Positions 1-64,000 of a stretch of DNA of 64,000 bases are shown one piece after another (the stretch's first letter is position 1; the number at the start of each line of letters is the position of its first letter). The notes beneath the pieces were generated by a model. That model worked only from the letters and a program-made list of their open reading frames with translations, was not told the origin of the DNA and searched no databases. The position numbers were made by a program, and so were the translations under genes. Source of the stretch: an uncultured Thermoleophilia bacterium. GTDB lineage: Bacteria; Actinomycetota; Thermoleophilia; UBA2241. Location of the stretch: positions 2,789 through 66,788 of the forward strand of contig CAIOZS010000210.1 in the NCBI GenBank assembly GCA_903862845.1, given 5' to 3'.

Positions 1-444
1 TTCCTGCTCTCCATCTCCACCACCGATCAGGCCGGCATGTGGAACCAGTCGGTGTGGAGCGACCCCGAGTACGACGCGCTCTTCGCGCGCCAGGGCCGGG
101 AGCTGGACCCCCAGAAGCGCAAGCAGACCGTCTGGAAGATGCAGCAGATCGTCTACCAGCAGTCGCCCTTCATCCCGCTCATCTACAGTCGCAGCCAGGA
201 AGCCTACAACACGACCGCCTGGACGGGCTGGGTGACGTCGCCGGCCAGGGACGGCGGCGTGTTCTACACCTTTCAGACCGACTCGTACCGGCTCGTGCAC
301 TCGGTTGCCGCCGCAACGACGAGCGAAGGATCGGGCTCGTCGACGCTGGCGACCATCCTGTGGATCGCGGCCGCGGCAGTCGGCGCCGTGATCGTGGTGC
401 TGCTCATCAACCGGTCGCGCCGCCGCCGCGCGGAGGAAAGCTGA
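1..444 (+). CDS. C-terminal fragment of an ABC transporter substrate-binding protein (family 5-like), ending in a hydrophobic anchor. The 5' end is outside the window.
   Basis: The frame is open from position 1. The C-terminal SBP_bac_5-like sequence (FIPLIYSRSQEAYN...GWV) is followed by a hydrophobic helix and an RRRR stop-transfer. Confidence 0.5.
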   Translation, partial: FLLSISTTDQAGMWNQSVWSDPEYDALFARQGRELDPQKRKQTVWKMQQIVYQQSPFIPLIYSRSQEAYNTTAWTGWVTSPARDGGVFYTFQTDSYRLVHSVAAATTSEGSGSSTLATILWIAAAAVGAVIVVLLINRSRRRRAEES

Positions 445-453
445 GGTTCGGCC

Positions 454-1050
454 GTGCGGCGCATAGACTACGCGCTTATCGAGGACCTCGTGTCTCACGG
501 CTCCACGGTCCTCGACCTCGCCTGCGGCGACGGGGAGCTGCTCAGCCGGCTCATCCGTGACAAGGGCGTGCGCGGCAGCGGCGTCGACGTCTCGCAGGAG
601 GCTGTCGAGGCCTGCGTGAGAAAGGGCCTCTCCGTGTTTCACGGCGACCTTGACGCGGGCCTCGCTGATTTTGCCGACGGCTCGCACGACGTCGTCATCC
701 TCAGCATGAGCCTGCAGCAGCTGCGCCGCCCGCGGATGATCGTCCGCGAGATGGTACGCGTCGGCCGGCAGGCGATCGTCAGCTTCCCCAACTTCGCCCA
801 CTGGACGCCGCGCCTGCAGCTCTTTCTCGGCGGGCGCATGCCTTTGTCGCGCGATCTTCCGTACCAATGGTGGGACACGCCCAACATCCACCTCTGCACC
901 GTCAAGGACTTTCGCGCGCTCTGCCTCGAGGAGGGCCTGTGCATCGAGCACGAGCTCTACCTCGGCGGCGTCGACAGGCCGCCGCCGCGGCGTGCCGTGC
1001 TTCCCAACCTGATGGCGCGCCTCGCGATCTTTGGAGTGACGCGCTGCTAG
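454..1050 (+). CDS. metW: MetW-type SAM-dependent methyltransferase (methionine biosynthesis protein MetW)
   Basis: GTG start. Near full-length match to the MetW pattern (LDLACGDGELL...VSFPNFAHW...MP.SR.LPY.WWDTPNIH.CT..DF..LC). Confidence 0.85.
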   Translation: MRRIDYALIEDLVSHGSTVLDLACGDGELLSRLIRDKGVRGSGVDVSQEAVEACVRKGLSVFHGDLDAGLADFADGSHDVVILSMSLQQLRRPRMIVREMVRVGRQAIVSFPNFAHWTPRLQLFLGGRMPLSRDLPYQWWDTPNIHLCTVKDFRALCLEEGLCIEHELYLGGVDRPPPRRAVLPNLMARLAIFGVTRC

Positions 1051-1057
1051 GCGCGGC

Positions 1058-2491
1058 GTGAGCAGCGCATCGGCATCCGGGGCGGGCGCTGAGCGCGATC
1101 CGGACCCCGCCGCGCGCGGTTTGTTTCCCCGCGAGGCGGGCCTTCTCGAGGGCGTGCCAGCATTCGCGCGCTATCTCAGCGTGGACGAGCTGGAGGCGTC
1201 CACCGACCGCCAGCTCCGGGAGCTCCCGGGCCTGCGCGCCTGGGTCTGCGGGCACGATGCCGCGGGCCGCGAGATGCGCTGCCTCGAGGCCGGAGAGGGC
1301 AAGCAGCGCGTCCTGCTGCTCGCCCACGTCCACGGTGAGGAACCGGTCGGGACGCTGCTGATCGAGTACCTCCTGCCGCTGTTCGCCACCACGGACGTCT
1401 CGCGGCGACTCGGGTTCCGCTTGGCCGCCGTCAAGGTCTGCGACCCGGAGGCGGCCCGTCTCAACGAGGGCTGGATCGGCCGGCCCTACGACGTTCTCCT
1501 GCACGTGCTGCGCTCGTACCGGTCCGCCTACGCCGAGCAGCCGGTGTGGAGCTTCCCCGTGGAGCACAAGGGATACCGCTTCGACGCATCGCCGCCCGAG
1601 ACGAAGGCCATGATGGCGGCCATCGACGCGGCTCCACTGGACGTCGTCATGAGCTTGCACGACTGTTCTTTCTACGGCGGGTACTTCTACGTCTCCGGCG
1701 CCGACGACGCGTTGCTGAGAGAGCTGGTCGCGGTGCGCGCGGCTGCCGGCATCCCCGCGCATCGGGGGGAGCCCGAAGTGCCGTACATGGAGCAGCTCGG
1801 CGACGGCATCTTCGCCGCCCTCACGGTCGCAGCGGAGTATGACTACTACGAACGATACGGCGGCGACGCGGTCATCCAGATGTCGGCGGGCTGCGACAGT
1901 GACGAGTACGCCATGCGGCGCTGGGGCAGCCACGCGGTGCTCGCGGAGGCGCCGTGCTTCACCAGCGACCAAGTCGCGGACACCTCGCCCGCCGGTCTCT
2001 CGCGGGCCGCGGCGAAGCTCGCCGGGATCGCCCTCGAGGAGGGTCATGTGAGGTGGCTGCGGGCGCGCTTCGACGAGGCGGCGGGCTTGCTTGGCCCCGC
2101 CGCCGCCTCGCCCTGGCGGCGCGCCGTCGAGGGCTACCTGCGCGACGCGGCCCGTGATCTCCCGGCCGAGAAGGCGCAGGCGCGCAGCGCCCCCGCCTTC
2201 TCGGCCGAAGCCACCGTGGCGCAGCGCTTCGACTCGCTCCACAACCGCGAGCTCCTCGCCCTCTGCCGCCTCGGCCAGTTCGCGCGCCTGCTCGACCCGG
2301 CGGCGAGCGACGTGCGCCTCGCGGCGCTCCGTGAGGCGGCGGAGGCGCGAGTCCGCGAGCGTGTCGCGACGGTGACCGCCGCGGCCGGCATCCGGCCGGT
2401 GCCCATCCGCGACCGCGTTCAGATGCAGCTCGGCGCGCTCCTCGGCGCGCTCGCCTACGCGCGCCGGCGACGCCCGCCGCGGCCGCGCTAG
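1058..2491 (+). CDS. M14-like zinc peptidase family protein (paralog A)
   Basis: HxxE zinc motif (AHVHGEEPVG) and a downstream His (LHDCSFYGGYFYVS). No signal peptide. It is about 35-40% identical to the gene at 9980-11389. Confidence 0.55.
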   Translation: MSSASASGAGAERDPDPAARGLFPREAGLLEGVPAFARYLSVDELEASTDRQLRELPGLRAWVCGHDAAGREMRCLEAGEGKQRVLLLAHVHGEEPVGTLLIEYLLPLFATTDVSRRLGFRLAAVKVCDPEAARLNEGWIGRPYDVLLHVLRSYRSAYAEQPVWSFPVEHKGYRFDASPPETKAMMAAIDAAPLDVVMSLHDCSFYGGYFYVSGADDALLRELVAVRAAAGIPAHRGEPEVPYMEQLGDGIFAALTVAAEYDYYERYGGDAVIQMSAGCDSDEYAMRRWGSHAVLAEAPCFTSDQVADTSPAGLSRAAAKLAGIALEEGHVRWLRARFDEAAGLLGPAAASPWRRAVEGYLRDAARDLPAEKAQARSAPAFSAEATVAQRFDSLHNRELLALCRLGQFARLLDPAASDVRLAALREAAEARVRERVATVTAAAGIRPVPIRDRVQMQLGALLGALAYARRRRPPRPR

Positions 2492-2669
2492 ACGGCGCCG
2501 CGCCCGCCGCTCGCGCGCCATACGGCGGCTTGCTTTCCGCGCCCGCGCAGAGCGGGTACACTAGCGGTACGCTCTGCGCCTCAGAGACCGGCGTGAGCGG
2601 CACAAGGAGCGCACCCCGTCCCCACCGAGCGCCGGCGGGGTGCACTTCAAGACATAAAAGGAGAAGCAA

Positions 2670-3077
2670 GTGCCTCAAGGTAAAGTGAAGTGGTTCTCAT
2701 CGGAGAAGGCTTTCGGCTTCATCGAGCAGGACAACGACAACGACATCTTCGTGCACGTCACCGGCCTCGCCGACGGCGTCACCGCGATCGACAAGGACAT
2801 GCTCGTCGAGTATGAGGTCGAGCAGGGCCGCAAGGGGCCGCAGGCCGTCAACGTGAAACCCGCCGCGGCCCCGGCTGTCGTGGTCGAGGAAGAGGTCATC
2901 GTCGACGACGAGGGCGACGTCGAAGTGATCGAGACCGCCGTCGACGACGAAGGCAACGTCGTGATCGTCGATGCCATCGAGGACGCCGAGGGCAACGTCG
3001 AGATCACCGAGATCATCGAAGACGCCGAGGGCAACGTCGAGATCATCGAGATCGACGAAGAGGCTCAGGCCGACTAA
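2670..3077 (+). CDS. Cold-shock domain protein with an acidic tandem-repeat C-terminal tail
   Basis: GTG start preceded by AAAAGGAGAAG. The N-terminus (KVKWFSSEKAFGFI...IFVHV) is a canonical cold-shock domain. The C-terminal ~70 aa are D/E-rich with repeated units of the form EDAEGNVEI. Confidence 0.9.
   Translation: MPQGKVKWFSSEKAFGFIEQDNDNDIFVHVTGLADGVTAIDKDMLVEYEVEQGRKGPQAVNVKPAAAPAVVVEEEVIVDDEGDVEVIETAVDDEGNVVIVDAIEDAEGNVEITEIIEDAEGNVEIIEIDEEAQAD
2908..3056 (+). repeat. Tandem 36-39 nt coding repeats (4 copies, the 3' two nearly identical) inside the csp tail
   Basis: gaggacgccgagggcaacgtcgagatcaccgagatcatc is followed by gaagacgccgagggcaacgtcgagatcatcgagatcgac. Two more diverged copies lie upstream. 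Confidence 0.6.
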
Positions 3078-3095
3078 GACCGCGAGCTTCTGACA

Positions 3096-3147
3096 GGGCC
3101 GGCCATCGGGGCAGTGCTCGGAGCCCGATGGCCGGCCCTTCGTTTTC
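3096..3147 (+). terminator. Rho-independent terminator after csp
   Basis: A GC-rich inverted repeat (gggccggccatcgggg...cccgatggccggccc) is followed by ttcgttttcc. Confidence 0.7.
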
Positions 3148-3193
3148 CCGGCATCGGGTACCATGGTAAGAGCACACTCCGCGGGAGGCGGGC

Positions 3194-3832
3194 ATGATCG
3201 AGAACATCCACTGGCTTGGCCACGACTCTTTCCGCCTCGACGGCTCGAGCACCGTCTACATCGATCCCTGGAAGCTCGGCGCCGGCGCTCCGCCGGCCGA
3301 CCTGATCCTCGTCACCCACGACCACTACGATCATTTCAACGCGGACGACATCGCCCGCGTGGCCACGCCGCAGACGACCCTCGTCGGGCCGGCGGCGGTG
3401 ACCGCGCGCGTGAGCGGGGTCGCGACGGTCACGCTCAGCGCCGGCGAGACCGCGACGGTCGGCGGCGTCGCCGTGACGGCCATCCCCGCGTACAACATCG
3501 ACAAGTTCCGCCGGCCCGGCGAGGTGTACCATCCGCAGGCCGCCGGCGGCCTGGGCTACGTTGTGGAGCTGGACGGCCGCCGCATCTACCACGCCGGCGA
3601 CACCGACGCCATCCCCGAGATGCGCGACGTACGCTGCGACGTGGCGTTGCTCCCCGTGAGCGGCACGTTCGTCATGACCGCCGAGGAGGCCGCGGAGGCC
3701 TGCCGGACGATCTCCGCCGCCGCCGCGGTGCCGATGCACTTCGGCGACGACGTTGGGACGGCCGCCGACGCGGTCCGCTTCGAAGGCCTCTGCGGGATCC
3801 CCGTCATCGTGCTTCCGCGCGAGCGCGGCTGA
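3194..3832 (+). CDS. MBL-fold metallo-hydrolase (UPF0173-like)
   Basis: It has the THDHYDH metal-binding motif and the family-typical length and layout. Confidence 0.85.
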   Translation: MIENIHWLGHDSFRLDGSSTVYIDPWKLGAGAPPADLILVTHDHYDHFNADDIARVATPQTTLVGPAAVTARVSGVATVTLSAGETATVGGVAVTAIPAYNIDKFRRPGEVYHPQAAGGLGYVVELDGRRIYHAGDTDAIPEMRDVRCDVALLPVSGTFVMTAEEAAEACRTISAAAAVPMHFGDDVGTAADAVRFEGLCGIPVIVLPRERG

Positions 3833-3899
3833 GCGGGGCCGGCGTGCGCGGCGTGCGCGCCGGGGCATCTGACGAGCGTCATCTCTTGAGGAGGGCTCC

Positions 3900-4244
3900 A
3901 TGAAGGTCGTGCGTGCCGTACCCACCGAGAGCATTTCGGAGAAGCTCAGCGTCCAGCGTCTCAGCGAAGCGCTGGGCGTGCACAATCTGCGCGCCAACGT
4001 GTTCACGATCGCCGAAGGCTCCATGTCCAAGCACATGCATCGCGAGCAGGAGGAGATCTACCTCGTGCTCGACGGCACAGCCATGATCGACGTCGACGAA
4101 GAGCAGTTCAAGGTGGGGGAGCGCGAGGCTCTTGGGGTGCCGGCGCACGCCTGGCACAGGGTGGCCAATGTGGGCACCGGGCCGCTCACGTTCTTCGTGG
4201 CGGCCGCGCCGGCGGTCGCCGGCGATGCCGAGATCGCAAGCTGA
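3900..4244 (+). CDS. Cupin domain protein
   Basis: A small beta-barrel cupin signature (HMHREQEEIYLVLDG...AHAWHRVANVG). Confidence 0.7.
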   Translation: MKVVRAVPTESISEKLSVQRLSEALGVHNLRANVFTIAEGSMSKHMHREQEEIYLVLDGTAMIDVDEEQFKVGEREALGVPAHAWHRVANVGTGPLTFFVAAAPAVAGDAEIAS

Positions 4245-4248
4245 AGCG

Positions 4249-4461
4249 CTACTCGTCCGCCCACTCGAGGACCACGGCCTCGTCCGGACAGGCCTCCTGG
4301 GCGCGTTCCACGGCCGCCCACAGCGTCTCGTGCGGTTCGGGCTCGAGGACCTCCGCAAGGCCGTCGTCGCGCATGAAGAAGACCTCCGGGCACACCTGTT
4401 CGCAGGCCCCGACGCCGGTGCAGCGGCCGTAGTCGACGCTCACTTTCAGCTTGCGAGTCAT
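4249..4461 (-). CDS. Small ferredoxin (single Fe-S cluster type)
   Basis: The pattern is CTGVGACEQVCP...C-terminal CP. The start is taken at the internal ATG (MTRKLKV). Confidence 0.65.
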   Translation of the reverse strand: MTRKLKVSVDYGRCTGVGACEQVCPEVFFMRDDGLAEVLEPEPHETLWAAVERAQEACPDEAVVLEWADE

Positions 4462-4575
4462 GGACGCAGTGTACATCGCCCGCCGTTTGGCCCCACGCCG
4501 CTGCGGCAATGACCCGGGGGAAGATCACACGGCGGCGGCGCTGCGCCGGCCGCCGCCCAACGAGAGGAGGGACTC

Positions 4576-5025
4576 GTGCTGAAGGAAGGCGACAAGTCAC
4601 CAAAGGTCACCGGAACGTCATACGACGGCGCCACCTTTGACCTGGGGACGCCCGGCAGGCGTACCGTCCTGTGGTTCTACCCGAAAGCCAACACCGGTGG
4701 CTGAACGACAGAAGCCGTTGAGTTCAACGGCCTGCTGGACGAGTTCGGCACGCTGGACGTCCAGGTCATCGGCGCCAGCATCGATGCGGCCAAGGCAAAC
4801 CAGAAGTGGGCCGCGAAGTACGACCTGAGGATGCCCCTGATCGGCGATGTCGGCGAGCACGAGGTGGCCAACGCCTTCGGCGTGGCGCGGCCCATGGTCG
4901 GCGTGGCCAAACGCACCACGTGGCTCATCGACCCCGACGGCACGATCCGCAAGATCTACCCCAAGGTGACGCCAAAAGGCCACGCCGCCGAGGTGCTGGC
5001 CGCAGCGAAGGAGCTCTGGAGCTGA
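4576..5025 (+). CDS. bcp: Bcp-type peroxiredoxin with an in-frame TGA (putative selenocysteine) at the peroxidatic Cys position
   Basis: GTG start after GAGAGGAGGG. The protein reads VLWFYPKANTGG-[TGA at about 4702-4704]-TTEAVEF...IGASIDAAKANQKWAAKYDL.MPLIGD...TTWLIDPDGTIRKIYPKV. It aligns along its full length with Bcp (FYPKAxTPGCT...). The TGA falls exactly on the catalytic Cys column, and the frame continues for 107 more codons. Confidence 0.7.
4714..4731 (+). other. Hairpin 9 nt downstream of the in-frame TGA (candidate bacterial SECIS element)
   Basis: GCCGUUG-AGUU-CAACGGC has a perfect 7 bp stem. Its loop contains G-U and sits about 18-20 nt after the UGA, similar in placement to the fdhF SECIS apical stem-loop. 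Confidence 0.4.
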
Positions 5026-5028
5026 GGT

Positions 5029-6036
5029 CTACGCCTCGTCTGCGCCGGTCTGGCGGGGGCCGAAGTACGCCGGCGCGTCGATCATGAAGATGCGGCTCGA
5101 CCAGCTCTCGCCGCCGGCCGTAGCCTTTTCGGCGTCGTCGACGGCGCCGATGCGCGCCGTCATGTCGTCGCAGTAGTGCACAATGATGGCCTCGCGGGTC
5201 TGCGGCACCACGGGGCTGCCCTTTTCGCGCATGCCGTGGTGCGACACGATGATGTGCAGCAAGCGCTTGGCGGCCTCGGCGGGAAAGCCGGGGACCTCGG
5301 CGACGAGCTCGCGAACCATGTCGTGGCCGATGACGATCTCGCCGTGCAGCCTGCCGGCGTCGGTCATGAGCGGCGCCATGCCGTCGCTGGTGTAGGCCTG
5401 CGTCTTGCCGATGTCATGCAGCAGCGCTCCGGCGACGACGAGGTCGCGGTCGACGGAGTCGAAGCGCGACGCCACCCCGGCGGCCGCCTCGGCGACGATG
5501 AGCGAATGCTCGAGCAGCCCGTGCCGGTAGGCGTGGTGGTTGCGCACCGCCGCCGGGGCAACGCCGAAGGTGGCGCCGGGCTCCCGCGAGCCGTCGAAGA
5601 CACGCTCCAGGAGGGCACGCAGGTGCGGCTCTCCCACAGAGTCGATGAGCGCGTGCAGGCGTTCGCCCAGCTCGGCGGTGCCGACGGGCGATACCGGCAC
5701 GAGATCGCCGGCATCGTACTCGTCGGGCGCGGCGAGCCTCAGGCGGCGCACCTGGATCTGGGGTCCATACTGCGGGTGGACACTGTAGGTGCCGCCGGCC
5801 ACGACCACGTCTCCGGCAGACACCCCCAGCGCCTCTTCTGACGGGTCAAAGTGGATGCACGAAACCTCTGCGCTGGCGTCGCGCAGCTTGAGGCGCAGGT
5901 AGGTCTTGCCGTTGCGATCGGTGGCCGTGGTCTTTTCCGTGCAGGTGAAGTAGGTGTCGACGGCCTGACCGTTCTCCAGCTTGGCGATGGGCGTGCGGGG
6001 CATCGCGGCCGCGAGGCCGCTGAGCTCGTTGATCAT
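5029..6036 (-). CDS. YhaM-like 3'-5' exonuclease (OB-fold plus HD domain)
   Basis: An N-terminal OB fold is followed by an HD phosphohydrolase motif (LLHDIGK...HH...D). The start has a strong SD (CCAAGGAGAGCAC-ATG). Confidence 0.8.
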   Translation of the reverse strand: MINELSGLAAAMPRTPIAKLENGQAVDTYFTCTEKTTATDRNGKTYLRLKLRDASAEVSCIHFDPSEEALGVSAGDVVVAGGTYSVHPQYGPQIQVRRLRLAAPDEYDAGDLVPVSPVGTAELGERLHALIDSVGEPHLRALLERVFDGSREPGATFGVAPAAVRNHHAYRHGLLEHSLIVAEAAAGVASRFDSVDRDLVVAGALLHDIGKTQAYTSDGMAPLMTDAGRLHGEIVIGHDMVRELVAEVPGFPAEAAKRLLHIIVSHHGMREKGSPVVPQTREAIIVHYCDDMTARIGAVDDAEKATAGGESWSSRIFMIDAPAYFGPRQTGADEA

Positions 6037-6152
6037 GTGCTCTCCTTGGTCCCGCCTAGGCTACCAGACGGCCCGGTCGGGCGCCGAGGGAGCGCCACGT
6101 TGACGTTTGGCAGCGCCGGCCGCAAGGGGCGCCGGGAGGAGAAATGGATCTC

Positions 6153-6719
6153 TCAGACGCCGGGGTCCGACGGCCTCCCCGCGGCCGACGGCTTCTTGTC
6201 GGCCGACGGCTTCTTGGCGGCCCGCTTGGTCGTCGCGACCTTCTTGGGTGCCGGCTTCTTGGCGGCAGGCGCGCGGTGCTTCGTCGCGGGCTTGCGCGCC
6301 GAGCCTGCGGCGGCCTCGCTCGGCGTCTCGGCGGCCGCCGGCTCCGCGGCGATCGCCGCGACCGCCGACTCCGGCGCCGCGGCGGAGTCGGGCGCGAGGC
6401 CGGGCGCCTCAGGGGTCGATGCGGGCGCAGCCTCGTCGCCGGCTTCCGCGGCGCGGCGCAGCCCGGTGATCTCCGCTTCCTTGTCCTTAAGGGCCAGGCA
6501 GGCCTCGCGCAGCCGCGCGGCCGCCGCCTCGAGGTCGGGATGCCCCACCTCCCCGCTCTCGATCAACGAGAAGGCCGAGTGACCAAGCTCACGCTCTGCC
6601 TTGCGGATCTCGTTCTGCAACACCACGGTCCGGGCCTGCGCGGCGGTGATCTTGCCGGCTCGTTCGACGTCGGCGGCCAGCGCGTTGGCCTTCAGCTTGA
6701 CCGTGTCGAAGAGCCCCAT
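6153..6719 (-). CDS. Hypothetical coiled-coil protein with a Lys/Ala/Pro-rich basic C-terminal tail
   Basis: GC3 is high. The N-terminal ~90 aa are helical/coiled-coil. The C-terminus carries AAKKPAPKK...KKPSADKKPS repeats, reminiscent of HU/histone-H1-like tails. Confidence 0.55.
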   Translation of the reverse strand: MGLFDTVKLKANALAADVERAGKITAAQARTVVLQNEIRKAERELGHSAFSLIESGEVGHPDLEAAAARLREACLALKDKEAEITGLRRAAEAGDEAAPASTPEAPGLAPDSAAAPESAVAAIAAEPAAAETPSEAAAGSARKPATKHRAPAAKKPAPKKVATTKRAAKKPSADKKPSAAGRPSDPGV

Positions 6720-6766
6720 CTCGGCCTCCCTCTGTCGCGCCCGGCCAGGTCCGGACGCTGCTGCAC

Positions 6767-7951
6767 TCAGTGTGTCGCTTGCGGGCCGTCACGTCCAGCG
6801 TCCGCGAGCCTCTCGTCGGCGCGCCTGCGACCTCTGACCGCCAACACCGCCAGCAAGCAGGCCGAAACGACGACGACGAGCACGAACGGCAGAGCGTAGC
6901 CGGCCCGGTAGAGCATGCCGCCGAGCACGGCGCCTCCCGCCATGGGCAGGCCCATCACGGCGTCGAAGATGCCGTAGCCCCAGGCCAGCGGCACGCCCTC
7001 GAAGGAGTCGCCGACGATGCCCGCCGCAACGAAGCGCAGGGCGTCGAACGCGCCGCAGAACAGCATCGCCAGCGCCCAGACGAGCGGATTCCGGCCCACG
7101 AGCAGCAGGACTGCCCCGGCCAGCAGGAACGCGAGCACGCCGGCGATGCCGACGCGCGGCCCGTAGAGGTCCGTCGCGCGTCCCATCGCCGGGGTGAGGA
7201 CGGCTGCCCCCAACGCGGCCAGAGAAGAGTACACGCCGAGGGCCGCGTACCCCTGGTGGTGCACCTGCGACAGATACGGGTTGATGAACGCCTGGCCGAC
7301 ATAGACGGCCAGGAACCCGGCGAGGAAGAAGAACAGGTAGCGCCGGAAGCGACGGTTGCGGCTCAGCGACCTCAGGCTCCAGGGGGTCTCCGCGGAGTGG
7401 TAGTGCGTGTCGCGGATAAACGTGGCCGCGAGGGACGAGACCACGAAGAGGGCCGTGCTGATAAGGAACACCTTCCTCATGCCCAGGTGGGCGGCCACCT
7501 GGCCTCCCACGAGCGGCGCCACGATGAGGCCCAGGGGGTAGGCGCCGAGGACGATGGTGAGGTTGCGCGCGACGCGGGAGGGTTCGGACTTGAGGTAGAC
7601 GTAGGACTTCATCGCGGGACTGTTGGCGAACGAAAGGCCGAAGACGACGAGGCCGGGGATGAGCCACGGCCAGCTTGGGGCGAGAAACAGCGTCAGGCCG
7701 GCGGGCACCGTCAGCCACCACACGGCGACGATCACGGGCTTGAGGCGGAAGCGCCGCGCCGCCCAGGCACCGGGGATGTTCCCGGCGGCGAGAGTGGCAA
7801 GCATGATCGCATTGAGCACGCCGAGCGTGAAGCGCGACGCTCCGAGGTTCAGCGCGTACACCCACAGCAGCTGCAGGAAGAGGCCCGCGCCCAACGCGTA
7901 CAACAGGACGGCGAGAGTCATGATTCTGAGATCGCGGTCGAGGTGGCGCAC
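6767..7951 (-). CDS. MFS transporter
   Basis: About 12 predicted TM helices with MFS-typical loops. GTG start with a GGAAG SD. Confidence 0.8.
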   Translation of the reverse strand: MRHLDRDLRIMTLAVLLYALGAGLFLQLLWVYALNLGASRFTLGVLNAIMLATLAAGNIPGAWAARRFRLKPVIVAVWWLTVPAGLTLFLAPSWPWLIPGLVVFGLSFANSPAMKSYVYLKSEPSRVARNLTIVLGAYPLGLIVAPLVGGQVAAHLGMRKVFLISTALFVVSSLAATFIRDTHYHSAETPWSLRSLSRNRRFRRYLFFFLAGFLAVYVGQAFINPYLSQVHHQGYAALGVYSSLAALGAAVLTPAMGRATDLYGPRVGIAGVLAFLLAGAVLLLVGRNPLVWALAMLFCGAFDALRFVAAGIVGDSFEGVPLAWGYGIFDAVMGLPMAGGAVLGGMLYRAGYALPFVLVVVVSACLLAVLAVRGRRRADERLADAGRDGPQATH

Positions 7952-8160
7952 GGCGCTTCCGGTCGGGGGCGGGCGGGCTGATTCTAGCGGCCCGGCGCGC
8001 GCCGCCCTACCCAGGAGGGTGGAGCGCCCATGAGCGACGGGCGGGCGCGCCGGGCCCCGCCGCCGGTTGAGAACGAGGGCCGCATCCGTCAGGCTGTGAA
8101 CGGTATCCGCAAGGTGACGGAGGCGGCGTTCGTCTCCGCTGACGCGAAAGGGTAGGCACG

Positions 8161-8955
8161 ATGCAACTCGGCGGCATGGCTCTGCGGGACGGCGTCCTGT
8201 TACAGAGCGAACGTTTCTGGGCCGCCGCCGTGCGCAGCCCCGGTGGCGGCGTCACCGTGACGTCCGGCGAGAAACCGCGCCTCCCGGGGCGCGACAGCTT
8301 GCAGCGCGTCCCGCTGCTGCGCGGTCTATTGAGGCTCGGCGAGTCGCTCGCCGTGCTACCCGCGGTGCGCCGCTCCACCGGCCGCCCCGTGCTCCCGCAG
8401 GAAGACCCGCGGCTGCTCGCGGCCACGGCGGCCAGCGCCGTCGCAACGCTCGCCTTGCGCCGCTCGCGCCGCGGCTCGCCGCTCCTCAAGGAGCTCGCCG
8501 CGGCCGGTGTCTCACTGGCTCCAATCCTGCTGCTTCTGCGCGACTCGCGCCTGGCGCGCTACCACGGGGCCGAGCACAAGAGTGTGGCCGCCTATGAACG
8601 CGGCCTCGACCCGGCGACGGCAGACAAAGAGCACGCGCGCTGCGGCTCCAATCTGATCGCGCCGCTGGTCGTCACCACGGTCGCCAGCAATCTCGTGCTG
8701 CGGGCCGCCGGCAAGGAGCGCCAGCCGGCGGCCACGTTCGTCGCCGGGCTCGTGAGCATCGGCGCGGCCATGGAGCTGTTCTCGTGGATGGCTCGTCACC
8801 AGGATCACCCGTTGTCACGCGCGCTGGGGCGGCCGGGCATCGAGATGCAGCGGCGGTTCACGACGAGCGAGCCCTCGGCAGAGCAGCTGAAAGTCGCCGA
8901 TCTCGCCCTGCAGGAGCTGCTCAGGGTCGAAGAGGCGGCGGCGGCCGGCGGCTGA
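8161..8955 (+). CDS. DUF1385 family protein (YqhQ-like)
   Basis: Contains the GGMALRDGVL...YHGAEHK motifs characteristic of DUF1385. Confidence 0.7.
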   Translation: MQLGGMALRDGVLLQSERFWAAAVRSPGGGVTVTSGEKPRLPGRDSLQRVPLLRGLLRLGESLAVLPAVRRSTGRPVLPQEDPRLLAATAASAVATLALRRSRRGSPLLKELAAAGVSLAPILLLLRDSRLARYHGAEHKSVAAYERGLDPATADKEHARCGSNLIAPLVVTTVASNLVLRAAGKERQPAATFVAGLVSIGAAMELFSWMARHQDHPLSRALGRPGIEMQRRFTTSEPSAEQLKVADLALQELLRVEEAAAAGG

Positions 8956-9021
8956 CGTCTCGACGCCGCGCCAGCCGCCGCAGGTGGGCTGGCGTGCGGG
9001 ACACCTCAAGCGCACGGCACA

Positions 9022-9504
9022 TCAGCCGTCGGCCGGCTGGCGTTCGGCGAGCCGCTTGCGCCGGCGCTCCTCCGCTTCGCCGTACCAGTGCTTCTGGTCC
9101 GGCGTCTCGGGCACCAGCGGCGGCACCGGGATGGGCTTGCCGCTGTCGCTGAGGGCGACGAAGACCAGGTAGGCTGAGTTTGTGTGTGCGACCATCCCCG
9201 TCGTGAGGTCTTCGGCCTCGACGCGCACGCCCACCTCTACCGATGTCTTGCCGGAGTAGTTGACGTTGGCGAGCAACCGCACCAGGTTGCCGACCTGGAC
9301 CGGGTGGTGAAAATCGATGCGGTCGATGGCGGCCGTGACCACCTTCGTGCGGCAGAAACGGTAGGCGCAGGCGCCGGCGGCTTCGTCGATGAGCTTCATC
9401 ATGATGCCGCCGTGGATGTTGCCCATGAAGTTGGCGTCGGCCGGCTGCATGAGATGGGTGAGCACGAGGCGGGTCTCGCTGCCGCGGGGCAGGGGTTCGT
9501 TCAT
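9022..9504 (-). CDS. Acyl-CoA thioesterase (hotdog fold, YciA/BFIT-like)
   Basis: The sequence THLMQPADANFMGNIHGGIMMKLIDEAAG...VTAAIDRIDFHHPVQVGNLV is a typical hotdog thioesterase. Confidence 0.8.
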   Translation of the reverse strand: MNEPLPRGSETRLVLTHLMQPADANFMGNIHGGIMMKLIDEAAGACAYRFCRTKVVTAAIDRIDFHHPVQVGNLVRLLANVNYSGKTSVEVGVRVEAEDLTTGMVAHTNSAYLVFVALSDSGKPIPVPPLVPETPDQKHWYGEAEERRRKRLAERQPADG

Positions 9505-9530
9505 GGCGTCCCTCGGGTCGGCGGGGCTGG

Positions 9531-9728
9531 TCAGATGTCGAAGGCGCCGGGGGCACGGCGGCGCCTGCGGTCGCGCGTGCTGCGCGCGCCGCCACCCGAA
9601 CGATCGCCACGACGTTCGCCGTGGCGGCGGTCCATGATGACCGTTACGTTCGGGTTGTCCTTGTAGTGCTCGGTGAGACGGCGGTAGGCCTCTTCGCCGA
9701 GCTCGGGCGGCACGACGCAGTAGATCAA
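9531..9728 (-). CDS. Small hypothetical protein (65 aa) with an Arg-rich C-terminus, 27 nt upstream of the thioesterase
   Basis: GC3 is about 85%. TTG start preceded by GGGAGG. I recognised no conserved domain. Confidence 0.4.
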   Translation of the reverse strand: MIYCVVPPELGEEAYRRLTEHYKDNPNVTVIMDRRHGERRGDRSGGGARSTRDRRRRRAPGAFDI

Positions 9729-9979
9729 GACAGCCTCCCAGTAGCCCGGCCAAACGGTAGCACATGCCCAGAGGGGTAGCCAGAGGAAAGGGGGAGGGCC
9801 GGGAACGGCTGCTCCTGCCGGTCCCGGCCCTCGGAAGGGGGTACCGCTCAGAAGTATCGGCAGGGGGTGGCCGAGGCTTTAGCACTTTGGCCGCCGTGAC
9901 CCTCCTCGCAAACGCACCGCCGGTGAGACGGCCCTGCGACGGGCGCCGGGCAGCCGTCTGGTAAGCTGGCCGCAAGCCC

Positions 9980-11389
9980 ATGAGAAGGGAGGGCGCGGTG
10001 TTTCCGAGTCACGACGCGGTCGTCACGGCCGTGCCCAAGTACGACCGCTATCCTCTGCTGGACGAGCTCGAGACCTCGACGGACGCGTTCACCGCGGCTC
10101 ACCCGGGCGTTGAGGTGTGGCCGGCCGGCGCCTCCCGCGACGGCCACCCGATCCGCTGCCTCGAGATCCCGGGCGGTCCGCTGCAGGCACTGCTCATCGG
10201 CGTGCCTCACCCCGAAGAGCCGGTCGGCGCACTGCTGCTCGAATACCTCCTGCCGCTGCTCGCTGATGGCTTGGCGGGGGAGCTGGGCTTCGGCTTCTCG
10301 GTGGTCAAGGTCGGCGATCCCGACGCGATGCGCCTCAACGAGGCCTGGTTCGCGGAGCCCTACGATCTGGCCGGGTTCCTGCTGCGCGCGTACCGGCCGC
10401 CCTTGGCCGACCAGTTCGAGTGGACCTTCCCCATGGAGTACAAGCGCTACGGCTTCACCCGGCCGCTACCCGAGGCGCGCGCCGTGATGGAGGCCGTGCA
10501 CCGGCGGCCGCTCGACCTCTACATGGCGCTGCACAACTCGAACTTCAGCGGCGCCTACTTCTACCTCTCGAGCGAGGACGCGGTGCTTCAAGAGGAGCTC
10601 GCCGCCGTCATGGCGGCAGCAGGGCTGCCGCCGCACTGCGGCGAGCCGGAGGTTCCGTATCTGGACGCGCTCTCCGATGGGGTCTTTCGCGCCTTCTCCC
10701 TGGTCGACGACTACGAGTACTACGAGAAGTACGGCGCCGACCCGGCGGTCCTGCTCACCAGCGGGACCTCGAGCGACGCCTATGCCGAGGCCGTGTGGGG
10801 CTGCTTCACGCTGGTCGCCGAGGTGCCGTACTTCACCAGCGCCAAGATCGCCGACAAGAGCGCGGCCGGCCTCACGCGGGCCGCGGCCAAGCTGCGCGGC
10901 CTCGACGTGCAGCAGCAGCTCGCCGGCTGGGTGCACGAGCGCTACGTGCTGGCCGCACCGCACCTCACGCGCGAGACGCCGTGGCAGCGTACCGTGCACG
11001 CCTACCTCAGCGCCGTCAAAGACGACCTCCGTGCCGAGCGCACGCAGGTCGAGACCGAGGCCCTGTTCCAGCGCGAAGCGACGGTGGCGCAGCTCTTCGA
11101 TTCGCTGTACCTGCGCGAGCTGGACGCGCTCACCCGCGTGGGCCAGTTCGCCAACATGCTCGCCGCCGAGCCCCAGCAGAACGACGCGCTGGTCACTCTG
11201 CGCGCCGAGGCCGAGGCCAAGGTGCGCGAGCGCGCGCCCCGGCTTGCCTCGGCGGGCGCCCTGGAACCCGTGCCGATCCGAACGCTTGTCCAGTGTCAGC
11301 TCGCCGCCCTGCTGTGCACGCTCGTCGCGGTGCGCGAGCGCTACCGACCCGCGCACCCGAGACCCTCGGCGCCCCGGATGACTCTTTGA
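9980..11389 (+). CDS. M14-like zinc peptidase family protein (paralog B)
   Basis: HxxE motif (GVPHPEEPVG) and a downstream His (LHNSNFSGAYFYLS). It is collinear with paralog A along its full length. Confidence 0.55.
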   Translation: MRREGAVFPSHDAVVTAVPKYDRYPLLDELETSTDAFTAAHPGVEVWPAGASRDGHPIRCLEIPGGPLQALLIGVPHPEEPVGALLLEYLLPLLADGLAGELGFGFSVVKVGDPDAMRLNEAWFAEPYDLAGFLLRAYRPPLADQFEWTFPMEYKRYGFTRPLPEARAVMEAVHRRPLDLYMALHNSNFSGAYFYLSSEDAVLQEELAAVMAAAGLPPHCGEPEVPYLDALSDGVFRAFSLVDDYEYYEKYGADPAVLLTSGTSSDAYAEAVWGCFTLVAEVPYFTSAKIADKSAAGLTRAAAKLRGLDVQQQLAGWVHERYVLAAPHLTRETPWQRTVHAYLSAVKDDLRAERTQVETEALFQREATVAQLFDSLYLRELDALTRVGQFANMLAAEPQQNDALVTLRAEAEAKVRERAPRLASAGALEPVPIRTLVQCQLAALLCTLVAVRERYRPAHPRPSAPRMTL

Positions 11390-11390
11390 T

Positions 11391-11905
11391 GTGTCACTCT
11401 GGCGCCGACGACGTCGAGGCCATGCGCGACTGGGACGAGCTCAGCGTCCTCCCCGTGCCGCTGGTGTTCCGGGACGGCGTGAGCGGTGCGCTCACCCTGA
11501 TCGAGAAACGCGCCTCACGCCGCTCACGAAGGAAGAGCGCGAGCTGACCGCCACCCTGGGCGAGCAGGCCGCAGGGGCCATCGAACGCGCGCGTCTCTAC
11601 CAGCGCGTGCAGGACAAGACGGTCACCGGCGGTCCCATCGGCCTGTTCAATCACCGCTACTTCTACAAGCGCCTCGAACAGGAGATCGCGCGAGCCAGAC
11701 GGTACGGCATGCCGGTGTCGCCGCTGATGATCGACCGGGACGAGCTCAAGGCGTTCAACGACCGGCACGGCGCCGAGGATGTGGCGGAGCGCATCCGCCG
11801 CATGGTCGGTGCGACGCATTTCACCGGCAGCGACGGCAGGAGGCGGACGCCGCGCGGTGCAACGCCGAGCGCGCCGGCAAGAACAGGGTCGCGAGCTACG
11901 GCTGA
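11391..11905 (+). pseudogene. Remnant of a GAF-GGDEF diguanylate cyclase (multiple frameshifts, N-terminally truncated)
   Basis: The GAF end (LTKEERELTATLGEQAAGAIERARLYQ), the GGDEF start (LFNHRYFYKRLEQEIARARRYGMPVSPLMIDRDELKAFNDRHG) and the GGDEF end (ADAARCNAERAGKNRVASYG) lie in three different frames. The GGEEF core is missing. Confidence 0.6.
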
Positions 11906-12010
11906 GGGCCGGCCGGGCGCCTTTTGCCCGGCCGGCCCTCACGGCCACTTCCCACCGCGTCGGCGCCGCTCAGGCGGCCGACGGCCGCTCGGCGCGACCC
12001 GGAGGCGCCG

Positions 12011-12406
12011 CTACTGGACGGCGATGATCAGATTCTTGCTGTAGCCCTTGACCCCGCCTGCCGCCCAGACCGCGCGGTACCTGATCAGGCTCATGGTCGG
12101 GTCTGTCGCCGTGAGCTTGGCGGAGAAGATCCCCTTGTTGCCGTTCAGCCAGTCGGGCTTGACCTGCGCGACCTTCACCCACGAGCTGTTGGACTTCTTC
12201 TGGATGGTCACGTACTTGGAGCCCGTACCGCCGTTCGTATTCTTCACGGTGCCGTTCACCGTGAAGGCGGCATTCAGGTCAACGCTCGACGGTCCCTTGA
12301 GCGTCACGACTGGTGCCATCGCGCCGGCGAACACCGCCGGGGCTAGAATGATGACGGCGAACGCCGCCAACAGCACCAGCACCATCCACACTCTTCCCCG
12401 TCTCAT
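12011..12406 (-). CDS. Small secreted protein, tandem paralog 1 (signal peptide, about 110 aa mature)
   Basis: N-terminal signal peptide with GGAGGAGA before the ATG. Shares a ...L[KR]GP...NG..K....RY[RK]AAW.. scaffold with the next two genes. Confidence 0.65.
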   Translation of the reverse strand: MRRGRVWMVLVLLAAFAVIILAPAVFAGAMAPVVTLKGPSSVDLNAAFTVNGTVKNTNGGTGSKYVTIQKKSNSSWVKVAQVKPDWLNGNKGIFSAKLTATDPTMSLIRYRAVWAAGGVKGYSKNLIIAVQ

Positions 12407-12557
12407 CTTCTCTCCTCCCCCTGCGGAATGAAGGACCCGGCGCCCGGCGCCCCGGCTTCGTGGTCCGCAGCGCTCTCTTGCCCAAGACCTATGGGGAGTT
12501 AATCGGCAGGGCGGCCCGGCGGCTTGAATCGCTGAGACGGGGGCGGCGCCGCGCAGA

Positions 12558-12959
12558 TCAGTCGATCTCGACCCTGAGGACGTTGCTGCGCGTGGTCCCT
12601 TCGGGATGCATCCAGGCGGCCCTGTACCTGGCGATGCCCATGGCGGAAGGAGTGGCCGTGACCCAGAAGGCCACGATGCCCTTGCGGCCGCCGTCCGTCC
12701 ACGTTGGCGCCTTCGCGCCGATCCGCTTCAAGTCGCCGTTCTTGTTCTGCATGATGATGGCGACCCGCCAACCGTCGGCACGTTGCGGATTGCGGATCGT
12801 CGCGGTGAGCTTGATCAGCGCGCCATAGTCGGCGGAGCTGGGGCCCCTGAGCTTGATTGTCACGCCCGCCGTCCGCCCCAAGGCCGCCGGAGCAAGGACG
12901 GCCACAAGGAGGGCGGCCACCGCGGTGAAGAGCGCGAGCGACCGGAACTGCTTCATCAT
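12558..12959 (-). CDS. Small secreted protein, tandem paralog 2
   Basis: Signal peptide (MMKQFRSLALFTAVAALLVAVLAPAALG) and a conserved C-terminus (MGIARYRAAW...NVLRVEID). Confidence 0.65.
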   Translation of the reverse strand: MMKQFRSLALFTAVAALLVAVLAPAALGRTAGVTIKLRGPSSADYGALIKLTATIRNPQRADGWRVAIIMQNKNGDLKRIGAKAPTWTDGGRKGIVAFWVTATPSAMGIARYRAAWMHPEGTTRSNVLRVEID

Positions 12960-13092
12960 CCCACCTCCACGCAAGGGGTTGCGCCATGCCCGCCCTCCGG
13001 TCGCGCGTCGCGGCCGCGCGGCGTGCATGGACTCCACAGCGGGAGCCTGCCCGCCGGAGTGAAGAAGTATGTCGCCTCGCGGCGCCCGGGCC

Positions 13093-13488
13093 TCAGTCGA
13101 TCTCGACGCGCCAGACGTTGCTGCGGGCGATCCCGGCCGGGCTCTTCCATGCGACCCTGTACATGGCGATGCCCATCGCCGACGGCACGGCCTTGACGCG
13201 GAGGAACGCGAAGCCGACGGAGCCGCCCGTTGCCCAGACGACCGTCTTGGAGGCGATGCGCCGCAGATGGCCATTCTTGTTCTGCAGCAGGACGGCGGGC
13301 CCGTAGCCGCCGGTGTAGTCATTCGTGTCCTTGATCGTCACGCTGAGCCTGATCGTCGCGCCCTGAGCCGCTGCCCTGGGGCCCTTGAGCTTGACGGTGA
13401 CACCGGTGGCTCCTGAAGCCGCCGGGGCGAGAACGGCCGCGCAGAGGGCCAGCACCACGGCGAGCAGTACCACAGACTTGAGCTTCAT
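13093..13488 (-). CDS. Small secreted protein, tandem paralog 3
   Basis: Signal peptide (MKLKSVVLLAVVLALCAAVLAPAASG) and a conserved C-terminus (MGIAMYRVAW...NVWRVEID). Confidence 0.65.
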   Translation of the reverse strand: MKLKSVVLLAVVLALCAAVLAPAASGATGVTVKLKGPRAAAQGATIRLSVTIKDTNDYTGGYGPAVLLQNKNGHLRRIASKTVVWATGGSVGFAFLRVKAVPSAMGIAMYRVAWKSPAGIARSNVWRVEID

Positions 13489-13663
13489 CTCCCAACCTCC
13501 TCGAGACTGGTGCGCCGCTCCCTTGCGACAGGCGCTTCGGCGCGGCGCGGTTTCCATGCGCTCTCTATCGGCAGCGCACGCGGCGAAGGTGAGCCTTGCG
13601 CCGCGGAGCGACGGCCGGTGGGACGGGACGGCGGTCCATGCGCCCGCGCAAACCCGGCGGCGG

Positions 13664-15463
13664 CTAGTCTCGGCCGAGGGCGGGGAGCGCGTCGAGCATC
13701 GCCGGCTCGCCGCCGAGCACCTGCACCACGGCGCCTTCGACGCGCGCCGCCATGGCGTCCACGAAGTAGCGCGCCGCCAGCAGCTTGCGCGCGTCGCCTT
13801 GCGCCGCGCGGAGCATCAGGTAACCGCAGCTCACGGCGATGGCCGTCTCCACAAGCCGGCGCGCGTGGAAGTCGCGGTAGCGCACGTCGTCGAGGGCACG
13901 CACGCGGGCGATCGCCTCCGCCAGTCGCGCGCGGGCGACCCGCACGCGCGCCAGCAGCTCCGGTGTCGCGGCGAAGCCCTCGGCGTCGTATTCGCCCAGG
14001 CGGGCTGCGAGCGTGCCTCCGAGCACGCCACCAATGGCGGCCACGACCTGCAGCTGCGTCGTGCCCTCGTAGATGTTGGTGATGCGCGCGTCGCGGCTGT
14101 GACGCTCCACGGCGAAGTCGCGCATGTAGCCGGAGCCGCCGTGGATCTGCAGCGACTCGTAGGCCACGGTGTTGGCCATCTCGGTGCAGCACGCTTTGAC
14201 CAGCGGCGTGAAGAGCGCCGCCAGGCGCGTGTACTTCTTGAGCTCCGCGCGCAGCGCCTTGAGCTCATCGGCGGAGCCTTCGGGGCCGGCGGCCGACGAG
14301 CTGGGGGACGGGCTCGGATGCTGCAGACCAGGCCCTCCGGCGTCGGCCCCCGGCGCCGTGATGTGCGCGATGCGCCGCTCGAGCACTTCCTTCATGTCGA
14401 CGATGAGCGCCGTCTCGTACAGAAGCGCGCGCGCCGCCTCGAGGCTCACCTTCATGTCGGCGAGCATCCCCCTGACGGCGGTGAGCTCGGCGATGGGCGC
14501 GCCGAACTGCACGCGCTCCTGGGCGTACTTGGCGGCGGCGCGGTAGGCTGCTTCGGCGATGCCCTGCGCCTGCGCCGCAATCGCCAAACGGGCGCCGTTC
14601 ATGAGGCTCATCACGTAGGTCGTGAGGCCGCGCCGGCGCTCGCCGACGAGCAGCGCCGGCGCGTCGTCGAACTGCAGCTCGCAGGTCGGCGAGCCGTGGA
14701 TGCCGAGCTTGTCCTCGAGGCGGCGGATGCGCATGTGCGCGTCGCGCTCGTAGAGGAACATGCTGAGGCCGCGGGCATCGGTGGTGCCCTCTTCGGAGCG
14801 CGCCAGCACGAGGCTGAGCTGCCCGCACCCATTGGTGATGAAGCGCTTCACGCCGCTCAGGCGCCAGGTGCCGTCGGGCTGCTCTGTCGCCTTGAGCTGC
14901 ACGTTCTGCAGATCGCTGCCGGCCTCCGGCTCGGTGAGCGCCATGCTGGCGGTGACCTCGCCACTGGCGAAGCGCGGCAGATAGGCCGCCTTCATCTCGT
15001 CGTTCGCGAACTTGCTCACCGTCTCGGCGATGTCCTGCAGCCCAAAGATGTTCATGAGCGCAGGGTCGGCGCGGCTGACCATCTCGACGATCATCACGCT
15101 GACCGTGATCGGGAAGTTGAGGCCGCCGTACTTGCGCGGCAGGGTGATGCCCATGAGGTCGGCCTGTTTGAGGCGCTCGAGGCTCTGGGCGATGCCCGGC
15201 GCGTAGCGGACCTCGCCGTCCACCAGTTCGCTGCCGGCTCGGTCGACGTCTTCCGCGCGCGGTTCGACGAACTCGCCGGCGATGTCGCCGACAATGGCGA
15301 GCGTGCGCTCGTAGGAGTCGAGGGCGTCCTCGAAGTCGCGGGGCGCGTAGGCGAACTCGCCGGCCTGCCGGTAGTCGTCCTCGCGCAGGCGGACGATGCG
15401 CGCCAGGTCGAGACCGCGCAGGGTCGCCTGCAGGTCCGGGTTGTCGCTGTAGAAGTTGCTCAT
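13664..15463 (-). CDS. Acyl-CoA dehydrogenase (long form, about 600 aa)
   Basis: Start MSNFYSDNPD. The ACAD N, M and C domains are present (TEPEAGSDL, IHGGSGY) with a C-terminal extension. The start overlaps the etfA stop. Confidence 0.9.
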   Translation of the reverse strand: MSNFYSDNPDLQATLRGLDLARIVRLREDDYRQAGEFAYAPRDFEDALDSYERTLAIVGDIAGEFVEPRAEDVDRAGSELVDGEVRYAPGIAQSLERLKQADLMGITLPRKYGGLNFPITVSVMIVEMVSRADPALMNIFGLQDIAETVSKFANDEMKAAYLPRFASGEVTASMALTEPEAGSDLQNVQLKATEQPDGTWRLSGVKRFITNGCGQLSLVLARSEEGTTDARGLSMFLYERDAHMRIRRLEDKLGIHGSPTCELQFDDAPALLVGERRRGLTTYVMSLMNGARLAIAAQAQGIAEAAYRAAAKYAQERVQFGAPIAELTAVRGMLADMKVSLEAARALLYETALIVDMKEVLERRIAHITAPGADAGGPGLQHPSPSPSSSAAGPEGSADELKALRAELKKYTRLAALFTPLVKACCTEMANTVAYESLQIHGGSGYMRDFAVERHSRDARITNIYEGTTQLQVVAAIGGVLGGTLAARLGEYDAEGFAATPELLARVRVARARLAEAIARVRALDDVRYRDFHARRLVETAIAVSCGYLMLRAAQGDARKLLAARYFVDAMAARVEGAVVQVLGGEPAMLDALPALGRD

Positions 15464-16524
15464 GCCTTCGTCCTGTAGGCCTTGATCAGCAGAGGGATGA
15501 CCTTGTGCAGGTCGCCGGCAATGCCGTAGTGGGCCACCGAGAAGATCGGCGCGTGTGGATCGCTGTTGATGGCCAGGATGCGGGCGCTCTGGTCCATGCC
15601 GGCGCGGTGCTGCACGGAGCCGCTGATGCCGCAGGCGATGTACAGCTTGGGGCGCACCGTGGTGCCGGTCTGCCCGACCTGGTGCTCGTGGCCGACCCAG
15701 CCCGCATCCACGGCGGCGCGGCTGGCGCCGACGACGCCGCCGAGCGTGCGGGCCAGCTCCTCGACGAGGGCGAAGCCCTCGCGTGAGCCGACGCCCACGC
15801 CGCCCGAGACGACCACCCGGGCGCCCTTGAGGTCGACCCTCTTCCCCTCCTGCACGCGCTTCACGAGGCGCACGGCGAAATCCGCGTCGGTGAGCACGAT
15901 GCGGTCCGCGGCAGCGACGGGCGCCGACGAGCGCTGCACCGGCACCGTGACCACGGTGCCGGTGCGACTCTCGTCGGCCTCCGGCATGACCATGACGCCC
16001 TCCCGCACGGTGGCCATCTGCGGCCTGTGCTCGGGGCTCACGATGGTGGCGATGATGTTGCCACCGAACGCCGGGCGGATCTGGAAGAGGAGATCGGCGT
16101 AGGTCTCGCCCTTGGCCGAGAAGTCGCCGATGCGCAGGTCGGTGCAGTCGGCGGTGAGGCCGGTGCGCAAGGCGCTGGCCACGCGCGGCGCCAGATCGCG
16201 GCCGCTGGTCGTGGCGCCGTAGAGGACGATCTGCGGCCGGTGGGCACGGACGAGGCCGACGACGACGCACGTGTACGGCAGTGCCAGGTAGTCGCCGAGG
16301 TCGTCGTGGTCGGCCAGGTACACGGTGTCGGCGCCGCGGGCGATGAGGGCGGGCGCAAGAGCCCTGACGGGCGCGCCCGCCCCGGCCAGCACGGCGCCGA
16401 TGCCGACGCCGAGCCTTTCGGCAAGCTCGCGGGCGCGGCCGAGCAGCTCGAGGCTGACCTCGGCCGCAACGCCGTCATGCTGTTCGACGACCACCCAGAC
16501 ATCGCCGGCCTCCGCGCCCCTCAC
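15460..16524 (-). CDS. etfA: Electron transfer flavoprotein alpha subunit
   Basis: FAD-binding C-terminal domain (YIACGISGSVQH...LAINSDP). The start is uncertain: a GTG after GGGAGG is preferred over the upstream TTG. Confidence 0.85.
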   Translation of the reverse strand: MRGAEAGDVWVVVEQHDGVAAEVSLELLGRARELAERLGVGIGAVLAGAGAPVRALAPALIARGADTVYLADHDDLGDYLALPYTCVVVGLVRAHRPQIVLYGATTSGRDLAPRVASALRTGLTADCTDLRIGDFSAKGETYADLLFQIRPAFGGNIIATIVSPEHRPQMATVREGVMVMPEADESRTGTVVTVPVQRSSAPVAAADRIVLTDADFAVRLVKRVQEGKRVDLKGARVVVSGGVGVGSREGFALVEELARTLGGVVGASRAAVDAGWVGHEHQVGQTGTTVRPKLYIACGISGSVQHRAGMDQSARILAINSDPHAPIFSVAHYGIAGDLHKVIPLLIKAYRTKA

Positions 16525-16543
16525 GGGGGCGCCTCCCGCCGCG

Positions 16544-17470
16544 CTAGCCAAGGATGTGCTCCTCGATAAGCTCGTGGACGAGAATGGCGAGGCCGGCTTC
16601 GTCCGGCGTCACCATGCGCGCCTCGCTCTGCGCGAGCACGACGCTCTCGATCTCCTTCACGCGCGTCGGCGAGCCGCGCAGGCCCAGCGCCTCGCGGTCG
16701 GCCGCGAGGGCGAGATGGTCCCACTGCACGACCTTGGCGCGGCACACCGGCCGGCCGTCGCGGCCGACCATGCACACCTCGGCGGCGTCGCTCTCGGGGT
16801 CGAGGTAGGTGTCATCGTAGTCGGGCATGGACTCTGCGGCGATGCCCTTGTACGTCATGACAAGCTTGACGCTGGGCGGGCGCGGTTCGTTGGCCTCGCC
16901 GGTGACCGTGAGCAGGCAGGGGAGCAACGAGGTGAGCGTCTCGTAGCCGCCCTCGATGGAGCGCGTGGCGGTGACGGCGCCGCCCGCGCCGCCTGCCGGC
17001 GCCACCAGCTCGTCGACCCGGCTCACGCAGGTGATCTGCGGATAGCCCAGCTTCTCGGCGGTCTGCGGGCCCACCTGCGCCGTGTCGCCGTCGATCGCCT
17101 GGCGACCGCAGAGCACGAGATCACAGCCGCCCAGCTTGCGCACCGCCAGCGACAGCACGTAGCTCGTGGCCAGCGTGTCGGCGCCGGCGAACGCCTTGTC
17201 GGTGAGCAGGATGACCTCGTCGACGCCGCGGTACAGCGACTCGCGAAGAACCTGTACGGCGGCCGGCGGCCCCATGGTGACGACGGTCACGCGGGCGCCG
17301 TGGCGATCCTTGAGGCGCAGCGCCTCTTCCAGCGCGTTGAGGTCTTCGGGGTTGAAGACGGCCGGCAGCGCCGCGCGGTTGACGGTCCCATCCTCTTTCA
17401 TCGCGTCGCCCGTCACGTTCTGCGTGTCCGGGACCTGCTTGACGAGGACGACGATGCGCAGCTGGGACAT
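16544..17470 (-). CDS. etfB: Electron transfer flavoprotein beta subunit
   Basis: N-terminus MSQLRIVVLVKQVPD, typical of EtfB. Confidence 0.85.
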   Translation of the reverse strand: MSQLRIVVLVKQVPDTQNVTGDAMKEDGTVNRAALPAVFNPEDLNALEEALRLKDRHGARVTVVTMGPPAAVQVLRESLYRGVDEVILLTDKAFAGADTLATSYVLSLAVRKLGGCDLVLCGRQAIDGDTAQVGPQTAEKLGYPQITCVSRVDELVAPAGGAGGAVTATRSIEGGYETLTSLLPCLLTVTGEANEPRPPSVKLVMTYKGIAAESMPDYDDTYLDPESDAAEVCMVGRDGRPVCRAKVVQWDHLALAADREALGLRGSPTRVKEIESVVLAQSEARMVTPDEAGLAILVHELIEEHILG

Positions 17471-17716
17471 GTCGGTCAATGTTTCCCGTCGTCGTTGTTT
17501 GCGGATGCGGTACGGTACCAGAAACGGCGCGTCCGCGGCAAAGGTGAGAGGGACGAGGCCCCAGCGCAGGCGCGCCTCGACCGCCAAGGGCCCCGTGCGA
17601 CGATCCCCTCATGAGGAGGGGCCTGCCGACACTGGTGGCGCTGCCGGCGTGCGCCCGCATCTTCGCCGGCGCGGCCGCGCCTGCGGCCGTCGCGCCGCTC
17701 GCGCCGCGGCCGACCC

Positions 17717-18070
17717 CTACGCAGGCTCGACGTTGTCGGCCGGGATCCAGCCTTCGTGGCCGCTGTTCATGCGGCAGCGCAGCCAGCCGCCGGCCTCCTC
17801 GAACGCGTCGAGCAGCTCGCCCGGCCCGACGGTCAGCTCAGTGGCGTCGTAGTCGCGCAGGGCCGTAGCTTCGTGCACGCCGGTCATCTCGAGGTAGAAG
17901 TCGGGCACCCAGCCGGCGTGCCCCGACTGGTCGGTGCACCACACGTACGACCGCCACTGCTGGTCGTGGTGGCCGATCCCGAGCATGTCTCCGGTGACGA
18001 AGCGCACGGGGTCGGGCACGCTGCTGATGTGAGCTCGTATGACGCGCACGCGGCAGGGGAATTCGTCCAT
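17717..18070 (-). CDS. Hypothetical protein with two SH3-like repeats
   Basis: Two about 50-aa repeats each end in GW[VI]P.D.. (bacterial SH3-like). Confidence 0.45.
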   Translation of the reverse strand: MDEFPCRVRVIRAHISSVPDPVRFVTGDMLGIGHHDQQWRSYVWCTDQSGHAGWVPDFYLEMTGVHEATALRDYDATELTVGPGELLDAFEEAGGWLRCRMNSGHEGWIPADNVEPA

Positions 18071-18135
18071 ACGGCCATTGTAGACCCATCGCGGGCGCGT
18101 TGCTCCCGCCGGGATAGGGTCAGCCGAGAGGGCCG

Positions 18136-19725
18136 ATGCGATATCATGGGCCGCCTATGAACGAGCAGTCACAAGCGGCGGCGCCCACCCGCGTCGTTGT
18201 GCGCTTCGCCCCGTCTCCCACGGGCTACCTGCACCTGGGCAGCGCCCGCACTGGTCTGTACAACTTCATCTTCGCCCGTCGGCACGGCGGGTCGTTCATC
18301 CTGCGCATCGAAGACACCGATCTCTCGCGCAGCACCGACGAGGCCATCCTGCAGATTATCAGCTCGATGCGCGAGATGGGGCTGGACTGGGACGAAGGCC
18401 CGGAGCTTCCCGGCGCGCACGCGCCATACCGCCAGACCGAGCGCCAGCCCATCTACCACGAGTACATCGAGAAGCTGCTCGCCGGCGGCCATCTGTATCC
18501 CTGCTTCTGCACGCCGGAGGAGCTCGAGACCGAGCGTCGCGCGGCCCAGGCAGAGAAGCGCGCCTGGGTGTATTCGGGCGAGTGCCGGGCGCTCCCCGCA
18601 GAAGAGGTGGAGCGCCGCAAGGCCGCCGCTGAGCCATTCACGCTGCGCATGCGCGTGCCGCCGGGCAAGACTGTGTTCCACGACATGCTGCGCGACCCGG
18701 TGGAGTTCGACAACGACACCATCGGCGACTTCATCGTGCAGCGCAGCGACGGCACCATCACCTACAACCTCGCCGTGGTAGTTGACGACGTGACCATGGA
18801 GATCACGCACGTGATCCGTGGCGACGACCACCTCAGCAACACGCCCAAGCAGGTCGTGATCTACGAGGCTCTCGGCGCTCCCGTGCCCGAGTTCCTTCAC
18901 ATGCCGCTGCTCTTCGGCACCGACAAGAAGAAGCTCAGCAAGCGGCACGGCGCGACCAAGCTCGAACAGCTCACGGCCATGGGCTACCTGGTGGAGGTCG
19001 TGCGCAACTACCTGTGCTTTCTCAGCACCGAGTTCGACGAGAGCATGATCACCTGGACGATGGACGACCTCGTCGAGAAGTTCGACGTGCTCAAGCTGGG
19101 CACCAGCGCCAGCATCTTCGACCCCGAGAAGCTGCGCTGGATGAACGGCCGCTTCATCCGTCATCTGGACGATGTCGTGCTCGGCGAGCGGCTCGAGGAG
19201 TACCTCACGCGGGTCGGCTTCTACGGCGCGCCGGCCGCCGTCGAGGAGCTCGCCAAGCTCGGCCCCGAGGTTCTGGCCGCGGAGGTCGAGGGCGCCGAGA
19301 CGGCGCACGTACTGCTCGTGGCGCCTGACGCGGAGCAGGAGGCGCTCACGCGCCGGCTCGCGCCGCTGGTGCGCGAGAAGATGGACGTGCTCGCCGATTT
19401 CGTGCCCGTCGCCGGCTGGTTCTTCCGGCCGCTGGCCATCTCCGCCGAGGCGGCCGAGCGGCTGGCCGGCACGGCGGGGGCCGCCGAGACGCTGCGCGCG
19501 GCGGCCGTCGGCCTGGCCGAGCTCGCAGCCTACGACGTGGAGCGGGTCGAGGCGCTCGTGCGGGCGCTGCCGGAGCGCCTCGAGGTCAAGCCCAAGGCCG
19601 TGTTCGCCGCCTTGCGCCTCGGCATGAGCGGCCAGAGCATCACCCCCGGCCTCTTCGAGTCCCTCTGGGTGCTCGGCCGCGACGAGGCCGTCGCGCGACT
19701 CACGACGACCGCGGCGCTGCTGTAG
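18136..19725 (+). CDS. gltX: Glutamate--tRNA ligase
   Basis: HIGH region (PSPTGYLHLGSART) and KMSKS (KLSKRHG). An alternative start lies 21 nt downstream. Confidence 0.9.
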   Translation: MRYHGPPMNEQSQAAAPTRVVVRFAPSPTGYLHLGSARTGLYNFIFARRHGGSFILRIEDTDLSRSTDEAILQIISSMREMGLDWDEGPELPGAHAPYRQTERQPIYHEYIEKLLAGGHLYPCFCTPEELETERRAAQAEKRAWVYSGECRALPAEEVERRKAAAEPFTLRMRVPPGKTVFHDMLRDPVEFDNDTIGDFIVQRSDGTITYNLAVVVDDVTMEITHVIRGDDHLSNTPKQVVIYEALGAPVPEFLHMPLLFGTDKKKLSKRHGATKLEQLTAMGYLVEVVRNYLCFLSTEFDESMITWTMDDLVEKFDVLKLGTSASIFDPEKLRWMNGRFIRHLDDVVLGERLEEYLTRVGFYGAPAAVEELAKLGPEVLAAEVEGAETAHVLLVAPDAEQEALTRRLAPLVREKMDVLADFVPVAGWFFRPLAISAEAAERLAGTAGAAETLRAAAVGLAELAAYDVERVEALVRALPERLEVKPKAVFAALRLGMSGQSITPGLFESLWVLGRDEAVARLTTTAALL

Positions 19726-21046
19726 CCGCCGGCGCGGCCTGCCCGCCGTCCGCTTCGGCCGCCGGCTCGCGGGCGGACACGCCCGCCGGGAGCGGCCCCT
19801 TCGCGGTCTCCAGCGGCAGGTAGTAGCGCATGAGGCACAGCGCCGCGACGGCGGCCCCGATCATGTTAGTCATGTCGAGCACCCGGTACGGCCACATGCG
19901 CATCGACAGCAGCGCCGCCGCGACGCCGAGCACGAGCAGTACCCACTCCTTGCCCTTTGGCGGCGGCGAAACGAGGACCAGGGCCAGCGGCACGATGACC
20001 CAGACGTAGGCCATCTGCCAGGCCAACGGGGAGAAGAGCAGCATCAGGAGCACCGTCATGAGGAGCACGGCGTTTCTCTCGGTGGCGACGTCGACGCGCC
20101 TCTCTGCCTGCGGCAGTCGGCGCGTGTTCCTGCCCGCCACCCAGGCGAGAAAGATCAGGGCCGCGTAGCCCAGGGCGGACCCGACCTTGATGGCCGCCGG
20201 ATAGCGCCACCAGAACCGCAGAGGCGTCTGGTTGAACGGCGAGGAGTCCGACCCCGCGATGGTCGGCAGGATCTTGAGCACGTACTCGCGGTAGAGCGAG
20301 AGATCGACGAAGGCCAGCGAGACCGCGAAGACCACGACGCCGCAGGCCAGCGTCTTGAGGAGGAAGCGCCAGTCGCGGAAGTAGACGACCATGACCGCCA
20401 CCAGGAGGATTGGCGACACCTTGGTGGCCACCGCGATGGCGAGCAGTGCCGCCGACGGCCAGCCCCCCCAGCGCGGATAGAGCAGAAAGGCGCTGATCGA
20501 GAGGCCGGCGACGATCATGTCGATCTGCCCTTCGTGGACGTGGTAGAAGAACGCGAACGACACCATTGTGAGAAGGACGGCGGCCGTCAGCACCTCGAGC
20601 CGCCGTCCGCGGCTGACGACGGCCGCCACGAGGACCATGAGGCCAAAGACGGCGACGTCGAGCGCCACCCACGCCGTCCTCGCCTGATCGTAACTGTAGC
20701 GCGCGAGCTGACCCAGGAGCGGCAACACGGTGGGCGGATAGATGTAGCCGGAGATTTGCGGGTAGTTGAAGCGCGGCTGGTGGATGACGCGGGAGTCATT
20801 GGGGTAGTTGAGATAGGGATCCAGCCCGAGGTTCCAGTTATGGCCGCCCGCGTAGTACTGGTAGAAGTCGTGCTGGGGCACGCCGACCGCGGAGGACAGG
20901 TCGTTGAACGTGTTGCGCAGGATGCCGACCCAGAAGTTCGCCGCCAGCGCGACGGCGAGCAGCAGCAGGAGGAGGCAGACCGTGCGGCGGGACGGCCACG
21001 CGAGCCGGCTCGGCTGAGGCGGATCCGCCGGGGCCTGAGGAGACAC
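19700..21046 (-). CDS. GT87/DUF2029-like polytopic membrane glycosyltransferase
   Basis: More than 10 TM helices, typical of PMT/GT87 mannosyltransferase-like proteins. The start is uncertain. I chose the GTG just after the upstream gene's stop, because the first 60 codons of the longest ORF overlap that gene. Confidence 0.6.
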   Translation of the reverse strand: MSPQAPADPPQPSRLAWPSRRTVCLLLLLLAVALAANFWVGILRNTFNDLSSAVGVPQHDFYQYYAGGHNWNLGLDPYLNYPNDSRVIHQPRFNYPQISGYIYPPTVLPLLGQLARYSYDQARTAWVALDVAVFGLMVLVAAVVSRGRRLEVLTAAVLLTMVSFAFFYHVHEGQIDMIVAGLSISAFLLYPRWGGWPSAALLAIAVATKVSPILLVAVMVVYFRDWRFLLKTLACGVVVFAVSLAFVDLSLYREYVLKILPTIAGSDSSPFNQTPLRFWWRYPAAIKVGSALGYAALIFLAWVAGRNTRRLPQAERRVDVATERNAVLLMTVLLMLLFSPLAWQMAYVWVIVPLALVLVSPPPKGKEWVLLVLGVAAALLSMRMWPYRVLDMTNMIGAAVAALCLMRYYLPLETAKGPLPAGVSAREPAAEADGGQAAPAATAAPRSS

Positions 21047-21056
21047 GGGAAGCGCC

Positions 21057-21596
21057 TCAGTCCACGAGGACGAGGGCGAAGAAGCTGTACTCGGCGCCCT
21101 CGTCCTGGACGACCTCCAGCTCCCAGCCGGCGTTGCGCACCGTCGTGAAGACGTCGATGCCGCAGCCTTCCATCGAGGGCCGGGCGCGCTCGGGGGCCAC
21201 GCAGGGCCCGTCGAGCTCGCAGGTGCCGCAGTAGTCACAGGGGCCGGCGCCCATCATCCAGGTCTTGAAGAAGCCGGCCAGGAAGAGCTCACCCTCCAGC
21301 TTCAGGGCGGCGTCGTTGAGCTTGCGCGACATGGGGTCGGATTTCTGTCGCCCGCGGTGGGGACCGCCCTTGAGAAGGACGGCCCGCCGGAACTCGTCAA
21401 CCAGACGACGGGTGTGGGCGGGCTCCGGCGTATTGGGCGGGCAGGTGCGGTAGCTGCCGTTGTCATCGCAGCCGTAGAGGCACTTCAGGCGCACCCACTC
21501 GGCGGTCACGATCTTGCCCGTGTCGATGACGGTCGCAGCGTCGGCGCCGAGCTCGACGGCGCGGGCGCACCAGCCTTCGGGGTGACTCAGGTCCAT
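21057..21596 (-). CDS. DUF2284-like metal-binding protein
   Basis: Cys cluster CDYCGTCELDGPC and CLYGC, typical of DUF2284. Confidence 0.55.
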   Translation of the reverse strand: MDLSHPEGWCARAVELGADAATVIDTGKIVTAEWVRLKCLYGCDDNGSYRTCPPNTPEPAHTRRLVDEFRRAVLLKGGPHRGRQKSDPMSRKLNDAALKLEGELFLAGFFKTWMMGAGPCDYCGTCELDGPCVAPERARPSMEGCGIDVFTTVRNAGWELEVVQDEGAEYSFFALVLVD

Positions 21597-21632
21597 GCGG
21601 CGGCCTCCGTGGTGGATGGGACTCACGGCACA

Positions 21633-22868
21633 CTAGCCCGCGCGGCGCGGCGGCGCAACGGGCGCCGCGCCCGAAAGCCCTGCCAGCGCCTGCGGCAGAT
21701 CGGCGAGCGCGCGGATCTCGGCGTCCGGCGCGGTGCCGTCGGCGCGTCGCGCCCCGGACGGATTGAGCCATACGGCGCGCAGGCCCGCGGCCTGCGCGCC
21801 GACCACGTCGTTGGGCCACGAGTCGCCGACCATGACGGCGCGCGCCGGCGCGAGCGGCAGGCCGGCGCGACCGGCGCGCAGCAGGGCCGCGCGAAAGAAG
21901 AGCGCGTCGGGCTTGCGAGCGCCCACGTCGCGCGAGCTGACCACCCCGTCGACGAATCCGTCGAGGCCGACGCGAGAGAGAGCGGCCAGTACGTCGCGCT
22001 CGCCGGAATCGTCGGCGTTGGTCGCCACGAGCAGGCGGTAGCGAAGGCGCAGGCGGCGCAGCGCGTCCTGCGCCCCGTCCACCGCCCGGACCTCGGGCCA
22101 CGCCGCCATCGGCCCCTCCCCGCCGCAGTCCACCATCAGCGTGTTGCCCCAGTCCACGAAGACGACCTCGACAGGCTCTGCAGGTCGTCGCTGCGGCGCA
22201 CTCCTCGACCGCCGCGCGGCGACTGACTCCATGATGAGATGCGTCGCCGTGACGACGGCCAGCGCAAGCACCCAACCGGCGAGCACGTCGGTGAGCCAGT
22301 GCACGCCGAGGTAGAAGCGGGACAGGCCCATGAGCAACGCGAAGGTCGCCGCGAGACCGGCGGCGGGCCATCGCCAGCGAGTCGGCCACGCGATGACGAC
22401 GAGTGCCAGGGCGAAGGTGGCCGACGACATGGCGTGACCGCTCGGGAAGGCGTAGCCGCTCGCGCTCAGCACCGCCGACTCGATCGGAGGGCGGGCGCGC
22501 TCGAAGAGCTGCTTGAGCGCCAGGTTCAGGAGCGGAGAAACACTCATGACGACGAGCAGAAAGGCGGCTTCGCGGCGGCGCGCGCGCCACGCGAGAGCGG
22601 CGATCACCGCCACCGTCGCAATGGTGAGAACGAGCCACTGACCCAGGCCCGTGTACCCCCGGAAGAACGCAGTCAGCGTAGCGGTGCGATGGGCCGCGAC
22701 GAAGGCATTGACTCGTGCGTCGAGGCCGTCGGGCACGCTGGGGTGCGCGAGCAGCGCCAGCGCGAAGAAGCCGAGCAACGACAGGGCGAGGACCGCGGCC
22801 GGCGCGAGAAGGCGCCGCTGCGACCTCGGGCCGGCGGCGCGCTGCCGGCGGCCGTCAGCAGCCTGCAC
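21633..22868 (-). CDS. PAP2 phosphatase fused to a HAD-superfamily hydrolase domain
   Basis: The N-terminal membrane PAP2 domain has KQLFERARP...PSGH...SRFYLGVHWLTD. The C-terminal HAD domain has motifs I (VFVDWGNTL), II (LLVATN), III (ARKPD) and IV (GDSWPNDVVGAQAAG). The start is a GTG after the upstream stop. Confidence 0.65.
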   Translation of the reverse strand: MQAADGRRQRAAGPRSQRRLLAPAAVLALSLLGFFALALLAHPSVPDGLDARVNAFVAAHRTATLTAFFRGYTGLGQWLVLTIATVAVIAALAWRARRREAAFLLVVMSVSPLLNLALKQLFERARPPIESAVLSASGYAFPSGHAMSSATFALALVVIAWPTRWRWPAAGLAATFALLMGLSRFYLGVHWLTDVLAGWVLALAVVTATHLIMESVAARRSRSAPQRRPAEPVEVVFVDWGNTLMVDCGGEGPMAAWPEVRAVDGAQDALRRLRLRYRLLVATNADDSGERDVLAALSRVGLDGFVDGVVSSRDVGARKPDALFFRAALLRAGRAGLPLAPARAVMVGDSWPNDVVGAQAAGLRAVWLNPSGARRADGTAPDAEIRALADLPQALAGLSGAAPVAPPRRAG

Positions 22869-23589
22869 AGGTGAGGCCGCCGAGCGCCACCGGCAGCTCT
22901 TCGAAGTGCCTGACGATGAGATCCGCGGTGGAGCGCCCGGCGTCATGGTTGTTGGCGCCGATGAAGTGCACGGCAGCCATGCCCGCGGCCTGCGCACCGG
23001 CGATGTCGGTGCGCTGGATGTCGCCGACATGGGCCGCCTCCGACGCGCGCACGTCCAGGGCCGCCAGCGTGCGCTGGAAGACGCGCACGTCGGGCTTGCT
23101 CATGCCGTGCTCGTTCGAGAAATACAGGTACTCGAAGTAGGCCAGCATACCGTTGCGCTCGAGCAGTTCGCGCAGCACGCTTCCCGGTGAGTAGCCGGTG
23201 TCGCAGATGACGGCGAGCCGGTAGCGCTCGGCCAGCGCGGGCAGCGCGTAGGCGGCACCCGGCATGGGCTCCGGGGGCAGATCGAGCACCAGCAGCTCGA
23301 AACGGCTCACGAGGCGCTCCCGGGCGGCCTGAGGCACCGGCGCGCCGAGCACCGCGATGATGCTGTCGACGAGCTCGCCGCAGGACGGCGTGCGGTGCTC
23401 CCTGATCCAGACGCCGTCGAAGAAGTCGAAGCCGGCGCGCAGGGCGTCATCAAGCGCCGCCTGCGGGACGCCGCACCCGAGAGCCTCGAGCTCGGAGCGT
23501 AGGATCTCGGCGCGACGGCGTTCGCGGTCCTGCCCGTGGACGTCGACGAAGAGGGTGTTCCAGTAGTCGAAGGTGACGGCCTTCAGCAT
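22855..23589 (-). CDS. HAD family hydrolase (motif I FDYWNTL, lacking Asp+2)
   Basis: HAD motifs I-IV are present (FDYWNTL, ICDTG, SKPD, GDIQRTDIAGAQAAG). Confidence 0.75.
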   Translation of the reverse strand: MLKAVTFDYWNTLFVDVHGQDRERRRAEILRSELEALGCGVPQAALDDALRAGFDFFDGVWIREHRTPSCGELVDSIIAVLGAPVPQAARERLVSRFELLVLDLPPEPMPGAAYALPALAERYRLAVICDTGYSPGSVLRELLERNGMLAYFEYLYFSNEHGMSKPDVRVFQRTLAALDVRASEAAHVGDIQRTDIAGAQAAGMAAVHFIGANNHDAGRSTADLIVRHFEELPVALGGLTCAGC

Positions 23590-23646
23590 GGGACTAGAGT
23601 ACCAAACGTGAGCGCCACATTCGGTGGGAATGCCGCGCCTTGGTAC

Positions 23647-23883
23647 TCAGGACGCGCCGCTGCCGCCCTTGCCGCCGGTGCCACCTTTTCGCCACCAGTC
23701 GCCGGCTCTGGCCGGTTCGGTGGCGCGCATCACGATGCGGGCGCCGCTGCGGTCTCCCGTCACGATCGACAGGTCGATGCTGCCGCAGCTCGGGCACATC
23801 AGAGCCCGCGCGTTGACTGCTTCGCCTTCAGGCGTGCCGAAGTGGTGCCCGCAGTCGCCGCATACGTACTCTCTGCCTGACAT
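23647..23883 (-). CDS. FmdB-family zinc-ribbon protein
   Basis: MSGREYVCGDCGHHF...CPSCGS. Strong SD (GGAGGGAGGA). Confidence 0.7.
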   Translation of the reverse strand: MSGREYVCGDCGHHFGTPEGEAVNARALMCPSCGSIDLSIVTGDRSGARIVMRATEPARAGDWWRKGGTGGKGGSGAS

Positions 23884-23979
23884 GATCCTCCCTCCAATGC
23901 CACAATAGGAGTGTACCCGATCAGCGAACATCGTCATTCAGGTGAACACCGGGTTCGGGGCCGCTGGTACACTGCGCGG

Positions 23980-24912
23980 ATGGCCATCGAGTCCAAGAAA
24001 GCCGTGGTCGCCGCGATCATCGCCAACGCCGCCATCGCGGTCATCAAGTTCGTGGCCGGCAGCATGACGGGAAGCTCGGCGATGATCAGCGAGGGCATTC
24101 ACTCCCTGGTCGACACCGGCAACGGCGGGCTGCTTTACCACGGCCTCCGCCGCGGCGCCCGGCCCGCCGACCACCACCATCCCTTCGGGCACGGCATGGA
24201 GGTCTACTTCTGGAGCCTCATCGTCGCCGTGAGCATCTTCGGCATTGGCGGCGGCATGTCGATCTACGAGGGCATCAGCCACATCCGGCACCCTGCGCCC
24301 CTCGCGAACCCTACGATCAACTACGTCGTCCTGGCCCTGGCGGCCGTGTTCGAGTCGATCTCGTTCGGCGTGGCGTGGAAGGCCTTCCGCACGACCAGGG
24401 GTTCGCGGCGCACCTTCGCCGCTATCCACCACGGCAAGGACCCGAGCATGTTCACCGTGCTGTTCGAGGACTCGGCGGCGCTGATCGGCCTGGTCGTCGC
24501 GTTCGTCGGCGTCTTTCTGAGCCACCTGCTGCACCTGCCCGTCCTCGACGGCGCGGCCTCAGTGGCGATCGGCCTCATCCTCGTCTGCGCCGCCGGCTGG
24601 CTGGCCTACGAGAGCAAGAGCCTGCTCATGGGCGAGGCGGCCGACCCTGAGATGGTAGCGGCCATTCGCGAGATCGCCCTGGCCGACCCGGCGGTGATCG
24701 GTCTCGGCGTTGTCCTCACGATGCACCTCGGCCCCGACGAAGTACTTCTCAACATCGAGGTCCAGTTCACCGAAGGGTTGCCGGCCGAGGCGATCCACGC
24801 GGCCGTGCATCGCATCGAGGAGTGCATCAACGGGCCGTACCCAGAGGTGAGCCGGATCTTCATCGAGGTCGAGGTGCCGCCCGACGGCGCTGTGGTCGCT
24901 CCGGCTTCCTGA
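23980..24912 (+). CDS. Cation diffusion facilitator family transporter
   Basis: Six TM helices, HSLVDTGNG and H-rich motifs, and a C-terminal cytoplasmic domain. Confidence 0.85.
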   Translation: MAIESKKAVVAAIIANAAIAVIKFVAGSMTGSSAMISEGIHSLVDTGNGGLLYHGLRRGARPADHHHPFGHGMEVYFWSLIVAVSIFGIGGGMSIYEGISHIRHPAPLANPTINYVVLALAAVFESISFGVAWKAFRTTRGSRRTFAAIHHGKDPSMFTVLFEDSAALIGLVVAFVGVFLSHLLHLPVLDGAASVAIGLILVCAAGWLAYESKSLLMGEAADPEMVAAIREIALADPAVIGLGVVLTMHLGPDEVLLNIEVQFTEGLPAEAIHAAVHRIEECINGPYPEVSRIFIEVEVPPDGAVVAPAS

Positions 24913-24981
24913 AGGGCCGAGAAAGCGTTTTCACCGGCGGCCACGCCGACTGCTGAAGTCCGGCGCGTCATCGGCCGATAC

Positions 24982-25389
24982 TTACCATCGAGATGAAGCC
25001 GCGGCGTTTCGCGCCGGAGTGAAGCGCCCGCCGGCTGACCGCCGTCCTGCTTGGGCCTCGGCCGCGGGCGGTGCGGTGGCGGCCTCGTCGGGCTCCTGCG
25101 CACCCGCGGCTTCGTCGCGCCTGCGCGTCACATCTGGAGGATCCTCCGTCAGCCCTTGGGGAGAGAGCCTGGTCAGTGCCTCGTCGTAGCGACCGGGGTC
25201 CGTGTCCACTTGCGCGTCCGGGGTGCGCCGCCGGGAGGCCAAGGTCTGCAGGTTCTTGTGGGTGCCGGGCAACTGCACACGGATGGCGAACCGAAGGCTT
25301 GCGCCGCCACCTTCGCCGCACGTCCGGAGCTCGATGGGGTTGCAGGTCGCGGCGTCGACCAAGTAGGTGGCGTGGCCGTCGTCGGACAC
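24982..25389 (-). CDS. Hypothetical protein at the distal end of the AOR operon
   Basis: GC3 is high over the first ~75 codons only. I recognised no domain. Confidence 0.3.
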   Translation of the reverse strand: MSDDGHATYLVDAATCNPIELRTCGEGGGASLRFAIRVQLPGTHKNLQTLASRRRTPDAQVDTDPGRYDEALTRLSPQGLTEDPPDVTRRRDEAAGAQEPDEAATAPPAAEAQAGRRSAGGRFTPARNAAASSRW

Positions 25390-25405
25390 GACGGGAGCCT
25401 TGGTC

Positions 25406-26170
25406 TCATCTTCTCGGCGACGCGAGGCGCTCGCTTGTCAGGCGCGCTTTGCAGACCTCACAGAGGTCGGTGCTCTTCACCGGCAGGTCTGCCCCGGCGG
25501 CCATCGCCGCGGCGTGCGCCTTGGTCGTGATCGGCCTGCCGCAGCGCACGCAGGTGAGGAGCTCGAAGGTGCGGCCCCAGATCGTACGCGTGGTGGCCGT
25601 GTCCGCCATCGGTATGCACGCAGTGGGGCACGCTTCGACGCAGGAGCCGCAGCCCACACAGTCCTTCGCTGCCGTCCGGCCGAAGGGCGGACCCACACGC
25701 TTGTCGTGGCCGCGGCCGGTCGCCGCCAGCGCGTTGTAGTCCAGGGCGCAGCACACGCGCACGCACAGTTCGCACAGTATGCAGTCGGGCAGCGGAGCGT
25801 CGGTGACGGGAGCGAACCGCGCCCTTGTCACCCCGAACTGCGTGGCGAGCTGCCGGAGGACCGGGGCATCCGGGGCGCGTCGCAGCAGAAGCTCCAGATT
25901 CATGCCGCGGTGCTTGCGGATGCGCGGTGAGTTTGTCACCACGACGAGGCCGGCAGACACGGGGTAGTCGCACGAGGTCGTCAGCTGCACCCAGTCGCGG
26001 CCTGGCCGGCGCACCTCGATGAGGCAGAGACGGCACGACGCGATTGCCGGAACTGCCTCGTGGTGACAGAGCGCCGGGACGTCCCGGCCGGCGCACCGGG
26101 CGACGTCGAGCAAGCTTGCGCCCGCCGCAGCGGTGACCGGCACATCGTCGATGATCAGCTCAACGTCCAC
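25406..26170 (-). CDS. NuoG-N-terminal-like iron-sulfur protein (2Fe-2S plus 4Fe-4S clusters)
   Basis: 2Fe-2S Cys pattern (CHHE...SCRLC...C) and two Cys clusters (CILCELCVRVC, CVGCGSCVEACP). GTG start with an AGGAGG SD. Confidence 0.75.
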   Translation of the reverse strand: MDVELIIDDVPVTAAAGASLLDVARCAGRDVPALCHHEAVPAIASCRLCLIEVRRPGRDWVQLTTSCDYPVSAGLVVVTNSPRIRKHRGMNLELLLRRAPDAPVLRQLATQFGVTRARFAPVTDAPLPDCILCELCVRVCCALDYNALAATGRGHDKRVGPPFGRTAAKDCVGCGSCVEACPTACIPMADTATTRTIWGRTFELLTCVRCGRPITTKAHAAAMAAGADLPVKSTDLCEVCKARLTSERLASPRR

Positions 26171-26179
26171 GGCGGCCTC

Positions 26180-28033
26180 CTACTGCACCAACACCGCGTC
26201 GCGGTTGCAGACGTCCTTGCAGATGCCGCACTTGATGCAGAGCTCCTGGGTAATGGTGTGCGGCTGCTTCTTCTCGCCGACGACGGCATCCTGAGGGCAG
26301 CGAACGGCGCACAACGTACAACCGTTGCAGCGTTCCGCGAGGATGCTGAAGCTGATAAGCGCCTTGCAGACCCCCGCCGGGCAGCGCTTGTCGTCCACAT
26401 GCGCGAGGTACTCCTCGCGAAAGTAGCGCAGCGTGGACAGGACCGGGTTGACCGCACTCGTGCCGAGGGCGCAGAGGGAGGTGGCCTCGACGGTGTCGGC
26501 GAGCTCCTCGACGAGGGCGATGGTCTCGCGCGTGCCGCGGCCCTCGGTGATGTCGCCGAGCAGGTCGTGCAGGATGCTGAGCCCGTCGCGGCACGAGGTG
26601 CAGTTGCCGCACGACTCGGAGGCCAGGAAGCGCAGAAAGTACTTGGCGACGTCCACCATGCACGTTTCCTCGTCCATCACGATCATGCCGCCGGACCCCA
26701 TCATGGAGCCCTCGGCGACGAGTGTGTCGAAGTCCACCGGCACGTCGAGCTTGTCCGCCGACAGGCAGCCCCCAGATGGACCGCCGGTCTGGACGGCCTT
26801 GAAAGCCTTGCCATCAGGGATGCCTTCGCCCACGTCGAAGATGATCTGGCGCAGGGTCATGCCCATCGGCACCTCGACAAGCCCCGTGTTGTTCACCATG
26901 CCGACGAGGGAGAAGATCTTGGTACCGGGAGAACCTTCGGTGCCGATCGCACGAAACCACTCCGCCCCGTTGAGCAGAATGAGCGGGACGTTGGCCCAGG
27001 ACTCCACGTTGTTCACGTTGGTCGGCCGACCCCACAGGCCGTGCTCGGAGAGGTGGATGAGTCGTCGATGCGGTACGCCGCGACGACCCTCGAGCGAAGC
27101 CATCATGGCGCTGGCCTCACCGCAGACGAACGCGCCGCCGCCCCTGCTCACCCGTACGTCGAAGGACAGGTCGCTTCCCAAGATGGCGTCACCGAGCAGG
27201 CCCAGCGCCCGCGACTGCTCGATCGCAAGGTCGAGGTGCTCCACCGCCAAAGGGTACTCCTGACGGACGTACACGTAGCCCTCGCGTGCTCCCATGGCGA
27301 AGGCGCCGATGGTCATCCCCTCGAGCACGCTGTGAGGATTCCCCTCGAGGATCGAGCGGTCCATGAAGGCGCCCGGATCGCCCTCGTCGGCGTTGCAGAC
27401 CACGTAGCGCAGTTCACCCGCCGCGCTGCGGCACGCCTCCCACTTGCGGCCGGCCGGGAAGCCCGCGCCGCCGCGACCGCGCAGGCCGGAGCGTTTGACC
27501 TCCTCCAGCACCGCCGTCGGGCCCATCTCCAGGGCTCGCACCAGCGCCGAGTAGCCGCCGGCGGCGATGTAGTCGTCGATCGACGTGGGGTCGAGCTGCC
27601 CTGTGTCGCGCAGCACGATGCGCCGCTGGTGACTATAGAACGGGATGTCTTCCTCCCGGCGGTACCGCTGACCGGTCACCGGGTCCTCGCACAACAGGCG
27701 CTCCAGCACCTCTCCGCCGAGCAGGGTCTTCTCGACGATCTCGACCACGTCCGCGACCTGCACGTGCTCGTAGAGGATGCCCTCGGGCAGCACCTTGACA
27801 AGCGGCCCACGCTCGCAGAACCCGTGGCAGCCGGTGGCCCGCATGCCGACCGTGCGGTCGGCCCCGTGTGCGTCGATCTCAGTGCACAGAGCGTCGAACA
27901 CCTTCATCGCCCCCTGCGCCCGGCAGCCGGTCCCGCCGCAGACGGCGACGACCTTGTGACGGGTGTCCTCGGTGGCGACCAGCACGTCGCGATGACGCGA
28001 CAATGCTCCCGGATCGGAGAACACCCCGCTCAC
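26180..28033 (-). CDS. NuoF/HoxF/HndC-like NAD(P)H-binding flavoprotein subunit, with an N-terminal thioredoxin-like 2Fe-2S domain and a C-terminal 2x[4Fe-4S] domain
   Basis: GGAGFPAGRKW, FMN and NADH motifs, ESCGNCTSCR, and C-terminal CxxCxxCxxxCP x2. GTG start overlaps the upstream stop (GTGA) after AAGGAGGA. Confidence 0.85.
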   Translation of the reverse strand: MSGVFSDPGALSRHRDVLVATEDTRHKVVAVCGGTGCRAQGAMKVFDALCTEIDAHGADRTVGMRATGCHGFCERGPLVKVLPEGILYEHVQVADVVEIVEKTLLGGEVLERLLCEDPVTGQRYRREEDIPFYSHQRRIVLRDTGQLDPTSIDDYIAAGGYSALVRALEMGPTAVLEEVKRSGLRGRGGAGFPAGRKWEACRSAAGELRYVVCNADEGDPGAFMDRSILEGNPHSVLEGMTIGAFAMGAREGYVYVRQEYPLAVEHLDLAIEQSRALGLLGDAILGSDLSFDVRVSRGGGAFVCGEASAMMASLEGRRGVPHRRLIHLSEHGLWGRPTNVNNVESWANVPLILLNGAEWFRAIGTEGSPGTKIFSLVGMVNNTGLVEVPMGMTLRQIIFDVGEGIPDGKAFKAVQTGGPSGGCLSADKLDVPVDFDTLVAEGSMMGSGGMIVMDEETCMVDVAKYFLRFLASESCGNCTSCRDGLSILHDLLGDITEGRGTRETIALVEELADTVEATSLCALGTSAVNPVLSTLRYFREEYLAHVDDKRCPAGVCKALISFSILAERCNGCTLCAVRCPQDAVVGEKKQPHTITQELCIKCGICKDVCNRDAVLVQ

Positions 28034-28521
28034 GTTGGCTCCTCCTTCTTGAGGAGCTCGTCTACCAGTCGCGAGAGCCGTTCCCCGGTCATGTGGCCGT
28101 GGTACTCGTCGTCGATGAGGACGAGTGGACCCAGGGCGCACGCGCCCACGCAGCTGACCTCCTCCACGGTCAGTGACAGGTCCGGCGTGGTGCCGCCCGC
28201 CGTGACTCCGGTGTCTCGTTCGAGCTGCTCCAGGAGCCGCGGCGCGCCGCGCACGTGGCAGGCGGTGCCCATGCAGACGGTGCAGGTGTGCTCGCCGCGG
28301 GGCTCGGTGTGGAAGCCGTGGTAGAAGGTGGTCACGCCGTACACGTGGGCGGGCGACAGTCCCAGGTAGGACGCCGTCTCCTGCAGAGCGCTCTCAGGGA
28401 GGTAGCGGAGCGCGGCCTGCAGGTCGTGCAGGATGTTCACGAGGTCGCCCGGATCGCGCCGAGGATAGCGCGCCAGGATTGCCGCTACGCGGCCGGTGTC
28501 GCTGGCCTGAGTCTCGCTCAC
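28030..28521 (-). CDS. NuoE-like 2Fe-2S thioredoxin-fold subunit
   Basis: CTVCMGTACHVRG...CVGACALGP motifs. GTG start after GGGAGG. Confidence 0.8.
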   Translation of the reverse strand: MSETQASDTGRVAAILARYPRRDPGDLVNILHDLQAALRYLPESALQETASYLGLSPAHVYGVTTFYHGFHTEPRGEHTCTVCMGTACHVRGAPRLLEQLERDTGVTAGGTTPDLSLTVEEVSCVGACALGPLVLIDDEYHGHMTGERLSRLVDELLKKEEPT

Positions 28522-28537
28522 CTTTGCGCCCTCCCGG

Positions 28538-28810
28538 TCATCCGCCGGCCACCATGGGGAAGATCGAGACCTCGTCACCGGCCTCCAGCGGCGTGTCGAG
28601 CCCCTCGAGGTGGACCACGTTGCGCCCGTTGACGAGGATGATGATCTCGCCGCTGAGCTGGTCGCCCGAGAACACGGCGCGGCGGAAGGCCGTACCGTAG
28701 CGCGCCGCGAGCGACGTCAGCAGCTCGCGCATGCCCGCGGGCGCGTCGTCGATGCGCCGCTCGGTCTCGCCCGCGTAGGTGCGGATGGTGGCAAAGTACT
28801 TGACGGTCAT
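28538..28810 (-). CDS. MoaD/ThiS-family sulfur-carrier-like protein
   Basis: 90 aa with a beta-grasp-like sequence ending in GG. Confidence 0.6.
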   Translation of the reverse strand: MTVKYFATIRTYAGETERRIDDAPAGMRELLTSLAARYGTAFRRAVFSGDQLSGEIIILVNGRNVVHLEGLDTPLEAGDEVSIFPMVAGG

Positions 28811-28875
28811 GCGCGGATCTCCGTGAGGCGCGGTGCCGGGCGGCGTGAGCCGCCCGGCACCGACATCGCCCCTCG

Positions 28876-30678
28876 CTAGAGGGCCAGTTCCTTGAGTTTG
28901 GCCTCGGTGGGCACGCCTTCCTCGTCCCAGCCGCGGAGCTCGTAGTACTCGGGCAGCATGTCGTCGAGGCGACTGACGTGTCCCTTCGACGGGCCGGTCT
29001 TGATCGGCTCGGTCAGCAGGCGCTGCGGCAATGCGTCGTCCGCCTTGGTGAAGCCGGCCGTGAGGTTCCAGAGCCGCTCCTGGTTCCAGATCCGCTCGCC
29101 GATGCGCATGAACTCGTCCAGCGTGTAGTCCACGCCGGTCAGAGCCGCCAGCATCTCGGTGAGCTCGGCGCCGCCGATCCCGAAGGTCGCGAAGAGACAG
29201 GCGCCGCTCGAGTCCAGCGCCGCCGTGAGGTCCTGGAACGTGATGCCCAGCCCGGCCTTGTCGTCGGTCACGTGCGGGTCCATCACGGCGCCGTTCTGCA
29301 GCACCTCGATGGCGATGGTGTAGCCGCGCACGTGGCAGCCGCCACGGTTGCCGGTCGCGTAGTTGAGGCCGATGCCCTGCACGCCACGCGGGTCGTAGGC
29401 GGGCATCTCCTGCTTCTTGCAGGTCATGGAGTACTCCGGGTGACCGTAGCTCTCGGCGAGGCGGTACGAGCCCTGAGCGAGCTTGGCACCGAACCCCTCC
29501 CCTTTGCCGGTCTTGTGCACCATCTCGACCATGGCCGCCGTGTTGCCGAACGTGAGCTGCACCCCATCAGTGTCCTCGGTCGTAATGATGCCCCGCTCGA
29601 AGAGCTCCATCGCGCAGGCCACCGTCGAACCCATCGATATGGTGTCGAGCCCGTACTCGTTGCAGTAGTAGTTGGCTTTGGTGATGGCGTCCAGGTCGTC
29701 GATGCCACAATCGGCGCCGAATGCCCAGGCGGTCTCGTACTCCGGCCCCTCGCCGCTGCCCTTGTAGTCTGGGCTGTCGACCTTGGTGACCCGGCCGCAG
29801 GAGATGATGCAGCTGAAGCAGCCCTTGGGCCGGATCAGCTGCTTGGCGGCGAGCGACTCGCCGCCGGTCTTGTCGGCGGTGGGGAAGTAGCCGTCCTGGA
29901 AGTTACGCGTCGGCAGCGCGCCCGACTGATTGAGGATGTTGACGAGCACGTCGGTGCCGTAGGCCCTGAGGCCGGTGCCGCCGACGGGGTGAGCCTGGAT
30001 CATCTGGCGCGCCTTCATCACGGCGGCCTTGAAGCCCTCGGGGTCGGCGACCTTCACGGCGCCGCTGCCGAATACGGCGACGGCTTTGAGGTTCTTGGAG
30101 CCCATCACCGCACCGACGCCGGTGCGGCCCGCGGCGCGGTGCATCTCGTTCATGATGTTGGCGATCAGGGAGAGATGCTCACCGGCCGGTCCGATGCATG
30201 AGACCTTGGCGTCTTCGTCGGTCTCGGCGCGCACGAGGTCGGTGGTGTCGGGGGTAGTGTGGCCCCAGAGCGCGGCCGCGTCGCGGATCTCCACCTGGTC
30301 GTCTTTGATCCACAGGTAGACGGGCTTGGCGGACTTGCCCTCGATGATGAGGGCGTCGTAGCCCGCGTACTTGAGCTCCGGGCCGAACGTGCCGCCGGAG
30401 TTGGAGGCGGCGAGCACGCCGTTCAGCGGACCCTTGGTGACGACGTCGAAGCGTCCGGCCGCCGGCGCGAACGTGCCGGTCAGAGGCCCCGGCGCGAAGA
30501 CGATCTTGTTGTCCGCGCCGAGAGCGTCGGTCTTGGGGTCGACCTCGGAGCGCACGATGTGGCCGCCGAGGCCGCGTGCCCCGAGATAGTCTCGCGCGAG
30601 CTGCGGGTCGGTGGCCTCACGGCTCACCTTGCCCTTGGTGAGGTCGATGCGGAGGATGGTGCCGGTCCAACCGAACAT
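28876..30678 (-). CDS. Aldehyde:ferredoxin oxidoreductase family tungsten (or Mo) enzyme
   Basis: Full-length AOR signature: the N-terminal domain, the EXXH and GxD pterin-binding regions, and the CxxC...C 4Fe-4S ligands (CFSCIISCGR). Confidence 0.9.
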   Translation of the reverse strand: MFGWTGTILRIDLTKGKVSREATDPQLARDYLGARGLGGHIVRSEVDPKTDALGADNKIVFAPGPLTGTFAPAAGRFDVVTKGPLNGVLAASNSGGTFGPELKYAGYDALIIEGKSAKPVYLWIKDDQVEIRDAAALWGHTTPDTTDLVRAETDEDAKVSCIGPAGEHLSLIANIMNEMHRAAGRTGVGAVMGSKNLKAVAVFGSGAVKVADPEGFKAAVMKARQMIQAHPVGGTGLRAYGTDVLVNILNQSGALPTRNFQDGYFPTADKTGGESLAAKQLIRPKGCFSCIISCGRVTKVDSPDYKGSGEGPEYETAWAFGADCGIDDLDAITKANYYCNEYGLDTISMGSTVACAMELFERGIITTEDTDGVQLTFGNTAAMVEMVHKTGKGEGFGAKLAQGSYRLAESYGHPEYSMTCKKQEMPAYDPRGVQGIGLNYATGNRGGCHVRGYTIAIEVLQNGAVMDPHVTDDKAGLGITFQDLTAALDSSGACLFATFGIGGAELTEMLAALTGVDYTLDEFMRIGERIWNQERLWNLTAGFTKADDALPQRLLTEPIKTGPSKGHVSRLDDMLPEYYELRGWDEEGVPTEAKLKELAL

Positions 30679-30679
30679 C

Positions 30680-31162
30680 TCAGCTCACCTCCTGGAAGGC
30701 ATCCTTGAACTTGGCCGCGTAGGCCTTCTTGCGCGAGCGCACGTGCTGCTCGTCGTCGACGAACTCGAGGGCCCCGTTGGGGCAGAAGGTCACGCACTCG
30801 GGCGCGCCCTGGCAGGTGTCGCACTTGAAGATGCTGCTCGAGGCGGCGTCGTAGCGGGCGTTGCCGAACGGACAGGCAATGGTGCACATCTTGCAGCGGA
30901 TGCAGGTGCCCGCGTCCCAGTCCACGAGGTTCGCCAGCGCGTTGCTGCGATGCATGGCGCCGGTGGGGCAGACGGTGACGCAGGCGGCGTCGTCACACTG
31001 CTGGCACATCATCGGTACCGACATGCCCTCGCGCTCCCAGGTGTACGCCTGCACACGCGAGGCTCCCGGGCGGAACTGGCCCTCGTGCTCGAACGAGCAG
31101 GCCAGCTCACAGTTGCGGCACCCGGTGCACTTGTCCGGGTGGATCATGAGTACCTTGGCCAT
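30680..31162 (-). CDS. 4Fe-4S ferredoxin-type electron-transfer subunit (AorA/BamC-like)
   Basis: Four CxxCxxCxxxCP-type motifs. Strong SD (AAAGGAGGGAGCC-ATG). The stop lies 2 nt before the AOR start. Confidence 0.8.
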   Translation of the reverse strand: MAKVLMIHPDKCTGCRNCELACSFEHEGQFRPGASRVQAYTWEREGMSVPMMCQQCDDAACVTVCPTGAMHRSNALANLVDWDAGTCIRCKMCTIACPFGNARYDAASSSIFKCDTCQGAPECVTFCPNGALEFVDDEQHVRSRKKAYAAKFKDAFQEVS

Positions 31163-31302
31163 GGCTCCCTCCTTTGTGCGTCGACTCCACGGATGATCGG
31201 CAGACCCTGTGATGATGCGGCCGAACGCGGAGGTGGTCGAGTCGACTCGTGGCCACTCTTGCCGCGCGGAAGTGGTCGCGTGCACACCGCGGCGCTCCGC
31301 GA

Positions 31303-32811
31303 CTACGGCAGCCGCCGGTCGAGAAGCTCGGCAGCGCGCAGGCCGAGCTGGACGTCGACGACGTCGTCGAGGTCGTCGAGGTCGATCCCGAGGATCTGCT
31401 CCACGTGCGCCAGCCGCTTCTGGAGCGTGTTGCGATGGATGTGCAGTGCGTCGGCGGTCTGCTGGACCGCGCGGCCGTGGGCGAACAGCTCGTGGAGTGT
31501 CTGGAAGAGACTGGCGTGGTGCTGGGCGTCGTAGTCCAGGAGCGGCGCGAACGTGCGCCGAACGATGCCGGCGAGAGCGTTCTGGTCCAGACCGTCGAGA
31601 AGTCGCAGGTGGCCGGCCAGCTCCTCGAACACGGCTGTGCTGGCAGGAGATGGGCCGCGGCGAGCCGCCATGCAGGCCGCCTTGGCCTGCTGCAGGCTGC
31701 GCGGCGCGCCGTCCACCCCTGCCAGGGGAGCCGAGCACCCGACGACGACCCCGCCGGGCAAGATCACCTTTGCCGCCGCCTCCTGCAGCTCGGCGACCAG
31801 AACCCTCGCCGTGCTCGTCTCGGCGTCGGCGAGTGTGGCGAGCACGAGGGCCGTGGACCCCGACGACAGGCTGAGAAACGGGACCCGGCGTCTGCTCACC
31901 ACGGCGTCGAGGGCGTGCAGGAGTCTGGCGCCGGAGGGTGCTCTTCTCCGCGCGCCGACCGCCGGCCGCGGGGCGGCCGCAAGCGACGCCGGCTCGACGA
32001 CCGCGAGTCGCAGCGTGCCGCTGGTATCGAAACCCTGTTCCTGCATGCGGATGCGCAGCTCCTCCAGGCCGCCTTCACCGGCGAGGATGTCGCGGAGCAG
32101 ACCGCGGCGCACACGTCTGCGCATCCGCAGCTCGTCACGGCTCCGTAGCAGATCGAGCGTGACGAGCTGTTGCAAGAACGACAACGACGCGCCGGCGAGC
32201 TCCGAAGGCTGCCGAGCCGGGGCCACGGCGGCGAGCACGCGCTCGACGCGGTCCATCACGAGGATGTCGCGGTAGAAGATGTGGTCGCCGGCGTTCTCGA
32301 CCCTGCCGAGGTAGCCCGGGACGTTGCGCAGATCCCTGTAGACGGCCCAGAGGCGGAGCGCGAGGCCGGGCGAGCTCTCGGCGCTGCGCGACGAGCACAC
32401 GGTGTGCCCGCGGGTGTCGAACAGCACCATCGGCATGTCGATGAGCGCGGCGACCGTGTCGATGAGCTCTCCGACATCCTTCTGCTGGACGACCAGCTCG
32501 AGCAGCCGGATCTGGAGCGCCGCCGTGCGGCGCAGCGTCTGCATGTCACCGGCCGCCGACGCCTCGGGGTCATCGGCGGTCTCCTCGCCGTCCTCCGCGT
32601 CGCCCAGGGACGCCTCGAGCTCCTCGGTGTGCAGGCGCACCTGGTGCTGCAGCATGATCGTCGTCTGGAAGAGATCGAATCCGGAACCCTGAGGTTTGGT
32701 GCCCGACTCGACGCGGTTCATGAGCGCTTGAACGATCTTGTTGAGCCGCACGATCTCGGCCTCCAGTGCCTGTATGTCCGGGCCGTCGCCCGGCCGCACC
32801 GCGTCAGGCAT
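31303..32811 (-). CDS. PucR/CdaR-family transcriptional regulator
   Basis: C-terminal PucR-type HTH (TLQKRLAHVEQILGIDLDDLDD) with an N-terminal GGDEF-like/sensory region. Confidence 0.8.
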   Translation of the reverse strand: MPDAVRPGDGPDIQALEAEIVRLNKIVQALMNRVESGTKPQGSGFDLFQTTIMLQHQVRLHTEELEASLGDAEDGEETADDPEASAAGDMQTLRRTAALQIRLLELVVQQKDVGELIDTVAALIDMPMVLFDTRGHTVCSSRSAESSPGLALRLWAVYRDLRNVPGYLGRVENAGDHIFYRDILVMDRVERVLAAVAPARQPSELAGASLSFLQQLVTLDLLRSRDELRMRRRVRRGLLRDILAGEGGLEELRIRMQEQGFDTSGTLRLAVVEPASLAAAPRPAVGARRRAPSGARLLHALDAVVSRRRVPFLSLSSGSTALVLATLADAETSTARVLVAELQEAAAKVILPGGVVVGCSAPLAGVDGAPRSLQQAKAACMAARRGPSPASTAVFEELAGHLRLLDGLDQNALAGIVRRTFAPLLDYDAQHHASLFQTLHELFAHGRAVQQTADALHIHRNTLQKRLAHVEQILGIDLDDLDDVVDVQLGLRAAELLDRRLP

Positions 32812-33964
32812 CGCCGGCCTCGGCGGGCCCGGCTCCGAGAGCCACGCCGGTCAGCGTCTGGTTGATGTGAACGCCGCAGAACTGCTCGCCGTAGGTGTTG
32901 AAGCCCACCGCGTTGTGACGTCGCAGCATGTCACTCACGGCCGCGTTGAGGCCGGTCTCCGCGATCTCCAGCTTGCGCAGGATGCAGTCACAGGCGAGGA
33001 CGAGCTCGGGCTCGCCGACCTCCGCCCGGACCCTTGCCAAGGCCTGCTCGAGGTTAGTGACCAGGTTCATTCCCTTGGCCTCCCGGAGAACGACTCCCCG
33101 CTCGATCGCGCAGTAAAAGGTCAGGCTGCCGTCGGGACTGGCCTTCTGGATGGAGCGCACGTAGTTGGCGCCGTCGATCAGCACGACCACAGGCGACGCT
33201 GCGAAATGGATCGGCGAAAGATCCTCCGGGGAGACGCCGAGCAGGCGGGCGTATTCCTGGGCGGCCGGCAGCCCGTTGATCTCCTTCACGACGCGGCGCA
33301 AGGGATCAGCCTCGGTGACGACGAGCCGTTCTTCAGTGGGCACGAAGTGCTGCGTCTTGAACGTCTTCACGCGCAGCGGCGTGGAGACCAGCGTGAGCAC
33401 GGCCGCGTCGCTGAGGAACCGGCCGCCCGAGTAGACTTGTGTGCTGGCGAAGCTCAGAGCATCGCCTGCGGAGCCGCCGACGACAGGGATCTCGCCGAGC
33501 GCCTCCTGGACTGAGTAAGCCAGCAGTTCCTCACGCGCGGAGAGCCCGTCGACGAGCAGGAAGGCGAAACGATGCCAGCCCTCCCGCCCCGGTGTGAGGC
33601 CGTCGATCTCGTCGAGCAGACCGCGGGCGATGGCATGGCCGTCGCCGATCTCGAAGCCCTGCAGTCCTTCGATGGATTGGGTGACGGCGGCGCAGGCGCC
33701 GGGGGAGAAGCTCACTCCGGCGATGCTCCCGTCGAGACAGCCGATCGGCCCGATCTCTCCTGCCGTCGTGCAGCCAATCACCTGGACGCCGGCGAAGCGC
33801 CGCGCCATCTCGCAGGCCAGAACATCGCGGTCGTAGGCGCTCGAGCAGAAGAAGATCACGAGCGACATCGCGGGCTGCGCGACGCCGGCGAAGAGCTCCT
33901 CCACGGCGTCGCGTGGATCGGTGGCGCAGGACTGCGCGGTGCGGATGCCGTGCCGGTCGCTCAT
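32804..33964 (-). CDS. FIST (N and C) domain sensor protein
   Basis: Layout matches the FIST_N and FIST_C domains. Strong SD (GAGGGGAGGGG). It overlaps the PucR start by 8 nt. Confidence 0.75.
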   Translation of the reverse strand: MSDRHGIRTAQSCATDPRDAVEELFAGVAQPAMSLVIFFCSSAYDRDVLACEMARRFAGVQVIGCTTAGEIGPIGCLDGSIAGVSFSPGACAAVTQSIEGLQGFEIGDGHAIARGLLDEIDGLTPGREGWHRFAFLLVDGLSAREELLAYSVQEALGEIPVVGGSAGDALSFASTQVYSGGRFLSDAAVLTLVSTPLRVKTFKTQHFVPTEERLVVTEADPLRRVVKEINGLPAAQEYARLLGVSPEDLSPIHFAASPVVVLIDGANYVRSIQKASPDGSLTFYCAIERGVVLREAKGMNLVTNLEQALARVRAEVGEPELVLACDCILRKLEIAETGLNAAVSDMLRRHNAVGFNTYGEQFCGVHINQTLTGVALGAGPAEAGDA

Positions 33965-34356
33965 GGTGCGTCCCCTCCCCTCATGATCACCCGGCCTCCC
34001 TTCGTGGGCCCTGTCCCATGATAGTCCGCGGAGAGGCGCGTGGGGATGGACGGTCCAGCGCGCGATGGGCTCGGGCCTCCCAGCGCAGCCCGGTCCCACC
34101 GAGCGGCGCGTACTGTGCGTTTGGCAGGCGCTCTTGAGGCGCCGCTCCCCGCGGGTGGGATACATGCCAGGCGGTCTCCATCAGTCGGAGAACCCGGTCA
34201 ACCAGAGCTTCGCCGGTCCGTGGCAGGGACTTCACGGCAACGGCGGCCCGGGTAGGGCCGGCCGCCGGCAGCGTGTACACTAAGAGAACCCGCCCGGCCG
34301 GCGTAGCGCCGCCGGGCGTTCGAGCGTCACTCACCCCCGACAGAAAGACCACGACC

Positions 34357-36315
34357 GTGCACGCCGCCGACACGATTCGCAACCTCGCCATCATCGCCCA
34401 CATCGATCACGGCAAGACGACCCTGATCGACAGCATCTTCCGCGCCGCCCACGTGTTCCGCGAGAGCGCGCACGTCGACGAACGCGTCATGGACAGCAAC
34501 GATCTCGAACGCGAGCGCGGCATCACGATCCGCTCCAAACATTGCACGGTGGAGTGGAAGAACTACCTCATCAACATCATCGACACGCCGGGGCACGCCG
34601 ATTTCAGCGGCGAGGTCGAGCGTGTGCTCAGCATGGTCGACTCGGTGCTGCTGCTGGTCGACGCCAACGAGGGACCCATGCCGCAGACGCGCTACGTGCT
34701 CATGCGGGCGCTCGGGTTCGGGCTGCGACCGATCGTCATCGTCAACAAGGCCGACCGGCCCAACGCGGACCCGTCCGGCGCTCTCGACAAGACCTTCGAC
34801 CTCTTCGTCGAACTGGGGGCAAACAACGAGCAGCTCGACTTCCCGGTGCTGTACGGCTCCGGTCTCGAGGGCTGGATCGTCAACGATCTGGACGAGTACC
34901 AGAAGGAAGAGCGCGAGCGCGAAGAGCACCTCGCCGACGGCGGCACGCTCTCGCCGGCGCTGCTCAAGGAACTGGCCGACGCCGCCATGAACGACCTCTT
35001 CGAGACCATCATCGCCAGTGTCCCGGCGCCGCAGGTCGACCCGGATGCACCGTTCCTCATGCAGATCAGCACGCTTGCCTGGAGCGACTACATCGGCCGC
35101 ATCGGCTGCGGGCGCGTGCTCGCCGGCGGCCTCAAGGTCGGTGACGAGCTGCAGCGCATCACCACGCGGCACCTCGAGATCGGCGATCCGGACGCCGGCT
35201 GGGAGCTCACCGGCGCGTCGCCGGCGCGCGTCACGCACCTCTGGGTCACGCGCGGCCTCGAGAACCGCGAGGTCGAAGAGGTTGCCGCCGGCGACATCGC
35301 CTGGCTTGCGGGACCCGAGGAGATCAGTCTGGGCGACACATTGTCGGCGCCCGAGCTGGAGGCGGCCGGCGTAGCCCTGCCGCCGCTCGAGATCGAAGAA
35401 CCCACAGTCAGCATGTTCTTTCTCGTCAACAACGGCCCGTTCGCCGGCCAAGACGGCCGCCCGGTCACCCTGCGACAGATCAAGGACCGGCTGGAACGCG
35501 AGCTGCGCGTCAACGTCGCGCTCCGCGTCGAGGACCTCGGCCGCCCAGACGGCGTCAAGGTCAGCGGCCGCGGCGAGCTGCACCTCGCGATCCTTATCGA
35601 GGAAATGCGTCGCGAGGGCCTCGAGCTCTGCGTCAGCCGCCCCGAAGTGATCACCCGCCGTGACGCGAAAGGCAAGCTGCTGGAGCCGATGGAGCAGCTC
35701 ATCATCGACGTCCCCGACGAGTACCAAGGCACGGTCATCCAGGAGCTGAGCCTGCGCAAGGGCGAGCTGGTGGCGGTCGAGTCGACCGGCACCGGCCTCG
35801 TGCGCCTTGAGTTCACGATCTCGACGCGCGGCCTGATCGGCTACCGCAACGACTTCCTCACCGAGACGCGCGGCCTCGGCGTGATGAGCTCGCGGTTCAC
35901 CGGCTACGGCCCGTGGCGTGGCGACCTCCCCGGCCGCGAGCGCGGCTCGCTGGTCAGCCAGACCGGCGGCGAAGCGGCCGGCTATTCGCTCGAGAACCTG
36001 CAGAACCGCGCCGTGCTGTTTGTCGGCAACATGACCCCGGTCTACGAAGGGATGATCGTCGGCGAGAACTCACGTGCCGACGACATGCTCTGCAATCCCA
36101 CCAAGCGCAAGCAGCTCGGCAACTACCGGCAGTCGACCAAAGAGATCGACACCGGCCTCAAGGTGCCGCGCCCCATCACCCTCGAGAGCGCCCTCGAATG
36201 GATCGCCGACGACGAGCTCGTCGAGGTGACGCCCAAGACGGTGCGCCTGCGCAAGCACATCCTCAGCACCGAGCAGCGCAAGAAGTTCGAGAAGCACGGT
36301 GCGGCCGACGCTTGA
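34357..36315 (+). CDS. typA: Translational GTPase TypA/BipA
   Basis: G domain ([29 protein letters not shown]) plus EF-G-like domains II-V. The start is placed at the GTG 6 codons before IRN, as in BipA. The ORF is open upstream to 34273. Confidence 0.9.
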
Positions 36316-36385
36316 CGCGCCCGGCGCGGCGCTTCGCCGGCCGCGAGCGCAGAGTCTCTTCGGCCCGAATCCGTGCCGCTGAGAC

Positions 36386-36856
36386 CTACGCGCTCCTCTT
36401 CTCCCGCACGGTGACCTCCACCTCGCAACCGAGCACCTGCAGCAGTGCCAGCATCTTGTCGACCGACTTGCGGTAGTTAGTCGTGTCGAGCAGCCGGTAG
36501 AACTGCGCCGGCGAGGTGCCGAGCCGGCGGATGATCTCGCGCTTCGAGAGTGATGTCGTCTCGAGGCGGTCGAGCGCCTCGCAGGTCAGGTTGTGGAGGA
36601 GCAGGTCGCGCATGTACCCGGGCTTCTCGTTGTAGTCGAGGACGTGGTCCATCATCACCGAGCCCTCTGCGCCGGAGGCGAGCACGTAGGTGAAGCCTTC
36701 GCGCGCGAGCTCAGGGTCGATGTACAGCTCGACTATCGGATCAGTGGGGCTCGGCGACGGGTCTGCCTTGCTGTAGGGGAAGGGCCACTGCCCGCGCCGC
36801 GTCGCGACCTCAAAAGCGCGTCTGTGGTTGTTGGCCACGACAGACGTGATCTTCAC
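36386..36856 (-). CDS. DUF2442-like domain protein with a C-terminal XRE-like HTH (copy 1, intact)
   Basis: N-terminus PIVELYIDPELAREGF.... The C-terminus (SKREIIRRLGTSPAQFYRLLDTTNYRKSVDKMLALLQVLGCEV) looks like an HTH. It overlaps the DUF4160 gene by 4 nt. Confidence 0.65.
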   Translation of the reverse strand: MKITSVVANNHRRAFEVATRRGQWPFPYSKADPSPSPTDPIVELYIDPELAREGFTYVLASGAEGSVMMDHVLDYNEKPGYMRDLLLHNLTCEALDRLETTSLSKREIIRRLGTSPAQFYRLLDTTNYRKSVDKMLALLQVLGCEVEVTVREKRSA

Positions 36857-37047
36857 AGCCGACCCTCGCTCTCCAGTTTCTCGATGAGCCTGAGCACCTT
36901 GGGGTCTGCGATGCCATGCATGAGCCGGTGCTCCTCCAGATTCGACTTCACGATCAGCCGTTCGCTTCTCAGAACGTGTACGTGTCGGGGCGGGTGGTCA
37001 CCCACCCAGGTGATGAAGACGTACCCGCCGCGGCGGATCTTCGTCAT
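36853..37047 (-). CDS. DUF4160 family protein (copy 1)
   Basis: MTKIRRGGYVFITWVGDHPPRHVHV...: matches the DUF4160 consensus (..F.I.MY..DH.PPHFH). Confidence 0.65.
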   Translation of the reverse strand: MTKIRRGGYVFITWVGDHPPRHVHVLRSERLIVKSNLEEHRLMHGIADPKVLRLIEKLESEGRL

Positions 37048-37355
37048 GGGAAACGATACCTCCGGTGGTAACGCTTGGCAAGGCGCTGATGAACCGAGAG
37101 GGAAGCTTGACGGGTCGAGGCGGTGGGCGCGAGGGGCCGCCGCCGCGGAGAGGGTCACGATGTCGATCGCGAAGGGATGACGTTGGGGCTCCTGGCAGGT
37201 GCGGACCGACCGCGCCGGCCCGTGGCGGCAGACAATGCGGACTCGTCGTCCGCAGCTGCGAACGCCACCGGCACGCCTTGCGTCCAGGATCGGTCTCATG
37301 TGCCGGCCCACTGCGTGGTAGGCTCCGCCCGGGCACGAGACGGGCTGGAGGGAAC

Positions 37356-38795
37356 GTGACTGACGCAAGCAAGTTCTACATCGACGGGCAGTGGGTCCAG
37401 CCCGTCCATCCCGGGGACGAGATCGTCGTCATCAACCCGGCGACGGAAGAGGAGGTGGCGCGCGTCGCGGCTGCCTCTCCCGCAGACGTCGAGGCGGCGG
37501 TGCAGGCGGCTCACCGGGCCTTCGAAAGCTACTCGCAGACGACGCGCGAGGAACGCATCGGGCTCCTGATGCGGCTCCGCGAGGCGTACAAGCGCCGCAT
37601 CCCCGCGATCGCGGCCGCGATGACGACCGAGGTCGGCATCCCGCGCGGGCTCGCCGAGGGCGGCCAGGTGCTGGCCGGCGCGGGCCACCTGAAGGAAGCC
37701 ATGGAGGCGCTCCGCGACTATCCGCTGCACGAGGACTGGGGCTCGACGCGCATCGTGCGTGAGCCCGTCGGCGTCTGCGCCCTGCTCGCGCCCTGGAACT
37801 GGCCGATGAACCAGGTGACGGCCAAGGTGGGACCGGCGCTGGCCGCCGGCTGCACCATGGTCCTCAAGCCGAGCCAGCTCTCGCCGCTCTCGGCGCTGCT
37901 CTTCGCCGACGCAGCGGACGAGGCGGGCATCCCGCCCGGCGTGTTCAACATGGTGAACGGCGCCGGTGCGGCGCTGGGCGACGCGTTCTCCACCCATCCG
38001 CTCGTCGACATGGTGTCGATCACCGGCTCGACCGCGGTGGGGGGCTCCGTGGCTGCCGCTGCGGCTCCCTCCATCAAGCGCGTCTCCCAGGAGCTCGGCG
38101 GCAAGTCGGCCAACGTCGTGTTCGCTGACGTGGACGTCCGGAAGGTCGTCGCTTCCGGCACGCTGGGCTGCATGCACAACTCCGGCCAGACCTGCAACGC
38201 GCCCACCCGCATGCTCGTCGCGCAGGAGATCTACGAGGAGGCGGTCGAGGTCGCCGCCCGCACCGCCGGGGCGGTGGCCGTCGGCGACCCGCTCGACCGG
38301 GCGACTTTCATGGGTCCCGTCGCCGGACGCAAGCAGTACCAAAAGGTGCGCGCCTACATCGAGACCGGAATCGCGGAGGGCGCCCGGCTGGTCGCCGGCG
38401 GGCTCGAGCGGCCGGACGGCCTCGACAAGGGCTTCTTCGTGCGGCCGACGGTCTTTGCCGATGTGACGCCCGACATGCGCATCTTCCGGGAAGAGATCTT
38501 CGGTCCGGTGCTCTGCATCACGCCGTTCCGCGATGAGGCGCAGGCCATCGAACTGGCCAATGCCACCGAGTTCGGCCTCTCGGGCTACGTGCAGTCGGCC
38601 GACCTCGAACGGGCGAGGCGGGTGGCCGGACGGATGCGCACCGGCATGGTGCACCTGAACGGCGCGCCGACTGACGGCCGCGCGCCCTTCGGCGGCTACC
38701 GGCAGTCGGGCAACGGCCGCGAATGGGGACGGTTCGGGCTTGAGGACTTCCTCGAGGTCAAGGCCGTGATGGGCTGGGAGCCGCGGGCGCGCTGA
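37356..38795 (+). CDS. NAD(P)-dependent aldehyde dehydrogenase
   Basis: FYIDGQWV N-terminus, catalytic Cys (GQTCNAP), the ELGGKS motif and an EEIFGPV-type C-terminus. GTG start after GGAGGG. Confidence 0.9.
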   Translation: MTDASKFYIDGQWVQPVHPGDEIVVINPATEEEVARVAAASPADVEAAVQAAHRAFESYSQTTREERIGLLMRLREAYKRRIPAIAAAMTTEVGIPRGLAEGGQVLAGAGHLKEAMEALRDYPLHEDWGSTRIVREPVGVCALLAPWNWPMNQVTAKVGPALAAGCTMVLKPSQLSPLSALLFADAADEAGIPPGVFNMVNGAGAALGDAFSTHPLVDMVSITGSTAVGGSVAAAAAPSIKRVSQELGGKSANVVFADVDVRKVVASGTLGCMHNSGQTCNAPTRMLVAQEIYEEAVEVAARTAGAVAVGDPLDRATFMGPVAGRKQYQKVRAYIETGIAEGARLVAGGLERPDGLDKGFFVRPTVFADVTPDMRIFREEIFGPVLCITPFRDEAQAIELANATEFGLSGYVQSADLERARRVAGRMRTGMVHLNGAPTDGRAPFGGYRQSGNGREWGRFGLEDFLEVKAVMGWEPRAR

Positions 38796-38828
38796 GCGCG
38801 TCCAGGTCTGATCGCCGCCCCGGCTGGA

Positions 38829-40403
38829 CTACAAGCGCCGCAACTCCGCGATCGCCGCGGCGATGATCGTCTGCTGACGCTCGATCTCGTCGAGCAGCTC
38901 CTCCGGCGTGCGCGTGTCTTCGTTGACGACTCGGTGCGGGTTGACCGCCTTGAGGTCGTAGTTGCTGGCCTCGATTGCGTCGCGCATCACCGTCCAGCTG
39001 CGTTCCGAGTCGGGCCGGTCCGCTGCGCCCCCGGCCCGGCAGTCCCCGACCAGCTCGAAGAAGTCGCCCATGCGCGCCAGCGTGAAGGGCGTCTTCTTGC
39101 CGACCTTGAGGTCGCTGAGGTCGTAGTACCAGATGCGCTCGGTGGGCCGGCCCTTGTTGAAGAACAGCAGGTTGGTCTTGACGCCGGCGCGGGCCTGGCT
39201 GAACACGCCCGGCGGCATGCTCAGAATGCACCAGAGGTCGCAGTCGTCGAGCAGCTTGCGCTTGGTCCGCACGAAGGCGGTCTCGTTGGTGCGGAAGAGC
39301 ACGCCTTCATCGATGACGAGTCCGCAGCGGCCGCCGGTGACTTCGTCACCCGCCGGCGGCCGCAAGCTGTCGATCACGTGCTGCAGGAAGAGCACCTGAG
39401 TGGCGCCCGTCTTGTACGCGAAGCGCGTCTGCGCGTCCTTGCCCTCCTTGCCGCCGAAGGGCGGGTTCATGAGGATGACATCGTAGAGCGGCGGGGCGCC
39501 CTCGAAGAGGCCGTCGTAGGCGGCCGTGGCCGTCAGCGTGTTGCCATGCCAGATGTGCGGCGCGTCGATGCCGTGCAGCACCAGGTTGGCGAGCGCGATG
39601 GGATACACGGCGTTGTCCTTCTCGCGGCCGTAGAAGGTGTGCTCCTGCAGCGTCGTGAGCTGGTCGCCTGAAGTGATGTTGGCGTTGCCGGCGCCGGTCA
39701 TCTGCTCGAACGATTGTGCGAGGAAGCCGCCGGTGCCGCAGCCCGGGTCGTAGACCGTCTCGCCGATGCGTGGATCGATGACGCGCACCATAGCGCGGAT
39801 GATTTCGCGCGGCGTGAAGAACTGGCCGCCGTCGTTGCCCTTCTCGCCCATCTTGAGCAGCAGGCCTTCGTAGACCTGCGAGACCGTGAAGACGTGCGTG
39901 GTGTCGACGGCGGTGTGGTCGATCTCGTCGACCTTGTCGATGACGTCGAGGAAGTTGCGCTCGGTGTCGATGCGCGTGCGCTCCACCGAGCTCATGATCT
40001 GGCTAATGACCTTCTGCCGCGAGCTCGCCTGCGGCTGCTCGCCCAGCTCCCGAAGGTGCGGCAGAAGCTCCTCGTGGAGAAAGTGGAAGAAGGCGCCGAG
40101 CGCGCCCGACTACCGTTCGGCGCGCTTGGCACCGTCCGGCGCCGCCCAGTCGCACCAGCGGTACGGCGCCGTCAGAGAGGGCTTGTACTCGGCGCCCACG
40201 GCGCGTGCCTCGTCGGCCTCGATCTCTTCGCGTTCGACGAGGATGCGCAGGAAGAGGATCCAGGTGAGCTCCGGCACGTACTGCAGCGCGCCGGCGCAGT
40301 TTGAGCGCCACATGATGTCGCAGATCTGCTTGACGGCGGCGTTGGCCGACTGCTGAGTGGGGAGCTTCTTGCCGCTGGCCGCTGGATGACCTGGTCCGTT
40401 CAC
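38829..40403 (-). pseudogene. hsdM: Type I restriction-modification methyltransferase subunit HsdM, disrupted by a single in-frame TAG
   Basis: The N-terminal HsdM_N segment (..WILFLRIL..) ends ...GAKRAER-TAG. The same frame continues into the methylase core with the NPPFG motif. No hsdS or hsdR is nearby. Confidence 0.7.
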
Positions 40404-41554
40404 ATGTCCTCCAGGGGGGTCTCGATCGCGCGCATGATCTCGGAGGCGACGAAGACGCGCCGCCAGGCGCGCTCGCCCATGTCCTCGAGGATCTGGGCAT
40501 CAAGAAGCTTGTCCATGGCGCGCTTGGCCGTAGGCGTGCTGACGCCCAGCGCCTGGGCAACGCCGGCTGTCGTGACGTAGGGACTACGGAAGAGCTCGTC
40601 GACCAGCGCGACGGCCCGCGGGGCTCGTCGCAAGAGCTCGTGATAGCGCTCGCGGAGATCCATCAGCGTCGCCGCTTGCCTTGCGGCTCTCTCCGAGGTC
40701 TCCGCGACCCCGGCCAGGAAGAACAGGAGCCAACCTCGCCAGTCGCCCTCCGTCCGCACTCGCAGCAGCGCGTCGTAGTAGTCGTTGCGGTGCGCGTCGA
40801 TGAATGCCGACAAGTAGAGCAGCGGCTGAGACAGGCGTTCGCGCTCGACGAGGAACAGGGTGATCAACAACCTGCCGACGCGACCGTTGCCGTCGAGAAA
40901 CGGGTGGATGGCCTCGAAGTGCTCGTGCATGAGAGCGCACTGGACGAGCACCGGCATGGTGTCGCGCTCGTGGAGGAATCGCTCCCACAGCCCGAGCGCC
41001 TCGGTCATGTCGGGGACGGGTGGAGGAACGTAGGTGGCCGTCGCGAGCGTCGATCCCGGCGGCCCTATCCAGTTCTGAAGACGGCGAAGCTCGCCCGGCG
41101 CACTCGTCCCGTCACGGACTCCCCGCATGAGCTGTTCGTGCACTTCTCGCACCAAGCGCAGGGACAACGGCAGCTCCGCCAGTCGCGCCAGCCCGTGCTC
41201 CATCGCCGTCACATAGTTGCGCACCTCGCGGAGGTCATCGCGTCCGCGTTCCGTGGTCGCACCGCCGGCTTGGTCGATGAGCAATTCGGACAGCGTCGTC
41301 ACTGCTCCCTCGATGCGTGACGAGAGCACGGCCTCCTGGCGGAGGTAAGGAGCAATGAGCAGGTGAGGATCCGGGAGCTGACGGCCCAATCCGGACAGCT
41401 CGCTGAGCGCGCCGTCGGCGCGCGAGAGGGCGAGCACAAGCTCGGCGTCGTAGGCGATCGTCGGCGGAAGCGGCGCGGGGACGAAGGCGAGCGCGCCGTC
41501 CATGGTGGCCACCAGTCGGCCAGCCGCTGGAGCATGGAAGTCCTCTGCCTTCAT
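40400..41554 (-). CDS. fic: Fic family protein (HPFx[DE]GNGR motif) with a C-terminal winged-helix domain
   Basis: HPFLDGNGRVGRLLITLFL motif. It overlaps the hsdM start by 4 nt. Confidence 0.85.
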   Translation of the reverse strand: MKAEDFHAPAAGRLVATMDGALAFVPAPLPPTIAYDAELVLALSRADGALSELSGLGRQLPDPHLLIAPYLRQEAVLSSRIEGAVTTLSELLIDQAGGATTERGRDDLREVRNYVTAMEHGLARLAELPLSLRLVREVHEQLMRGVRDGTSAPGELRRLQNWIGPPGSTLATATYVPPPVPDMTEALGLWERFLHERDTMPVLVQCALMHEHFEAIHPFLDGNGRVGRLLITLFLVERERLSQPLLYLSAFIDAHRNDYYDALLRVRTEGDWRGWLLFFLAGVAETSERAARQAATLMDLRERYHELLRRAPRAVALVDELFRSPYVTTAGVAQALGVSTPTAKRAMDKLLDAQILEDMGERAWRRVFVASEIMRAIETPLEDM

Positions 41555-41576
41555 GCTCGCCCCTCGACGAATGGAG

Positions 41577-41640
41577 CATTGAACAGTTTCTTTCAATGCA
41601 GGTTGACCTTTGAACGTTTCATGCCGGATTCTTTCAGAGC
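41577..41640 (-). promoter_or_regulatory. AT-rich palindrome/direct-repeat operator-like element with a TTGACC box upstream of fic
   Basis: The palindrome is CATTGAAcagtttcTTCAATG. The repeats TTGAACAGTTTC and TTGAACGTTTC flank a TTGACC box. Local GC is well below the window average. Confidence 0.3.
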
Positions 41641-41753
41641 CTGCCGAGCAACGCAAGGTACCCAATCGGCTTTGCCATATCCTCAAAGCGGCCCGATTCC
41701 TGCAAGGCCTCCTGTCACTTCACGACAAGAAGCCCGCGTGCAACGCGGAACAG

Positions 41754-42188
41754 TCACTGATCGCCGCCGCCCTGGGTGAGCCACTCCTGCCAGAGCGCCA
41801 CGGCTTCATCCTTGCCCATGCTCAGCACCTCCCGCAGCGGGATGCCGGCACGTGCGGTCAGGTTCTTGACGAGGTCATACGGCAGCCCCGGCCCCGGCGG
41901 TTCGGGCGCCGCATCGCCGGGGCGATGCGGCGCCGCGCCCTTGTCGACTGCCAGCCAGAACTGCTCCCCGGTGACGCGAAGCTGGCTGCGGAGAATGTCC
42001 TTGAAGGTCTCAGGGTCGCGGATCGAGCCGGAGCCGTGCGAGACCCTCGTTCGCAGACGGGTCCCGTCTCTCAGAACGCGTGCGTTGCGGAAGTGATCGC
42101 CGCTCCTCGCGCCGCGCGCCGCAGCGCTGTCGTACCAGCCGTCGACCTCGCAGAAGCGCTTGAGATCGGCGTAGGTCGGGAGCGTCAC
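41754..42188 (-). CDS. HicA-like toxin with a long C-terminal extension
   Basis: Core LKRFCEVDGWY...VSHGSG...KDILRSQL resembles HicA/YcfA. It overlaps the upstream antitoxin gene by 4 nt. Confidence 0.45.
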   Translation of the reverse strand: MTLPTYADLKRFCEVDGWYDSAAARGARSGDHFRNARVLRDGTRLRTRVSHGSGSIRDPETFKDILRSQLRVTGEQFWLAVDKGAAPHRPGDAAPEPPGPGLPYDLVKNLTARAGIPLREVLSMGKDEAVALWQEWLTQGGGDQ

Positions 42189-42595
42189 TCGCCGAAGAGG
42201 ATGCGCCGCGCCGCAGCGCGGTCGTCGGCCATGGCGAGTCGCCAGACCCAGCCTCGATTACCGACGTGGTTGGGCGCGGAATGCAGCTCCTCGAACCACT
42301 CCTCCACGTACACCGACGCTTCGTCGAGAAGGTCGTTCTCGGCCGCTTCCAGCGTCTCGCCCTCGCCGTAGATGGCGAGCTCGGGGAGCCAGATGTACAC
42401 GCCGTCGGGCTGCCCGAGACGGACGTCGGGATGGAACCGGAAAGAACCCTCGAGCAGCAGCCGCTGCTCGTCCCAGTTGGTGATAAGCACCCGTCTGCCT
42501 CGACGGTCGATTGCCGCGGGCTCTCCCGCCAGGACGCGGTCAACGACACGGCTGAGGTCATTGCGCGCTTCGCTGAACTTGAGACTTGGGACCAT
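42185..42595 (-). CDS. Phd/YefM-like N-terminus fused to a HicB-like domain (putative antitoxin)
   Basis: The N-terminus (MVPSLKFSEARNDLSRVVDRVLAGEPAAIDRRGRRVLI) matches Phd/YefM. The C-terminus (GVYIWLPELAIYGEGETLEAAENDLLDEASVYVE) resembles the HicB/UPF0150 fold. Confidence 0.55.
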   Translation of the reverse strand: MVPSLKFSEARNDLSRVVDRVLAGEPAAIDRRGRRVLITNWDEQRLLLEGSFRFHPDVRLGQPDGVYIWLPELAIYGEGETLEAAENDLLDEASVYVEEWFEELHSAPNHVGNRGWVWRLAMADDRAAARRILFGE

Positions 42596-42626
42596 GGTCG
42601 CCTCCCGATCGGACTCTCTATCGGGA

Positions 42627-43166
42627 TTATCGGCAACTAAGGCAAGTTGTGCAAGTGGGCGTTGTTGGCAGGGATTTCATGGAGGAATCCGTCTTCAATC
42701 GCAAGTGCGACGTTCTCAGGCGCTCATCGCTCACACGATGACCTCGACCTCGCAGTCGAGCACCCGGAGCACCGAGAGCAACTCGTCGACCGACTTGCGG
42801 TAATTCGTGGGGTCGATGAGGCGGAAGAACTGCGACGGGGAGGTGCCGGGCCGGCGAATGATCTCGCGCTTCGAGGCGGTCCAGGGCCTCCACGGTCAGG
42901 TCATGAAGCAGCAGGTCGCGTATATTGCCAGGTTCCTCGTTGTAGTCGAGCACGTTGTCCGTGAGGATGGAGCCCTCGGCGCCGGATGCGAGCAGGTAGG
43001 TGAAGCCCTTGCTGCCCAGTTCGGGGTCGATGTACAGATCGACCAGTCGAACAGACGGCGTCGGTTGAGGTTCTGCCTTGCTGTAGGGAAAGAGCCACTG
43101 CCCGCGCCGAGTCTCGACTTCGAAGGCCCGCCTGCGGTTGTTCGCCACGATCGACGTGGTCTTCAC
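42627..43166 (-). pseudogene. DUF2442-HTH gene, copy 2 (16-nt deletion causes a frameshift)
   Basis: It aligns with copy 1 at about 75% nucleotide identity. The segment agtgatgtcgtctcga is missing relative to copy 1, which changes the C-terminal frame. Confidence 0.55.
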
Positions 43167-43181
43167 AGCAGTCCCTCGCTC

Positions 43182-43301
43182 TCAAGCTGGCGAATCAGGG
43201 TGAGCGCGTTGGTGCTCGCAATGCCCTGCATCGGTTTGCCTGGGCGGATGGTCGCCCGACCACGTGAGAAAGACGTAGCCACCGCGGCGGATCCTCGTCA
43301 C
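43182..43301 (-). pseudogene. DUF4160 gene remnant, copy 2 (internal deletion, truncated)
   Basis: Only VTRIRRGGYVFLTWSGDHPP... is retained before it runs into a stop. About 70 nt are missing relative to copy 1. Confidence 0.45.
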
Positions 43302-43325
43302 GCGAGATGCTACCTCCGATCGACC

Positions 43326-44648
43326 TCATCGGATCGTGAACGACACGGGCGGTGAGGATTCGCCTCTGCCGGCGTCGTTGCGCGCCAGTACTTCCCACGT
43401 CATGGGAACTCCTCGCGGCAGTTCCTCCGCGGGCCGCCAAGAGGTCGTGATGATGCCTGCTTGGCGCAGCTTGTGCGCTCCCCACCTCACGGTCACCTGG
43501 TACCTGAGAGCCCGAGGTGTGGCTGCCCAGGTGAACGTGGGACGAGTGCCCCTCACCGTCCCCTGCGGCGAGCGCGGCACCGGCGTACCCGGCAAGGCAC
43601 TCGTCTGCACCTCCCAGTGGCGCCCGCCATCAAGGGTGTTCATGACCGTCCCGTGGAGGCCCACCGCCCAGCCGCGCTGCGGGTCCACAAAGCAGAAGGA
43701 ACCATGTCCGGGTGAACTGGTGCCCGACCGCAGTTGACTCGACCAGGTGCGTCCTCCGTCTGAGGTCGCAAAGACGCCCGCACCGGAGAGGATCCAACCT
43801 TGTCGCGCGTCCAAGAAGAAGAGACTCGCATACGGGTGGGCCTGTGGCTTCGATGCGGTCCAGGTGAAGCCGCCGTCGTCGGTGCGCCAAAGCCTTGCAC
43901 CTGTGAGCATCCAGCCGTGACGCTGGTCGGCGAATGCGAGCGTGTTCATGGCGTCGAAGTGCAGAGTGCTGAGCTGGGCGGTCCACGTCGCGCCGCCATC
44001 CTGCGTCCCGTACACGGCGGCGTCGTCGCCATACCTGTAGACGCTGACCCAGCCGTGCAGCTCGTCGACGAACGCGACGCCTTTGACGCTGGCCTGCGAC
44101 GGGAGCGTGAGTCGGCGCCACGTGGTGCCACCATCGTCCGTCGCCATGACGTGGCCCGCGTCCCCGACAGCCCAGCCGTGCATCTCGTCAAGGAACTGCA
44201 CATCCCGGAGCGACGGGATCGGATTCCCGGAGGGGTTGCCTTGAAGGACCGTCGTCCAAGTCGTTCCTCCGTCGCTGGTGCGCAGGACGATCCCGTTCCA
44301 CTCAGAAGCACCAGCGATCCAGCCGTGCTGCCGGTCCACGAAGTCAACGGCCCAGAGGTTGCCGCGAACGCCGCTCTGCTGCCTTGTCCAGGTGTGGCCG
44401 CCGTCCGTGGTGGCGATGACGGCGCCCGCCGTGCCGACGGCCCACCCGTGCTGGGCGTCGACGAAGTCGACAGAGATGAGGTCGCTCGACGTCGGCGGGG
44501 ATTGCTCGGAGGTTCGGCAGACGCTTGCGCACGGGGACTGATGAGCAAGGTGGGCCTGCCGAGTCTGACGCGCGTAGGCGAGCGGCGAGGTAAGTCCAAG
44601 CGCTGCCAGAGCAACGAGCCCAAGCAGACTGAGCGGCCAGTACCGCAT
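43326..44648 (-). CDS. Secreted BNR/Ycf48-like beta-propeller repeat protein with a C-terminal Ig/FN3-like domain
   Basis: Signal peptide. More than 7 repeats of the form DGG.TW with HGW... spacing. Confidence 0.7.
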   Translation of the reverse strand: MRYWPLSLLGLVALAALGLTSPLAYARQTRQAHLAHQSPCASVCRTSEQSPPTSSDLISVDFVDAQHGWAVGTAGAVIATTDGGHTWTRQQSGVRGNLWAVDFVDRQHGWIAGASEWNGIVLRTSDGGTTWTTVLQGNPSGNPIPSLRDVQFLDEMHGWAVGDAGHVMATDDGGTTWRRLTLPSQASVKGVAFVDELHGWVSVYRYGDDAAVYGTQDGGATWTAQLSTLHFDAMNTLAFADQRHGWMLTGARLWRTDDGGFTWTASKPQAHPYASLFFLDARQGWILSGAGVFATSDGGRTWSSQLRSGTSSPGHGSFCFVDPQRGWAVGLHGTVMNTLDGGRHWEVQTSALPGTPVPRSPQGTVRGTRPTFTWAATPRALRYQVTVRWGAHKLRQAGIITTSWRPAEELPRGVPMTWEVLARNDAGRGESSPPVSFTIR

Positions 44649-44893
44649 GGGTCCCCCCGTAGGTTGCCAAGGTGAATCCTACCACCGCCCCCGACGACGG
44701 TCAGGGGTCCGTAGCTCTCCCAGAGGTCTTCGATCAAGTGGAGCCGTTCCTCGGGCGCGAGCTTCTCAATGTCGATGGCGGGCGTACTCGTGACTCGATG
44801 ATACGACCCTCGGACTGCGCCGCCAAGGCGCCACGGGGATCCCCGGGGTCACAATGGCGTCCGAGCCCGAAAGAGCGAGAAGTGGGCCGGAGG

Positions 44894-45931
44894 TCAGATG
44901 TCTCCCGCCTCCTCCGCCGGCTCCGGAATGTAGACCAGTTTGAGCGGGATCTCGGGGCGATATTTGGCGTCCAGTTCCTCGTCGTGCTCCAGCAACAGCT
45001 CGAGGAGGGCGTCGCCGCTGAGCAGGCGGATGTCGCCCTTGGCCGCGGCGAAGTCGCGGGCCTACTTTGGGAGCGATGCCAGCGTGACGAAGAGGCTGGC
45101 GCCCTTGTCGCCCACCGCTCCGGAGCGCTCGTGCACATCAGGCGACCCGACGTTGCTGTCGCCGCTCTTGACCTGCACCCTGATGATCGGCGGGTGAAGA
45201 CACAGTTCGTCCGTGAACGCGACGATGTCGATACCCCTATCCGGTCCCTCCGGCGACACGCGCGTGCGATAGACCGTGGTCTTGAGCAGGTCGCCGACCA
45301 GGTGGGCGAAGCGATGGTCCTTGAAGTTCTACGTGAGCGCCTTGAGCAGATAGTCCTTGGTCGACTGCTCGACGTGCTCACGCGCCTAAGCAGGGTCTGG
45401 GCGACCACGATCAGGTCGGCTGGCGGCGTCGAAGGCGCAGCGCAGGTACGCTGCGGGCAGAGCGCCTATTGACGGAAGCTGCGCCGTCACTTGGCGCCTT
45501 GCCTGACCGATCCGCAGCGTGGTCTCGGCCGCCTCGACCTGAGCCTCCCATGGTGGAAGACGAACAGACCCGGATGCCAGGCTCCGGAAAAGCATGCGTT
45601 CACGAACCGCGCCGCGAGTGAGCGACTTGACGAGCTCGGCCCCGCACCACGAGCGCAACCACCAATAGAACCGCCTGTAGTGCAGCTTGCCCTCAATGCT
45701 CCTGACGACAACGTTGTCGAGACTCGTGATGCCCATGGCATCGTCCGCGTCGACCATTCCGATCGATCCCAGAAGGATGCGCATCGGGTTGTAGAACACC
45801 GTGCCTGGATCTACCGGCTTGTGGCGCTCCGCACGGTGGCTCGACTCGGATTGAACGGGCGTCAGGCGGTCGGTCTTCTGCGCGCGCTCAAGCACGGCCG
45901 GATGACCCTGCCGGAGTACGGAGGCATGCAC
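44894..45931 (-). pseudogene. mrr: Mrr-type (type IV) restriction endonuclease with three in-frame TAG stops
   Basis: One frame reads ...RPDPA*AREHVEQSTKDYLLKALT*NFKDHRFAHLVGDLLKTTVYRTRVSPEGPDRGIDIVAF...IRVQVKSGD...GASLFVTLASLPK*ARDFAAAKGDIRLLSGDALLELLLEH.... This is the Mrr_N plus Mrr_cat layout. Confidence 0.65.
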
Positions 45932-46042
45932 CCAGGGGTTTCCCGGCGGACTCTGCAGCGCGATGTTGCTGAGTTGATCGCCAAGGGCGTACTGCTACCT
46001 GTGGGGGCGACCAAGAACCGCGTCTATCGCCCAAGCCCGTAG
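45850..46042 (+). pseudogene. Orphan C-terminal winged-helix fragment (Fic-type C-terminus or transcriptional regulator)
   Basis: LNGRQAVGLLRALKHGRMTLPEYGGMHPGVSRRTLQRDVAELIAKGVLLPVGATKNRVYRPSP has no credible N-terminal domain upstream. It partly overlaps the mrr remnant. Confidence 0.3.
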
Positions 46043-46377
46043 ATGTCCTCTGGCGACAGACTGGCGACGCCACTAGTGACATAGTGGTGAAACCACTGGT
46101 GACATCCGAGCATTGAACGCTCGTGAGCGCTCGCATCGAATGCTCGAGACGCTCTGAACGCTTGCTCTTTCTGGGGACTTCTCGTGCCTGGTATCTCTGG
46201 AAGTCCGGCCGGAGGGCCTCGAGCTCGAGCCCGACGCCATCCCCGGCGTGGAGGAGTGCGGGGTGTTTGCGCGCCGGCGCGCCGACGTCGTGCTCGTCGG
46301 GTCCGCGGCCGGAGTGCGGATTCTGCGCCGCACGGGAGTCTGAGCGCAGCGCCGCAACCGGCTCGCGCCGACCGCGC

Positions 46378-46821
46378 CTACTGCTTGGGGAAGTCCTTCA
46401 TGCCCGAGAGATGGGCAAAGAGCGCGTAGCCGGGCATGCCGAGGTAGTAGGAGCGATCGCCGGCGCGGATCGGGCAGTGATAGGTGTAGTCGCCCACGCT
46501 GTAGCTGCCGCGCATGGGCGCCCCGGTGAACGGATTGGCTGGCCAGGGCTTCACGTAGGCGGAGAACGCCGACGGCTGACCGTTCTTGAGTGACGTAACG
46601 TCGCCGTCGCCCGGGTAGGCCTCGTCGTGGTCCGCGGCCCAGCTCACGACGCCGACCTGGACCGCGTGCACGCCCTCCTTCACCGCGGCGTCCTTGGCCT
46701 TGGTGCGCTGGCTCATGTACAGCGGTATGGCGATGGCCGCAAGGATGCCGATGACGATAACGACGATCAGCAGCTCGATCATCGTGAAGCCGCGCTGACG
46801 CGACGAATCGCTGTTCCTCAT
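46378..46821 (-). CDS. Prepilin-type N-terminal cleavage/methylation domain protein (type IV pilin or pseudopilin)
   Basis: GFTMIELLIVVIVIGILAAIAIP is a class III signal with the conserved Glu5. Confidence 0.8.
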   Translation of the reverse strand: MRNSDSSRQRGFTMIELLIVVIVIGILAAIAIPLYMSQRTKAKDAAVKEGVHAVQVGVVSWAADHDEAYPGDGDVTSLKNGQPSAFSAYVKPWPANPFTGAPMRGSYSVGDYTYHCPIRAGDRSYYLGMPGYALFAHLSGMKDFPKQ

Positions 46822-46941
46822 GCCCCGGTCTCTCCTCCGGAAGACGGACCGTTCAGCACACCTGTCGGCACGGCAGCCGTCGAGCGCTATGGAACGATCG
46901 CCCAGAGCGGCTGATCGCCAGAGCGGCGCTCGGGAGACCGC

Positions 46942-48213
46942 TCAGCGGTCCTCGAACACCATGATGCTGCCGGAGTAGCAGCACACCCACACGCTCTTCG
47001 ACGGCGCGTCGTACGTGATACCGATCGGCGCCGCGTTGGTGTTCACGACCTGGATGACCTTCATGTCGCTGGTGCGCACCTTGCTCATCGTGTTGGAGCC
47101 GTAGTTGACCACGTAGAGCGACTTGCCGTCGGGGGCCATGGCCATGCTGCGCGGCTCCGAGCCGGTGTAGACCTTGTCGACGACGCGCTTCTCGGCGACG
47201 TCGATCTTGGCGATGTTGCCCTCGGCGTTCAGCGTGGCATAGAGCTTCTTGCCGTTCGGGCTCATGATGACGTGCCGCGGGCCCGAGCCCACGCCGCGGA
47301 TCCAGGTCACGCCCCAATCTTGCAGGTCCACGCGGGCGATGTCGTAGCTGCCCATCACGGCCACGTAGGCGTAGCGCGAGTCGGGGTCGACGGCGATGCC
47401 GCGCGGGTAGGGCCCGAGATACACCTGGCGGAGCTCCTTGCTGGTGTGCACGTCCACGACGCTCAGGGTGTAGGAGCACCAGTTGCTCACGAGCAGGTAG
47501 TCCTGGTTCGGCGTGACGGCGAGGAACTTGGGCACGGCCCCAACCTTGATGACCTTGTCGATCTTCAGAGTGTCGATGGGGACGCGGTACACGTAGCTGT
47601 CGTCGATGCCGCTGCTCGGCGAGCAGACGTCGTCGCCCTGGTGGTAGAAGCCGTCGCCGTACATGGAGTACTGGGACACGTACATGAAGCGGTGGTCGGG
47701 GGTCTCGGCGGCCTCCACGGGAGCGCCCTGGACGCTGCCCGTCTTCTTCTTGTAGCCGTAGTCGGAGAGCTTGATGCGATCCGGGATGGTCTTCACCAGC
47801 GCGAGCGTCTTGGTGTCGTACACCGTGATCGTGTGCCGGTACATCATGTTCTGCGCGAAGACGTAGCCGGTGCCGCTGGAGACCACGGACTTGGGTGAGA
47901 TGTCGGCGCTGACGATGACCTTGCGGAGCTTGAGGTTGAGCTTGTCGGACGGCGGGCCGGTCCAGGCGGCGCTGGGGCTGGGTGAGGCGGGCGCGGCGTG
48001 AGAGGGCGAGGCGGACGGCGTGCCGCTGGCCTTGCCGCCGGCCGCGGCCGTCGAGCCCCTGCCCGCGTCTTTGCCGCTGCCACGGGTCACGGCAAAGGCC
48101 GCGGCGGCGAGCGCCACGACCAGCACGACGACGGCGACCAGCGCAAGCAGGCGTCGCCGGCGGTACACGCGAGTCCGATGGCGGCGCATCCGGCGGTCCG
48201 TGCGATAGGTCAT
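46942..48213 (-). CDS. Membrane-anchored YVTN-family beta-propeller repeat protein
   Basis: N-terminal TM helix, a Pro/Ser/Ala linker, and repeated about 40-aa YVTN-like units (YV.N...S...VID). Confidence 0.7.
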   Translation of the reverse strand: MTYRTDRRMRRHRTRVYRRRRLLALVAVVVLVVALAAAAFAVTRGSGKDAGRGSTAAAGGKASGTPSASPSHAAPASPSPSAAWTGPPSDKLNLKLRKVIVSADISPKSVVSSGTGYVFAQNMMYRHTITVYDTKTLALVKTIPDRIKLSDYGYKKKTGSVQGAPVEAAETPDHRFMYVSQYSMYGDGFYHQGDDVCSPSSGIDDSYVYRVPIDTLKIDKVIKVGAVPKFLAVTPNQDYLLVSNWCSYTLSVVDVHTSKELRQVYLGPYPRGIAVDPDSRYAYVAVMGSYDIARVDLQDWGVTWIRGVGSGPRHVIMSPNGKKLYATLNAEGNIAKIDVAEKRVVDKVYTGSEPRSMAMAPDGKSLYVVNYGSNTMSKVRTSDMKVIQVVNTNAAPIGITYDAPSKSVWVCCYSGSIMVFEDR

Positions 48214-48229
48214 GGCTCGGGAGTGTAGC

Positions 48230-49363
48230 TCAGCCGAGGGCACCCTGCAGGCGGCGCAGCGCCTCCTGCAGGGTGCTCCGCGGGCAGGCGAAGTTGAGGC
48301 GCAAGAAGCCCGGGTCGCCGAAGGCGGCCCCGGGCGACAGCGCCACTCCCGCCTCCAGGCAGGCCTTGGCGGCGTCGGCGTGGTCGAGCCCGCGCACGTC
48401 CAGCCAGGCCAGGTAGGTGGCCTCGACGTGTGTCAGCGTCACGCGAGGCAGCGACTCGGCGACGAAGCGCTCGAGCAGGTCGCGATTGCCGCGCAGGTAG
48501 GCGAGCAGCTCGCTAAGCCAGTCGCCGCCCTCGCAATACGCTGCCTCCGCGGCAGCGATGGCGAAGCAGCCGGGGAAGGGGAGGAGCCCCTCGCTCGGCC
48601 GGACGAAGCGCCGCCGCAGTCCCTGATCGGCGACGATGGCGAAGGCGAAGTTGAGACCCGGCAGGTTGAAGGTCTTGCTCGGCGACATCAGCGTCACGAT
48701 GCGCTCGGCGTCGCCGGGAGACGCGAGCGCCGTCGGCACGTGGTCAAGCTCGTCGAGGATGAGGTCGCAGTGGATCTCGTCCGAGCACAGAACGAGGTCG
48801 TGGCGGCGGCAGAAGCCGGCGACCGCCGCCACCTCCTCCCCGCTCCACACCCTCCCCAGCGGGTTGTGTGGATGGCAGAAGAGGAGCACGCGGGTGTCGG
48901 GCGTGACAGCCGCTTCCATCGCCTCCAGGGGCAGCCGCCAGCGGCCGCCGACGAAGACCGCCGGCACGGTGACGAGCCGGCGGCCCTGGTTCGGCGGCGC
49001 CTCGAGGAACGGCGGGTAGACGGGCGTGACGGTCATCACCGCCTCGCCCAACCCGGCGAAGGCGCGGCAGGCGAGGTTGAGCCCGGGCACCACGCTCGGC
49101 AGCCACACCAGCCACTCGGGCTCGATGAGCCAGCCGTAGCGTGCCACCAGATGCGCGCGGATGGCATCGACGAGAGAGTCGGGGACGAGCGCGTAGCCGA
49201 AGACGCCGTGGGCCGCGCGTGCGCGCAGCGCCGCCACGACGGCCGGCGGCGAGGCGAAGTCCATGTCGGCCACCCAGAGGGGCAGGACGCCGTCGGGGTA
49301 CTTGTCCCACTTGAAGCTGGCCGAGCCTGTGCGGTCGATATGCTTGTCGAAGTCGATGCGCAT
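48230..49363 (-). CDS. MalY/PatB-type PLP-dependent C-S lyase (aminotransferase class I/II fold)
   Basis: PLP lysine region (SPSKTFNLPGL) and MalY-like N-terminus (FDKHIDRTGS.S.KWD). SD GCGAGGGACC-ATG. Confidence 0.85.
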   Translation of the reverse strand: MRIDFDKHIDRTGSASFKWDKYPDGVLPLWVADMDFASPPAVVAALRARAAHGVFGYALVPDSLVDAIRAHLVARYGWLIEPEWLVWLPSVVPGLNLACRAFAGLGEAVMTVTPVYPPFLEAPPNQGRRLVTVPAVFVGGRWRLPLEAMEAAVTPDTRVLLFCHPHNPLGRVWSGEEVAAVAGFCRRHDLVLCSDEIHCDLILDELDHVPTALASPGDAERIVTLMSPSKTFNLPGLNFAFAIVADQGLRRRFVRPSEGLLPFPGCFAIAAAEAAYCEGGDWLSELLAYLRGNRDLLERFVAESLPRVTLTHVEATYLAWLDVRGLDHADAAKACLEAGVALSPGAAFGDPGFLRLNFACPRSTLQEALRRLQGALG

Positions 49364-49429
49364 GGTCCCTCGCGTGGTCGGCGTGTCGCCGACCACGGTA
49401 TCAGACGCAGCGGCGGCGGGCGGCGGGGA

Positions 49430-49460
49430 CCTCGTTGGTCTATATTGTGCAAGGTCATAT
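49430..49460 (+). promoter_or_regulatory. AT-rich island in the divergent intergenic region; candidate promoter for the radical SAM gene
   Basis: ttggtctatattgtgcaaggtcatattcc has -35-like TTGGTC and -10-like TATATT/TATTCC elements inside an otherwise about 70% GC region. Confidence 0.25.
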
Positions 49461-49529
49461 TCCCCTCCGTCATCGCGCAACCGGCCCGTCTCGCCACGCG
49501 GCGGCCGCAGCCACATCCAAAGGACGCCC

Positions 49530-50957
49530 ATGAAGATCCGCCTTATCGAGCCCGAGGCCCCCAGCATGCACCTCTGGTCGCACTCCTATTTCGTGCGCCT
49601 CGGGCTGCCGATAATCGGCGCCGCCCTCAAGCAGCACGGCCATGACGTACGCATCTACAACCCTCAGCTCGCGCCCATCGACTGGGACGACGTGCACACC
49701 GCGGACCTCGTCGGCCTCTCCAGCACCACGTCGACGACGCCGGCCACGTACGCCATCGCCGACGGCCTGCGCCGCCGACGCATCCCCGTCATCGTCGGCG
49801 GCTCGCACGTGACCTTCATGGCCGACGAGGCGCTCGAGCACGCCGACTTCGTGGCCCGCGGCGAGGGCGGCGAGACGATCATGCTCGAGCTCGTCGACGC
49901 CCTGCAGGGCAAGCGCGAGCTCGAGTCGGTCACCGGCCTTTCCTTCCGCCGCGACGGGCAGAACGTGCACAACGAGCTGCACGAGCGCTGCGCCGACCTT
50001 GACACGCTCCCGTTCCCCGACATCACGCTTGTCGCCGGGAACGAGCGCATCACCCAGACGCCCATCATGACGAGCTGGGGCTGCCCCTTCGCCTGCAATT
50101 TCTGTTCGGTGACGGCGATGTTCGGGCGCAAGTACCGCTTCCGCAGCGCCGAGAACGTGGTCGCCGAGATCAAAGAGAAGAAGCCCGAGAAGATCTTCTT
50201 CTACGACGACAACTTCGCCGCCGACAAGAAGCGTCTCAAGAAGCTCCTGCGGCTGATGATCGACGAGGGCATCACCGTCCCTTGGGGCGCCCAGGTGCGC
50301 ACCGACGTCGTGCGCGACCAGGAGCTGCTTGAGCTCATGCGGGCCTCGGGGGCCGACTTCGTCGCCCTCGGCCTCGAATCGGTGAATCAGGAGACGCTTG
50401 ATCACTTCGAGAAGTCGCAGACAGTCGGCGACATCGAGCACGCCATCAAGGTGCTGCGCGACTACGGCATCCGCAGCCACGGCATGTTCGTGCTGGGCGC
50501 CGACAGCGACTCGCCCAGCTCCGTGCGCGATACGGTCACCTTTGCCATCAAGAACCACATCGACACGGTCATGCTCAACATCCTCACGCCGCTGCCCGGC
50601 ACCCAGCAGTTCAACGACCTCGACGCCCAGGGCCGCATCATCACCAAGGACTGGTTCCTGTACGACGCGCAGCACGTGGTCTTCGAGCCGCGGCAGATGA
50701 GCGCGGCGGAGCTGCAGCGCGAAGTGCTGCGCGGCCAGCGGCGCTTCTTCAACGCCGAACGCCCCGTGCAGAAGTTCGCCTCGTGGGTCGTCACCCGTAG
50801 CCGGCGAAGCCACGACCGGATGCTCGAGTACGGCTGGTGCTGGTGGTACGCGCGCATGTGGTGGCGCGACCCGCGCAACCGCCGGCACATGCGCATGCTC
50901 GAGGAGCGAAGCCGGCCGCAGCCGGCCGGCGCGCTCGCGGGCGCGCAGAGGTCGTAA
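49530..50957 (+). CDS. B12-binding domain radical SAM protein (class B)
   Basis: N-terminal B12-binding Rossmann region, CPFACNFC (CxxxCxxC) cluster motif, and a TIM-barrel radical SAM core. Confidence 0.85.
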   Translation: MKIRLIEPEAPSMHLWSHSYFVRLGLPIIGAALKQHGHDVRIYNPQLAPIDWDDVHTADLVGLSSTTSTTPATYAIADGLRRRRIPVIVGGSHVTFMADEALEHADFVARGEGGETIMLELVDALQGKRELESVTGLSFRRDGQNVHNELHERCADLDTLPFPDITLVAGNERITQTPIMTSWGCPFACNFCSVTAMFGRKYRFRSAENVVAEIKEKKPEKIFFYDDNFAADKKRLKKLLRLMIDEGITVPWGAQVRTDVVRDQELLELMRASGADFVALGLESVNQETLDHFEKSQTVGDIEHAIKVLRDYGIRSHGMFVLGADSDSPSSVRDTVTFAIKNHIDTVMLNILTPLPGTQQFNDLDAQGRIITKDWFLYDAQHVVFEPRQMSAAELQREVLRGQRRFFNAERPVQKFASWVVTRSRRSHDRMLEYGWCWWYARMWWRDPRNRRHMRMLEERSRPQPAGALAGAQRS

Positions 50958-51076
50958 CCTCCGGCTGCCCCCGGCGCGGCGGGCCGCCGGGCATGCGTGT
51001 CGCTCCGCCTTTGCGGGAATCAACCTCCTGCACGGCGCGCACCTCGTGCGCGCGCCACCCACAGGAAGGCGAGACA

Positions 51077-51547
51077 ATGGCCATCGCCACATTCGCGGCC
51101 GGCTGCTTCTGGGGCGTCGAACAACGGTTCGCGCAGCTCGACGGCGTCACCCGTACCGAGGTCGGCTACGCCGGCGGCTCCACGCCGCACCCGACGTACA
51201 AGCAGGTGTGCTCGCACAAGACCGGTCACGCCGAGGCGGTGCGCCTCGAGTACGATCCCGAGCGCCTCACGTATGAGCAGCTTCTGGCCGCGTTCTTCGG
51301 CATGCACGATCCCACGCAGATGAACCGCCAGGGTCCCGACGTCGGCGACCAATACCGTTCCGCGATCTTCTTCCACACGCCGGAGCAAGAGAACGCCGCG
51401 CGCGCCGCGGTGCGCGCGCTGGACACTGAAGGCAGACTCCGCAGGCCCGTCGTCACGGTCATCGCAGCGGCGCCCGAATGGTGGCCGGCCGAGGACTATC
51501 ACCAGAAGTACTTCGAGAAGCACGGCCGTTTCGGCTGCGCGATCTGA
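51077..51547 (+). CDS. msrA: Peptide methionine sulfoxide reductase MsrA
   Basis: GCFWG active-site motif with full-length similarity. Confidence 0.9.
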   Translation: MAIATFAAGCFWGVEQRFAQLDGVTRTEVGYAGGSTPHPTYKQVCSHKTGHAEAVRLEYDPERLTYEQLLAAFFGMHDPTQMNRQGPDVGDQYRSAIFFHTPEQENAARAAVRALDTEGRLRRPVVTVIAAAPEWWPAEDYHQKYFEKHGRFGCAI

Positions 51548-51613
51548 CGGGCCGGAGGGCCTCGCGGCCGCCGGCCCGCCGGCCGCGCCGCGCTTCGCGG
51601 CGGCTCCACCGCC

Positions 51614-52597
51614 TCAGGACGTCGGCGTTTCCGTGGGCGAGGGCGTCGGCGAGGGCGTCGGCGAGGGCTCGGGGTCTTCGAGGCCGTACTTGTCGAGCAG
51701 CCTCGCGGTTTTCACCGAGAACAGGTACTGGTATTTGACGCGGCCCGGCTCCACGAGGTGGAAGATGTCGAAGAAGTCGCGGTCGACGAAGTGCGCCGCG
51801 GCGACGAAGGTGAGCCAGGGGACGTCGTACTCGGCCGCCAGCCGCTCGCAGGCGGCCTTGTACGTCGACACGGGCGCGTCGAACGCGTCGCCGATGACGG
51901 GCAGGTCGCGCGGCAGGTCGACCAGAACTGGGTGGAGGCCCCGGTCCTGGCACAGACGGACGACCCTCTCCAGGACCCCGATGTTGTAGCTGTGGTGGGC
52001 GTCGAACTCGGGACCACGGGCCGCCAGCCAGTACTGCACATAGTAGCGCTTGAGCGACGTGCTCTGGATGTGCTTGTCGACCGAGTAGACGTGCTGGTAG
52101 TAGAGGCGCGGAGGAATCTCGGGCGTGGGCAGATCGAGCGCGGGATCGGAGGGCGCGTTGCAGAAGCGCCCGATGTTGATGCCGATGTAGACGATCGCCG
52201 GCATGTCTTCGGGAAGGAGCTCAACGACCTTGCGATCGAGCTCGAAGGTGTCGTGCTTGCACCCCAGATTGTAGGCGAGCACGTGAGGGCCGCCGAGCTG
52301 CAGTATCTGGGCGGCCCAGCTCTGATCGTCGATCGTGGCCTCCCGCGCCGCCGAGCCGCCGAGGAGGATGACCACCGGCTGCGCGGGCGGCTCGGCCCGC
52401 AGGTTGGCGACGATCTGCAGGCGGTGAAGGCGGTCTTTGCCGGAGTCACGAGCGTGGGCCGCCGCGGCATCGTCGGTCGCAGCGAACGCCTTCGGATACG
52501 CTGCGCCGGCGCGTGCCTGGCCGGTAACGAACGGGGCGCCGGCCGTCGCCAGACAGGCAAGCGCCGCGCAGGCGGCGACGACGGCGCGGCGTGTCAC
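51614..52597 (-). CDS. Secreted hypothetical protein, tandem paralog A (possible SGNH-like hydrolase), with a PT-rich tail
   Basis: GTG start overlapping the upstream stop (GTGA). Signal peptide. The blocks LLGGSAARE, IVYIGIN and HLVEPGR are shared with the next gene. The C-terminus is PEPSPTPSPTPSPTETPTS. Confidence 0.6.
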   Translation of the reverse strand: MTRRAVVAACAALACLATAGAPFVTGQARAGAAYPKAFAATDDAAAAHARDSGKDRLHRLQIVANLRAEPPAQPVVILLGGSAAREATIDDQSWAAQILQLGGPHVLAYNLGCKHDTFELDRKVVELLPEDMPAIVYIGINIGRFCNAPSDPALDLPTPEIPPRLYYQHVYSVDKHIQSTSLKRYYVQYWLAARGPEFDAHHSYNIGVLERVVRLCQDRGLHPVLVDLPRDLPVIGDAFDAPVSTYKAACERLAAEYDVPWLTFVAAAHFVDRDFFDIFHLVEPGRVKYQYLFSVKTARLLDKYGLEDPEPSPTPSPTPSPTETPTS

Positions 52598-53526
52598 GGA
52601 GCCGCGCCGTCCATGCCGTACTTCTTGAGAAGAGCGACGGTCTTCGCCGAGAGAAGCCGCTGCCACACGCTGCGCCCGGGCTCGACCAGGTGCCAGAGGT
52701 CGTAGAAGTCGGCGTTGGGCAGGCGAGCCGCGCCGACGAAGCTCACCCACGGGATACCGTGCTTCTTGGCGAGGGCCCGGCAGCCTGAGGCGTACCGGGC
52801 CAGCGGCGCGTCGAGGGCGTTGCCGATGATCGCCGTGTCGCGCGGCAGCTCTAGCAGCACCGCGCGCAGGCCCTGGTCCTTGCAGGCGACCAGAAGCTGC
52901 GCAAGTGTCTCGAGGTTGGAGGCGTAGTTCTTCGTGAACGCGGGGTAGCGCTTCGCCAGCCACTGGGCGAGCAGCGCCTTCTTCTTGGCGACGCTGAGGA
53001 TCTTGCTCTGGCTGTACTGGTGCTGGCGGTACGGCGGCAGCGATTGCGTCGGCTGCGGAAGATCGATGGTGGGGTTCGACGGCGGAGCAGTGAAGCGGCC
53101 GACGTTGATGCCGATGTACACGATGCCCCGCATGCTGGGCAGCGCGCGGACAAGCGCGACGTCCTCGTCCAGGGTGCGGTTGCGCGAGCCGAGATTGAAG
53201 GCGGCCACGGACGGGCCGCCGAGCTGCCGCACCTGAGCGGCCCAGCTCGCGTCGTCGATCGTGCTCTCGCGGGCCGCGGACCCGCCGAGCAGGCAGATGG
53301 CGGGCGCGGAGGGTGGCTGCGCCTTGAGATTGGCCACGACCTGCAGCACGTGCGCCCAGTCGTTGCCGGCGGCGGCGGTCACGCTTGCCGCCCCCGCTCC
53401 GCTCGTCGTCGCCGGCGCGGAGCAGGCGCCGAGAAGTGCGCCGGCGACCAGCAGGCAGGCGAGCCACGAAGGTGCCGCGACGCGCAGTCGCGCCGCGGAC
53501 CCCGCTGATCTGTGGTGCGTGGCCAT
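52594..53526 (-). CDS. Secreted or lipoprotein hypothetical protein, tandem paralog B
   Basis: Signal or lipobox-like N-terminus (LLGACSAP). It is collinear with paralog A along its full length. Confidence 0.6.
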   Translation of the reverse strand: MATHHRSAGSAARLRVAAPSWLACLLVAGALLGACSAPATTSGAGAASVTAAAGNDWAHVLQVVANLKAQPPSAPAICLLGGSAARESTIDDASWAAQVRQLGGPSVAAFNLGSRNRTLDEDVALVRALPSMRGIVYIGINVGRFTAPPSNPTIDLPQPTQSLPPYRQHQYSQSKILSVAKKKALLAQWLAKRYPAFTKNYASNLETLAQLLVACKDQGLRAVLLELPRDTAIIGNALDAPLARYASGCRALAKKHGIPWVSFVGAARLPNADFYDLWHLVEPGRSVWQRLLSAKTVALLKKYGMDGAAP

Positions 53527-53651
53527 GCCCAAGGCTCCCTCCCGCTTCAGGATGACTGTAGCACCCGGGTCCCGGCGCCGCGACACGGTCACCGCCGCGG
53601 ATGTAGTCTTGGCGAAAGGCACCACGCCGTCCGCCAAGGAGGTCAGCGCTC

Positions 53652-54776
53652 GTGAAGTACCGCCGCATGCCCATCGAAGAGGAGTCGCCCGAGCAGCTCG
53701 GCTACGACAAGATCCGCTTCAACCTCAGCGAGAGCTCCGTGCGCGACCGCTCGCTGGCCGACCTCGGCATCGAGCTCGGCGACATGCTCCTCTTCTACGG
53801 CGACCACCTCGGCAACGACACGTTTCGCGAGCTGATCGCCGCGCAGAGCGGCGGGGCGGGCGGCGGCGTGGGCCGTGACAACGTGCTCGTCACGGCGGGC
53901 GCCGCCCAGGCGCTTTTCATCATCGCCACCTCGCTGCTCGAGAAGGGCGATCACCTCGTCGTCATCCGCCCCAACTACGCCACCAACATCGAGACGCCGC
54001 GGGCCATCGAGGCGGACATCGGCTACCTCGACCTCACCTTCGAAGAAGGCTTTCGCATCGACCCCGACAAGCTCATGGCGCTGGACACGCCGCGCACGAA
54101 GTACGTGAGCATCACCCTGCCGCACAATCCCACCGGGGTGACCATGAGCGAGGCCGACCTGCGCAGCGTCGTCGGCCGGGTCGAAGCCGCCGGCTGCCGG
54201 CTGCTCGTCGACGAGACCTACCGCGAGATGACCTTCGGCGACCCGCTGCCCGTGGCCGCCACGCTGAGCGACCGCGTCATCAGCGTCAGCTCGCTGTCCA
54301 AGACCTACGGCATCCCCGGCATCCGCTGCGGCTGGCTCGTCTGCCGCGACCGCGACCTCATGGCCACGTTCCTCGCCGCCAAGGAGCAGATCGGGATCTG
54401 CGGCAGCATCGTGGACGAGGAGATCGCGGCGCGCGCTTTCGCAGAGCGCGACACCTGGCTGCCGCAGATCAACGCCCGCATCCGCCGCCGCTTCGAGGTG
54501 GTCAGCGGCTGGATGGCGGGCGAGGAGCTGATGGAGTGGGTGGAGCCGCGCGGCGGCTGCGTGTGCTTCCCGCGGGTCAAGCCGGACGTGCCGGTGGACG
54601 TCGACGAGCTCTACCGCGCGCTGAACGACCGGCACGGCGCCTACGTCGGCCCCGGCCACTGGTTCGAGCAGTCGCGCCGCCACATGCGCGTCGGCTACGG
54701 CTGGCCGCTGCCCGACGAGCTGGAGGGCGGCCTGGCCGCCATCTCCTCGTCGCTGCGCGCGGCCTTGAGCCTGTGA
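53652..54776 (+). CDS. PLP-dependent aminotransferase (class I/II)
   Basis: SLSKTYGIPGIRCGW lysine region. GTG start after AAGGAGG. Confidence 0.85.
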   Translation: MKYRRMPIEEESPEQLGYDKIRFNLSESSVRDRSLADLGIELGDMLLFYGDHLGNDTFRELIAAQSGGAGGGVGRDNVLVTAGAAQALFIIATSLLEKGDHLVVIRPNYATNIETPRAIEADIGYLDLTFEEGFRIDPDKLMALDTPRTKYVSITLPHNPTGVTMSEADLRSVVGRVEAAGCRLLVDETYREMTFGDPLPVAATLSDRVISVSSLSKTYGIPGIRCGWLVCRDRDLMATFLAAKEQIGICGSIVDEEIAARAFAERDTWLPQINARIRRRFEVVSGWMAGEELMEWVEPRGGCVCFPRVKPDVPVDVDELYRALNDRHGAYVGPGHWFEQSRRHMRVGYGWPLPDELEGGLAAISSSLRAALSL

Positions 54777-55639
54777 GGCTGAGCGTGGAACACACCGACG
54801 CGCAGCTCGCGGCCGCCGACGGCCTTGTGCTCTTGCGACGGGCGTGGCGCCCCGAAGGTGAGCCGGCCGCCGTGCTCGCGGTGGTCCACGGGTACGGCGA
54901 GCACGGCGGCCGCTACCGCGGGCTCGCCGAGGACATGGCGACGCGCGGCTGCGCGGCGCACGTGTACGACCTGCGCGGCCACGGCCGCTCGGGCGGGCGA
55001 CGGGGGCACCTAGGCCGTTTCGGCGACTATCTCGACGACACCGCTGTCTTCCTCGAGGCCGTGCGTGAAGAAGAGCCTGGGCGGCCACTGTATCTGCTCG
55101 GCCACAGCCTCGGCGGGCTCATCGCCGCCGCGTTTGTCGAGGAGCGGCCGACCGACGGTCTGGCCGGTCTCATCCTCTGTTCGCCGTTCTTGCGCCTCGG
55201 CATGCCGGTACCACCGCTCAAGCTCCACGCCGCGCGGGTGCTCTCGCTGGTCGCGCCCGCCCTGAACATCGGCAACACCCTCGACCCCGCCGGCCTCTCG
55301 CACGATCAAGACGTCGTGAGGGCCTACGGCACCGACCCGCTGAACCATCACGTAGCCACGGCCAGGTGGGCCGTCGAGGTGGTGACCGCGCAGAGCGCGG
55401 CTCTCTCGGCGGCCGGCCGCATCCGTCTGCCGCTCCTGCTGCTGTACGGCGACGCCGACGCGGTCGCCGATCCGCAGGCCGGCCGGGAGCTGTTCGCCGC
55501 CGCCGGCTCGACCGACAAGACGGTGCACCGCTACGAGGGCTACTACCACGAGATTTTCAACGAGACGGGGCGCGACGCGGTCGTCGCCGATCTCGCGGCC
55601 TGGCTCGCGGCGCGAGAGCCGGCCGGAACGGCCGGTTAG
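54773..55639 (+). CDS. Alpha/beta hydrolase (lysophospholipase or monoacylglycerol lipase-like)
   Basis: HGYGEHGGRY oxyanion-hole region, GHSLGG nucleophile elbow, and the C-terminal Asp/His. Confidence 0.8.
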   Translation: MRLSVEHTDAQLAAADGLVLLRRAWRPEGEPAAVLAVVHGYGEHGGRYRGLAEDMATRGCAAHVYDLRGHGRSGGRRGHLGRFGDYLDDTAVFLEAVREEEPGRPLYLLGHSLGGLIAAAFVEERPTDGLAGLILCSPFLRLGMPVPPLKLHAARVLSLVAPALNIGNTLDPAGLSHDQDVVRAYGTDPLNHHVATARWAVEVVTAQSAALSAAGRIRLPLLLLYGDADAVADPQAGRELFAAAGSTDKTVHRYEGYYHEIFNETGRDAVVADLAAWLAAREPAGTAG

Positions 55640-55856
55640 CCGCGCGCCGGCCCTCGCGCCGCGGTCATCGGCAGCCGGCGCAACCCCATGCGCAGGACCG
55701 CGTGGCCCTGGACGTTTCTAGGCTGCAGGGGCAGCAGAGAGAAGATCCCGAGCATCCCGAGACTGACGAGGTCGGCGAGCGTAGCGGCTGCGGTGAGCGT
55801 GCGGGGCGGGGCCGCAAGCGGCCCCGCCCCGCATGGGTCACAGGTGTCCCCTTGGC

Positions 55857-57464
55857 TCAGCCGGCGGTCTCCCCGCCGGTCTGATGGGCGAACGGCCACT
55901 GTCGCGCGATGAGGCTGAGCGCGCCCTCGTACAGCACGAGGAGCACGATGAGCAAGGCGATCAGCCACCACGACGACGCGACGAGGATCAGGAGCAGCAG
56001 GCCGACGACCAGGCCGGCGATGCGCAGCAGCGCCGCGTGGTCGCTGATCCAGTTCATGGCCGGCGAGTCTGCCGCAGCCGCGCTGTCGGTCCTTCGGGCA
56101 ACGCTCCTGCCCGCCTTGACCACGGCCACCTGCAAGTCCCGTCGCCCGCTGAACCAGGCGGCGATCGCGACGATCACGCCGCTCACCACGATCCAGATGG
56201 TCAGCGTCGTGAGGGGACCGAGAGCGGCGGCAACGACGTTCTTCACCATGGACATGCCGTTGCCCGTCTGGATCTTGCTCACCAGAACGCCGGAGGCCTG
56301 CTTGACGATGACGCGCGTGAGGATCAGGGCGATGGCTGCGCCGATGCCCAGCTCGATGAGCGTGCGGCGGCGGCGGCGCGAGAGCCATATCGTGAGGGCG
56401 ACGAGCACGATGAAGACGACGAGCAGCACCCAGACGAGCGTGTCGAACAGGCGCACGGCCGTCTTGGCCGGGCCCAGGGCGCTGTTCTGCAGCAGGGTGA
56501 TCTGCCCGAAGTCCGCGGCCAGCGGGCGGCCGATCCAGGCAGAGACCTGCTGGACCGCCTGCGCGGGCGGCGTGCCGGGGGCGATCACCGGCGGCGAGAA
56601 CTTCGTGCCCAGGGCGCCCGGCAGCTTGCCGGCCACCCAGACGAGCACCTGGCTGATGAGCGGCAGGGTATTGAGCTTCACGTCGTTACCCTGGACGTAG
56701 GTGTAGGTCGTCTGGCCACGCAGCAGGGCGACGATCTGGTCGTGCGCCAGGGTGTTGATCTTGATCCACAGGTTGTACGCCTGAGGCGTGGAGAGGACCT
56801 TGGCGGTGCCGTCGGCGATGAACGAGTTGACGGCGCCGGTGATGGGACCCGCGAGGAACTGGGCGTTGGCCGGCAGCGCCGTCGCGGTCCGCGTCTGCAG
56901 ATCGGTGGCCGTGACCACCTGCGTGGCGACGTAGTCGCTGAGGGCTTTGATGGCCGCCGGGTCCTTGCCCAGCGGTGCGACCAGATTGATGTAGCCGCTG
57001 GTGCTAAAGACGCTGTAGTGCACCCACCAGGCGACCCCCGTGACCACCAGCGAGAAGCAGGTGAGGACGACGAGCACGCCGACCAGCCAGTTGCGCAGGC
57101 GGCTGCCTTTGCGCACCATGACAACCTCCGCGTCGGGCGCGGCCCCGGGGGCCGCGGGAGCAACCTGCGTGACGGCGGTCTGCTCGGCGGCGGTCTGCTC
57201 GGCGGCGGTCTGCGTGAGGGCGGTCTGCTCGGCGGCGAGCGCCGCGGGTGCGGCCTGCGTGACGGCGGTCTGCGCGGCGGCGGGCTGTTCGTCGTCGGCG
57301 GCAGCGGACGCCGGGGCTGGGCCCTCGTCCGCAAGGCCGGCGTCCAGGGACGCGTTCTCGGCCTCCAGGGCGGCGATCTTCTCGCGCATGTCCTTCTGCG
57401 CGCGAAGGCTCACGTTCTCCGCCTCAAGCCGCGCCAGCTCCGCGCGCATCTCCTCTTCGTTCAT
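55857..57464 (-). CDS. Integral membrane protein with an N-terminal coiled coil and AEQT repeats
   Basis: Coiled-coil N-terminus, a low-complexity (T)AAEQTA repeat region, and multiple TM helices. Confidence 0.6.
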   Translation of the reverse strand: MNEEEMRAELARLEAENVSLRAQKDMREKIAALEAENASLDAGLADEGPAPASAAADDEQPAAAQTAVTQAAPAALAAEQTALTQTAAEQTAAEQTAVTQVAPAAPGAAPDAEVVMVRKGSRLRNWLVGVLVVLTCFSLVVTGVAWWVHYSVFSTSGYINLVAPLGKDPAAIKALSDYVATQVVTATDLQTRTATALPANAQFLAGPITGAVNSFIADGTAKVLSTPQAYNLWIKINTLAHDQIVALLRGQTTYTYVQGNDVKLNTLPLISQVLVWVAGKLPGALGTKFSPPVIAPGTPPAQAVQQVSAWIGRPLAADFGQITLLQNSALGPAKTAVRLFDTLVWVLLVVFIVLVALTIWLSRRRRRTLIELGIGAAIALILTRVIVKQASGVLVSKIQTGNGMSMVKNVVAAALGPLTTLTIWIVVSGVIVAIAAWFSGRRDLQVAVVKAGRSVARRTDSAAAADSPAMNWISDHAALLRIAGLVVGLLLLILVASSWWLIALLIVLLVLYEGALSLIARQWPFAHQTGGETAG

Positions 57465-57642
57465 GCCGACCGCCCCCTTGTTTGCGCCCTGCGGCTCATG
57501 GCCGCTGCGTGATCCTCTGATCGCTGTCGACTGTGCCTACCCGCAACGGCAGCGACGTAGTCGCTGCGTCTGCGCCGCGGGCTGCGGCGGAGCCGGCGCC
57601 CGCCGCTGCCTTCTTCCCCGGGGCCTCCCCATCGTCGGGCCT

Positions 57643-58224
57643 TCAGGGTGTCGCCGTCGGCGCCGGTGTTGATCCCTGGCCGGCAGCGTTGAGGATGCTC
57701 GCCCAGGCAGTCGCCAGAGCGTCGGTCACCTGCTGCTTGATTTGCGTCTTGATGTCGGGGTAGCTGGGGTCGAAGACGCGCTGCAACAGATATCCGCCGG
57801 TCGTTGCGAGCACCTTTTGCGCTGCCTGTAGGACTTTGACCACGTTGTCCTGCGTACCCTGAAGCGCCGCCGGCGGGGTGAGCGCGGAAAGGTCTGTCGC
57901 CGCCGTGCCGAGCGCCGTCGCTGCCGATGCCATCTGGGCGCCCGATGTGGCCCAGGACTTGTCGGGCTTCGTGCTGAGGCCGCTCACGGCCTCGCCGAGG
58001 GAGCCGACCGCCGATGAGGTCGTCTGGTAGATGGGCGTGACCTGGGCGATGTAGGCGGTGAGCGCCGCCAGCTTCTCGGTCAGCGAGCTGGCGCTGGGCG
58101 AGGGCGACGGCGACGGCGAGGCGGTCGTGCCACCGCCACACCCCGTCGCGATCAGAGCGACTGCAAGCAGCCCGAGCAGCAGCGCCGCTACAAGGGTTGA
58201 CCGGGCCGTTTTCGTGCGGATCAT
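57643..58224 (-). CDS. Lipoprotein, hypothetical
   Basis: Signal peptide with lipobox LIATGC, followed by an SPSPSPS linker. Confidence 0.6.
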   Translation of the reverse strand: MIRTKTARSTLVAALLLGLLAVALIATGCGGGTTASPSPSPSPSASSLTEKLAALTAYIAQVTPIYQTTSSAVGSLGEAVSGLSTKPDKSWATSGAQMASAATALGTAATDLSALTPPAALQGTQDNVVKVLQAAQKVLATTGGYLLQRVFDPSYPDIKTQIKQQVTDALATAWASILNAAGQGSTPAPTATP

Positions 58225-58328
58225 GTCTTCTCCATTTCCCGCCGCTTGGGCGATGCCGACCTATAGCGAGACTATGTCACGGATGAGGCGCATCCGAACA
58301 ACGGTCCGTCGCACATGGGCACTGGCCC

Positions 58329-59174
58329 TCAGCGGTCCTGCCCGGGCTCGCGGTACGGCGTCGGGATGAACTCCACCGATGGGCGCCGCTGCGCCCGCCG
58401 CGGATACCTGTCCATCAGTTCGTGGACGCCCTCCGGCAGCGCGTCGCTGACGGGCAGGCCGAGCTGCCGGGCGTGCTCGAGGCGAATGGGGAAGTCGTGC
58501 GTCCAGCGGCCCTCGCTGAGTGTCGCCGCCAGCGCCTCCGCTTCAGCGGGCATCCTGTCGCGGACGAGCTCGACGACGGTGTCGCGCACCTGCACGACGG
58601 CCTTGCGGGCGATGTCGCCGAGGATCAGCGTCTCGTCGTCGCGGTTGGCGTTCGGCTGCTCCAGAGCGGCGAGGATCGAGGCAGCAGGCCAAGCGCCGCG
58701 TAGCAGGCTGCCGAGCTGAGGGTCGACCGGGCCCAGCACCGCGTCGGGGTCCATGAGGATCTCGTCGGCGGCGAGAGCGACCAGCGTGCCGCCCGACATA
58801 GCGTAGTGCGGCACGATCACGGTGACGCGCCCCGCATGCCGCTTGAGCGCGTAGGCGATCTGATCAGAGGCCAGGACCAGCCCGCCGGGAGTGTGCAGGA
58901 TGAGGTCGATGGGCATCTCGGCCGGCGTCATGCGGATGGCGCGCAGAACCTGCTCCGCGTCCTCGATGTCGATGAAGCGGCGGAATGGGATGCCGAGCAG
59001 GCTCATGGTCTCCTGGCGATGGATCATGGTGATGACGCGCGAGGAGCGCCTCTGCTCGAAGCCGCGCAAGAGGGCGCGACGGCGGCGCTCGCGCCGCCGT
59101 CGTAGCAGCGGCGGGACGAGCAGCAGAGCCGCCGCGACGAGCGCGACGATGAGGATCAGGACGACCATGGTCAT
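58329..59174 (-). CDS. SDH-family Clp-fold serine proteinase (membrane-anchored)
   Basis: The ITMIHRQE...IDIEDAEQVLRAIRMTP...IDLILHTPGGLVLASDQIAYAL block is characteristic of the SDH_sah family. An N-terminal TM helix is present. Confidence 0.8.
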   Translation of the reverse strand: MTMVVLILIVALVAAALLLVPPLLRRRRERRRRALLRGFEQRRSSRVITMIHRQETMSLLGIPFRRFIDIEDAEQVLRAIRMTPAEMPIDLILHTPGGLVLASDQIAYALKRHAGRVTVIVPHYAMSGGTLVALAADEILMDPDAVLGPVDPQLGSLLRGAWPAASILAALEQPNANRDDETLILGDIARKAVVQVRDTVVELVRDRMPAEAEALAATLSEGRWTHDFPIRLEHARQLGLPVSDALPEGVHELMDRYPRRAQRRPSVEFIPTPYREPGQDR

Positions 59175-59415
59175 AGGAAGGCGACTCCTTCGTCGCTTGA
59201 GGCAGTACCCGCAGAGGCGCCGCGCGTAACGGTGGGCGGCGGGCGATTCGCCGGCTCAGGTACTTGCACGCGCGGGGCATTCGCGGGCCTGCGGCCTCCT
59301 CAGCCGGGCGCAGGGTTTGCCTCAACGATGCCTCGGGCAGAGACTCTTCCATTGCTGCCACTCACCGACCGGCTCTCCGGACAAGGGGGCGCATGGTCGG
59401 CACGGACCCGGAGGA

Positions 59416-60423
59416 GCTTTGGCGGGGTCGACGCACGAACGGGAAGCGATCCCGCGGCCTCGGCTGCTCTTTCACGTGCCTCTCGAGCCTATCCGACTGC
59501 TTCGCGTCCGCGAGCGCATTCGAGACTACCTGAGCATGTACTGCGCGTCGCTGGACGACATCGACGATGTTGTCCTGTGCGTCGAGGAGGCGTGCACGAA
59601 CGCCATCCGACATAGCAGGTCGAGCGACGACCTCGAGATCGAGATCGCTTTCGAGGACGAGTGGCTCGGCGTTAGCGTGCAGGACCACGGCGTGGGATTC
59701 GCGATCGCTTCGTTCGATCCGCTCATCGCGCCGGACTCGACGGCCCTCGGCGGCCGCGGTCTGTACCTGATCTCCCAGATCATGGACGAGATGGATCTGA
59801 GCTGCGACGGCGGGACCACCGTGCGCATGCGCATGCAGGTCGGCGTGCCTTCCACAGCGCACCGCCGGGCGGTGTTCGTCCAGGAGCCCGGCCCCGCGAG
59901 CATCCCTGCGGTCGTCATCGGCGAGCGGCGGCTCTTCTTGCTGCTCGAGGACCTCCCGGACGGCTTCGTGGCTCTCGACTGGGAGTGGCGCATCGTCTAC
60001 GCGAACCCCACTGCCCTCCGCCTGCTGCGCCTGCCGAAGGAGAAGGTTCTCGGCGCGCATGTGTTGCAGCTCTTCCCGGAGATGGAGGGGACCGAGCTCG
60101 ACAGCCGCGGCCGACACGCCATGGAGCAAGGCATTCCCAGCCATTTCGAGGTCTATTTCGAGCCTCAAGGCACCTGGTACGAGCTGCACCTCTACCCCAC
60201 TGCGTCGGGCGTCAGCATCTGCTTCAACGAGATCAACGAAAGGAAGCGGAGAGAACGCGAGCGCAACGAGCTGCCGGGCAAGGCCGAGGACGAGCGCGCG
60301 CGGCTCCAGGCCGTGCTCGACGTGCTCCCGGTAGCCGTGGGGATCACCGACGAGGAAGGTTACGTGATCGCGCACAACCCCACGGTCTGCCGACTGTGGG
60401 GCGACGACGCTCCGCTGCCGTAA
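59416..60423 (+). CDS. RsbW-like HATPase (serine-kinase type) fused to PAS, with the second PAS truncated at the stop
   Basis: VPLEPIRLLRVRERIRDYL...VEEACTNAIRH...GRGLYLI is RsbW-like. A PAS domain follows (LEDLPDGFVALDWEWRIVYANPTA...). A second PAS-like region begins and ends abruptly (GITDEEGYVIAHNPTVCRLWGDDAPLP*). The start is uncertain (TTG or GTG). Confidence 0.55.
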   Translation, partial: ALAGSTHEREAIPRPRLLFHVPLEPIRLLRVRERIRDYLSMYCASLDDIDDVVLCVEEACTNAIRHSRSSDDLEIEIAFEDEWLGVSVQDHGVGFAIASFDPLIAPDSTALGGRGLYLISQIMDEMDLSCDGGTTVRMRMQVGVPSTAHRRAVFVQEPGPASIPAVVIGERRLFLLLEDLPDGFVALDWEWRIVYANPTALRLLRLPKEKVLGAHVLQLFPEMEGTELDSRGRHAMEQGIPSHFEVYFEPQGTWYELHLYPTASGVSICFNEINERKRRERERNELPGKAEDERARLQAVLDVLPVAVGITDEEGYVIAHNPTVCRLWGDDAPLP

Positions 60424-60671
60424 GGCCCGGCTCGATCTCCCCGCCCGCATGCGGCAGAAGCTCCATCTCGACGACGCCGGCTTCTGAGGCTTTCCCGGCG
60501 GGTGACGACAGCGACTGGGGCGCTTCGCCGCGGCGGGTGGGCGCAGCGCGGCGCGGCCCTGCGGAGCCGCCGCGTGAGCGTGACTCGCGCGGACATTCGT
60601 CCAAAGCACTCACAGGTCGCGGCCATTCTGCCGACTGAAGGGGGAGGATGGTCAGCGAGGAAGGGAGCACG

Positions 60672-60923
60672 ATGGAGGGCATCTGCTGCAGCAACTGCCG
60701 ATATGGCGCGGAGGAGCCGCGAGGCTCTGTGTTTGCCCGTGATCGTGGTCAGGGCTGGGGGACCTGTCGCAAACAGGCTCCGACGGTCATCGTGGTCCAG
60801 TCGCCGGAGCGCACGGCGTTCTCGCAGAGTGCGTTCCCGCGAGTGCGTGACGATGACTGGTGTGGTGAGTACGCGGCCGTCGTGAGCCGCACAGGCGGGT
60901 ACGCCGGTCTGGATCAGCCCTGA
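60672..60923 (+). CDS. Small Cys-rich hypothetical protein
   Basis: SD GGAAGGGAG. Sequence MEGICCSNCRYGAEEP...GWGTCRKQ...DDDWCGEYAA. GC3 is moderate. It is convergent with the decarboxylase gene. Confidence 0.3.
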   Translation: MEGICCSNCRYGAEEPRGSVFARDRGQGWGTCRKQAPTVIVVQSPERTAFSQSAFPRVRDDDWCGEYAAVVSRTGGYAGLDQP

Positions 60924-60927
60924 ACGA

Positions 60928-62364
60928 TCAAGGTCTGGCGCCCGGCAGCGCGACGGCGGCCCCCCGCAGTTCCCGCCACAGCGCTTCCACGTGCTCGCGC
61001 TCGGTGGCCAGAGCGCCGATCGAGACGCGGATCATCTGGCGGCCCTTGAGCAGCGACGGCGTCACGTAGGAGCGGCCGGCGCGGTTGACGCGGTCGGCGA
61101 CGGCCAGATTGTGCACGGCCAGCGCCGGCTCGTCGTCCTGCAGGGCCGGCGGCACGTGCCGCAGGCACACGGTCTGCAGCGGCACGGGCGCCAGGCGCTG
61201 CCAGCCGGAGGCCGCGTCGACCTGCTCTGCCAGCCAGGCGGCGTTGCCGAGGTCGCGGCGCACGCGCGCCTGCAACCCTTCCACGCCGTGCTCGCGAATG
61301 AGGAACCACAGCTTGAGCGCGCGGAAGCGCCGCCCCAGCGGGATGCCCCAGTCGCGCAGGTTGCGCACCAGGCCGTCCTGGGCGGTGCGCAGATAGCTGG
61401 GATCCGTGCTCATGACCCGCACCAGGTGCTCCGGGTCGCGCACGTAGTAGGCCGAGAGGTCGAAACCCGTGCCCATCCACTTGTGAGGGTTGAGCACCAC
61501 GGAGTCGGCGCGCTCGACGCCCTCCCACATCCAGCGCTGCTCAGGGCAGATCATGGCGGTGCCGGCGAGCGCGGCGTCGACGTGGAGCCACAGGCCGTGA
61601 CGCGCGGCGAGCTGCGCCATTCCCGCCAGTGGGTCGAGGGCGGTCGTGGCCGTCGTACCGACGGCCGCGACGAGGGCGCAGGGCCGGCGGCCGGCGGCCA
61701 CGTCCTCACGCACGGCTGTCTCGAGCGCGTCGAGGCGCAGAGCATGGTCGTCGTCGGTCTCGAGCAGGCGCAGGTTGTCGGCGCCGAAGCCGGCGAGGTG
61801 CGCCGCCTTGGGCACCGAGCTGTGCGCCTGGTCCGACGCGTACACCACGAGCGGCGCCTCCTCGGCCTGCAGGCCGCCGCGATCCTGGCTGAAGTTGCTG
61901 GACCGCTCGCGAGCGCACAGCAGAGCGCACAATGTGGCCGTGCTCGCGGTGTCGTGGATCACGCCGGTGAAGGCGTCGCTGAGGCCCAGCATCTGCCGCA
62001 GCCACTCCATGACCACGTCCTCGACCTCGGTGGCCGCGGGGCTCGTCTGCCAGCTCATGCCCTGCACGCCGAGGCCGGAGGACACGAGATCGGCCAGCAC
62101 CGACGAAAGGTCCGTGTTGGAGGGGAAGTAGGCGAACCAGCCGGGGTGGTTCCAATGCGTGATGCCCGGCAGCACGATGCGCTCGAGGTCGGCCGAGATG
62201 GTCGCCAGGCCTTCGGCCCGGCGAGGCGGCTCGGCCGGCAGCTTCGCCGCGACCTCGCCGGGCCGCACGCGGCTCATCACCGGGTACTCGGCGATGCGCT
62301 CCCGGTAGTCCGCGACCCAGTCGATCAGCTCGTGCCCCAGGCGGCGAAAGTCGTGGGTGTCCAT
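60928..62364 (-). CDS. PLP-dependent aromatic-L-amino-acid/glutamate decarboxylase family (group II)
   Basis: The region around NPHKW is the PLP-Lys motif of group II decarboxylases. SD GAGAGGAG. Confidence 0.85.
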   Translation of the reverse strand: MDTHDFRRLGHELIDWVADYRERIAEYPVMSRVRPGEVAAKLPAEPPRRAEGLATISADLERIVLPGITHWNHPGWFAYFPSNTDLSSVLADLVSSGLGVQGMSWQTSPAATEVEDVVMEWLRQMLGLSDAFTGVIHDTASTATLCALLCARERSSNFSQDRGGLQAEEAPLVVYASDQAHSSVPKAAHLAGFGADNLRLLETDDDHALRLDALETAVREDVAAGRRPCALVAAVGTTATTALDPLAGMAQLAARHGLWLHVDAALAGTAMICPEQRWMWEGVERADSVVLNPHKWMGTGFDLSAYYVRDPEHLVRVMSTDPSYLRTAQDGLVRNLRDWGIPLGRRFRALKLWFLIREHGVEGLQARVRRDLGNAAWLAEQVDAASGWQRLAPVPLQTVCLRHVPPALQDDEPALAVHNLAVADRVNRAGRSYVTPSLLKGRQMIRVSIGALATEREHVEALWRELRGAAVALPGARP

Positions 62365-62573
62365 CGGTGGCGCTCCTCTCGTGCATCCCGGCTGCTTTGA
62401 CCTGCGACCAGGCCGGCCTTCGCTCGATCCGCACACCAGTCTACCGGCTTTGCGACACCCCCCCGCGTATTGACACGCCCCGCGGATGCAGAAGAATGGA
62501 GGCAGTCTGCGGCGCCAGCCGCGGGATAGGGGGGCCCCTCCACCCGAAGGGGCCGATGTCGAGGAGGTAGCAG

Positions 62574-64000
62574 ATGTTCAAGAGACTGCGCGTCATGCTG
62601 GTCGCGTTCATGGTGCTTGCGGCGCTGCTTGCCGCCGCCGCTCCGGCGCTGGCGGTCCATCGTCCGACGAAGGTCATGATCGTCGTCATGGACCAGATGC
62701 AGCCGGGCTACGCCAAGCAGTTCAATATGACGAACGTGCTGAAGCTGCAGAACATGGGCGTCACCTTCCCCAACGCCTTCGTCGGCGACCTGGCGTCGGA
62801 GACAGTGGTCAGCCACAACGTGATGGTCAGCGGCTTGTTCCCCAAGCACATGGGCTGGTCCGACGAGGCCATCCGCGACGTGCACAACATCCTGGGCTAC
62901 GGCGTGGACTCCATCGTCACCACGGGCGACTTGGGCTACGCGGACTACGTCAAGCTCATCGAGGAGTATGACTACCCCAAGCTCGGTGACTATCTCCACG
63001 AGAAGTTCCCCGGCAAGATCGTCGCCAACGTCGGCGAGAAGGGCTACCAGGTCGAGTCGATGGCGGCCTCCAGCTCGGACTTCTGGGTGCGCATGGGCAG
63101 CGCGAAGGCCACGACCACGTTGCCCGACCCGAGCGTCGTGCCGTGGACCGGCAAGTACCGCGGGCCTGCCGGCCAGGTGCCCTCCTACATCGCCAGCGAC
63201 GATCGCTTCAAGATCAGCGCCGGCAACCCCTGGGACACCTACGACACCACGTCGACGGCACCGGCCTGGGTCTATCCTGAGGACGGCCGCTACGCGCCCG
63301 GCGAGCAGGCCGGTCACGTGAGCGGCGACGCCTGGGTCGCCGACGCCGCCCTGAAGATCATCGACAACGAAGACTGGTCGGGGCTCTGGGTCACCTTCAG
63401 CGCCATCGACAAGATCGGCCACATGTGGGGCGGCGGCGCCGTCGACACCTTGGCCAACTACAAGTGGGATCCGAACACCATCTTCAACCAGATCCACATG
63501 CCGTTCACCGCCAAGAACGCAGACAATCAGCTCGGACGGCTCATCGACGAGCTCAAGGCGAAGGGTCAGTTCAACGACACGCTGATCATCGTGACCGCCG
63601 ACCACGGCTCCACCTACGGCAAGGACGACGGCTTCCACGGCGTCAACGCGTTCGATGCCGGCAACCTCACCAACTGGTACGCCGGCACTTGGCACGCGGG
63701 CGCCAGCACCGAATCCTCGAGCACCGGTTCGCCTGCCCTCAAGCCCCTGATGGACACCGGCAAAGTCCAGTTCAGCTACCAGTCGACGGCCATCGAGACC
63801 TGGCTCAAGGGCGATCCCCGCGGCGCCGACGAGCGTGAGGTCGCGGCCGTCATGGAGACGCTTCCCGGCGTGATCGCGACCTACGTCAAGAACGGTGACA
63901 GGTACAAGCTCTATTCCTCCAGCTCGACGATGACCGCCGACGAGAAGATCTGGTGGTCCGCAACCGGCCAGCAGCTCGTCGACTCGATGTGCTTCAGCGG
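62574..64000 (+). CDS. Secreted alkaline-phosphatase-superfamily enzyme (nucleotide pyrophosphatase/phosphodiesterase-like). The 3' end is outside the window.
   Basis: Strong SD (GAGGAGG). Signal peptide. The MIVVMDQMQPGY metal-binding N-terminus and the TADHGS motif are typical of the AP/type I phosphodiesterase family. Confidence 0.75.
   Translation, partial: MFKRLRVMLVAFMVLAALLAAAAPALAVHRPTKVMIVVMDQMQPGYAKQFNMTNVLKLQNMGVTFPNAFVGDLASETVVSHNVMVSGLFPKHMGWSDEAIRDVHNILGYGVDSIVTTGDLGYADYVKLIEEYDYPKLGDYLHEKFPGKIVANVGEKGYQVESMAASSSDFWVRMGSAKATTTLPDPSVVPWTGKYRGPAGQVPSYIASDDRFKISAGNPWDTYDTTSTAPAWVYPEDGRYAPGEQAGHVSGDAWVADAALKIIDNEDWSGLWVTFSAIDKIGHMWGGGAVDTLANYKWDPNTIFNQIHMPFTAKNADNQLGRLIDELKAKGQFNDTLIIVTADHGSTYGKDDGFHGVNAFDAGNLTNWYAGTWHAGASTESSSTGSPALKPLMDTGKVQFSYQSTAIETWLKGDPRGADEREVAAVMETLPGVIATYVKNGDRYKLYSSSSTMTADEKIWWSATGQQLVDSMCFS

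Follow-up and report, generated by a model that had tools for sequence, protein, structure and literature searches.

The window, by which we mean the whole 64-kb stretch of DNA analysed here, carries on its forward strand at positions 4576 to 5025 a complete coding sequence of 149 residues. Its translation, Pfam and NCBIfam matches, similarity to PDB sequences, GC3 and dN/dS predict that it encodes a selenocysteine (Sec)-containing peroxiredoxin (Prx) of the BCP/PrxQ type. The start codon is the GTG at 4576, the position at which the orthologs also begin with either ATG or GTG (MLKEGDK...), and a ribosome-binding site read from the sequence (AGGAGG, forward strand, 4565 to 4570) is separated from it by a 5-nt spacer. 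The translation of 4576 to 5025 (MLKEGDK...WFYPKANTGG*TTEAVEFNGLL...TTWLIDPDGTIRKIYPKVTPKGHAAEVLAAAKELWS*; asterisks denote stop codons) contains a single internal stop, the TGA at 4702 to 4704, and ends at an ordinary TGA stop at 5023 to 5025, likewise on the forward strand. The internal UGA corresponds to residue 43, which is predicted to be Sec and occupies the peroxidatic position of the PxxxTxxC motif. An earlier note on this DNA had described a Bcp/PrxQ protein starting from a GTG at about 4576 with a TGA in the column of the peroxidatic Cys (Cp), and both statements hold. Its remark that the frame stays open for 107 codons past the TGA is correct as regards the open frame, but the count includes the terminal stop, and 106 sense codons lie between the two TGA codons.

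The note had also pointed out that ORF callers split the gene. For this gene, the ORF list of the window indeed contains only a 42-aa ORF (4576 to 4704) and a 64-aa ORF (4831 to 5025), and the public annotation of two metagenome contigs that match the window at 99.94% identity and extend 6.8 kb further upstream (L088 and L089) divides bcp into the same 42-aa and 64-aa pieces. The codon composition follows the bcp frame on both sides of the internal stop, the GC3 being 0.78 in the upstream part and 0.91 in the downstream part as compared to 0.48–0.61 in the other two frames. A genome-wide reassignment of UGA (genetic codes 4 and 25) was rejected, because TGA is the commonest stop in the window and terminates 31 of the 47 GC3-supported ORFs, bcp itself included.

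When Cys was written at the internal stop, the translated protein matched the Pfam family AhpC-TSA (PF00578) with an E-value of 6.7e-28 and 97.6 bits (cut-off 26) over residues 5 to 126, and thus across the TGA. The active site comprises Pro36, Thr40, the predicted Sec43 and Arg113, the first three within the motif P36-K-A-N-T40-G-G-U43 and the last within VAKRTTWLID, where it is invariant in the alignments. The nearest PDB sequences are the BCP/PrxQ entries of Xanthomonas campestris (E = 1e-20). The best NCBIfam models are also those of PrxQ/BCP, at about 74 bits and under the equivalog cut-offs (NF006960, thiol peroxidase BCP, 73.5 bits versus 140; NF053650, PrxQ, 73.7 bits versus 260). Judged by its sequence, the window protein is best placed in a divergent BCP-like clade and is no equivalog of the E. 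coli or Deinococcus enzymes.

For structural comparison, a Cys-containing ortholog with 73% identity (P0002) stood in for the window protein. Its AlphaFold (AF2) model (pLDDT 93.4) superimposes on BCP/PrxQ structures with TM scores of 0.85–0.91, and residue 43 lies in the first turn of the helix spanning residues 41 to 52. This agrees with the Cys-type structures of X. campestris PrxQ (5iiz, 3gkk), Mycobacterium tuberculosis BcpB (5epf), and Sulfolobus Bcp1 and Bcp4, in which helix alpha-2 carries Cp in its first turn and the Pro, Thr, and Arg residues are conserved. Many BCPs use an atypical 2-Cys mechanism that involves a resolving Cys. The window protein differs from these enzymes not only by the predicted Sec in place of Cp: it contains no Cys residue anywhere, with Val48 at Cp+5, where the E. 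coli BCP type has the second Cys of CxxxxC, and Ala at the alpha-3 position occupied by Cys84 in X. campestris PrxQ. The resolving Cys that characterizes the atypical 2-Cys BCPs is thus absent, although residue 144 is a Cys in roughly half of the orthologs. This absence points to a 1-Cys-type ('1-Sec') cycle, which by analogy to established Prx chemistry would depend on an external thiol reductant.

Conservation of the UGA codon and of the flanking coding sequence

A search of 5.8 billion proteins retrieved 546 relatives of the window protein, the best 120 of which were inspected. Among these 120, 116 are C-terminal fragments of 81–107 aa that cover 54–70% of the query, a pattern expected if gene calling is halted by one and the same codon throughout these genomes; the only four full-length proteins all have Cys at the site. 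At the DNA level, 80 related loci were fetched from GTDB species representatives, of which one was truncated before the site and 79 were informative. The earlier note had proposed aligning orthologous genes at this column, and the alignment revealed TGA in 76 of the 79 loci (75 loci and the paralog L069), never TAA or TAG, and a Cys codon (TGC) in three Gemmatimonadota loci only. Position 43 aligns with the Cp of these Gemmatimonadota loci, of the Cys-containing relatives P0001, P0002, and P0107, and of the BCPs in the PDB.

The loci with TGA stem mostly from metagenome-assembled genomes (MAGs) labelled Thermoleophilia, Actinomycetes, or Actinomycetota, and further ones from some Acidobacteriota (MAGs of the Blastocatellia, Pyrinomonadaceae, and Terriglobia) and from one MAG labelled Deltaproteobacteria. 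According to the record titles they originate from soils, lake sediment, permafrost, and mire. The closest related locus shares 90% protein identity with the window gene and about 88% DNA identity over the neighbourhood, which assigns the window to an uncultured member of the Thermoleophilia. In one of the related loci (L044), a Prx-like remnant is located upstream.

Selection on the gene was assessed by mean pairwise dN/dS (Nei-Gojobori, own script) among 55 distinct, ungapped orthologous coding sequences with 66–90% protein identity. The dN/dS ratio was 0.19 for codons 2–42 (dS 0.74) and 0.26 for codons 54–148 (dS 0.61), and none of the 55 genes contains an extra stop or a frameshift. Both halves are therefore maintained as protein. 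The earlier note had named relaxed selection past the TGA, with dN/dS near 1, as an observation that would speak against a selenoprotein; the downstream value of 0.26 instead reflects purifying selection. For codons 44–53, which directly follow the UGA, dN/dS was 0.07 and dS 0.145.

The hairpin downstream of the UGA codon

A putative SECIS core hairpin, indicated by folding and conservation, is located at 4714 to 4731 on the forward strand. It consists of a 7-bp stem (4714 to 4720 paired with 4725 to 4731) and an AGUU loop (4721 to 4724). This is the perfect hairpin that the earlier note had seen 9 nt past the TGA (GCCGUUG-AGUU-CAACGGC, dG -10.2 kcal/mol); its apical loop begins 16 nt after the UGA and has G as the second base. 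A stem-loop immediately downstream of UGA with a small, G-containing apical loop is what has been described for bacterial SECIS elements (PMC1088965), and the hairpin shows these features. Taken as a single sequence it is only moderately unusual: a comparable hairpin follows 9 of the 1511 TGA trinucleotides (0.6%) in the window, which has a GC content of 69%, and the fold of 81 nt has a z-score of -2.36. The weight of the hairpin evidence lies in its conservation.

Codons 46–50 (GAA GCC GTT GAG TTC) have no synonymous variant in the 55 genes, and codons 51–53 have almost none. Among the 60 columns with at least 90% amino acid conservation and at least fourfold degeneracy, just three are restricted to one codon, two of them (Ala47 and Val48) being part of the stem. 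Codon entropy averages 1.08 bits outside codons 44–53 as compared to 0.19 bits in codons 46–53. The Val codon in the stem is GTT in all 55 genes, whereas GTT accounts for 1.4% of the Val codons elsewhere in these genes; likewise, the Glu codon 46 is GAA in 55 of 55 genes versus 17% of Glu codons elsewhere. Over 53 distinct 48-nt segments, 99.7% of the stem cells are paired, and the seven exceptions comprise five G-U wobbles, one terminal mismatch, and one compensatory UA to CG change in the paralog L069, where GTT to GTC is coupled to AAC to GAC. Since the stem is nearly invariant, the covariation statistics are weak (the observed score was reached by 15 of 500 shuffles), and the argument for RNA-level constraint rests on synonymous-site conservation rather than on covariation. 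The earlier note had listed a lack of hairpin conservation in the orthologs as another observation against a selenoprotein, and here the hairpin was found to be conserved to the nucleotide.

The minimum free energy fold suggests a possible extended SECIS with a lower helix (4702 to 4747, forward strand) that pairs UGAAC at 4702 to 4706 with GUUCG at 4743 to 4747. Although 96.6% of its cells are paired, this helix is not independently supported, because the paired bases are fixed by the protein (Thr44 and Glu56-Phe57). In a Terriglobia homolog, where the peptide differs (UTKEACEF), the same offset is occupied by a hairpin with another sequence and a G-first loop, and the downstream fold is less clear in the two loci of the Blastocatellia group. 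Searches against Rfam, applied to the whole window at gathering thresholds and to 4560 to 5040 at E-values up to 10, retrieved no SECIS-type or other credible family.

The Cys orthologs of bcp, which are single proteins of 149–152 aa, served as natural controls. Two full-length Cys relatives, P0001 and P0002, share the genomic surroundings of the window gene (MetW, cold-shock protein, metallo-beta-lactamase fold protein, in some cases a cupin, bcp, and a convergent HD-domain protein) and nest within the Sec clade in a neighbour-joining tree. P0002 has TGC together with an intact hairpin and looks like the product of a recent one-base change from Sec to Cys, in which the hairpin would be a fossil. 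In P0001, TGC is accompanied by GAG GCG AAG GAG TTC AAC GCC; the stem is gone, two amino acids are changed, and the codons at the hairpin site are back to GC-rich synonyms. These two controls tie the nucleotide constraint on the hairpin to the UGA.

Decoding of the UGA codon and relation to known selenoproteins

Genes of the Sec machinery (selA, selB, selD, and tRNA-Sec) were found neither in the 64-kb window nor in the 6.8 kb of additional upstream sequence or about 0.9 Mb of related loci. ARAGORN detected no tRNA at all in the window and no tRNA-Sec in 60 related loci. An NCBIfam scan of the 29 large window ORFs and the Bcp query yielded no selA, selB, or selD, the sole match to TIGR00475 (selB) in the window being the GTPase domain of TypA/BipA and not SelB. 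Similarly, tblastn searches with SelA, SelB, and SelD of E. coli against the window and all fetched loci returned only TypA and a weak SelA-like match in one related locus (L056), which NCBIfam identifies as a DgaE-family PLP lyase and not as SelA. Scans for in-frame TGA codons flanked on either side by coding signal, with or without a SECIS-like hairpin, revealed no second selenoprotein in the window and the about 0.9 Mb of related loci; the other candidates were stops of adjacent genes, antisense frames, or terminators. The genus Solirubrobacter belongs to the class Thermoleophilia according to a taxonomy look-up, and Patulibacter and Conexibacter are also members of this class. Solirubrobacter soli, Solirubrobacter sp. 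URHD0082, Patulibacter americanus, and Conexibacter woesei Iso977N are recorded as SelD+/SelA+/SelB+ (PMC5029168, Table S1). The Sec trait therefore exists in the Thermoleophilia.

Peroxiredoxins with Sec in a TxxU motif rank among the most abundant of the bacterial selenoprotein families known to date. This family (COG1225, which is the Bcp COG) has been catalogued since 2004–2005 (PMC1088965, PMC1794560, PMC13188914) and is covered by later bacterial surveys (PMC1794560) and a 2026 review (PMC13188914). The window protein shares with the family described in the surveys by Kryukov and Gladyshev and by Zhang and Gladyshev the PF00578 domain, COG1225, the TxxU motif (T40-G-G-U43), the predicted Sec in place of the peroxidatic Cys, a SECIS-like hairpin directly 3' of the UGA, and widespread Cys homologs. 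It differs in that its closest members form a clade centred on Thermoleophilia from soil, sediment, and wetland MAGs, in the missing resolving Cys, and in the nucleotide-invariant putative SECIS of this clade. The papers searched, among them literature on Thermoleophilia and selenocysteine and the BSepDB paper, contained no mention of this Thermoleophilia clade. PrxU of Eubacterium acidaminophilum (Sohling et al., 2001) provides an experimental precedent for a Sec-containing Prx (PMC13188914) and also has Sec at the peroxidatic position. However, it represents a different Prx subfamily, as the window protein scores 42.8 bits against the PrxU model (NF040737; cut-off 270) and has about 149 aa as compared to 233 model positions. 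The Prx-like thiol:disulfide oxidoreductase selenoproteins are related through PF00578 and the thioredoxin fold, but are thioredoxin-like and defined by UxxC or UxxU (PMC13188914, PMC1088965). Membership in this UxxC family was rejected, because in the window protein TxxU is followed by T-T-E-A-V with no Cys at +3. Like the E. coli fdhF/fdnG paradigm of bacterial SECIS elements, the window hairpin is intragenic, closely follows the UGA on its 3' side, and carries a G in its small apical loop; it deviates from this paradigm by its short, perfect 7-bp stem and 4-nt AGUU loop with no bulged U in the core. By domain, motif, and placement of the putative SECIS, the window gene fits the known Sec-Prx family and not PrxU.

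With high confidence, we interpret 4576 to 5025 as one functional BCP/PrxQ-type peroxiredoxin gene whose UGA at 4702 to 4704 encodes the peroxidatic Sec, and thus as a genuine selenoprotein gene. The earlier note had arrived at the same reading from the single sequence, and it is now backed by the TGA in the orthologs, the nucleotide-level conservation of the hairpin, and the purifying selection on both sides. The note had regarded a TGC-to-TGA nonsense mutation in an ordinary bcp gene, with a merely coincidental hairpin, as less parsimonious. Gene callers do take the TGA as a stop, and chance alone can place a hairpin downstream of a single TGA, as seen for 0.6% of the TGAs in the window. Such a pseudogene is nevertheless excluded by the conservation of the TGA, the hairpin, and both halves, and its probability is negligible: the same TGA recurs in 76 loci from two or more phyla, the dN/dS values on its two sides are low at a dS of about 0.6–0.7, further stops and frameshifts are lacking in the 55 distinct genes, and the hairpin is invariant at synonymous sites. 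Nor are the related loci assembly copies of one sequence, as they include 55 distinct coding sequences with 66–90% protein identity. It is also extremely improbable that the locus harbours two small genes independent of each other, one for a 42-aa peptide and one for a redoxin fragment of 64–106 aa, as publicly annotated. Public gene calls list both separately, and a truncated relative (P0033) was named 'redoxin domain-containing protein' by NCBI, but the C-terminal piece has no conserved start, and the called fragments of 81–107 aa differ in their first residues. Moreover, the N-terminal piece holds the Prx fold together with the catalytic Pro, Thr, and Cp residues and the C-terminal one holds Arg113, the alignments to Pfam and PDB continue uninterrupted through the TGA, and the Cys orthologs are single proteins.

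A further alternative accepts that the UGA is translated but assumes read-through without Sec, for example by near-cognate insertion of Trp or Cys stimulated by the hairpin in a lineage that lacks SelA and SelB. This would be consistent with the failure to find the Sec machinery in the window, its flank, or the related loci, and the conservation patterns indicate that the UGA is decoded and the hairpin constrained, not which amino acid is inserted. We still consider it very unlikely, since the UGA is placed exactly at the position of the redox-active Cys, where Trp or Gly would abolish catalysis, and the known family of Prx selenoproteins has its hallmark in TxxU/TxxC pairs at this column. Read-through of this kind would also leave aside the bacterial SECIS features of the hairpin, the reversions to Cys (TGC), as expected for Sec, and the presence of SelD, SelA, and SelB in cultured Thermoleophilia.

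In the mechanism that we infer for the selenoprotein, the hairpin at 4714 to 4731 would act as a bacterial SECIS during translation. Recognized by SelB, it would recruit the SelB-GTP-Sec-tRNA(Sec) complex to the ribosome, so that selenium would be incorporated and the UGA read as Sec instead of a stop. The selenolate of Sec43, which Thr40 and Arg113 would activate within the PxxxTxxU pocket, would confer peroxidase activity by reducing H2O2 or organic hydroperoxides, and would itself be converted to the selenenic acid. The '1-Sec' enzyme would then be recycled directly by its external thiol reductant, for which thioredoxin may be a candidate.

Significance for the Thermoleophilia

As Sec-containing Prx proteins of COG1225 with TxxU have long been known, the window gene would represent a further member of a known selenoprotein family, and the current view of selenoprotein biology remains unchanged. 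The locus does, however, offer a clean example of dual coding, in which an RNA structure keeps synonymous sites from varying, even at a codon that is otherwise used at a frequency of 1.4%, and in which two Cys revertants, one with a fossil hairpin and one with a decayed hairpin, link this constraint to the UGA.

A more far-reaching reading is possible, but tentative. Sec may be ancestral and near-universal in the BCP clade of uncultured Thermoleophilia from soil, sediment, and wetland, with occasional reversions to Cys; the enzyme would be a Cys-free 1-Sec peroxidase that uses an external reductant, and SelB would keep its SECIS invariant in nucleotide sequence. If so, unusually strict recognition by SelB may also fix the peptide EAVEFNG and exclude a resolving Cys at +5. 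Should Sec indeed be ancestral in this clade, bcp alone could be a main reason why Sec decoding persists in the Thermoleophilia.

The findings also call for a repair of annotations, because 116 of the best 120 relatives are represented only by truncated fragments named 'redoxin' or 'peroxiredoxin Q/BCP' or were not called at all. As a consequence of such mis-split bcp entries, the antioxidant repertoire and the selenium dependence of the Thermoleophilia, a class widespread in soils and sediments, are under-reported.

Sec-to-Cys changes and additional copies in the Sec-Prx clade

Judged from the codon at the Cp column and the 30 nt that follow it, the Sec clade holds two putative Sec-to-Cys reversions that are independent of each other. 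The first is represented by loci L081 and L082 (full-length Cys ortholog P0002), in which the Cp codon is TGC and the hairpin in the next 30 nt is intact, leaving a 'fossil' SECIS. The other comprises loci L083-L085 (full-length Cys ortholog P0001), where the Cp codon was likewise changed to Cys and the hairpin in the following 30 nt has decayed.

A divergent Sec-Prx paralog (L069:1051-1098) is present as a second copy within one Thermoleophilia MAG, which also contains locus L055. Ahead of the UGA, this paralog has an insertion of approximately 11 residues. In its SECIS stem, a U-A pair has become C-G by a compensatory change, which is coupled to the replacement of Asn by Asp. At another locus, an in-frame stretch located directly upstream of the Sec-bcp gene (L044:5430-6150) ends with ...VTFRTDTAGVVRRVFQAIPPCGHARDVLEAARESW, and this end is similar to the C-terminus of another Prx. 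By this resemblance, the stretch is possibly the remnant of a tandem Prx duplicate.

Interrupted frames, an invariant codon and a SelA-related enzyme

The bcp frame is interrupted by apparent single-base indels in several loci from Microflora-Danica-type MAGs (L057, L068, L071, L072, and L074), all of which have kept both the TGA and the hairpin. These indels could be long-read assembly errors or could represent real decay. Outside the SECIS, the only invariant codon with at least fourfold degeneracy in the bcp alignment is that of Arg125 (window 4948-4950): every one of the 55 distinct orthologs uses CGC here despite the sixfold degeneracy of arginine.

A SelA-related PLP enzyme is encoded approximately 4 kb from the Sec-bcp gene of Thermoleophilia bacterium UBA6103 (L056:10298-11683, minus strand). 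It was rejected as selenocysteine synthase (SelA), being a homolog of the DgaE-family ammonia-lyases.

Other genes in the window

Three tandem paralogous ORFs of approximately 131-154 amino acids occupy minus-strand positions 12011-12406, approximately 12558-12965, and 13093-13557 of the window. Every one has a hydrophobic, signal-like N-terminal segment, and they share the motifs KL(K/R)GP, MGIA(R/M)YR(A/V)AW, and SNV(L/W)RVEID; none has a Pfam match in the public gene calls of the near-identical metagenome contig L088.

Also on the minus strand, a flavoprotein resembling NuoF that carries fused 2Fe-2S and 4Fe-4S ferredoxin domains (26183-28393; NuoF family E = 3e-134, under the cut-off) adjoins an aldehyde:ferredoxin oxidoreductase-like gene (28879-30684), whose top NCBIfam match is limited to the first ~220 residues. 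A CdaR/PucR-like regulator (31306-32850, minus strand) adjoins a NosP-type nitric-oxide sensor (32807-34180, minus strand; E = 6e-134, slightly below the equivalog cut-off).

An N6-adenine DNA methyltransferase (hsdM/MAD2-like; 38832-41719, minus strand) is adjoined by a Fic protein adenylyltransferase. The G + C content is 0.64-0.67 over roughly 39-47 kb, compared to about 0.69-0.72 elsewhere in the window, and this region together with the methyltransferase and Fic genes may constitute an acquired defence or mobile island.

Follow-up and report, generated by a model that had tools for sequence, protein, structure and literature searches.

Six tightly packed genes on the minus strand of the window, a 64-kb stretch of DNA from an uncultured Thermoleophilia lineage of high genomic GC content (about 69%), most probably encode an electron-bifurcating (BF-type) tungsten oxidoreductase, WorABCSL ('Wor-Bfu', Type 2 of the BfuABC family), a reading to which we assign a probability of about 0.85. 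Structure 9mqx in the PDB, the electron-bifurcating WorABC(SL)3 of Acetomicrobium mobile (Feng et al., PNAS 2025, PMC12318220), is the top PDB match for WorL, WorB, WorA, and WorS, four of the complex's five subunits; each subunit is homologous to the solved complex, and every cofactor-ligand motif is present. [quoted passage not shown] The original prediction, which tied an aldehyde oxidoreductase (AOR) and a polyferredoxin to a NuoE/F/G-type flavin module, is thus borne out, as its closest characterized homologue is exactly such a complex. The novelty of architecture that it implied did not survive: the biochemistry of WorABCSL was described in 2021 (Schut et al.), the 'Type 2 Wor-Bfu' class was defined in 2022, and the structure was solved in 2025. 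Because a gut bacterium has yielded purified WorABCSL and its cryo-EM structure, the operon is not a new kind of system; the functional type is already known, and this is a further WorABCSL, now from an uncultured actinobacterium of fresh water or soil.

The six-gene set, predicted to encode a tungsten-type AOR with an NADH/ferredoxin bifurcating module, is confirmed as real. Its ORFs span 25406–31162, exactly as first predicted, and comprise genes for a WorS-like ferredoxin (30680–31162, 160 aa), a WorL-like AOR (28876–30678, 600 aa), a MoaD/ThiS-like protein (28538–28810, 90 aa), a WorC or BfuC-like (NuoE-like) protein (28030–28521, 163 aa), a WorB or BfuB-like (NuoF-like) protein (26180–28033, 617 aa), and a WorA or short BfuA-like (NuoG-N-like) protein (25406–26170, 254 aa). 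The gaps between them, from worS to worA, are 1, 65, 16, −4, and 9 nt, the worB start overlapping the worC stop by 4 nt; the starts of worC and worB were taken from gene calls on identical public contigs. A Shine-Dalgarno-like site precedes every one of the six starts (that of worS, AAGGAGG, lies 6 nt 5′ of the ATG), GC3 is 0.85–0.95 across the six genes, and Pfam families fit all of them.

The catalytic half of the putative complex resembles its A. mobile counterpart in sequence, ligands, and active-site residues. The WorL-like protein matches both AFOR_N (3.5e-79) and AFOR_C (1.8e-153) in Pfam, scores highest in the PDB against 9mqx_D (2.5e-228, 763 bits), ahead of 1aor (698), 8c0z_A (622), and the BamB chain 4z3w_A (201 bits), and is 57% identical to A. 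mobile WorL. The [4Fe-4S] ligands that the original prediction expected of an AOR are all there (C287/C290/C294/C494), and residues Y314, E315, Y428, and H449 correspond to Y310, E311, Y423, and H444 of the A. mobile subunit. The protein is predicted to hold a tungsto-bis-pyranopterin and one [4Fe-4S] cluster, the metal being presumably tungsten rather than molybdenum. The WorS-like protein contains 16 cysteines in four CxxCxxC...C motifs over its 160 aa, with matches to Fer4 families of Pfam, and is predicted to carry four [4Fe-4S] clusters. Its top PDB match is 9mqx_E (7.1e-46; query residues 1–153 aligned to 1–150 of the 152-residue chain), followed by AorA (8c0z_C, 7.7e-38); it is 50% identical to A. 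mobile WorS, and its C-terminal segment, KKAYAAKFKDAFQEVS, aligns to the nanowire-forming C-terminal helix of that protein. The small MoaD-like protein, which ends in Gly-Gly and matches ThiS (Pfam, 8.7e-17) and moaD_arch (NCBIfam, 1.2e-21, over cutoff), is probably a maturation factor for the pyranopterin (W-cofactor) rather than a subunit of the complex; it equates to wor1X of E. limosum by position (PMC11725836) and to aorD/aorE of A. aromaticum by kind (PMC6365974).

The second half is of the Bfu type throughout. The WorC-like protein (2Fe-2S_thioredx, 8.5e-46; [2Fe-2S] ligands C83/C88/C124/C128) is matched best in the PDB by BfuC chains from bifurcating enzymes (7p5h_C, 1.5e-37; 7t2r_C, 2.4e-37), with 9mqx_C (6e-30) placed behind the BfuC chains of bifurcating hydrogenases. 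The WorB-like protein combines Complex1_51K (3.5e-43) and NADH_4Fe-4S (9.3e-30) with 2Fe-2S_thioredx at its N terminus and a Fer4 dicluster at its C terminus, matches 9mqx_B best (2.4e-232), and is 58% identical to A. mobile WorB; all six of its PDB matches at E ≤ 1e-200 are BfuB-type, including bifurcating-hydrogenase HydB and NfnB. The FMN/NADH motifs anticipated for a NuoF-like subunit were found (GRGGAGF, 186–192; DEGDPGAF, 216–223), as were the ligands of clusters B1 (C475/C478/C481/C521) and B5 (C32/C37/C69/C73) and the CxxCxxCxxxC motifs of B3 and B4 (569–579 and 599–609), while H545/C551/C556 align to the Zn/B2-site region. The WorA-like protein (Fer2_4, 1.2e-13, and Fer4_7) has a [2Fe-2S] site at C35/C46/C49/C67 and [4Fe-4S] motifs at 130–140 and 171–181. 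A motif check of its sequence returned no His-ligated A3 motif, there is no catalytic C-terminal domain, the CxxC pairs C207/C210 and C237/C240 make up a Cys4 zinc-finger motif, and an AF2 model of moderate confidence (mean pLDDT 67.8) places a short C-terminal helix at 238–250; together these are the published hallmarks of WorA. Its cysteines are invariant in 14 homologues. Identity to A. mobile WorA is only 38%; 9mqx_A (247 aa) nonetheless leads both the sequence search (4.2e-48 over residues 3–244; second match, 6.5e-24) and the Foldseek search of the model (4.2e-19; second, 2.9e-10).

BfuABC cores work with many catalytic modules, and the nearest Myxococcota homologues of the BfuCBA set adjoin 2-oxoacid oxidoreductase genes, so the NuoE/F/G-like genes might be imagined to serve another enzyme, such as a hydrogenase, a formate dehydrogenase, or a Bam-like aryl-CoA reductase, beside a ferredoxin-dependent AOR. 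We regard this as barely credible: in the window, no hydrogenase, formate dehydrogenase, BamB-type, or Hdr-like gene lies in or near the operon; the WorA-like protein itself lacks a catalytic domain; the AOR scores 763 bits to WorL and 201 to BamB; and gene order and tight packing are kept in about 15 Thermoleophilia MAGs, in which the operon is syntenic, flanks included.

A different concern attaches to the WorA-like C-terminal helix, KARLTSERLASPRR, which has none of the hydrophobic and aromatic residues (Y238, F242, I244, and F245) through which the WorA of A. mobile docks onto WorS (PMC12318220); for this reason both the geometry of coupling and the 1:3 stoichiometry may be different. The divergent helix would also suit a non-bifurcating NAD(P)+ aldehyde oxidoreductase, in which the trio is a plain AorC-like diaphorase and the extra clusters serve only as wiring. 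NAD+ alone already makes aldehyde oxidation exergonic, and NuoEF-type modules of this sort exist, for example, in the NAD-dependent formate dehydrogenases among the weaker WorB matches. Such an enzyme is nevertheless very improbable here, since the WorB-like protein shows the BfuB-typical pairing of an N-terminal [2Fe-2S] with a C-terminal 2x[4Fe-4S] domain, its top matches are BfuB-type, FdsB/NuoF matches reach about half the score (384 vs. 776 bits), and the characterized homologue strictly needs both acceptors, A. mobile WorABCSL reducing neither NAD+ nor ferredoxin unless both are present (PMC9304861). The NAD-linked, possibly bifurcating oxidoreductase distinct from AorABC that had been predicted therefore finds support in the homology to WorABCSL.

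Under the WorABCSL assignment, and by analogy with the published structure and electron path of the A. mobile enzyme (PMC12318220), WorL would oxidize aldehydes to carboxylic acids at its tungsto-bis-pyranopterin site and pass electrons through its [4Fe-4S] cluster to the four [4Fe-4S] clusters of WorS. These would in turn feed the short BfuA-type WorA, by way of A4, A2, and then A1 [2Fe-2S], and the WorB/WorC core, using FMN and nearby clusters, would share the electrons out to NAD+ and low-potential ferredoxin, with the MoaD-like protein acting as a cofactor-maturation accessory. The net reaction would be 2 RCHO + NAD+ + 2 Fd(ox) → 2 RCOOH + NADH + 2 Fd(red). That the two reductions are obligately coupled here we infer, as we do the assembly and stoichiometry of the complex and its physiological substrate and direction. 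The 64-kb window holds no gene for a ferredoxin acceptor, a tungstate transporter, or a further step of pyranopterin biosynthesis.

As to direction, the enzyme could run mainly in reverse in vivo, reducing carboxylic acids to aldehydes by confurcation from NADH and reduced ferredoxin, for instance for alcohol formation in anoxic sediments. Strongly reducing conditions do allow AOR-family enzymes to reduce acids (PMC6365974, PMC9295118), Bfu enzymes are reported to be reversible, and the record titles of the operon-bearing MAGs refer to surveys of lake water columns, lake sediment, and soil. We consider this reversal unlikely, given that the acid/aldehyde couple lies at about −560 mV, which renders acid reduction unfavorable unless the pH is low and the acid concentrated, and that aldehyde detoxification is the role given to both studied homologues (PMC12318220, PMC11725836). 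The operon has no alcohol dehydrogenase, and among nearby genes only one, on the other strand at about 37356–38795, encodes an aldehyde enzyme, an NAD(P)-type aldehyde dehydrogenase.

The published accounts of Wor-Bfu covered here name only Synergistetes and Firmicutes as hosts; what is new here is the host, an uncultured member of the Thermoleophilia (Actinomycetota), and an upstream region with no Tuco riboswitch but instead a FIST and PucR-type pair with a conserved element. Directly upstream and on the same strand lies a gene for a PucR-family regulator (31303–32811, 502 aa; HTH_30, 4.6e-19; GGDEF_2, 2e-10), whose start is overlapped for 8 nt by the stop of a minus-strand FIST-domain gene (32804–33964, 386 aa by the gene calls of identical contigs; FIST, 2.3e-43; FIST_C, 3.2e-22). 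The PucR-type gene lies 140 bp from worS, and the spacer contains a conserved cis-element (31212–31286, minus strand), which in an alignment of 10 Thermoleophilia upstream regions consists of an invariant TGTGCAC (31280–31286) and, after it, an AGAGTGG-like box, CGA.T, and CAT. A PucR homologue stands upstream of worS at related loci L003, L006, L008, L009, L011–L013, L027, and L029, and farther from it at L007; FIST co-occurs with PucR. The element is found at all loci with an upstream PucR gene and is missing from L004, L005, and L025, all of which are without FIST/PucR. The region upstream of worS has no match to the sigma-70 consensus and none to any Rfam family, including the Moco/Tuco riboswitch, whether at the gathering threshold or with E relaxed to 10. 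The element is a candidate promoter or operator, the PucR-type protein a candidate regulator of the operon, and the FIST protein its candidate partner as ligand sensor; the pair, acting via the element, would probably control expression in place of a tungsten-cofactor riboswitch.

At the other end, the original prediction listed a weakly supported hypothetical ORF downstream of worA (24982–25389, minus strand, 135 aa). The reading frame is present, but it has no Pfam or NCBIfam match, a GC3 of 0.79, and a weak Shine-Dalgarno site, and it is absent from related operons: it occurs only in the near-identical contigs L001 and L002, L004 and L025 give just short weak matches, and at L003 WorA is separated from a convergent cation-efflux gene by about 200–230 bp, which leaves no room for it. 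The ORF probably lies outside the system and is possibly not a gene.

Among known systems, A. mobile WorABCSL (AmWOR1) has the same five subunits and predicted cofactor set, and the likeness extends to a WorA without A3 but with the Cys4 zinc finger and C-terminal helix, the helix segment of WorS, and the Tyr/Glu/Tyr/His residues of WorL. The differences are identities of 38–58%, a less hydrophobic C-terminal helix in the WorA-like protein here, and the high-GC Thermoleophilia host. The E. limosum WOR1 cluster shares the order S-L-X-C-B-A, where X is an accessory W-processing gene, as far as the locus tags in the figure legends indicate (wor1L, wor1X, and wor1C are consecutive; PMC11725836), but has an upstream Tuco-dependent riboswitch (RF01055; PMC11725836), for which the Thermoleophilia operon has no Rfam match. 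In the N-type AorABC of Aromatoleum aromaticum (8c0z), AorB is the homologue of WorL (622 bits) and AorA that of WorS (7.7e-38), and MoaD-like accessory genes and NAD-linked electron output recur (PMC6365974), whereas the NAD module is a single, non-bifurcating FAD subunit, AorC, in place of a three-subunit FMN/FeS BfuABC; no AorC-type gene was found in the operon by Pfam. The comparison first drawn, with the class II benzoyl-CoA reductase BamBCDEFGHI, was reasonable in that a W-pterin and a small FeS subunit are there joined to the BfuCBA-type BamGHI, and in that Wor and Bam share BfuB clade 45 (Schut et al. 2022). Bam is ruled out as the nearest relative by the WorL and BamB scores given above, the BamB match covering only residues 3–417; the substrate class differs, and BamDEF/Hdr-like genes are absent from the operon and its vicinity. 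The Por-Bfu operons of Myxococcota have similar BfuC/B/A subunits and also a WorS-like polyferredoxin, but their catalytic module is POR alpha/beta/gamma and not a tungsten AOR. Outside Thermoleophilia, they are the most similar to WorC, WorB, and WorA (identities of 51–69%, 63–69%, and 42–54%, respectively), and WorA and WorB are nearer to the BfuA and BfuB of these 2-oxoacid oxidoreductase operons (50–54% and 63–69% in that comparison) than to those of A. mobile (38% and 58%); separate recruitment of the Bfu core is possible.

The minus-strand genes between 31162, the start of the first, and 25406, the stop of the last, form a compact operon. GC content lies at ~0.65–0.72 throughout the window, equal inside and outside the operon, and long spurious open reading frames (ORFs) are common on both strands. 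The six genes each show a GC3 of 0.85–0.95 and a Shine-Dalgarno-like site 5–9 nt 5′ of the start, and the gaps between successive genes are 1, 65, 16, −4, and 9 nt. They encode, in order, a WorS-like polyferredoxin (160 aa; Pfam and NCBIfam), a WorL-like aldehyde ferredoxin oxidoreductase or AOR (600 aa; AFOR_N 3.5e-79, AFOR_C 1.8e-153), a MoaD/ThiS-like protein with a Gly-Gly end (90 aa; Pfam and NCBIfam), a WorC-like NuoE-type [2Fe-2S] protein (163 aa, start at 28521; 2Fe-2S_thioredx 8.5e-46), a WorB-like protein of the NuoF type that has a thioredoxin-like [2Fe-2S] domain at its N-terminus and a Fer4 dicluster at its C-terminus (617 aa, start at 28033), and a WorA-like protein resembling the NuoG N-terminus (254 aa; Fer2_4 and Fer4_7). 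The starts of the NuoE- and NuoF-like genes follow the annotation of public contigs whose AOR is identical. The six genes and their domain calls, as originally predicted, are thus borne out by family matches, GC3, ribosome-binding sites, and spacing.

In a search against PDB sequences, a single entry, 9mqx, is the best match for the AOR (chain D, 2.5e-228), the NuoF-like protein (chain B, 2.4e-232), the NuoG-N-like protein (chain A, 4.2e-48), and the ferredoxin (chain E, 7.1e-46). This entry is WorABC(SL)3 as solved by cryo-EM, the electron-bifurcating tungsten aldehyde oxidoreductase of Acetomicrobium mobile (Feng, Schut, Putumbaka, Li, & Adams, PNAS 2025, PMC12318220), an enzyme classified in 2022 as the prototypical Type 2 member, Wor-Bfu, of the BfuABC family of bifurcating NuoEFG-like cores (PMC9304861). 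Identity to the A. mobile chains is 57% for WorL, 58% for WorB, 50% for WorS, and 38% for WorA; the best PDB matches of WorC are BfuC subunits of bifurcating hydrogenases, with 9mqx_C at 6e-30. All five Wor subunit genes lie within one cluster, and the order S-L-MoaD-C-B-A recurs in about 15 Thermoleophilia metagenome-assembled genomes (MAGs; tblastn of window proteins against the loci). The reading in which the WorSL and NuoE/F/G-like modules are neighbors by chance is excluded, since their order is tight and conserved and no other catalytic partner is present, and the homology to 9mqx supports the functional core of the original prediction, an AOR wired to a NuoE/F/G-like NAD module.

The best explanation of the operon is the published WorABCSL mechanism. 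Aldehyde would be oxidized at the tungsten site, the electrons would be collected through WorS and enter the core via WorA, and the WorBC core would bifurcate them to NAD+ and ferredoxin. In the A. mobile enzyme neither acceptor is reduced without the other (PMC9304861); this obligate coupling of aldehyde oxidation to both reductions, known for the A. mobile enzyme only, is predicted here by analogy, as are tungsten in the pyranopterin and the WorABC(SL)3 stoichiometry. The same enzyme may work chiefly as an acid reductase. In contrast, the full BfuB domain set and a WorB match of 776 bits, compared with 384 bits to a non-bifurcating FdsB, make a simple NAD-dependent enzyme without bifurcation unlikely.

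Residue-level comparison agrees with the WorABCSL assignment in every subunit. WorL retains the [4Fe-4S] ligands C287/C290/C294/C494, and its Y314, E315, Y428, and H449 correspond to Y310, E311, Y423, and H444, described at the active site of A. mobile WorL (PMC12318220). WorS has 16 cysteines in four cluster motifs, for four [4Fe-4S] clusters, and its alignment to 9mqx_E reaches residue 150 of 152, including a C-terminal segment that aligns with the helix building the WorS "nanowire" in A. mobile and may play the same part. In WorB, the FMN/NADH region is present (GRGGAGF and DEGDPGAF), as are C475/C478/C481/C521 for the B1 [4Fe-4S] cluster, two CxxCxxCxxxC motifs for the C-terminal 2x[4Fe-4S] (B3, B4), and an N-terminal C32/C37/C69/C73 set for the B5 [2Fe-2S] cluster, while H545/C551/C556 are putative Zn/B2-site residues by alignment only. 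WorC retains its [2Fe-2S] ligands C83/C88/C124/C128. Both the cluster and active-site residues of the AOR and the flavin and nucleotide motifs of the NuoF-like protein, on which the original reading depended, are therefore in place.

WorA is the most diagnostic subunit. Like its A. mobile counterpart, which it matches over the full length (9mqx_A, 4.2e-48), it is short and carries a [2Fe-2S] site and two [4Fe-4S] motifs; the third (A3) motif and a catalytic domain are absent, with no Cys/His motif in residues 68–129. This is the cluster pattern expected of short BfuA proteins (A1, A2, and A4 without A3 and A5). Near the end, two CxxC pairs (C207/C210 and C237/C240) precede a short tail; the WorA cysteines are invariant among 14 homologues, and this Cys4 set resembles the zinc-finger motif of A. 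mobile WorA, with zinc binding predicted. The AlphaFold model, in which FeS-binding loops fall below 50 pLDDT and which was used for the fold match and C-terminal helix alone, places a helix at 238–250 with moderate confidence (pLDDT 67.8), and a Foldseek search with it returns 9mqx_A first at 4.2e-19, the next match being at 2.9e-10. Because the WorA tail (KARLTSERLASPRR) is less hydrophobic than the docking helix of A. mobile WorA, its mode of docking, like the 1:3 stoichiometry, is best regarded as presumptive. Among 1.84 billion cluster representatives searched, 179 relatives of WorA were found at E<=1e-30, and since most of them are 240–290 aa long and match over the full length, the short BfuA appears to be a moderately diverse family, within which the Thermoleophilia clade forms essentially one 50% cluster.

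Three other enzyme classes that combine or resemble these components were weighed and rejected. Class II benzoyl-CoA reductase, brought in by the original description of a Bam-like module, gives way to Wor-Bfu as the closest relative: BamB (4z3w_A) scores 201 bits over residues 3–417 only, compared with 763 bits for WorL, and neither the operon nor the other window genes scanned include any heterodisulfide-reductase-like BamDEF gene. The AorABC (N-type) enzyme reduces NAD through a single FAD-containing AorC, whereas the NAD module here is NuoEFG-like, and an FAD/pyridine-nucleotide-disulfide-type domain is lacking from all six operon proteins. A monomeric archaeal-type (M-type) AOR, in which L acts alone with free ferredoxin, is ruled out by the presence of WorS and WorCBA in the same tight cluster.

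The MoaD-like gene has precedents in this enzyme family. In the WOR1 cluster of E. limosum, written wor1SLXABC, L, X, and C are consecutive by locus tags and X is described as processing tungsten without being a subunit (PMC11725836); the genes of the window operon are arranged in the same way, and the MoaD-like gene stands where X does. Two MoaD-like genes, aorD and aorE, also lie within the A. aromaticum aor operon (PMC6365974). Given this positional match and these precedents, the gene is ordinary for the family.

A seventh ORF at 24982–25389 (135 aa), originally noted as a weakly supported one following the six genes, is not counted as part of the system. Near-identical contigs carry a gene call for it; its GC3 is 0.79 and its Shine-Dalgarno site weak, and it was neither matched to a family in Pfam or NCBIfam nor found in related operons. 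In L003, one of the related public loci compared with the window, only about 200–230 bp separate worA from the convergent cation-efflux gene. This spacer (24913–25405 in the window) differs in length among relatives, measuring about 200 bp in L003 and about 900 bp in the loci L004 and L025. In the latter two, weak similarity is confined to the stretch matching ORF residues ~86–135, a candidate small gene or conserved non-coding sequence.

The rest of the scanned window is housekeeping or unrelated. Its genes include EtfAB, GltX, a GT87 glycosyltransferase, HAD/PAP2 hydrolases, a restriction-modification methylase, aminotransferases, a radical-SAM protein, and, about 6 kb from the operon on the other strand, an NAD(P)-type aldehyde dehydrogenase. 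The tungsten or molybdenum cofactor genes sought elsewhere did not appear: among about 46 window ORFs scanned there is no tungstate transporter, other pyranopterin-biosynthesis gene, or small ferredoxin. At a distance of about 8 kb, the EtfB-like and EtfA-like genes (15460–17587, minus strand) adjoin each other, and nothing found links them to the operon. The region from 38829 to ~47000 holds a type I restriction-modification methylase (N6_Mtase), followed on identical contigs by HsdM_N and Fic genes and then a Phd-like antitoxin (42185–42595); because of a fall in GC to 0.65–0.67 between 40 and 48 kb, it may be a mobile or defense-gene patch.

Directly 5′ of the operon, on the same minus strand, a FIST-domain gene and a PucR-type regulator gene (31303–33964) overlap by 8 nt, an arrangement suggestive of a sensor and a regulator working as a two-protein module. 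Most related Thermoleophilia loci have both genes; in three (L004, L005, and L025), BipA lies directly 5′ of worS instead. The 140-bp spacer before worS holds a conserved non-coding block (31212–31286, minus strand) with an invariant TGTGCAC followed by AGAGTGG-like, CGA.T, and CAT elements, which is kept in all 10 related loci with PucR upstream and is missing from the three without FIST/PucR. This co-occurrence supports, without proving, a dedicated regulator. The block has no match in a sigma-70 consensus scan. Over 24700–31500, a sigma-70 promoter scan gave no match and an intrinsic terminator scan gave two terminator-like sites, both inside genes and as many as in shuffled sequences; at this high GC neither scan is informative about operon boundaries. 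Across the whole window no Rfam family scores at its gathering threshold, and a search for a Moco/Tuco riboswitch upstream of worS (30600–31700) found none up to E=10. A match to the archaeal C/D-box sRNA sR14 in the worS spacer (31186–31233, plus strand) was dismissed as chance; it scores 21 bits (E 0.004), below the gathering cutoff of 38.

The operon appears to have been inherited vertically in its Thermoleophilia lineage. An AOR identical to that of the window occurs on freshwater-metagenome contigs and in the MAG GCA_903903655.1, and the operon flanks are syntenic in Thermoleophilia MAGs, where BipA lies to one side of it and the opposite side has cation-efflux and HAD genes. This shared context points to vertical inheritance and not to a recent island. 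When one genome per GTDB species was scanned with the WorA alignment, full-length homologues at 64–84% identity came only from MAGs labelled Thermoleophilia, Actinomycetota, or Actinomycetes, homologues at 42–54% from MAGs labelled Myxococcota or Deltaproteobacteria, and homologues at 36% from Dehalococcoidia. The 2022 survey lists Synergistetes and Firmicutes as hosts of Wor-Bfu (37 sequences; PMC9304861), and the 2025 paper counts 29 bifurcating members among 444 in WorL clade 87 (PMC12318220). Mention of Actinobacteria was not found in the Wor-Bfu texts that were read, and a literature search for Thermoleophilia with aldehyde ferredoxin oxidoreductase returned nothing; the host range of Wor-Bfu therefore seems to be extended to Thermoleophilia.

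Some Thermoleophilia MAGs contain a second, paralogous Wor-Bfu operon (L010:3125-8750 and L015:1-8762) in which WorS and WorL are divergent (38–49% identity) and WorCBA similar (64–80%). L015, from the same MAG as L011, additionally has upstream one AOR-like gene at 30% identity, two MoaD-like genes, and another ferredoxin fragment, suggesting two different WorSL modules beside one BfuABC core. In Myxococcota/"Deltaproteobacteria" MAGs (loci L016–L024 and L028, e.g., L017:3181-9210), homologues of WorC, WorB, and WorA follow the alpha, beta, and gamma genes of a 2-oxoacid oxidoreductase (POR). These are the closest non-actinobacterial homologues, at 51–69% identity for WorC, 63–69% for WorB, and 42–54% for WorA, and after them comes a WorS-like polyferredoxin at about 40–44%. 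The loci look like a Por-Bfu operon (POR with BfuABC) having a WorS homologue; as described in the 2025 paper, Por-Bfu has neither a WorS homologue nor the WorA C-terminal helix (PMC12318220).

WorA and WorB of the window are closer to BfuA and BfuB of these Myxococcota POR operons than to the A. mobile subunits, and the Bfu core may therefore have joined WorSL more than once, an uncertainty that concerns evolution and not function. A bolder proposal, tentative and on balance improbable, is an independently assembled Wor-Bfu that combines WorSL with a BfuABC core nearer to the Por-Bfu cores of Myxococcota than to the Wor-Bfu core of Synergistetes/Firmicutes, different WorA-tail docking, possibly different stoichiometry, and FIST/PucR control in place of a riboswitch, and that serves energy conservation or redox balance in anoxic freshwater and soil Actinomycetota, not gut aldehyde detoxification. 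In a weaker form, bifurcating tungsten AORs may occur much more widely in natural habitats than the literature, with its 29–37 sequences, suggests.

The significance of the operon is modest, as it reveals neither a new mechanism nor a new architecture. With it, the class of electron-bifurcating tungsten AORs, recently characterized in gut and thermophilic Synergistetes and Firmicutes, reaches an uncultured, high-GC lineage of Thermoleophilia from lake and soil metagenomes, and tungsten-dependent, ferredoxin-generating aldehyde metabolism may form part of how these Actinomycetota function under anaerobic conditions. Composition, activity, and structure of the system have all been described before; what is new here is the host lineage and a different apparent regulation. 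Whereas the E. limosum cluster has a Tuco riboswitch upstream and none is seen before the window operon, the locus would represent a second regulatory solution, in which FIST/PucR and a conserved upstream element replace the riboswitch.
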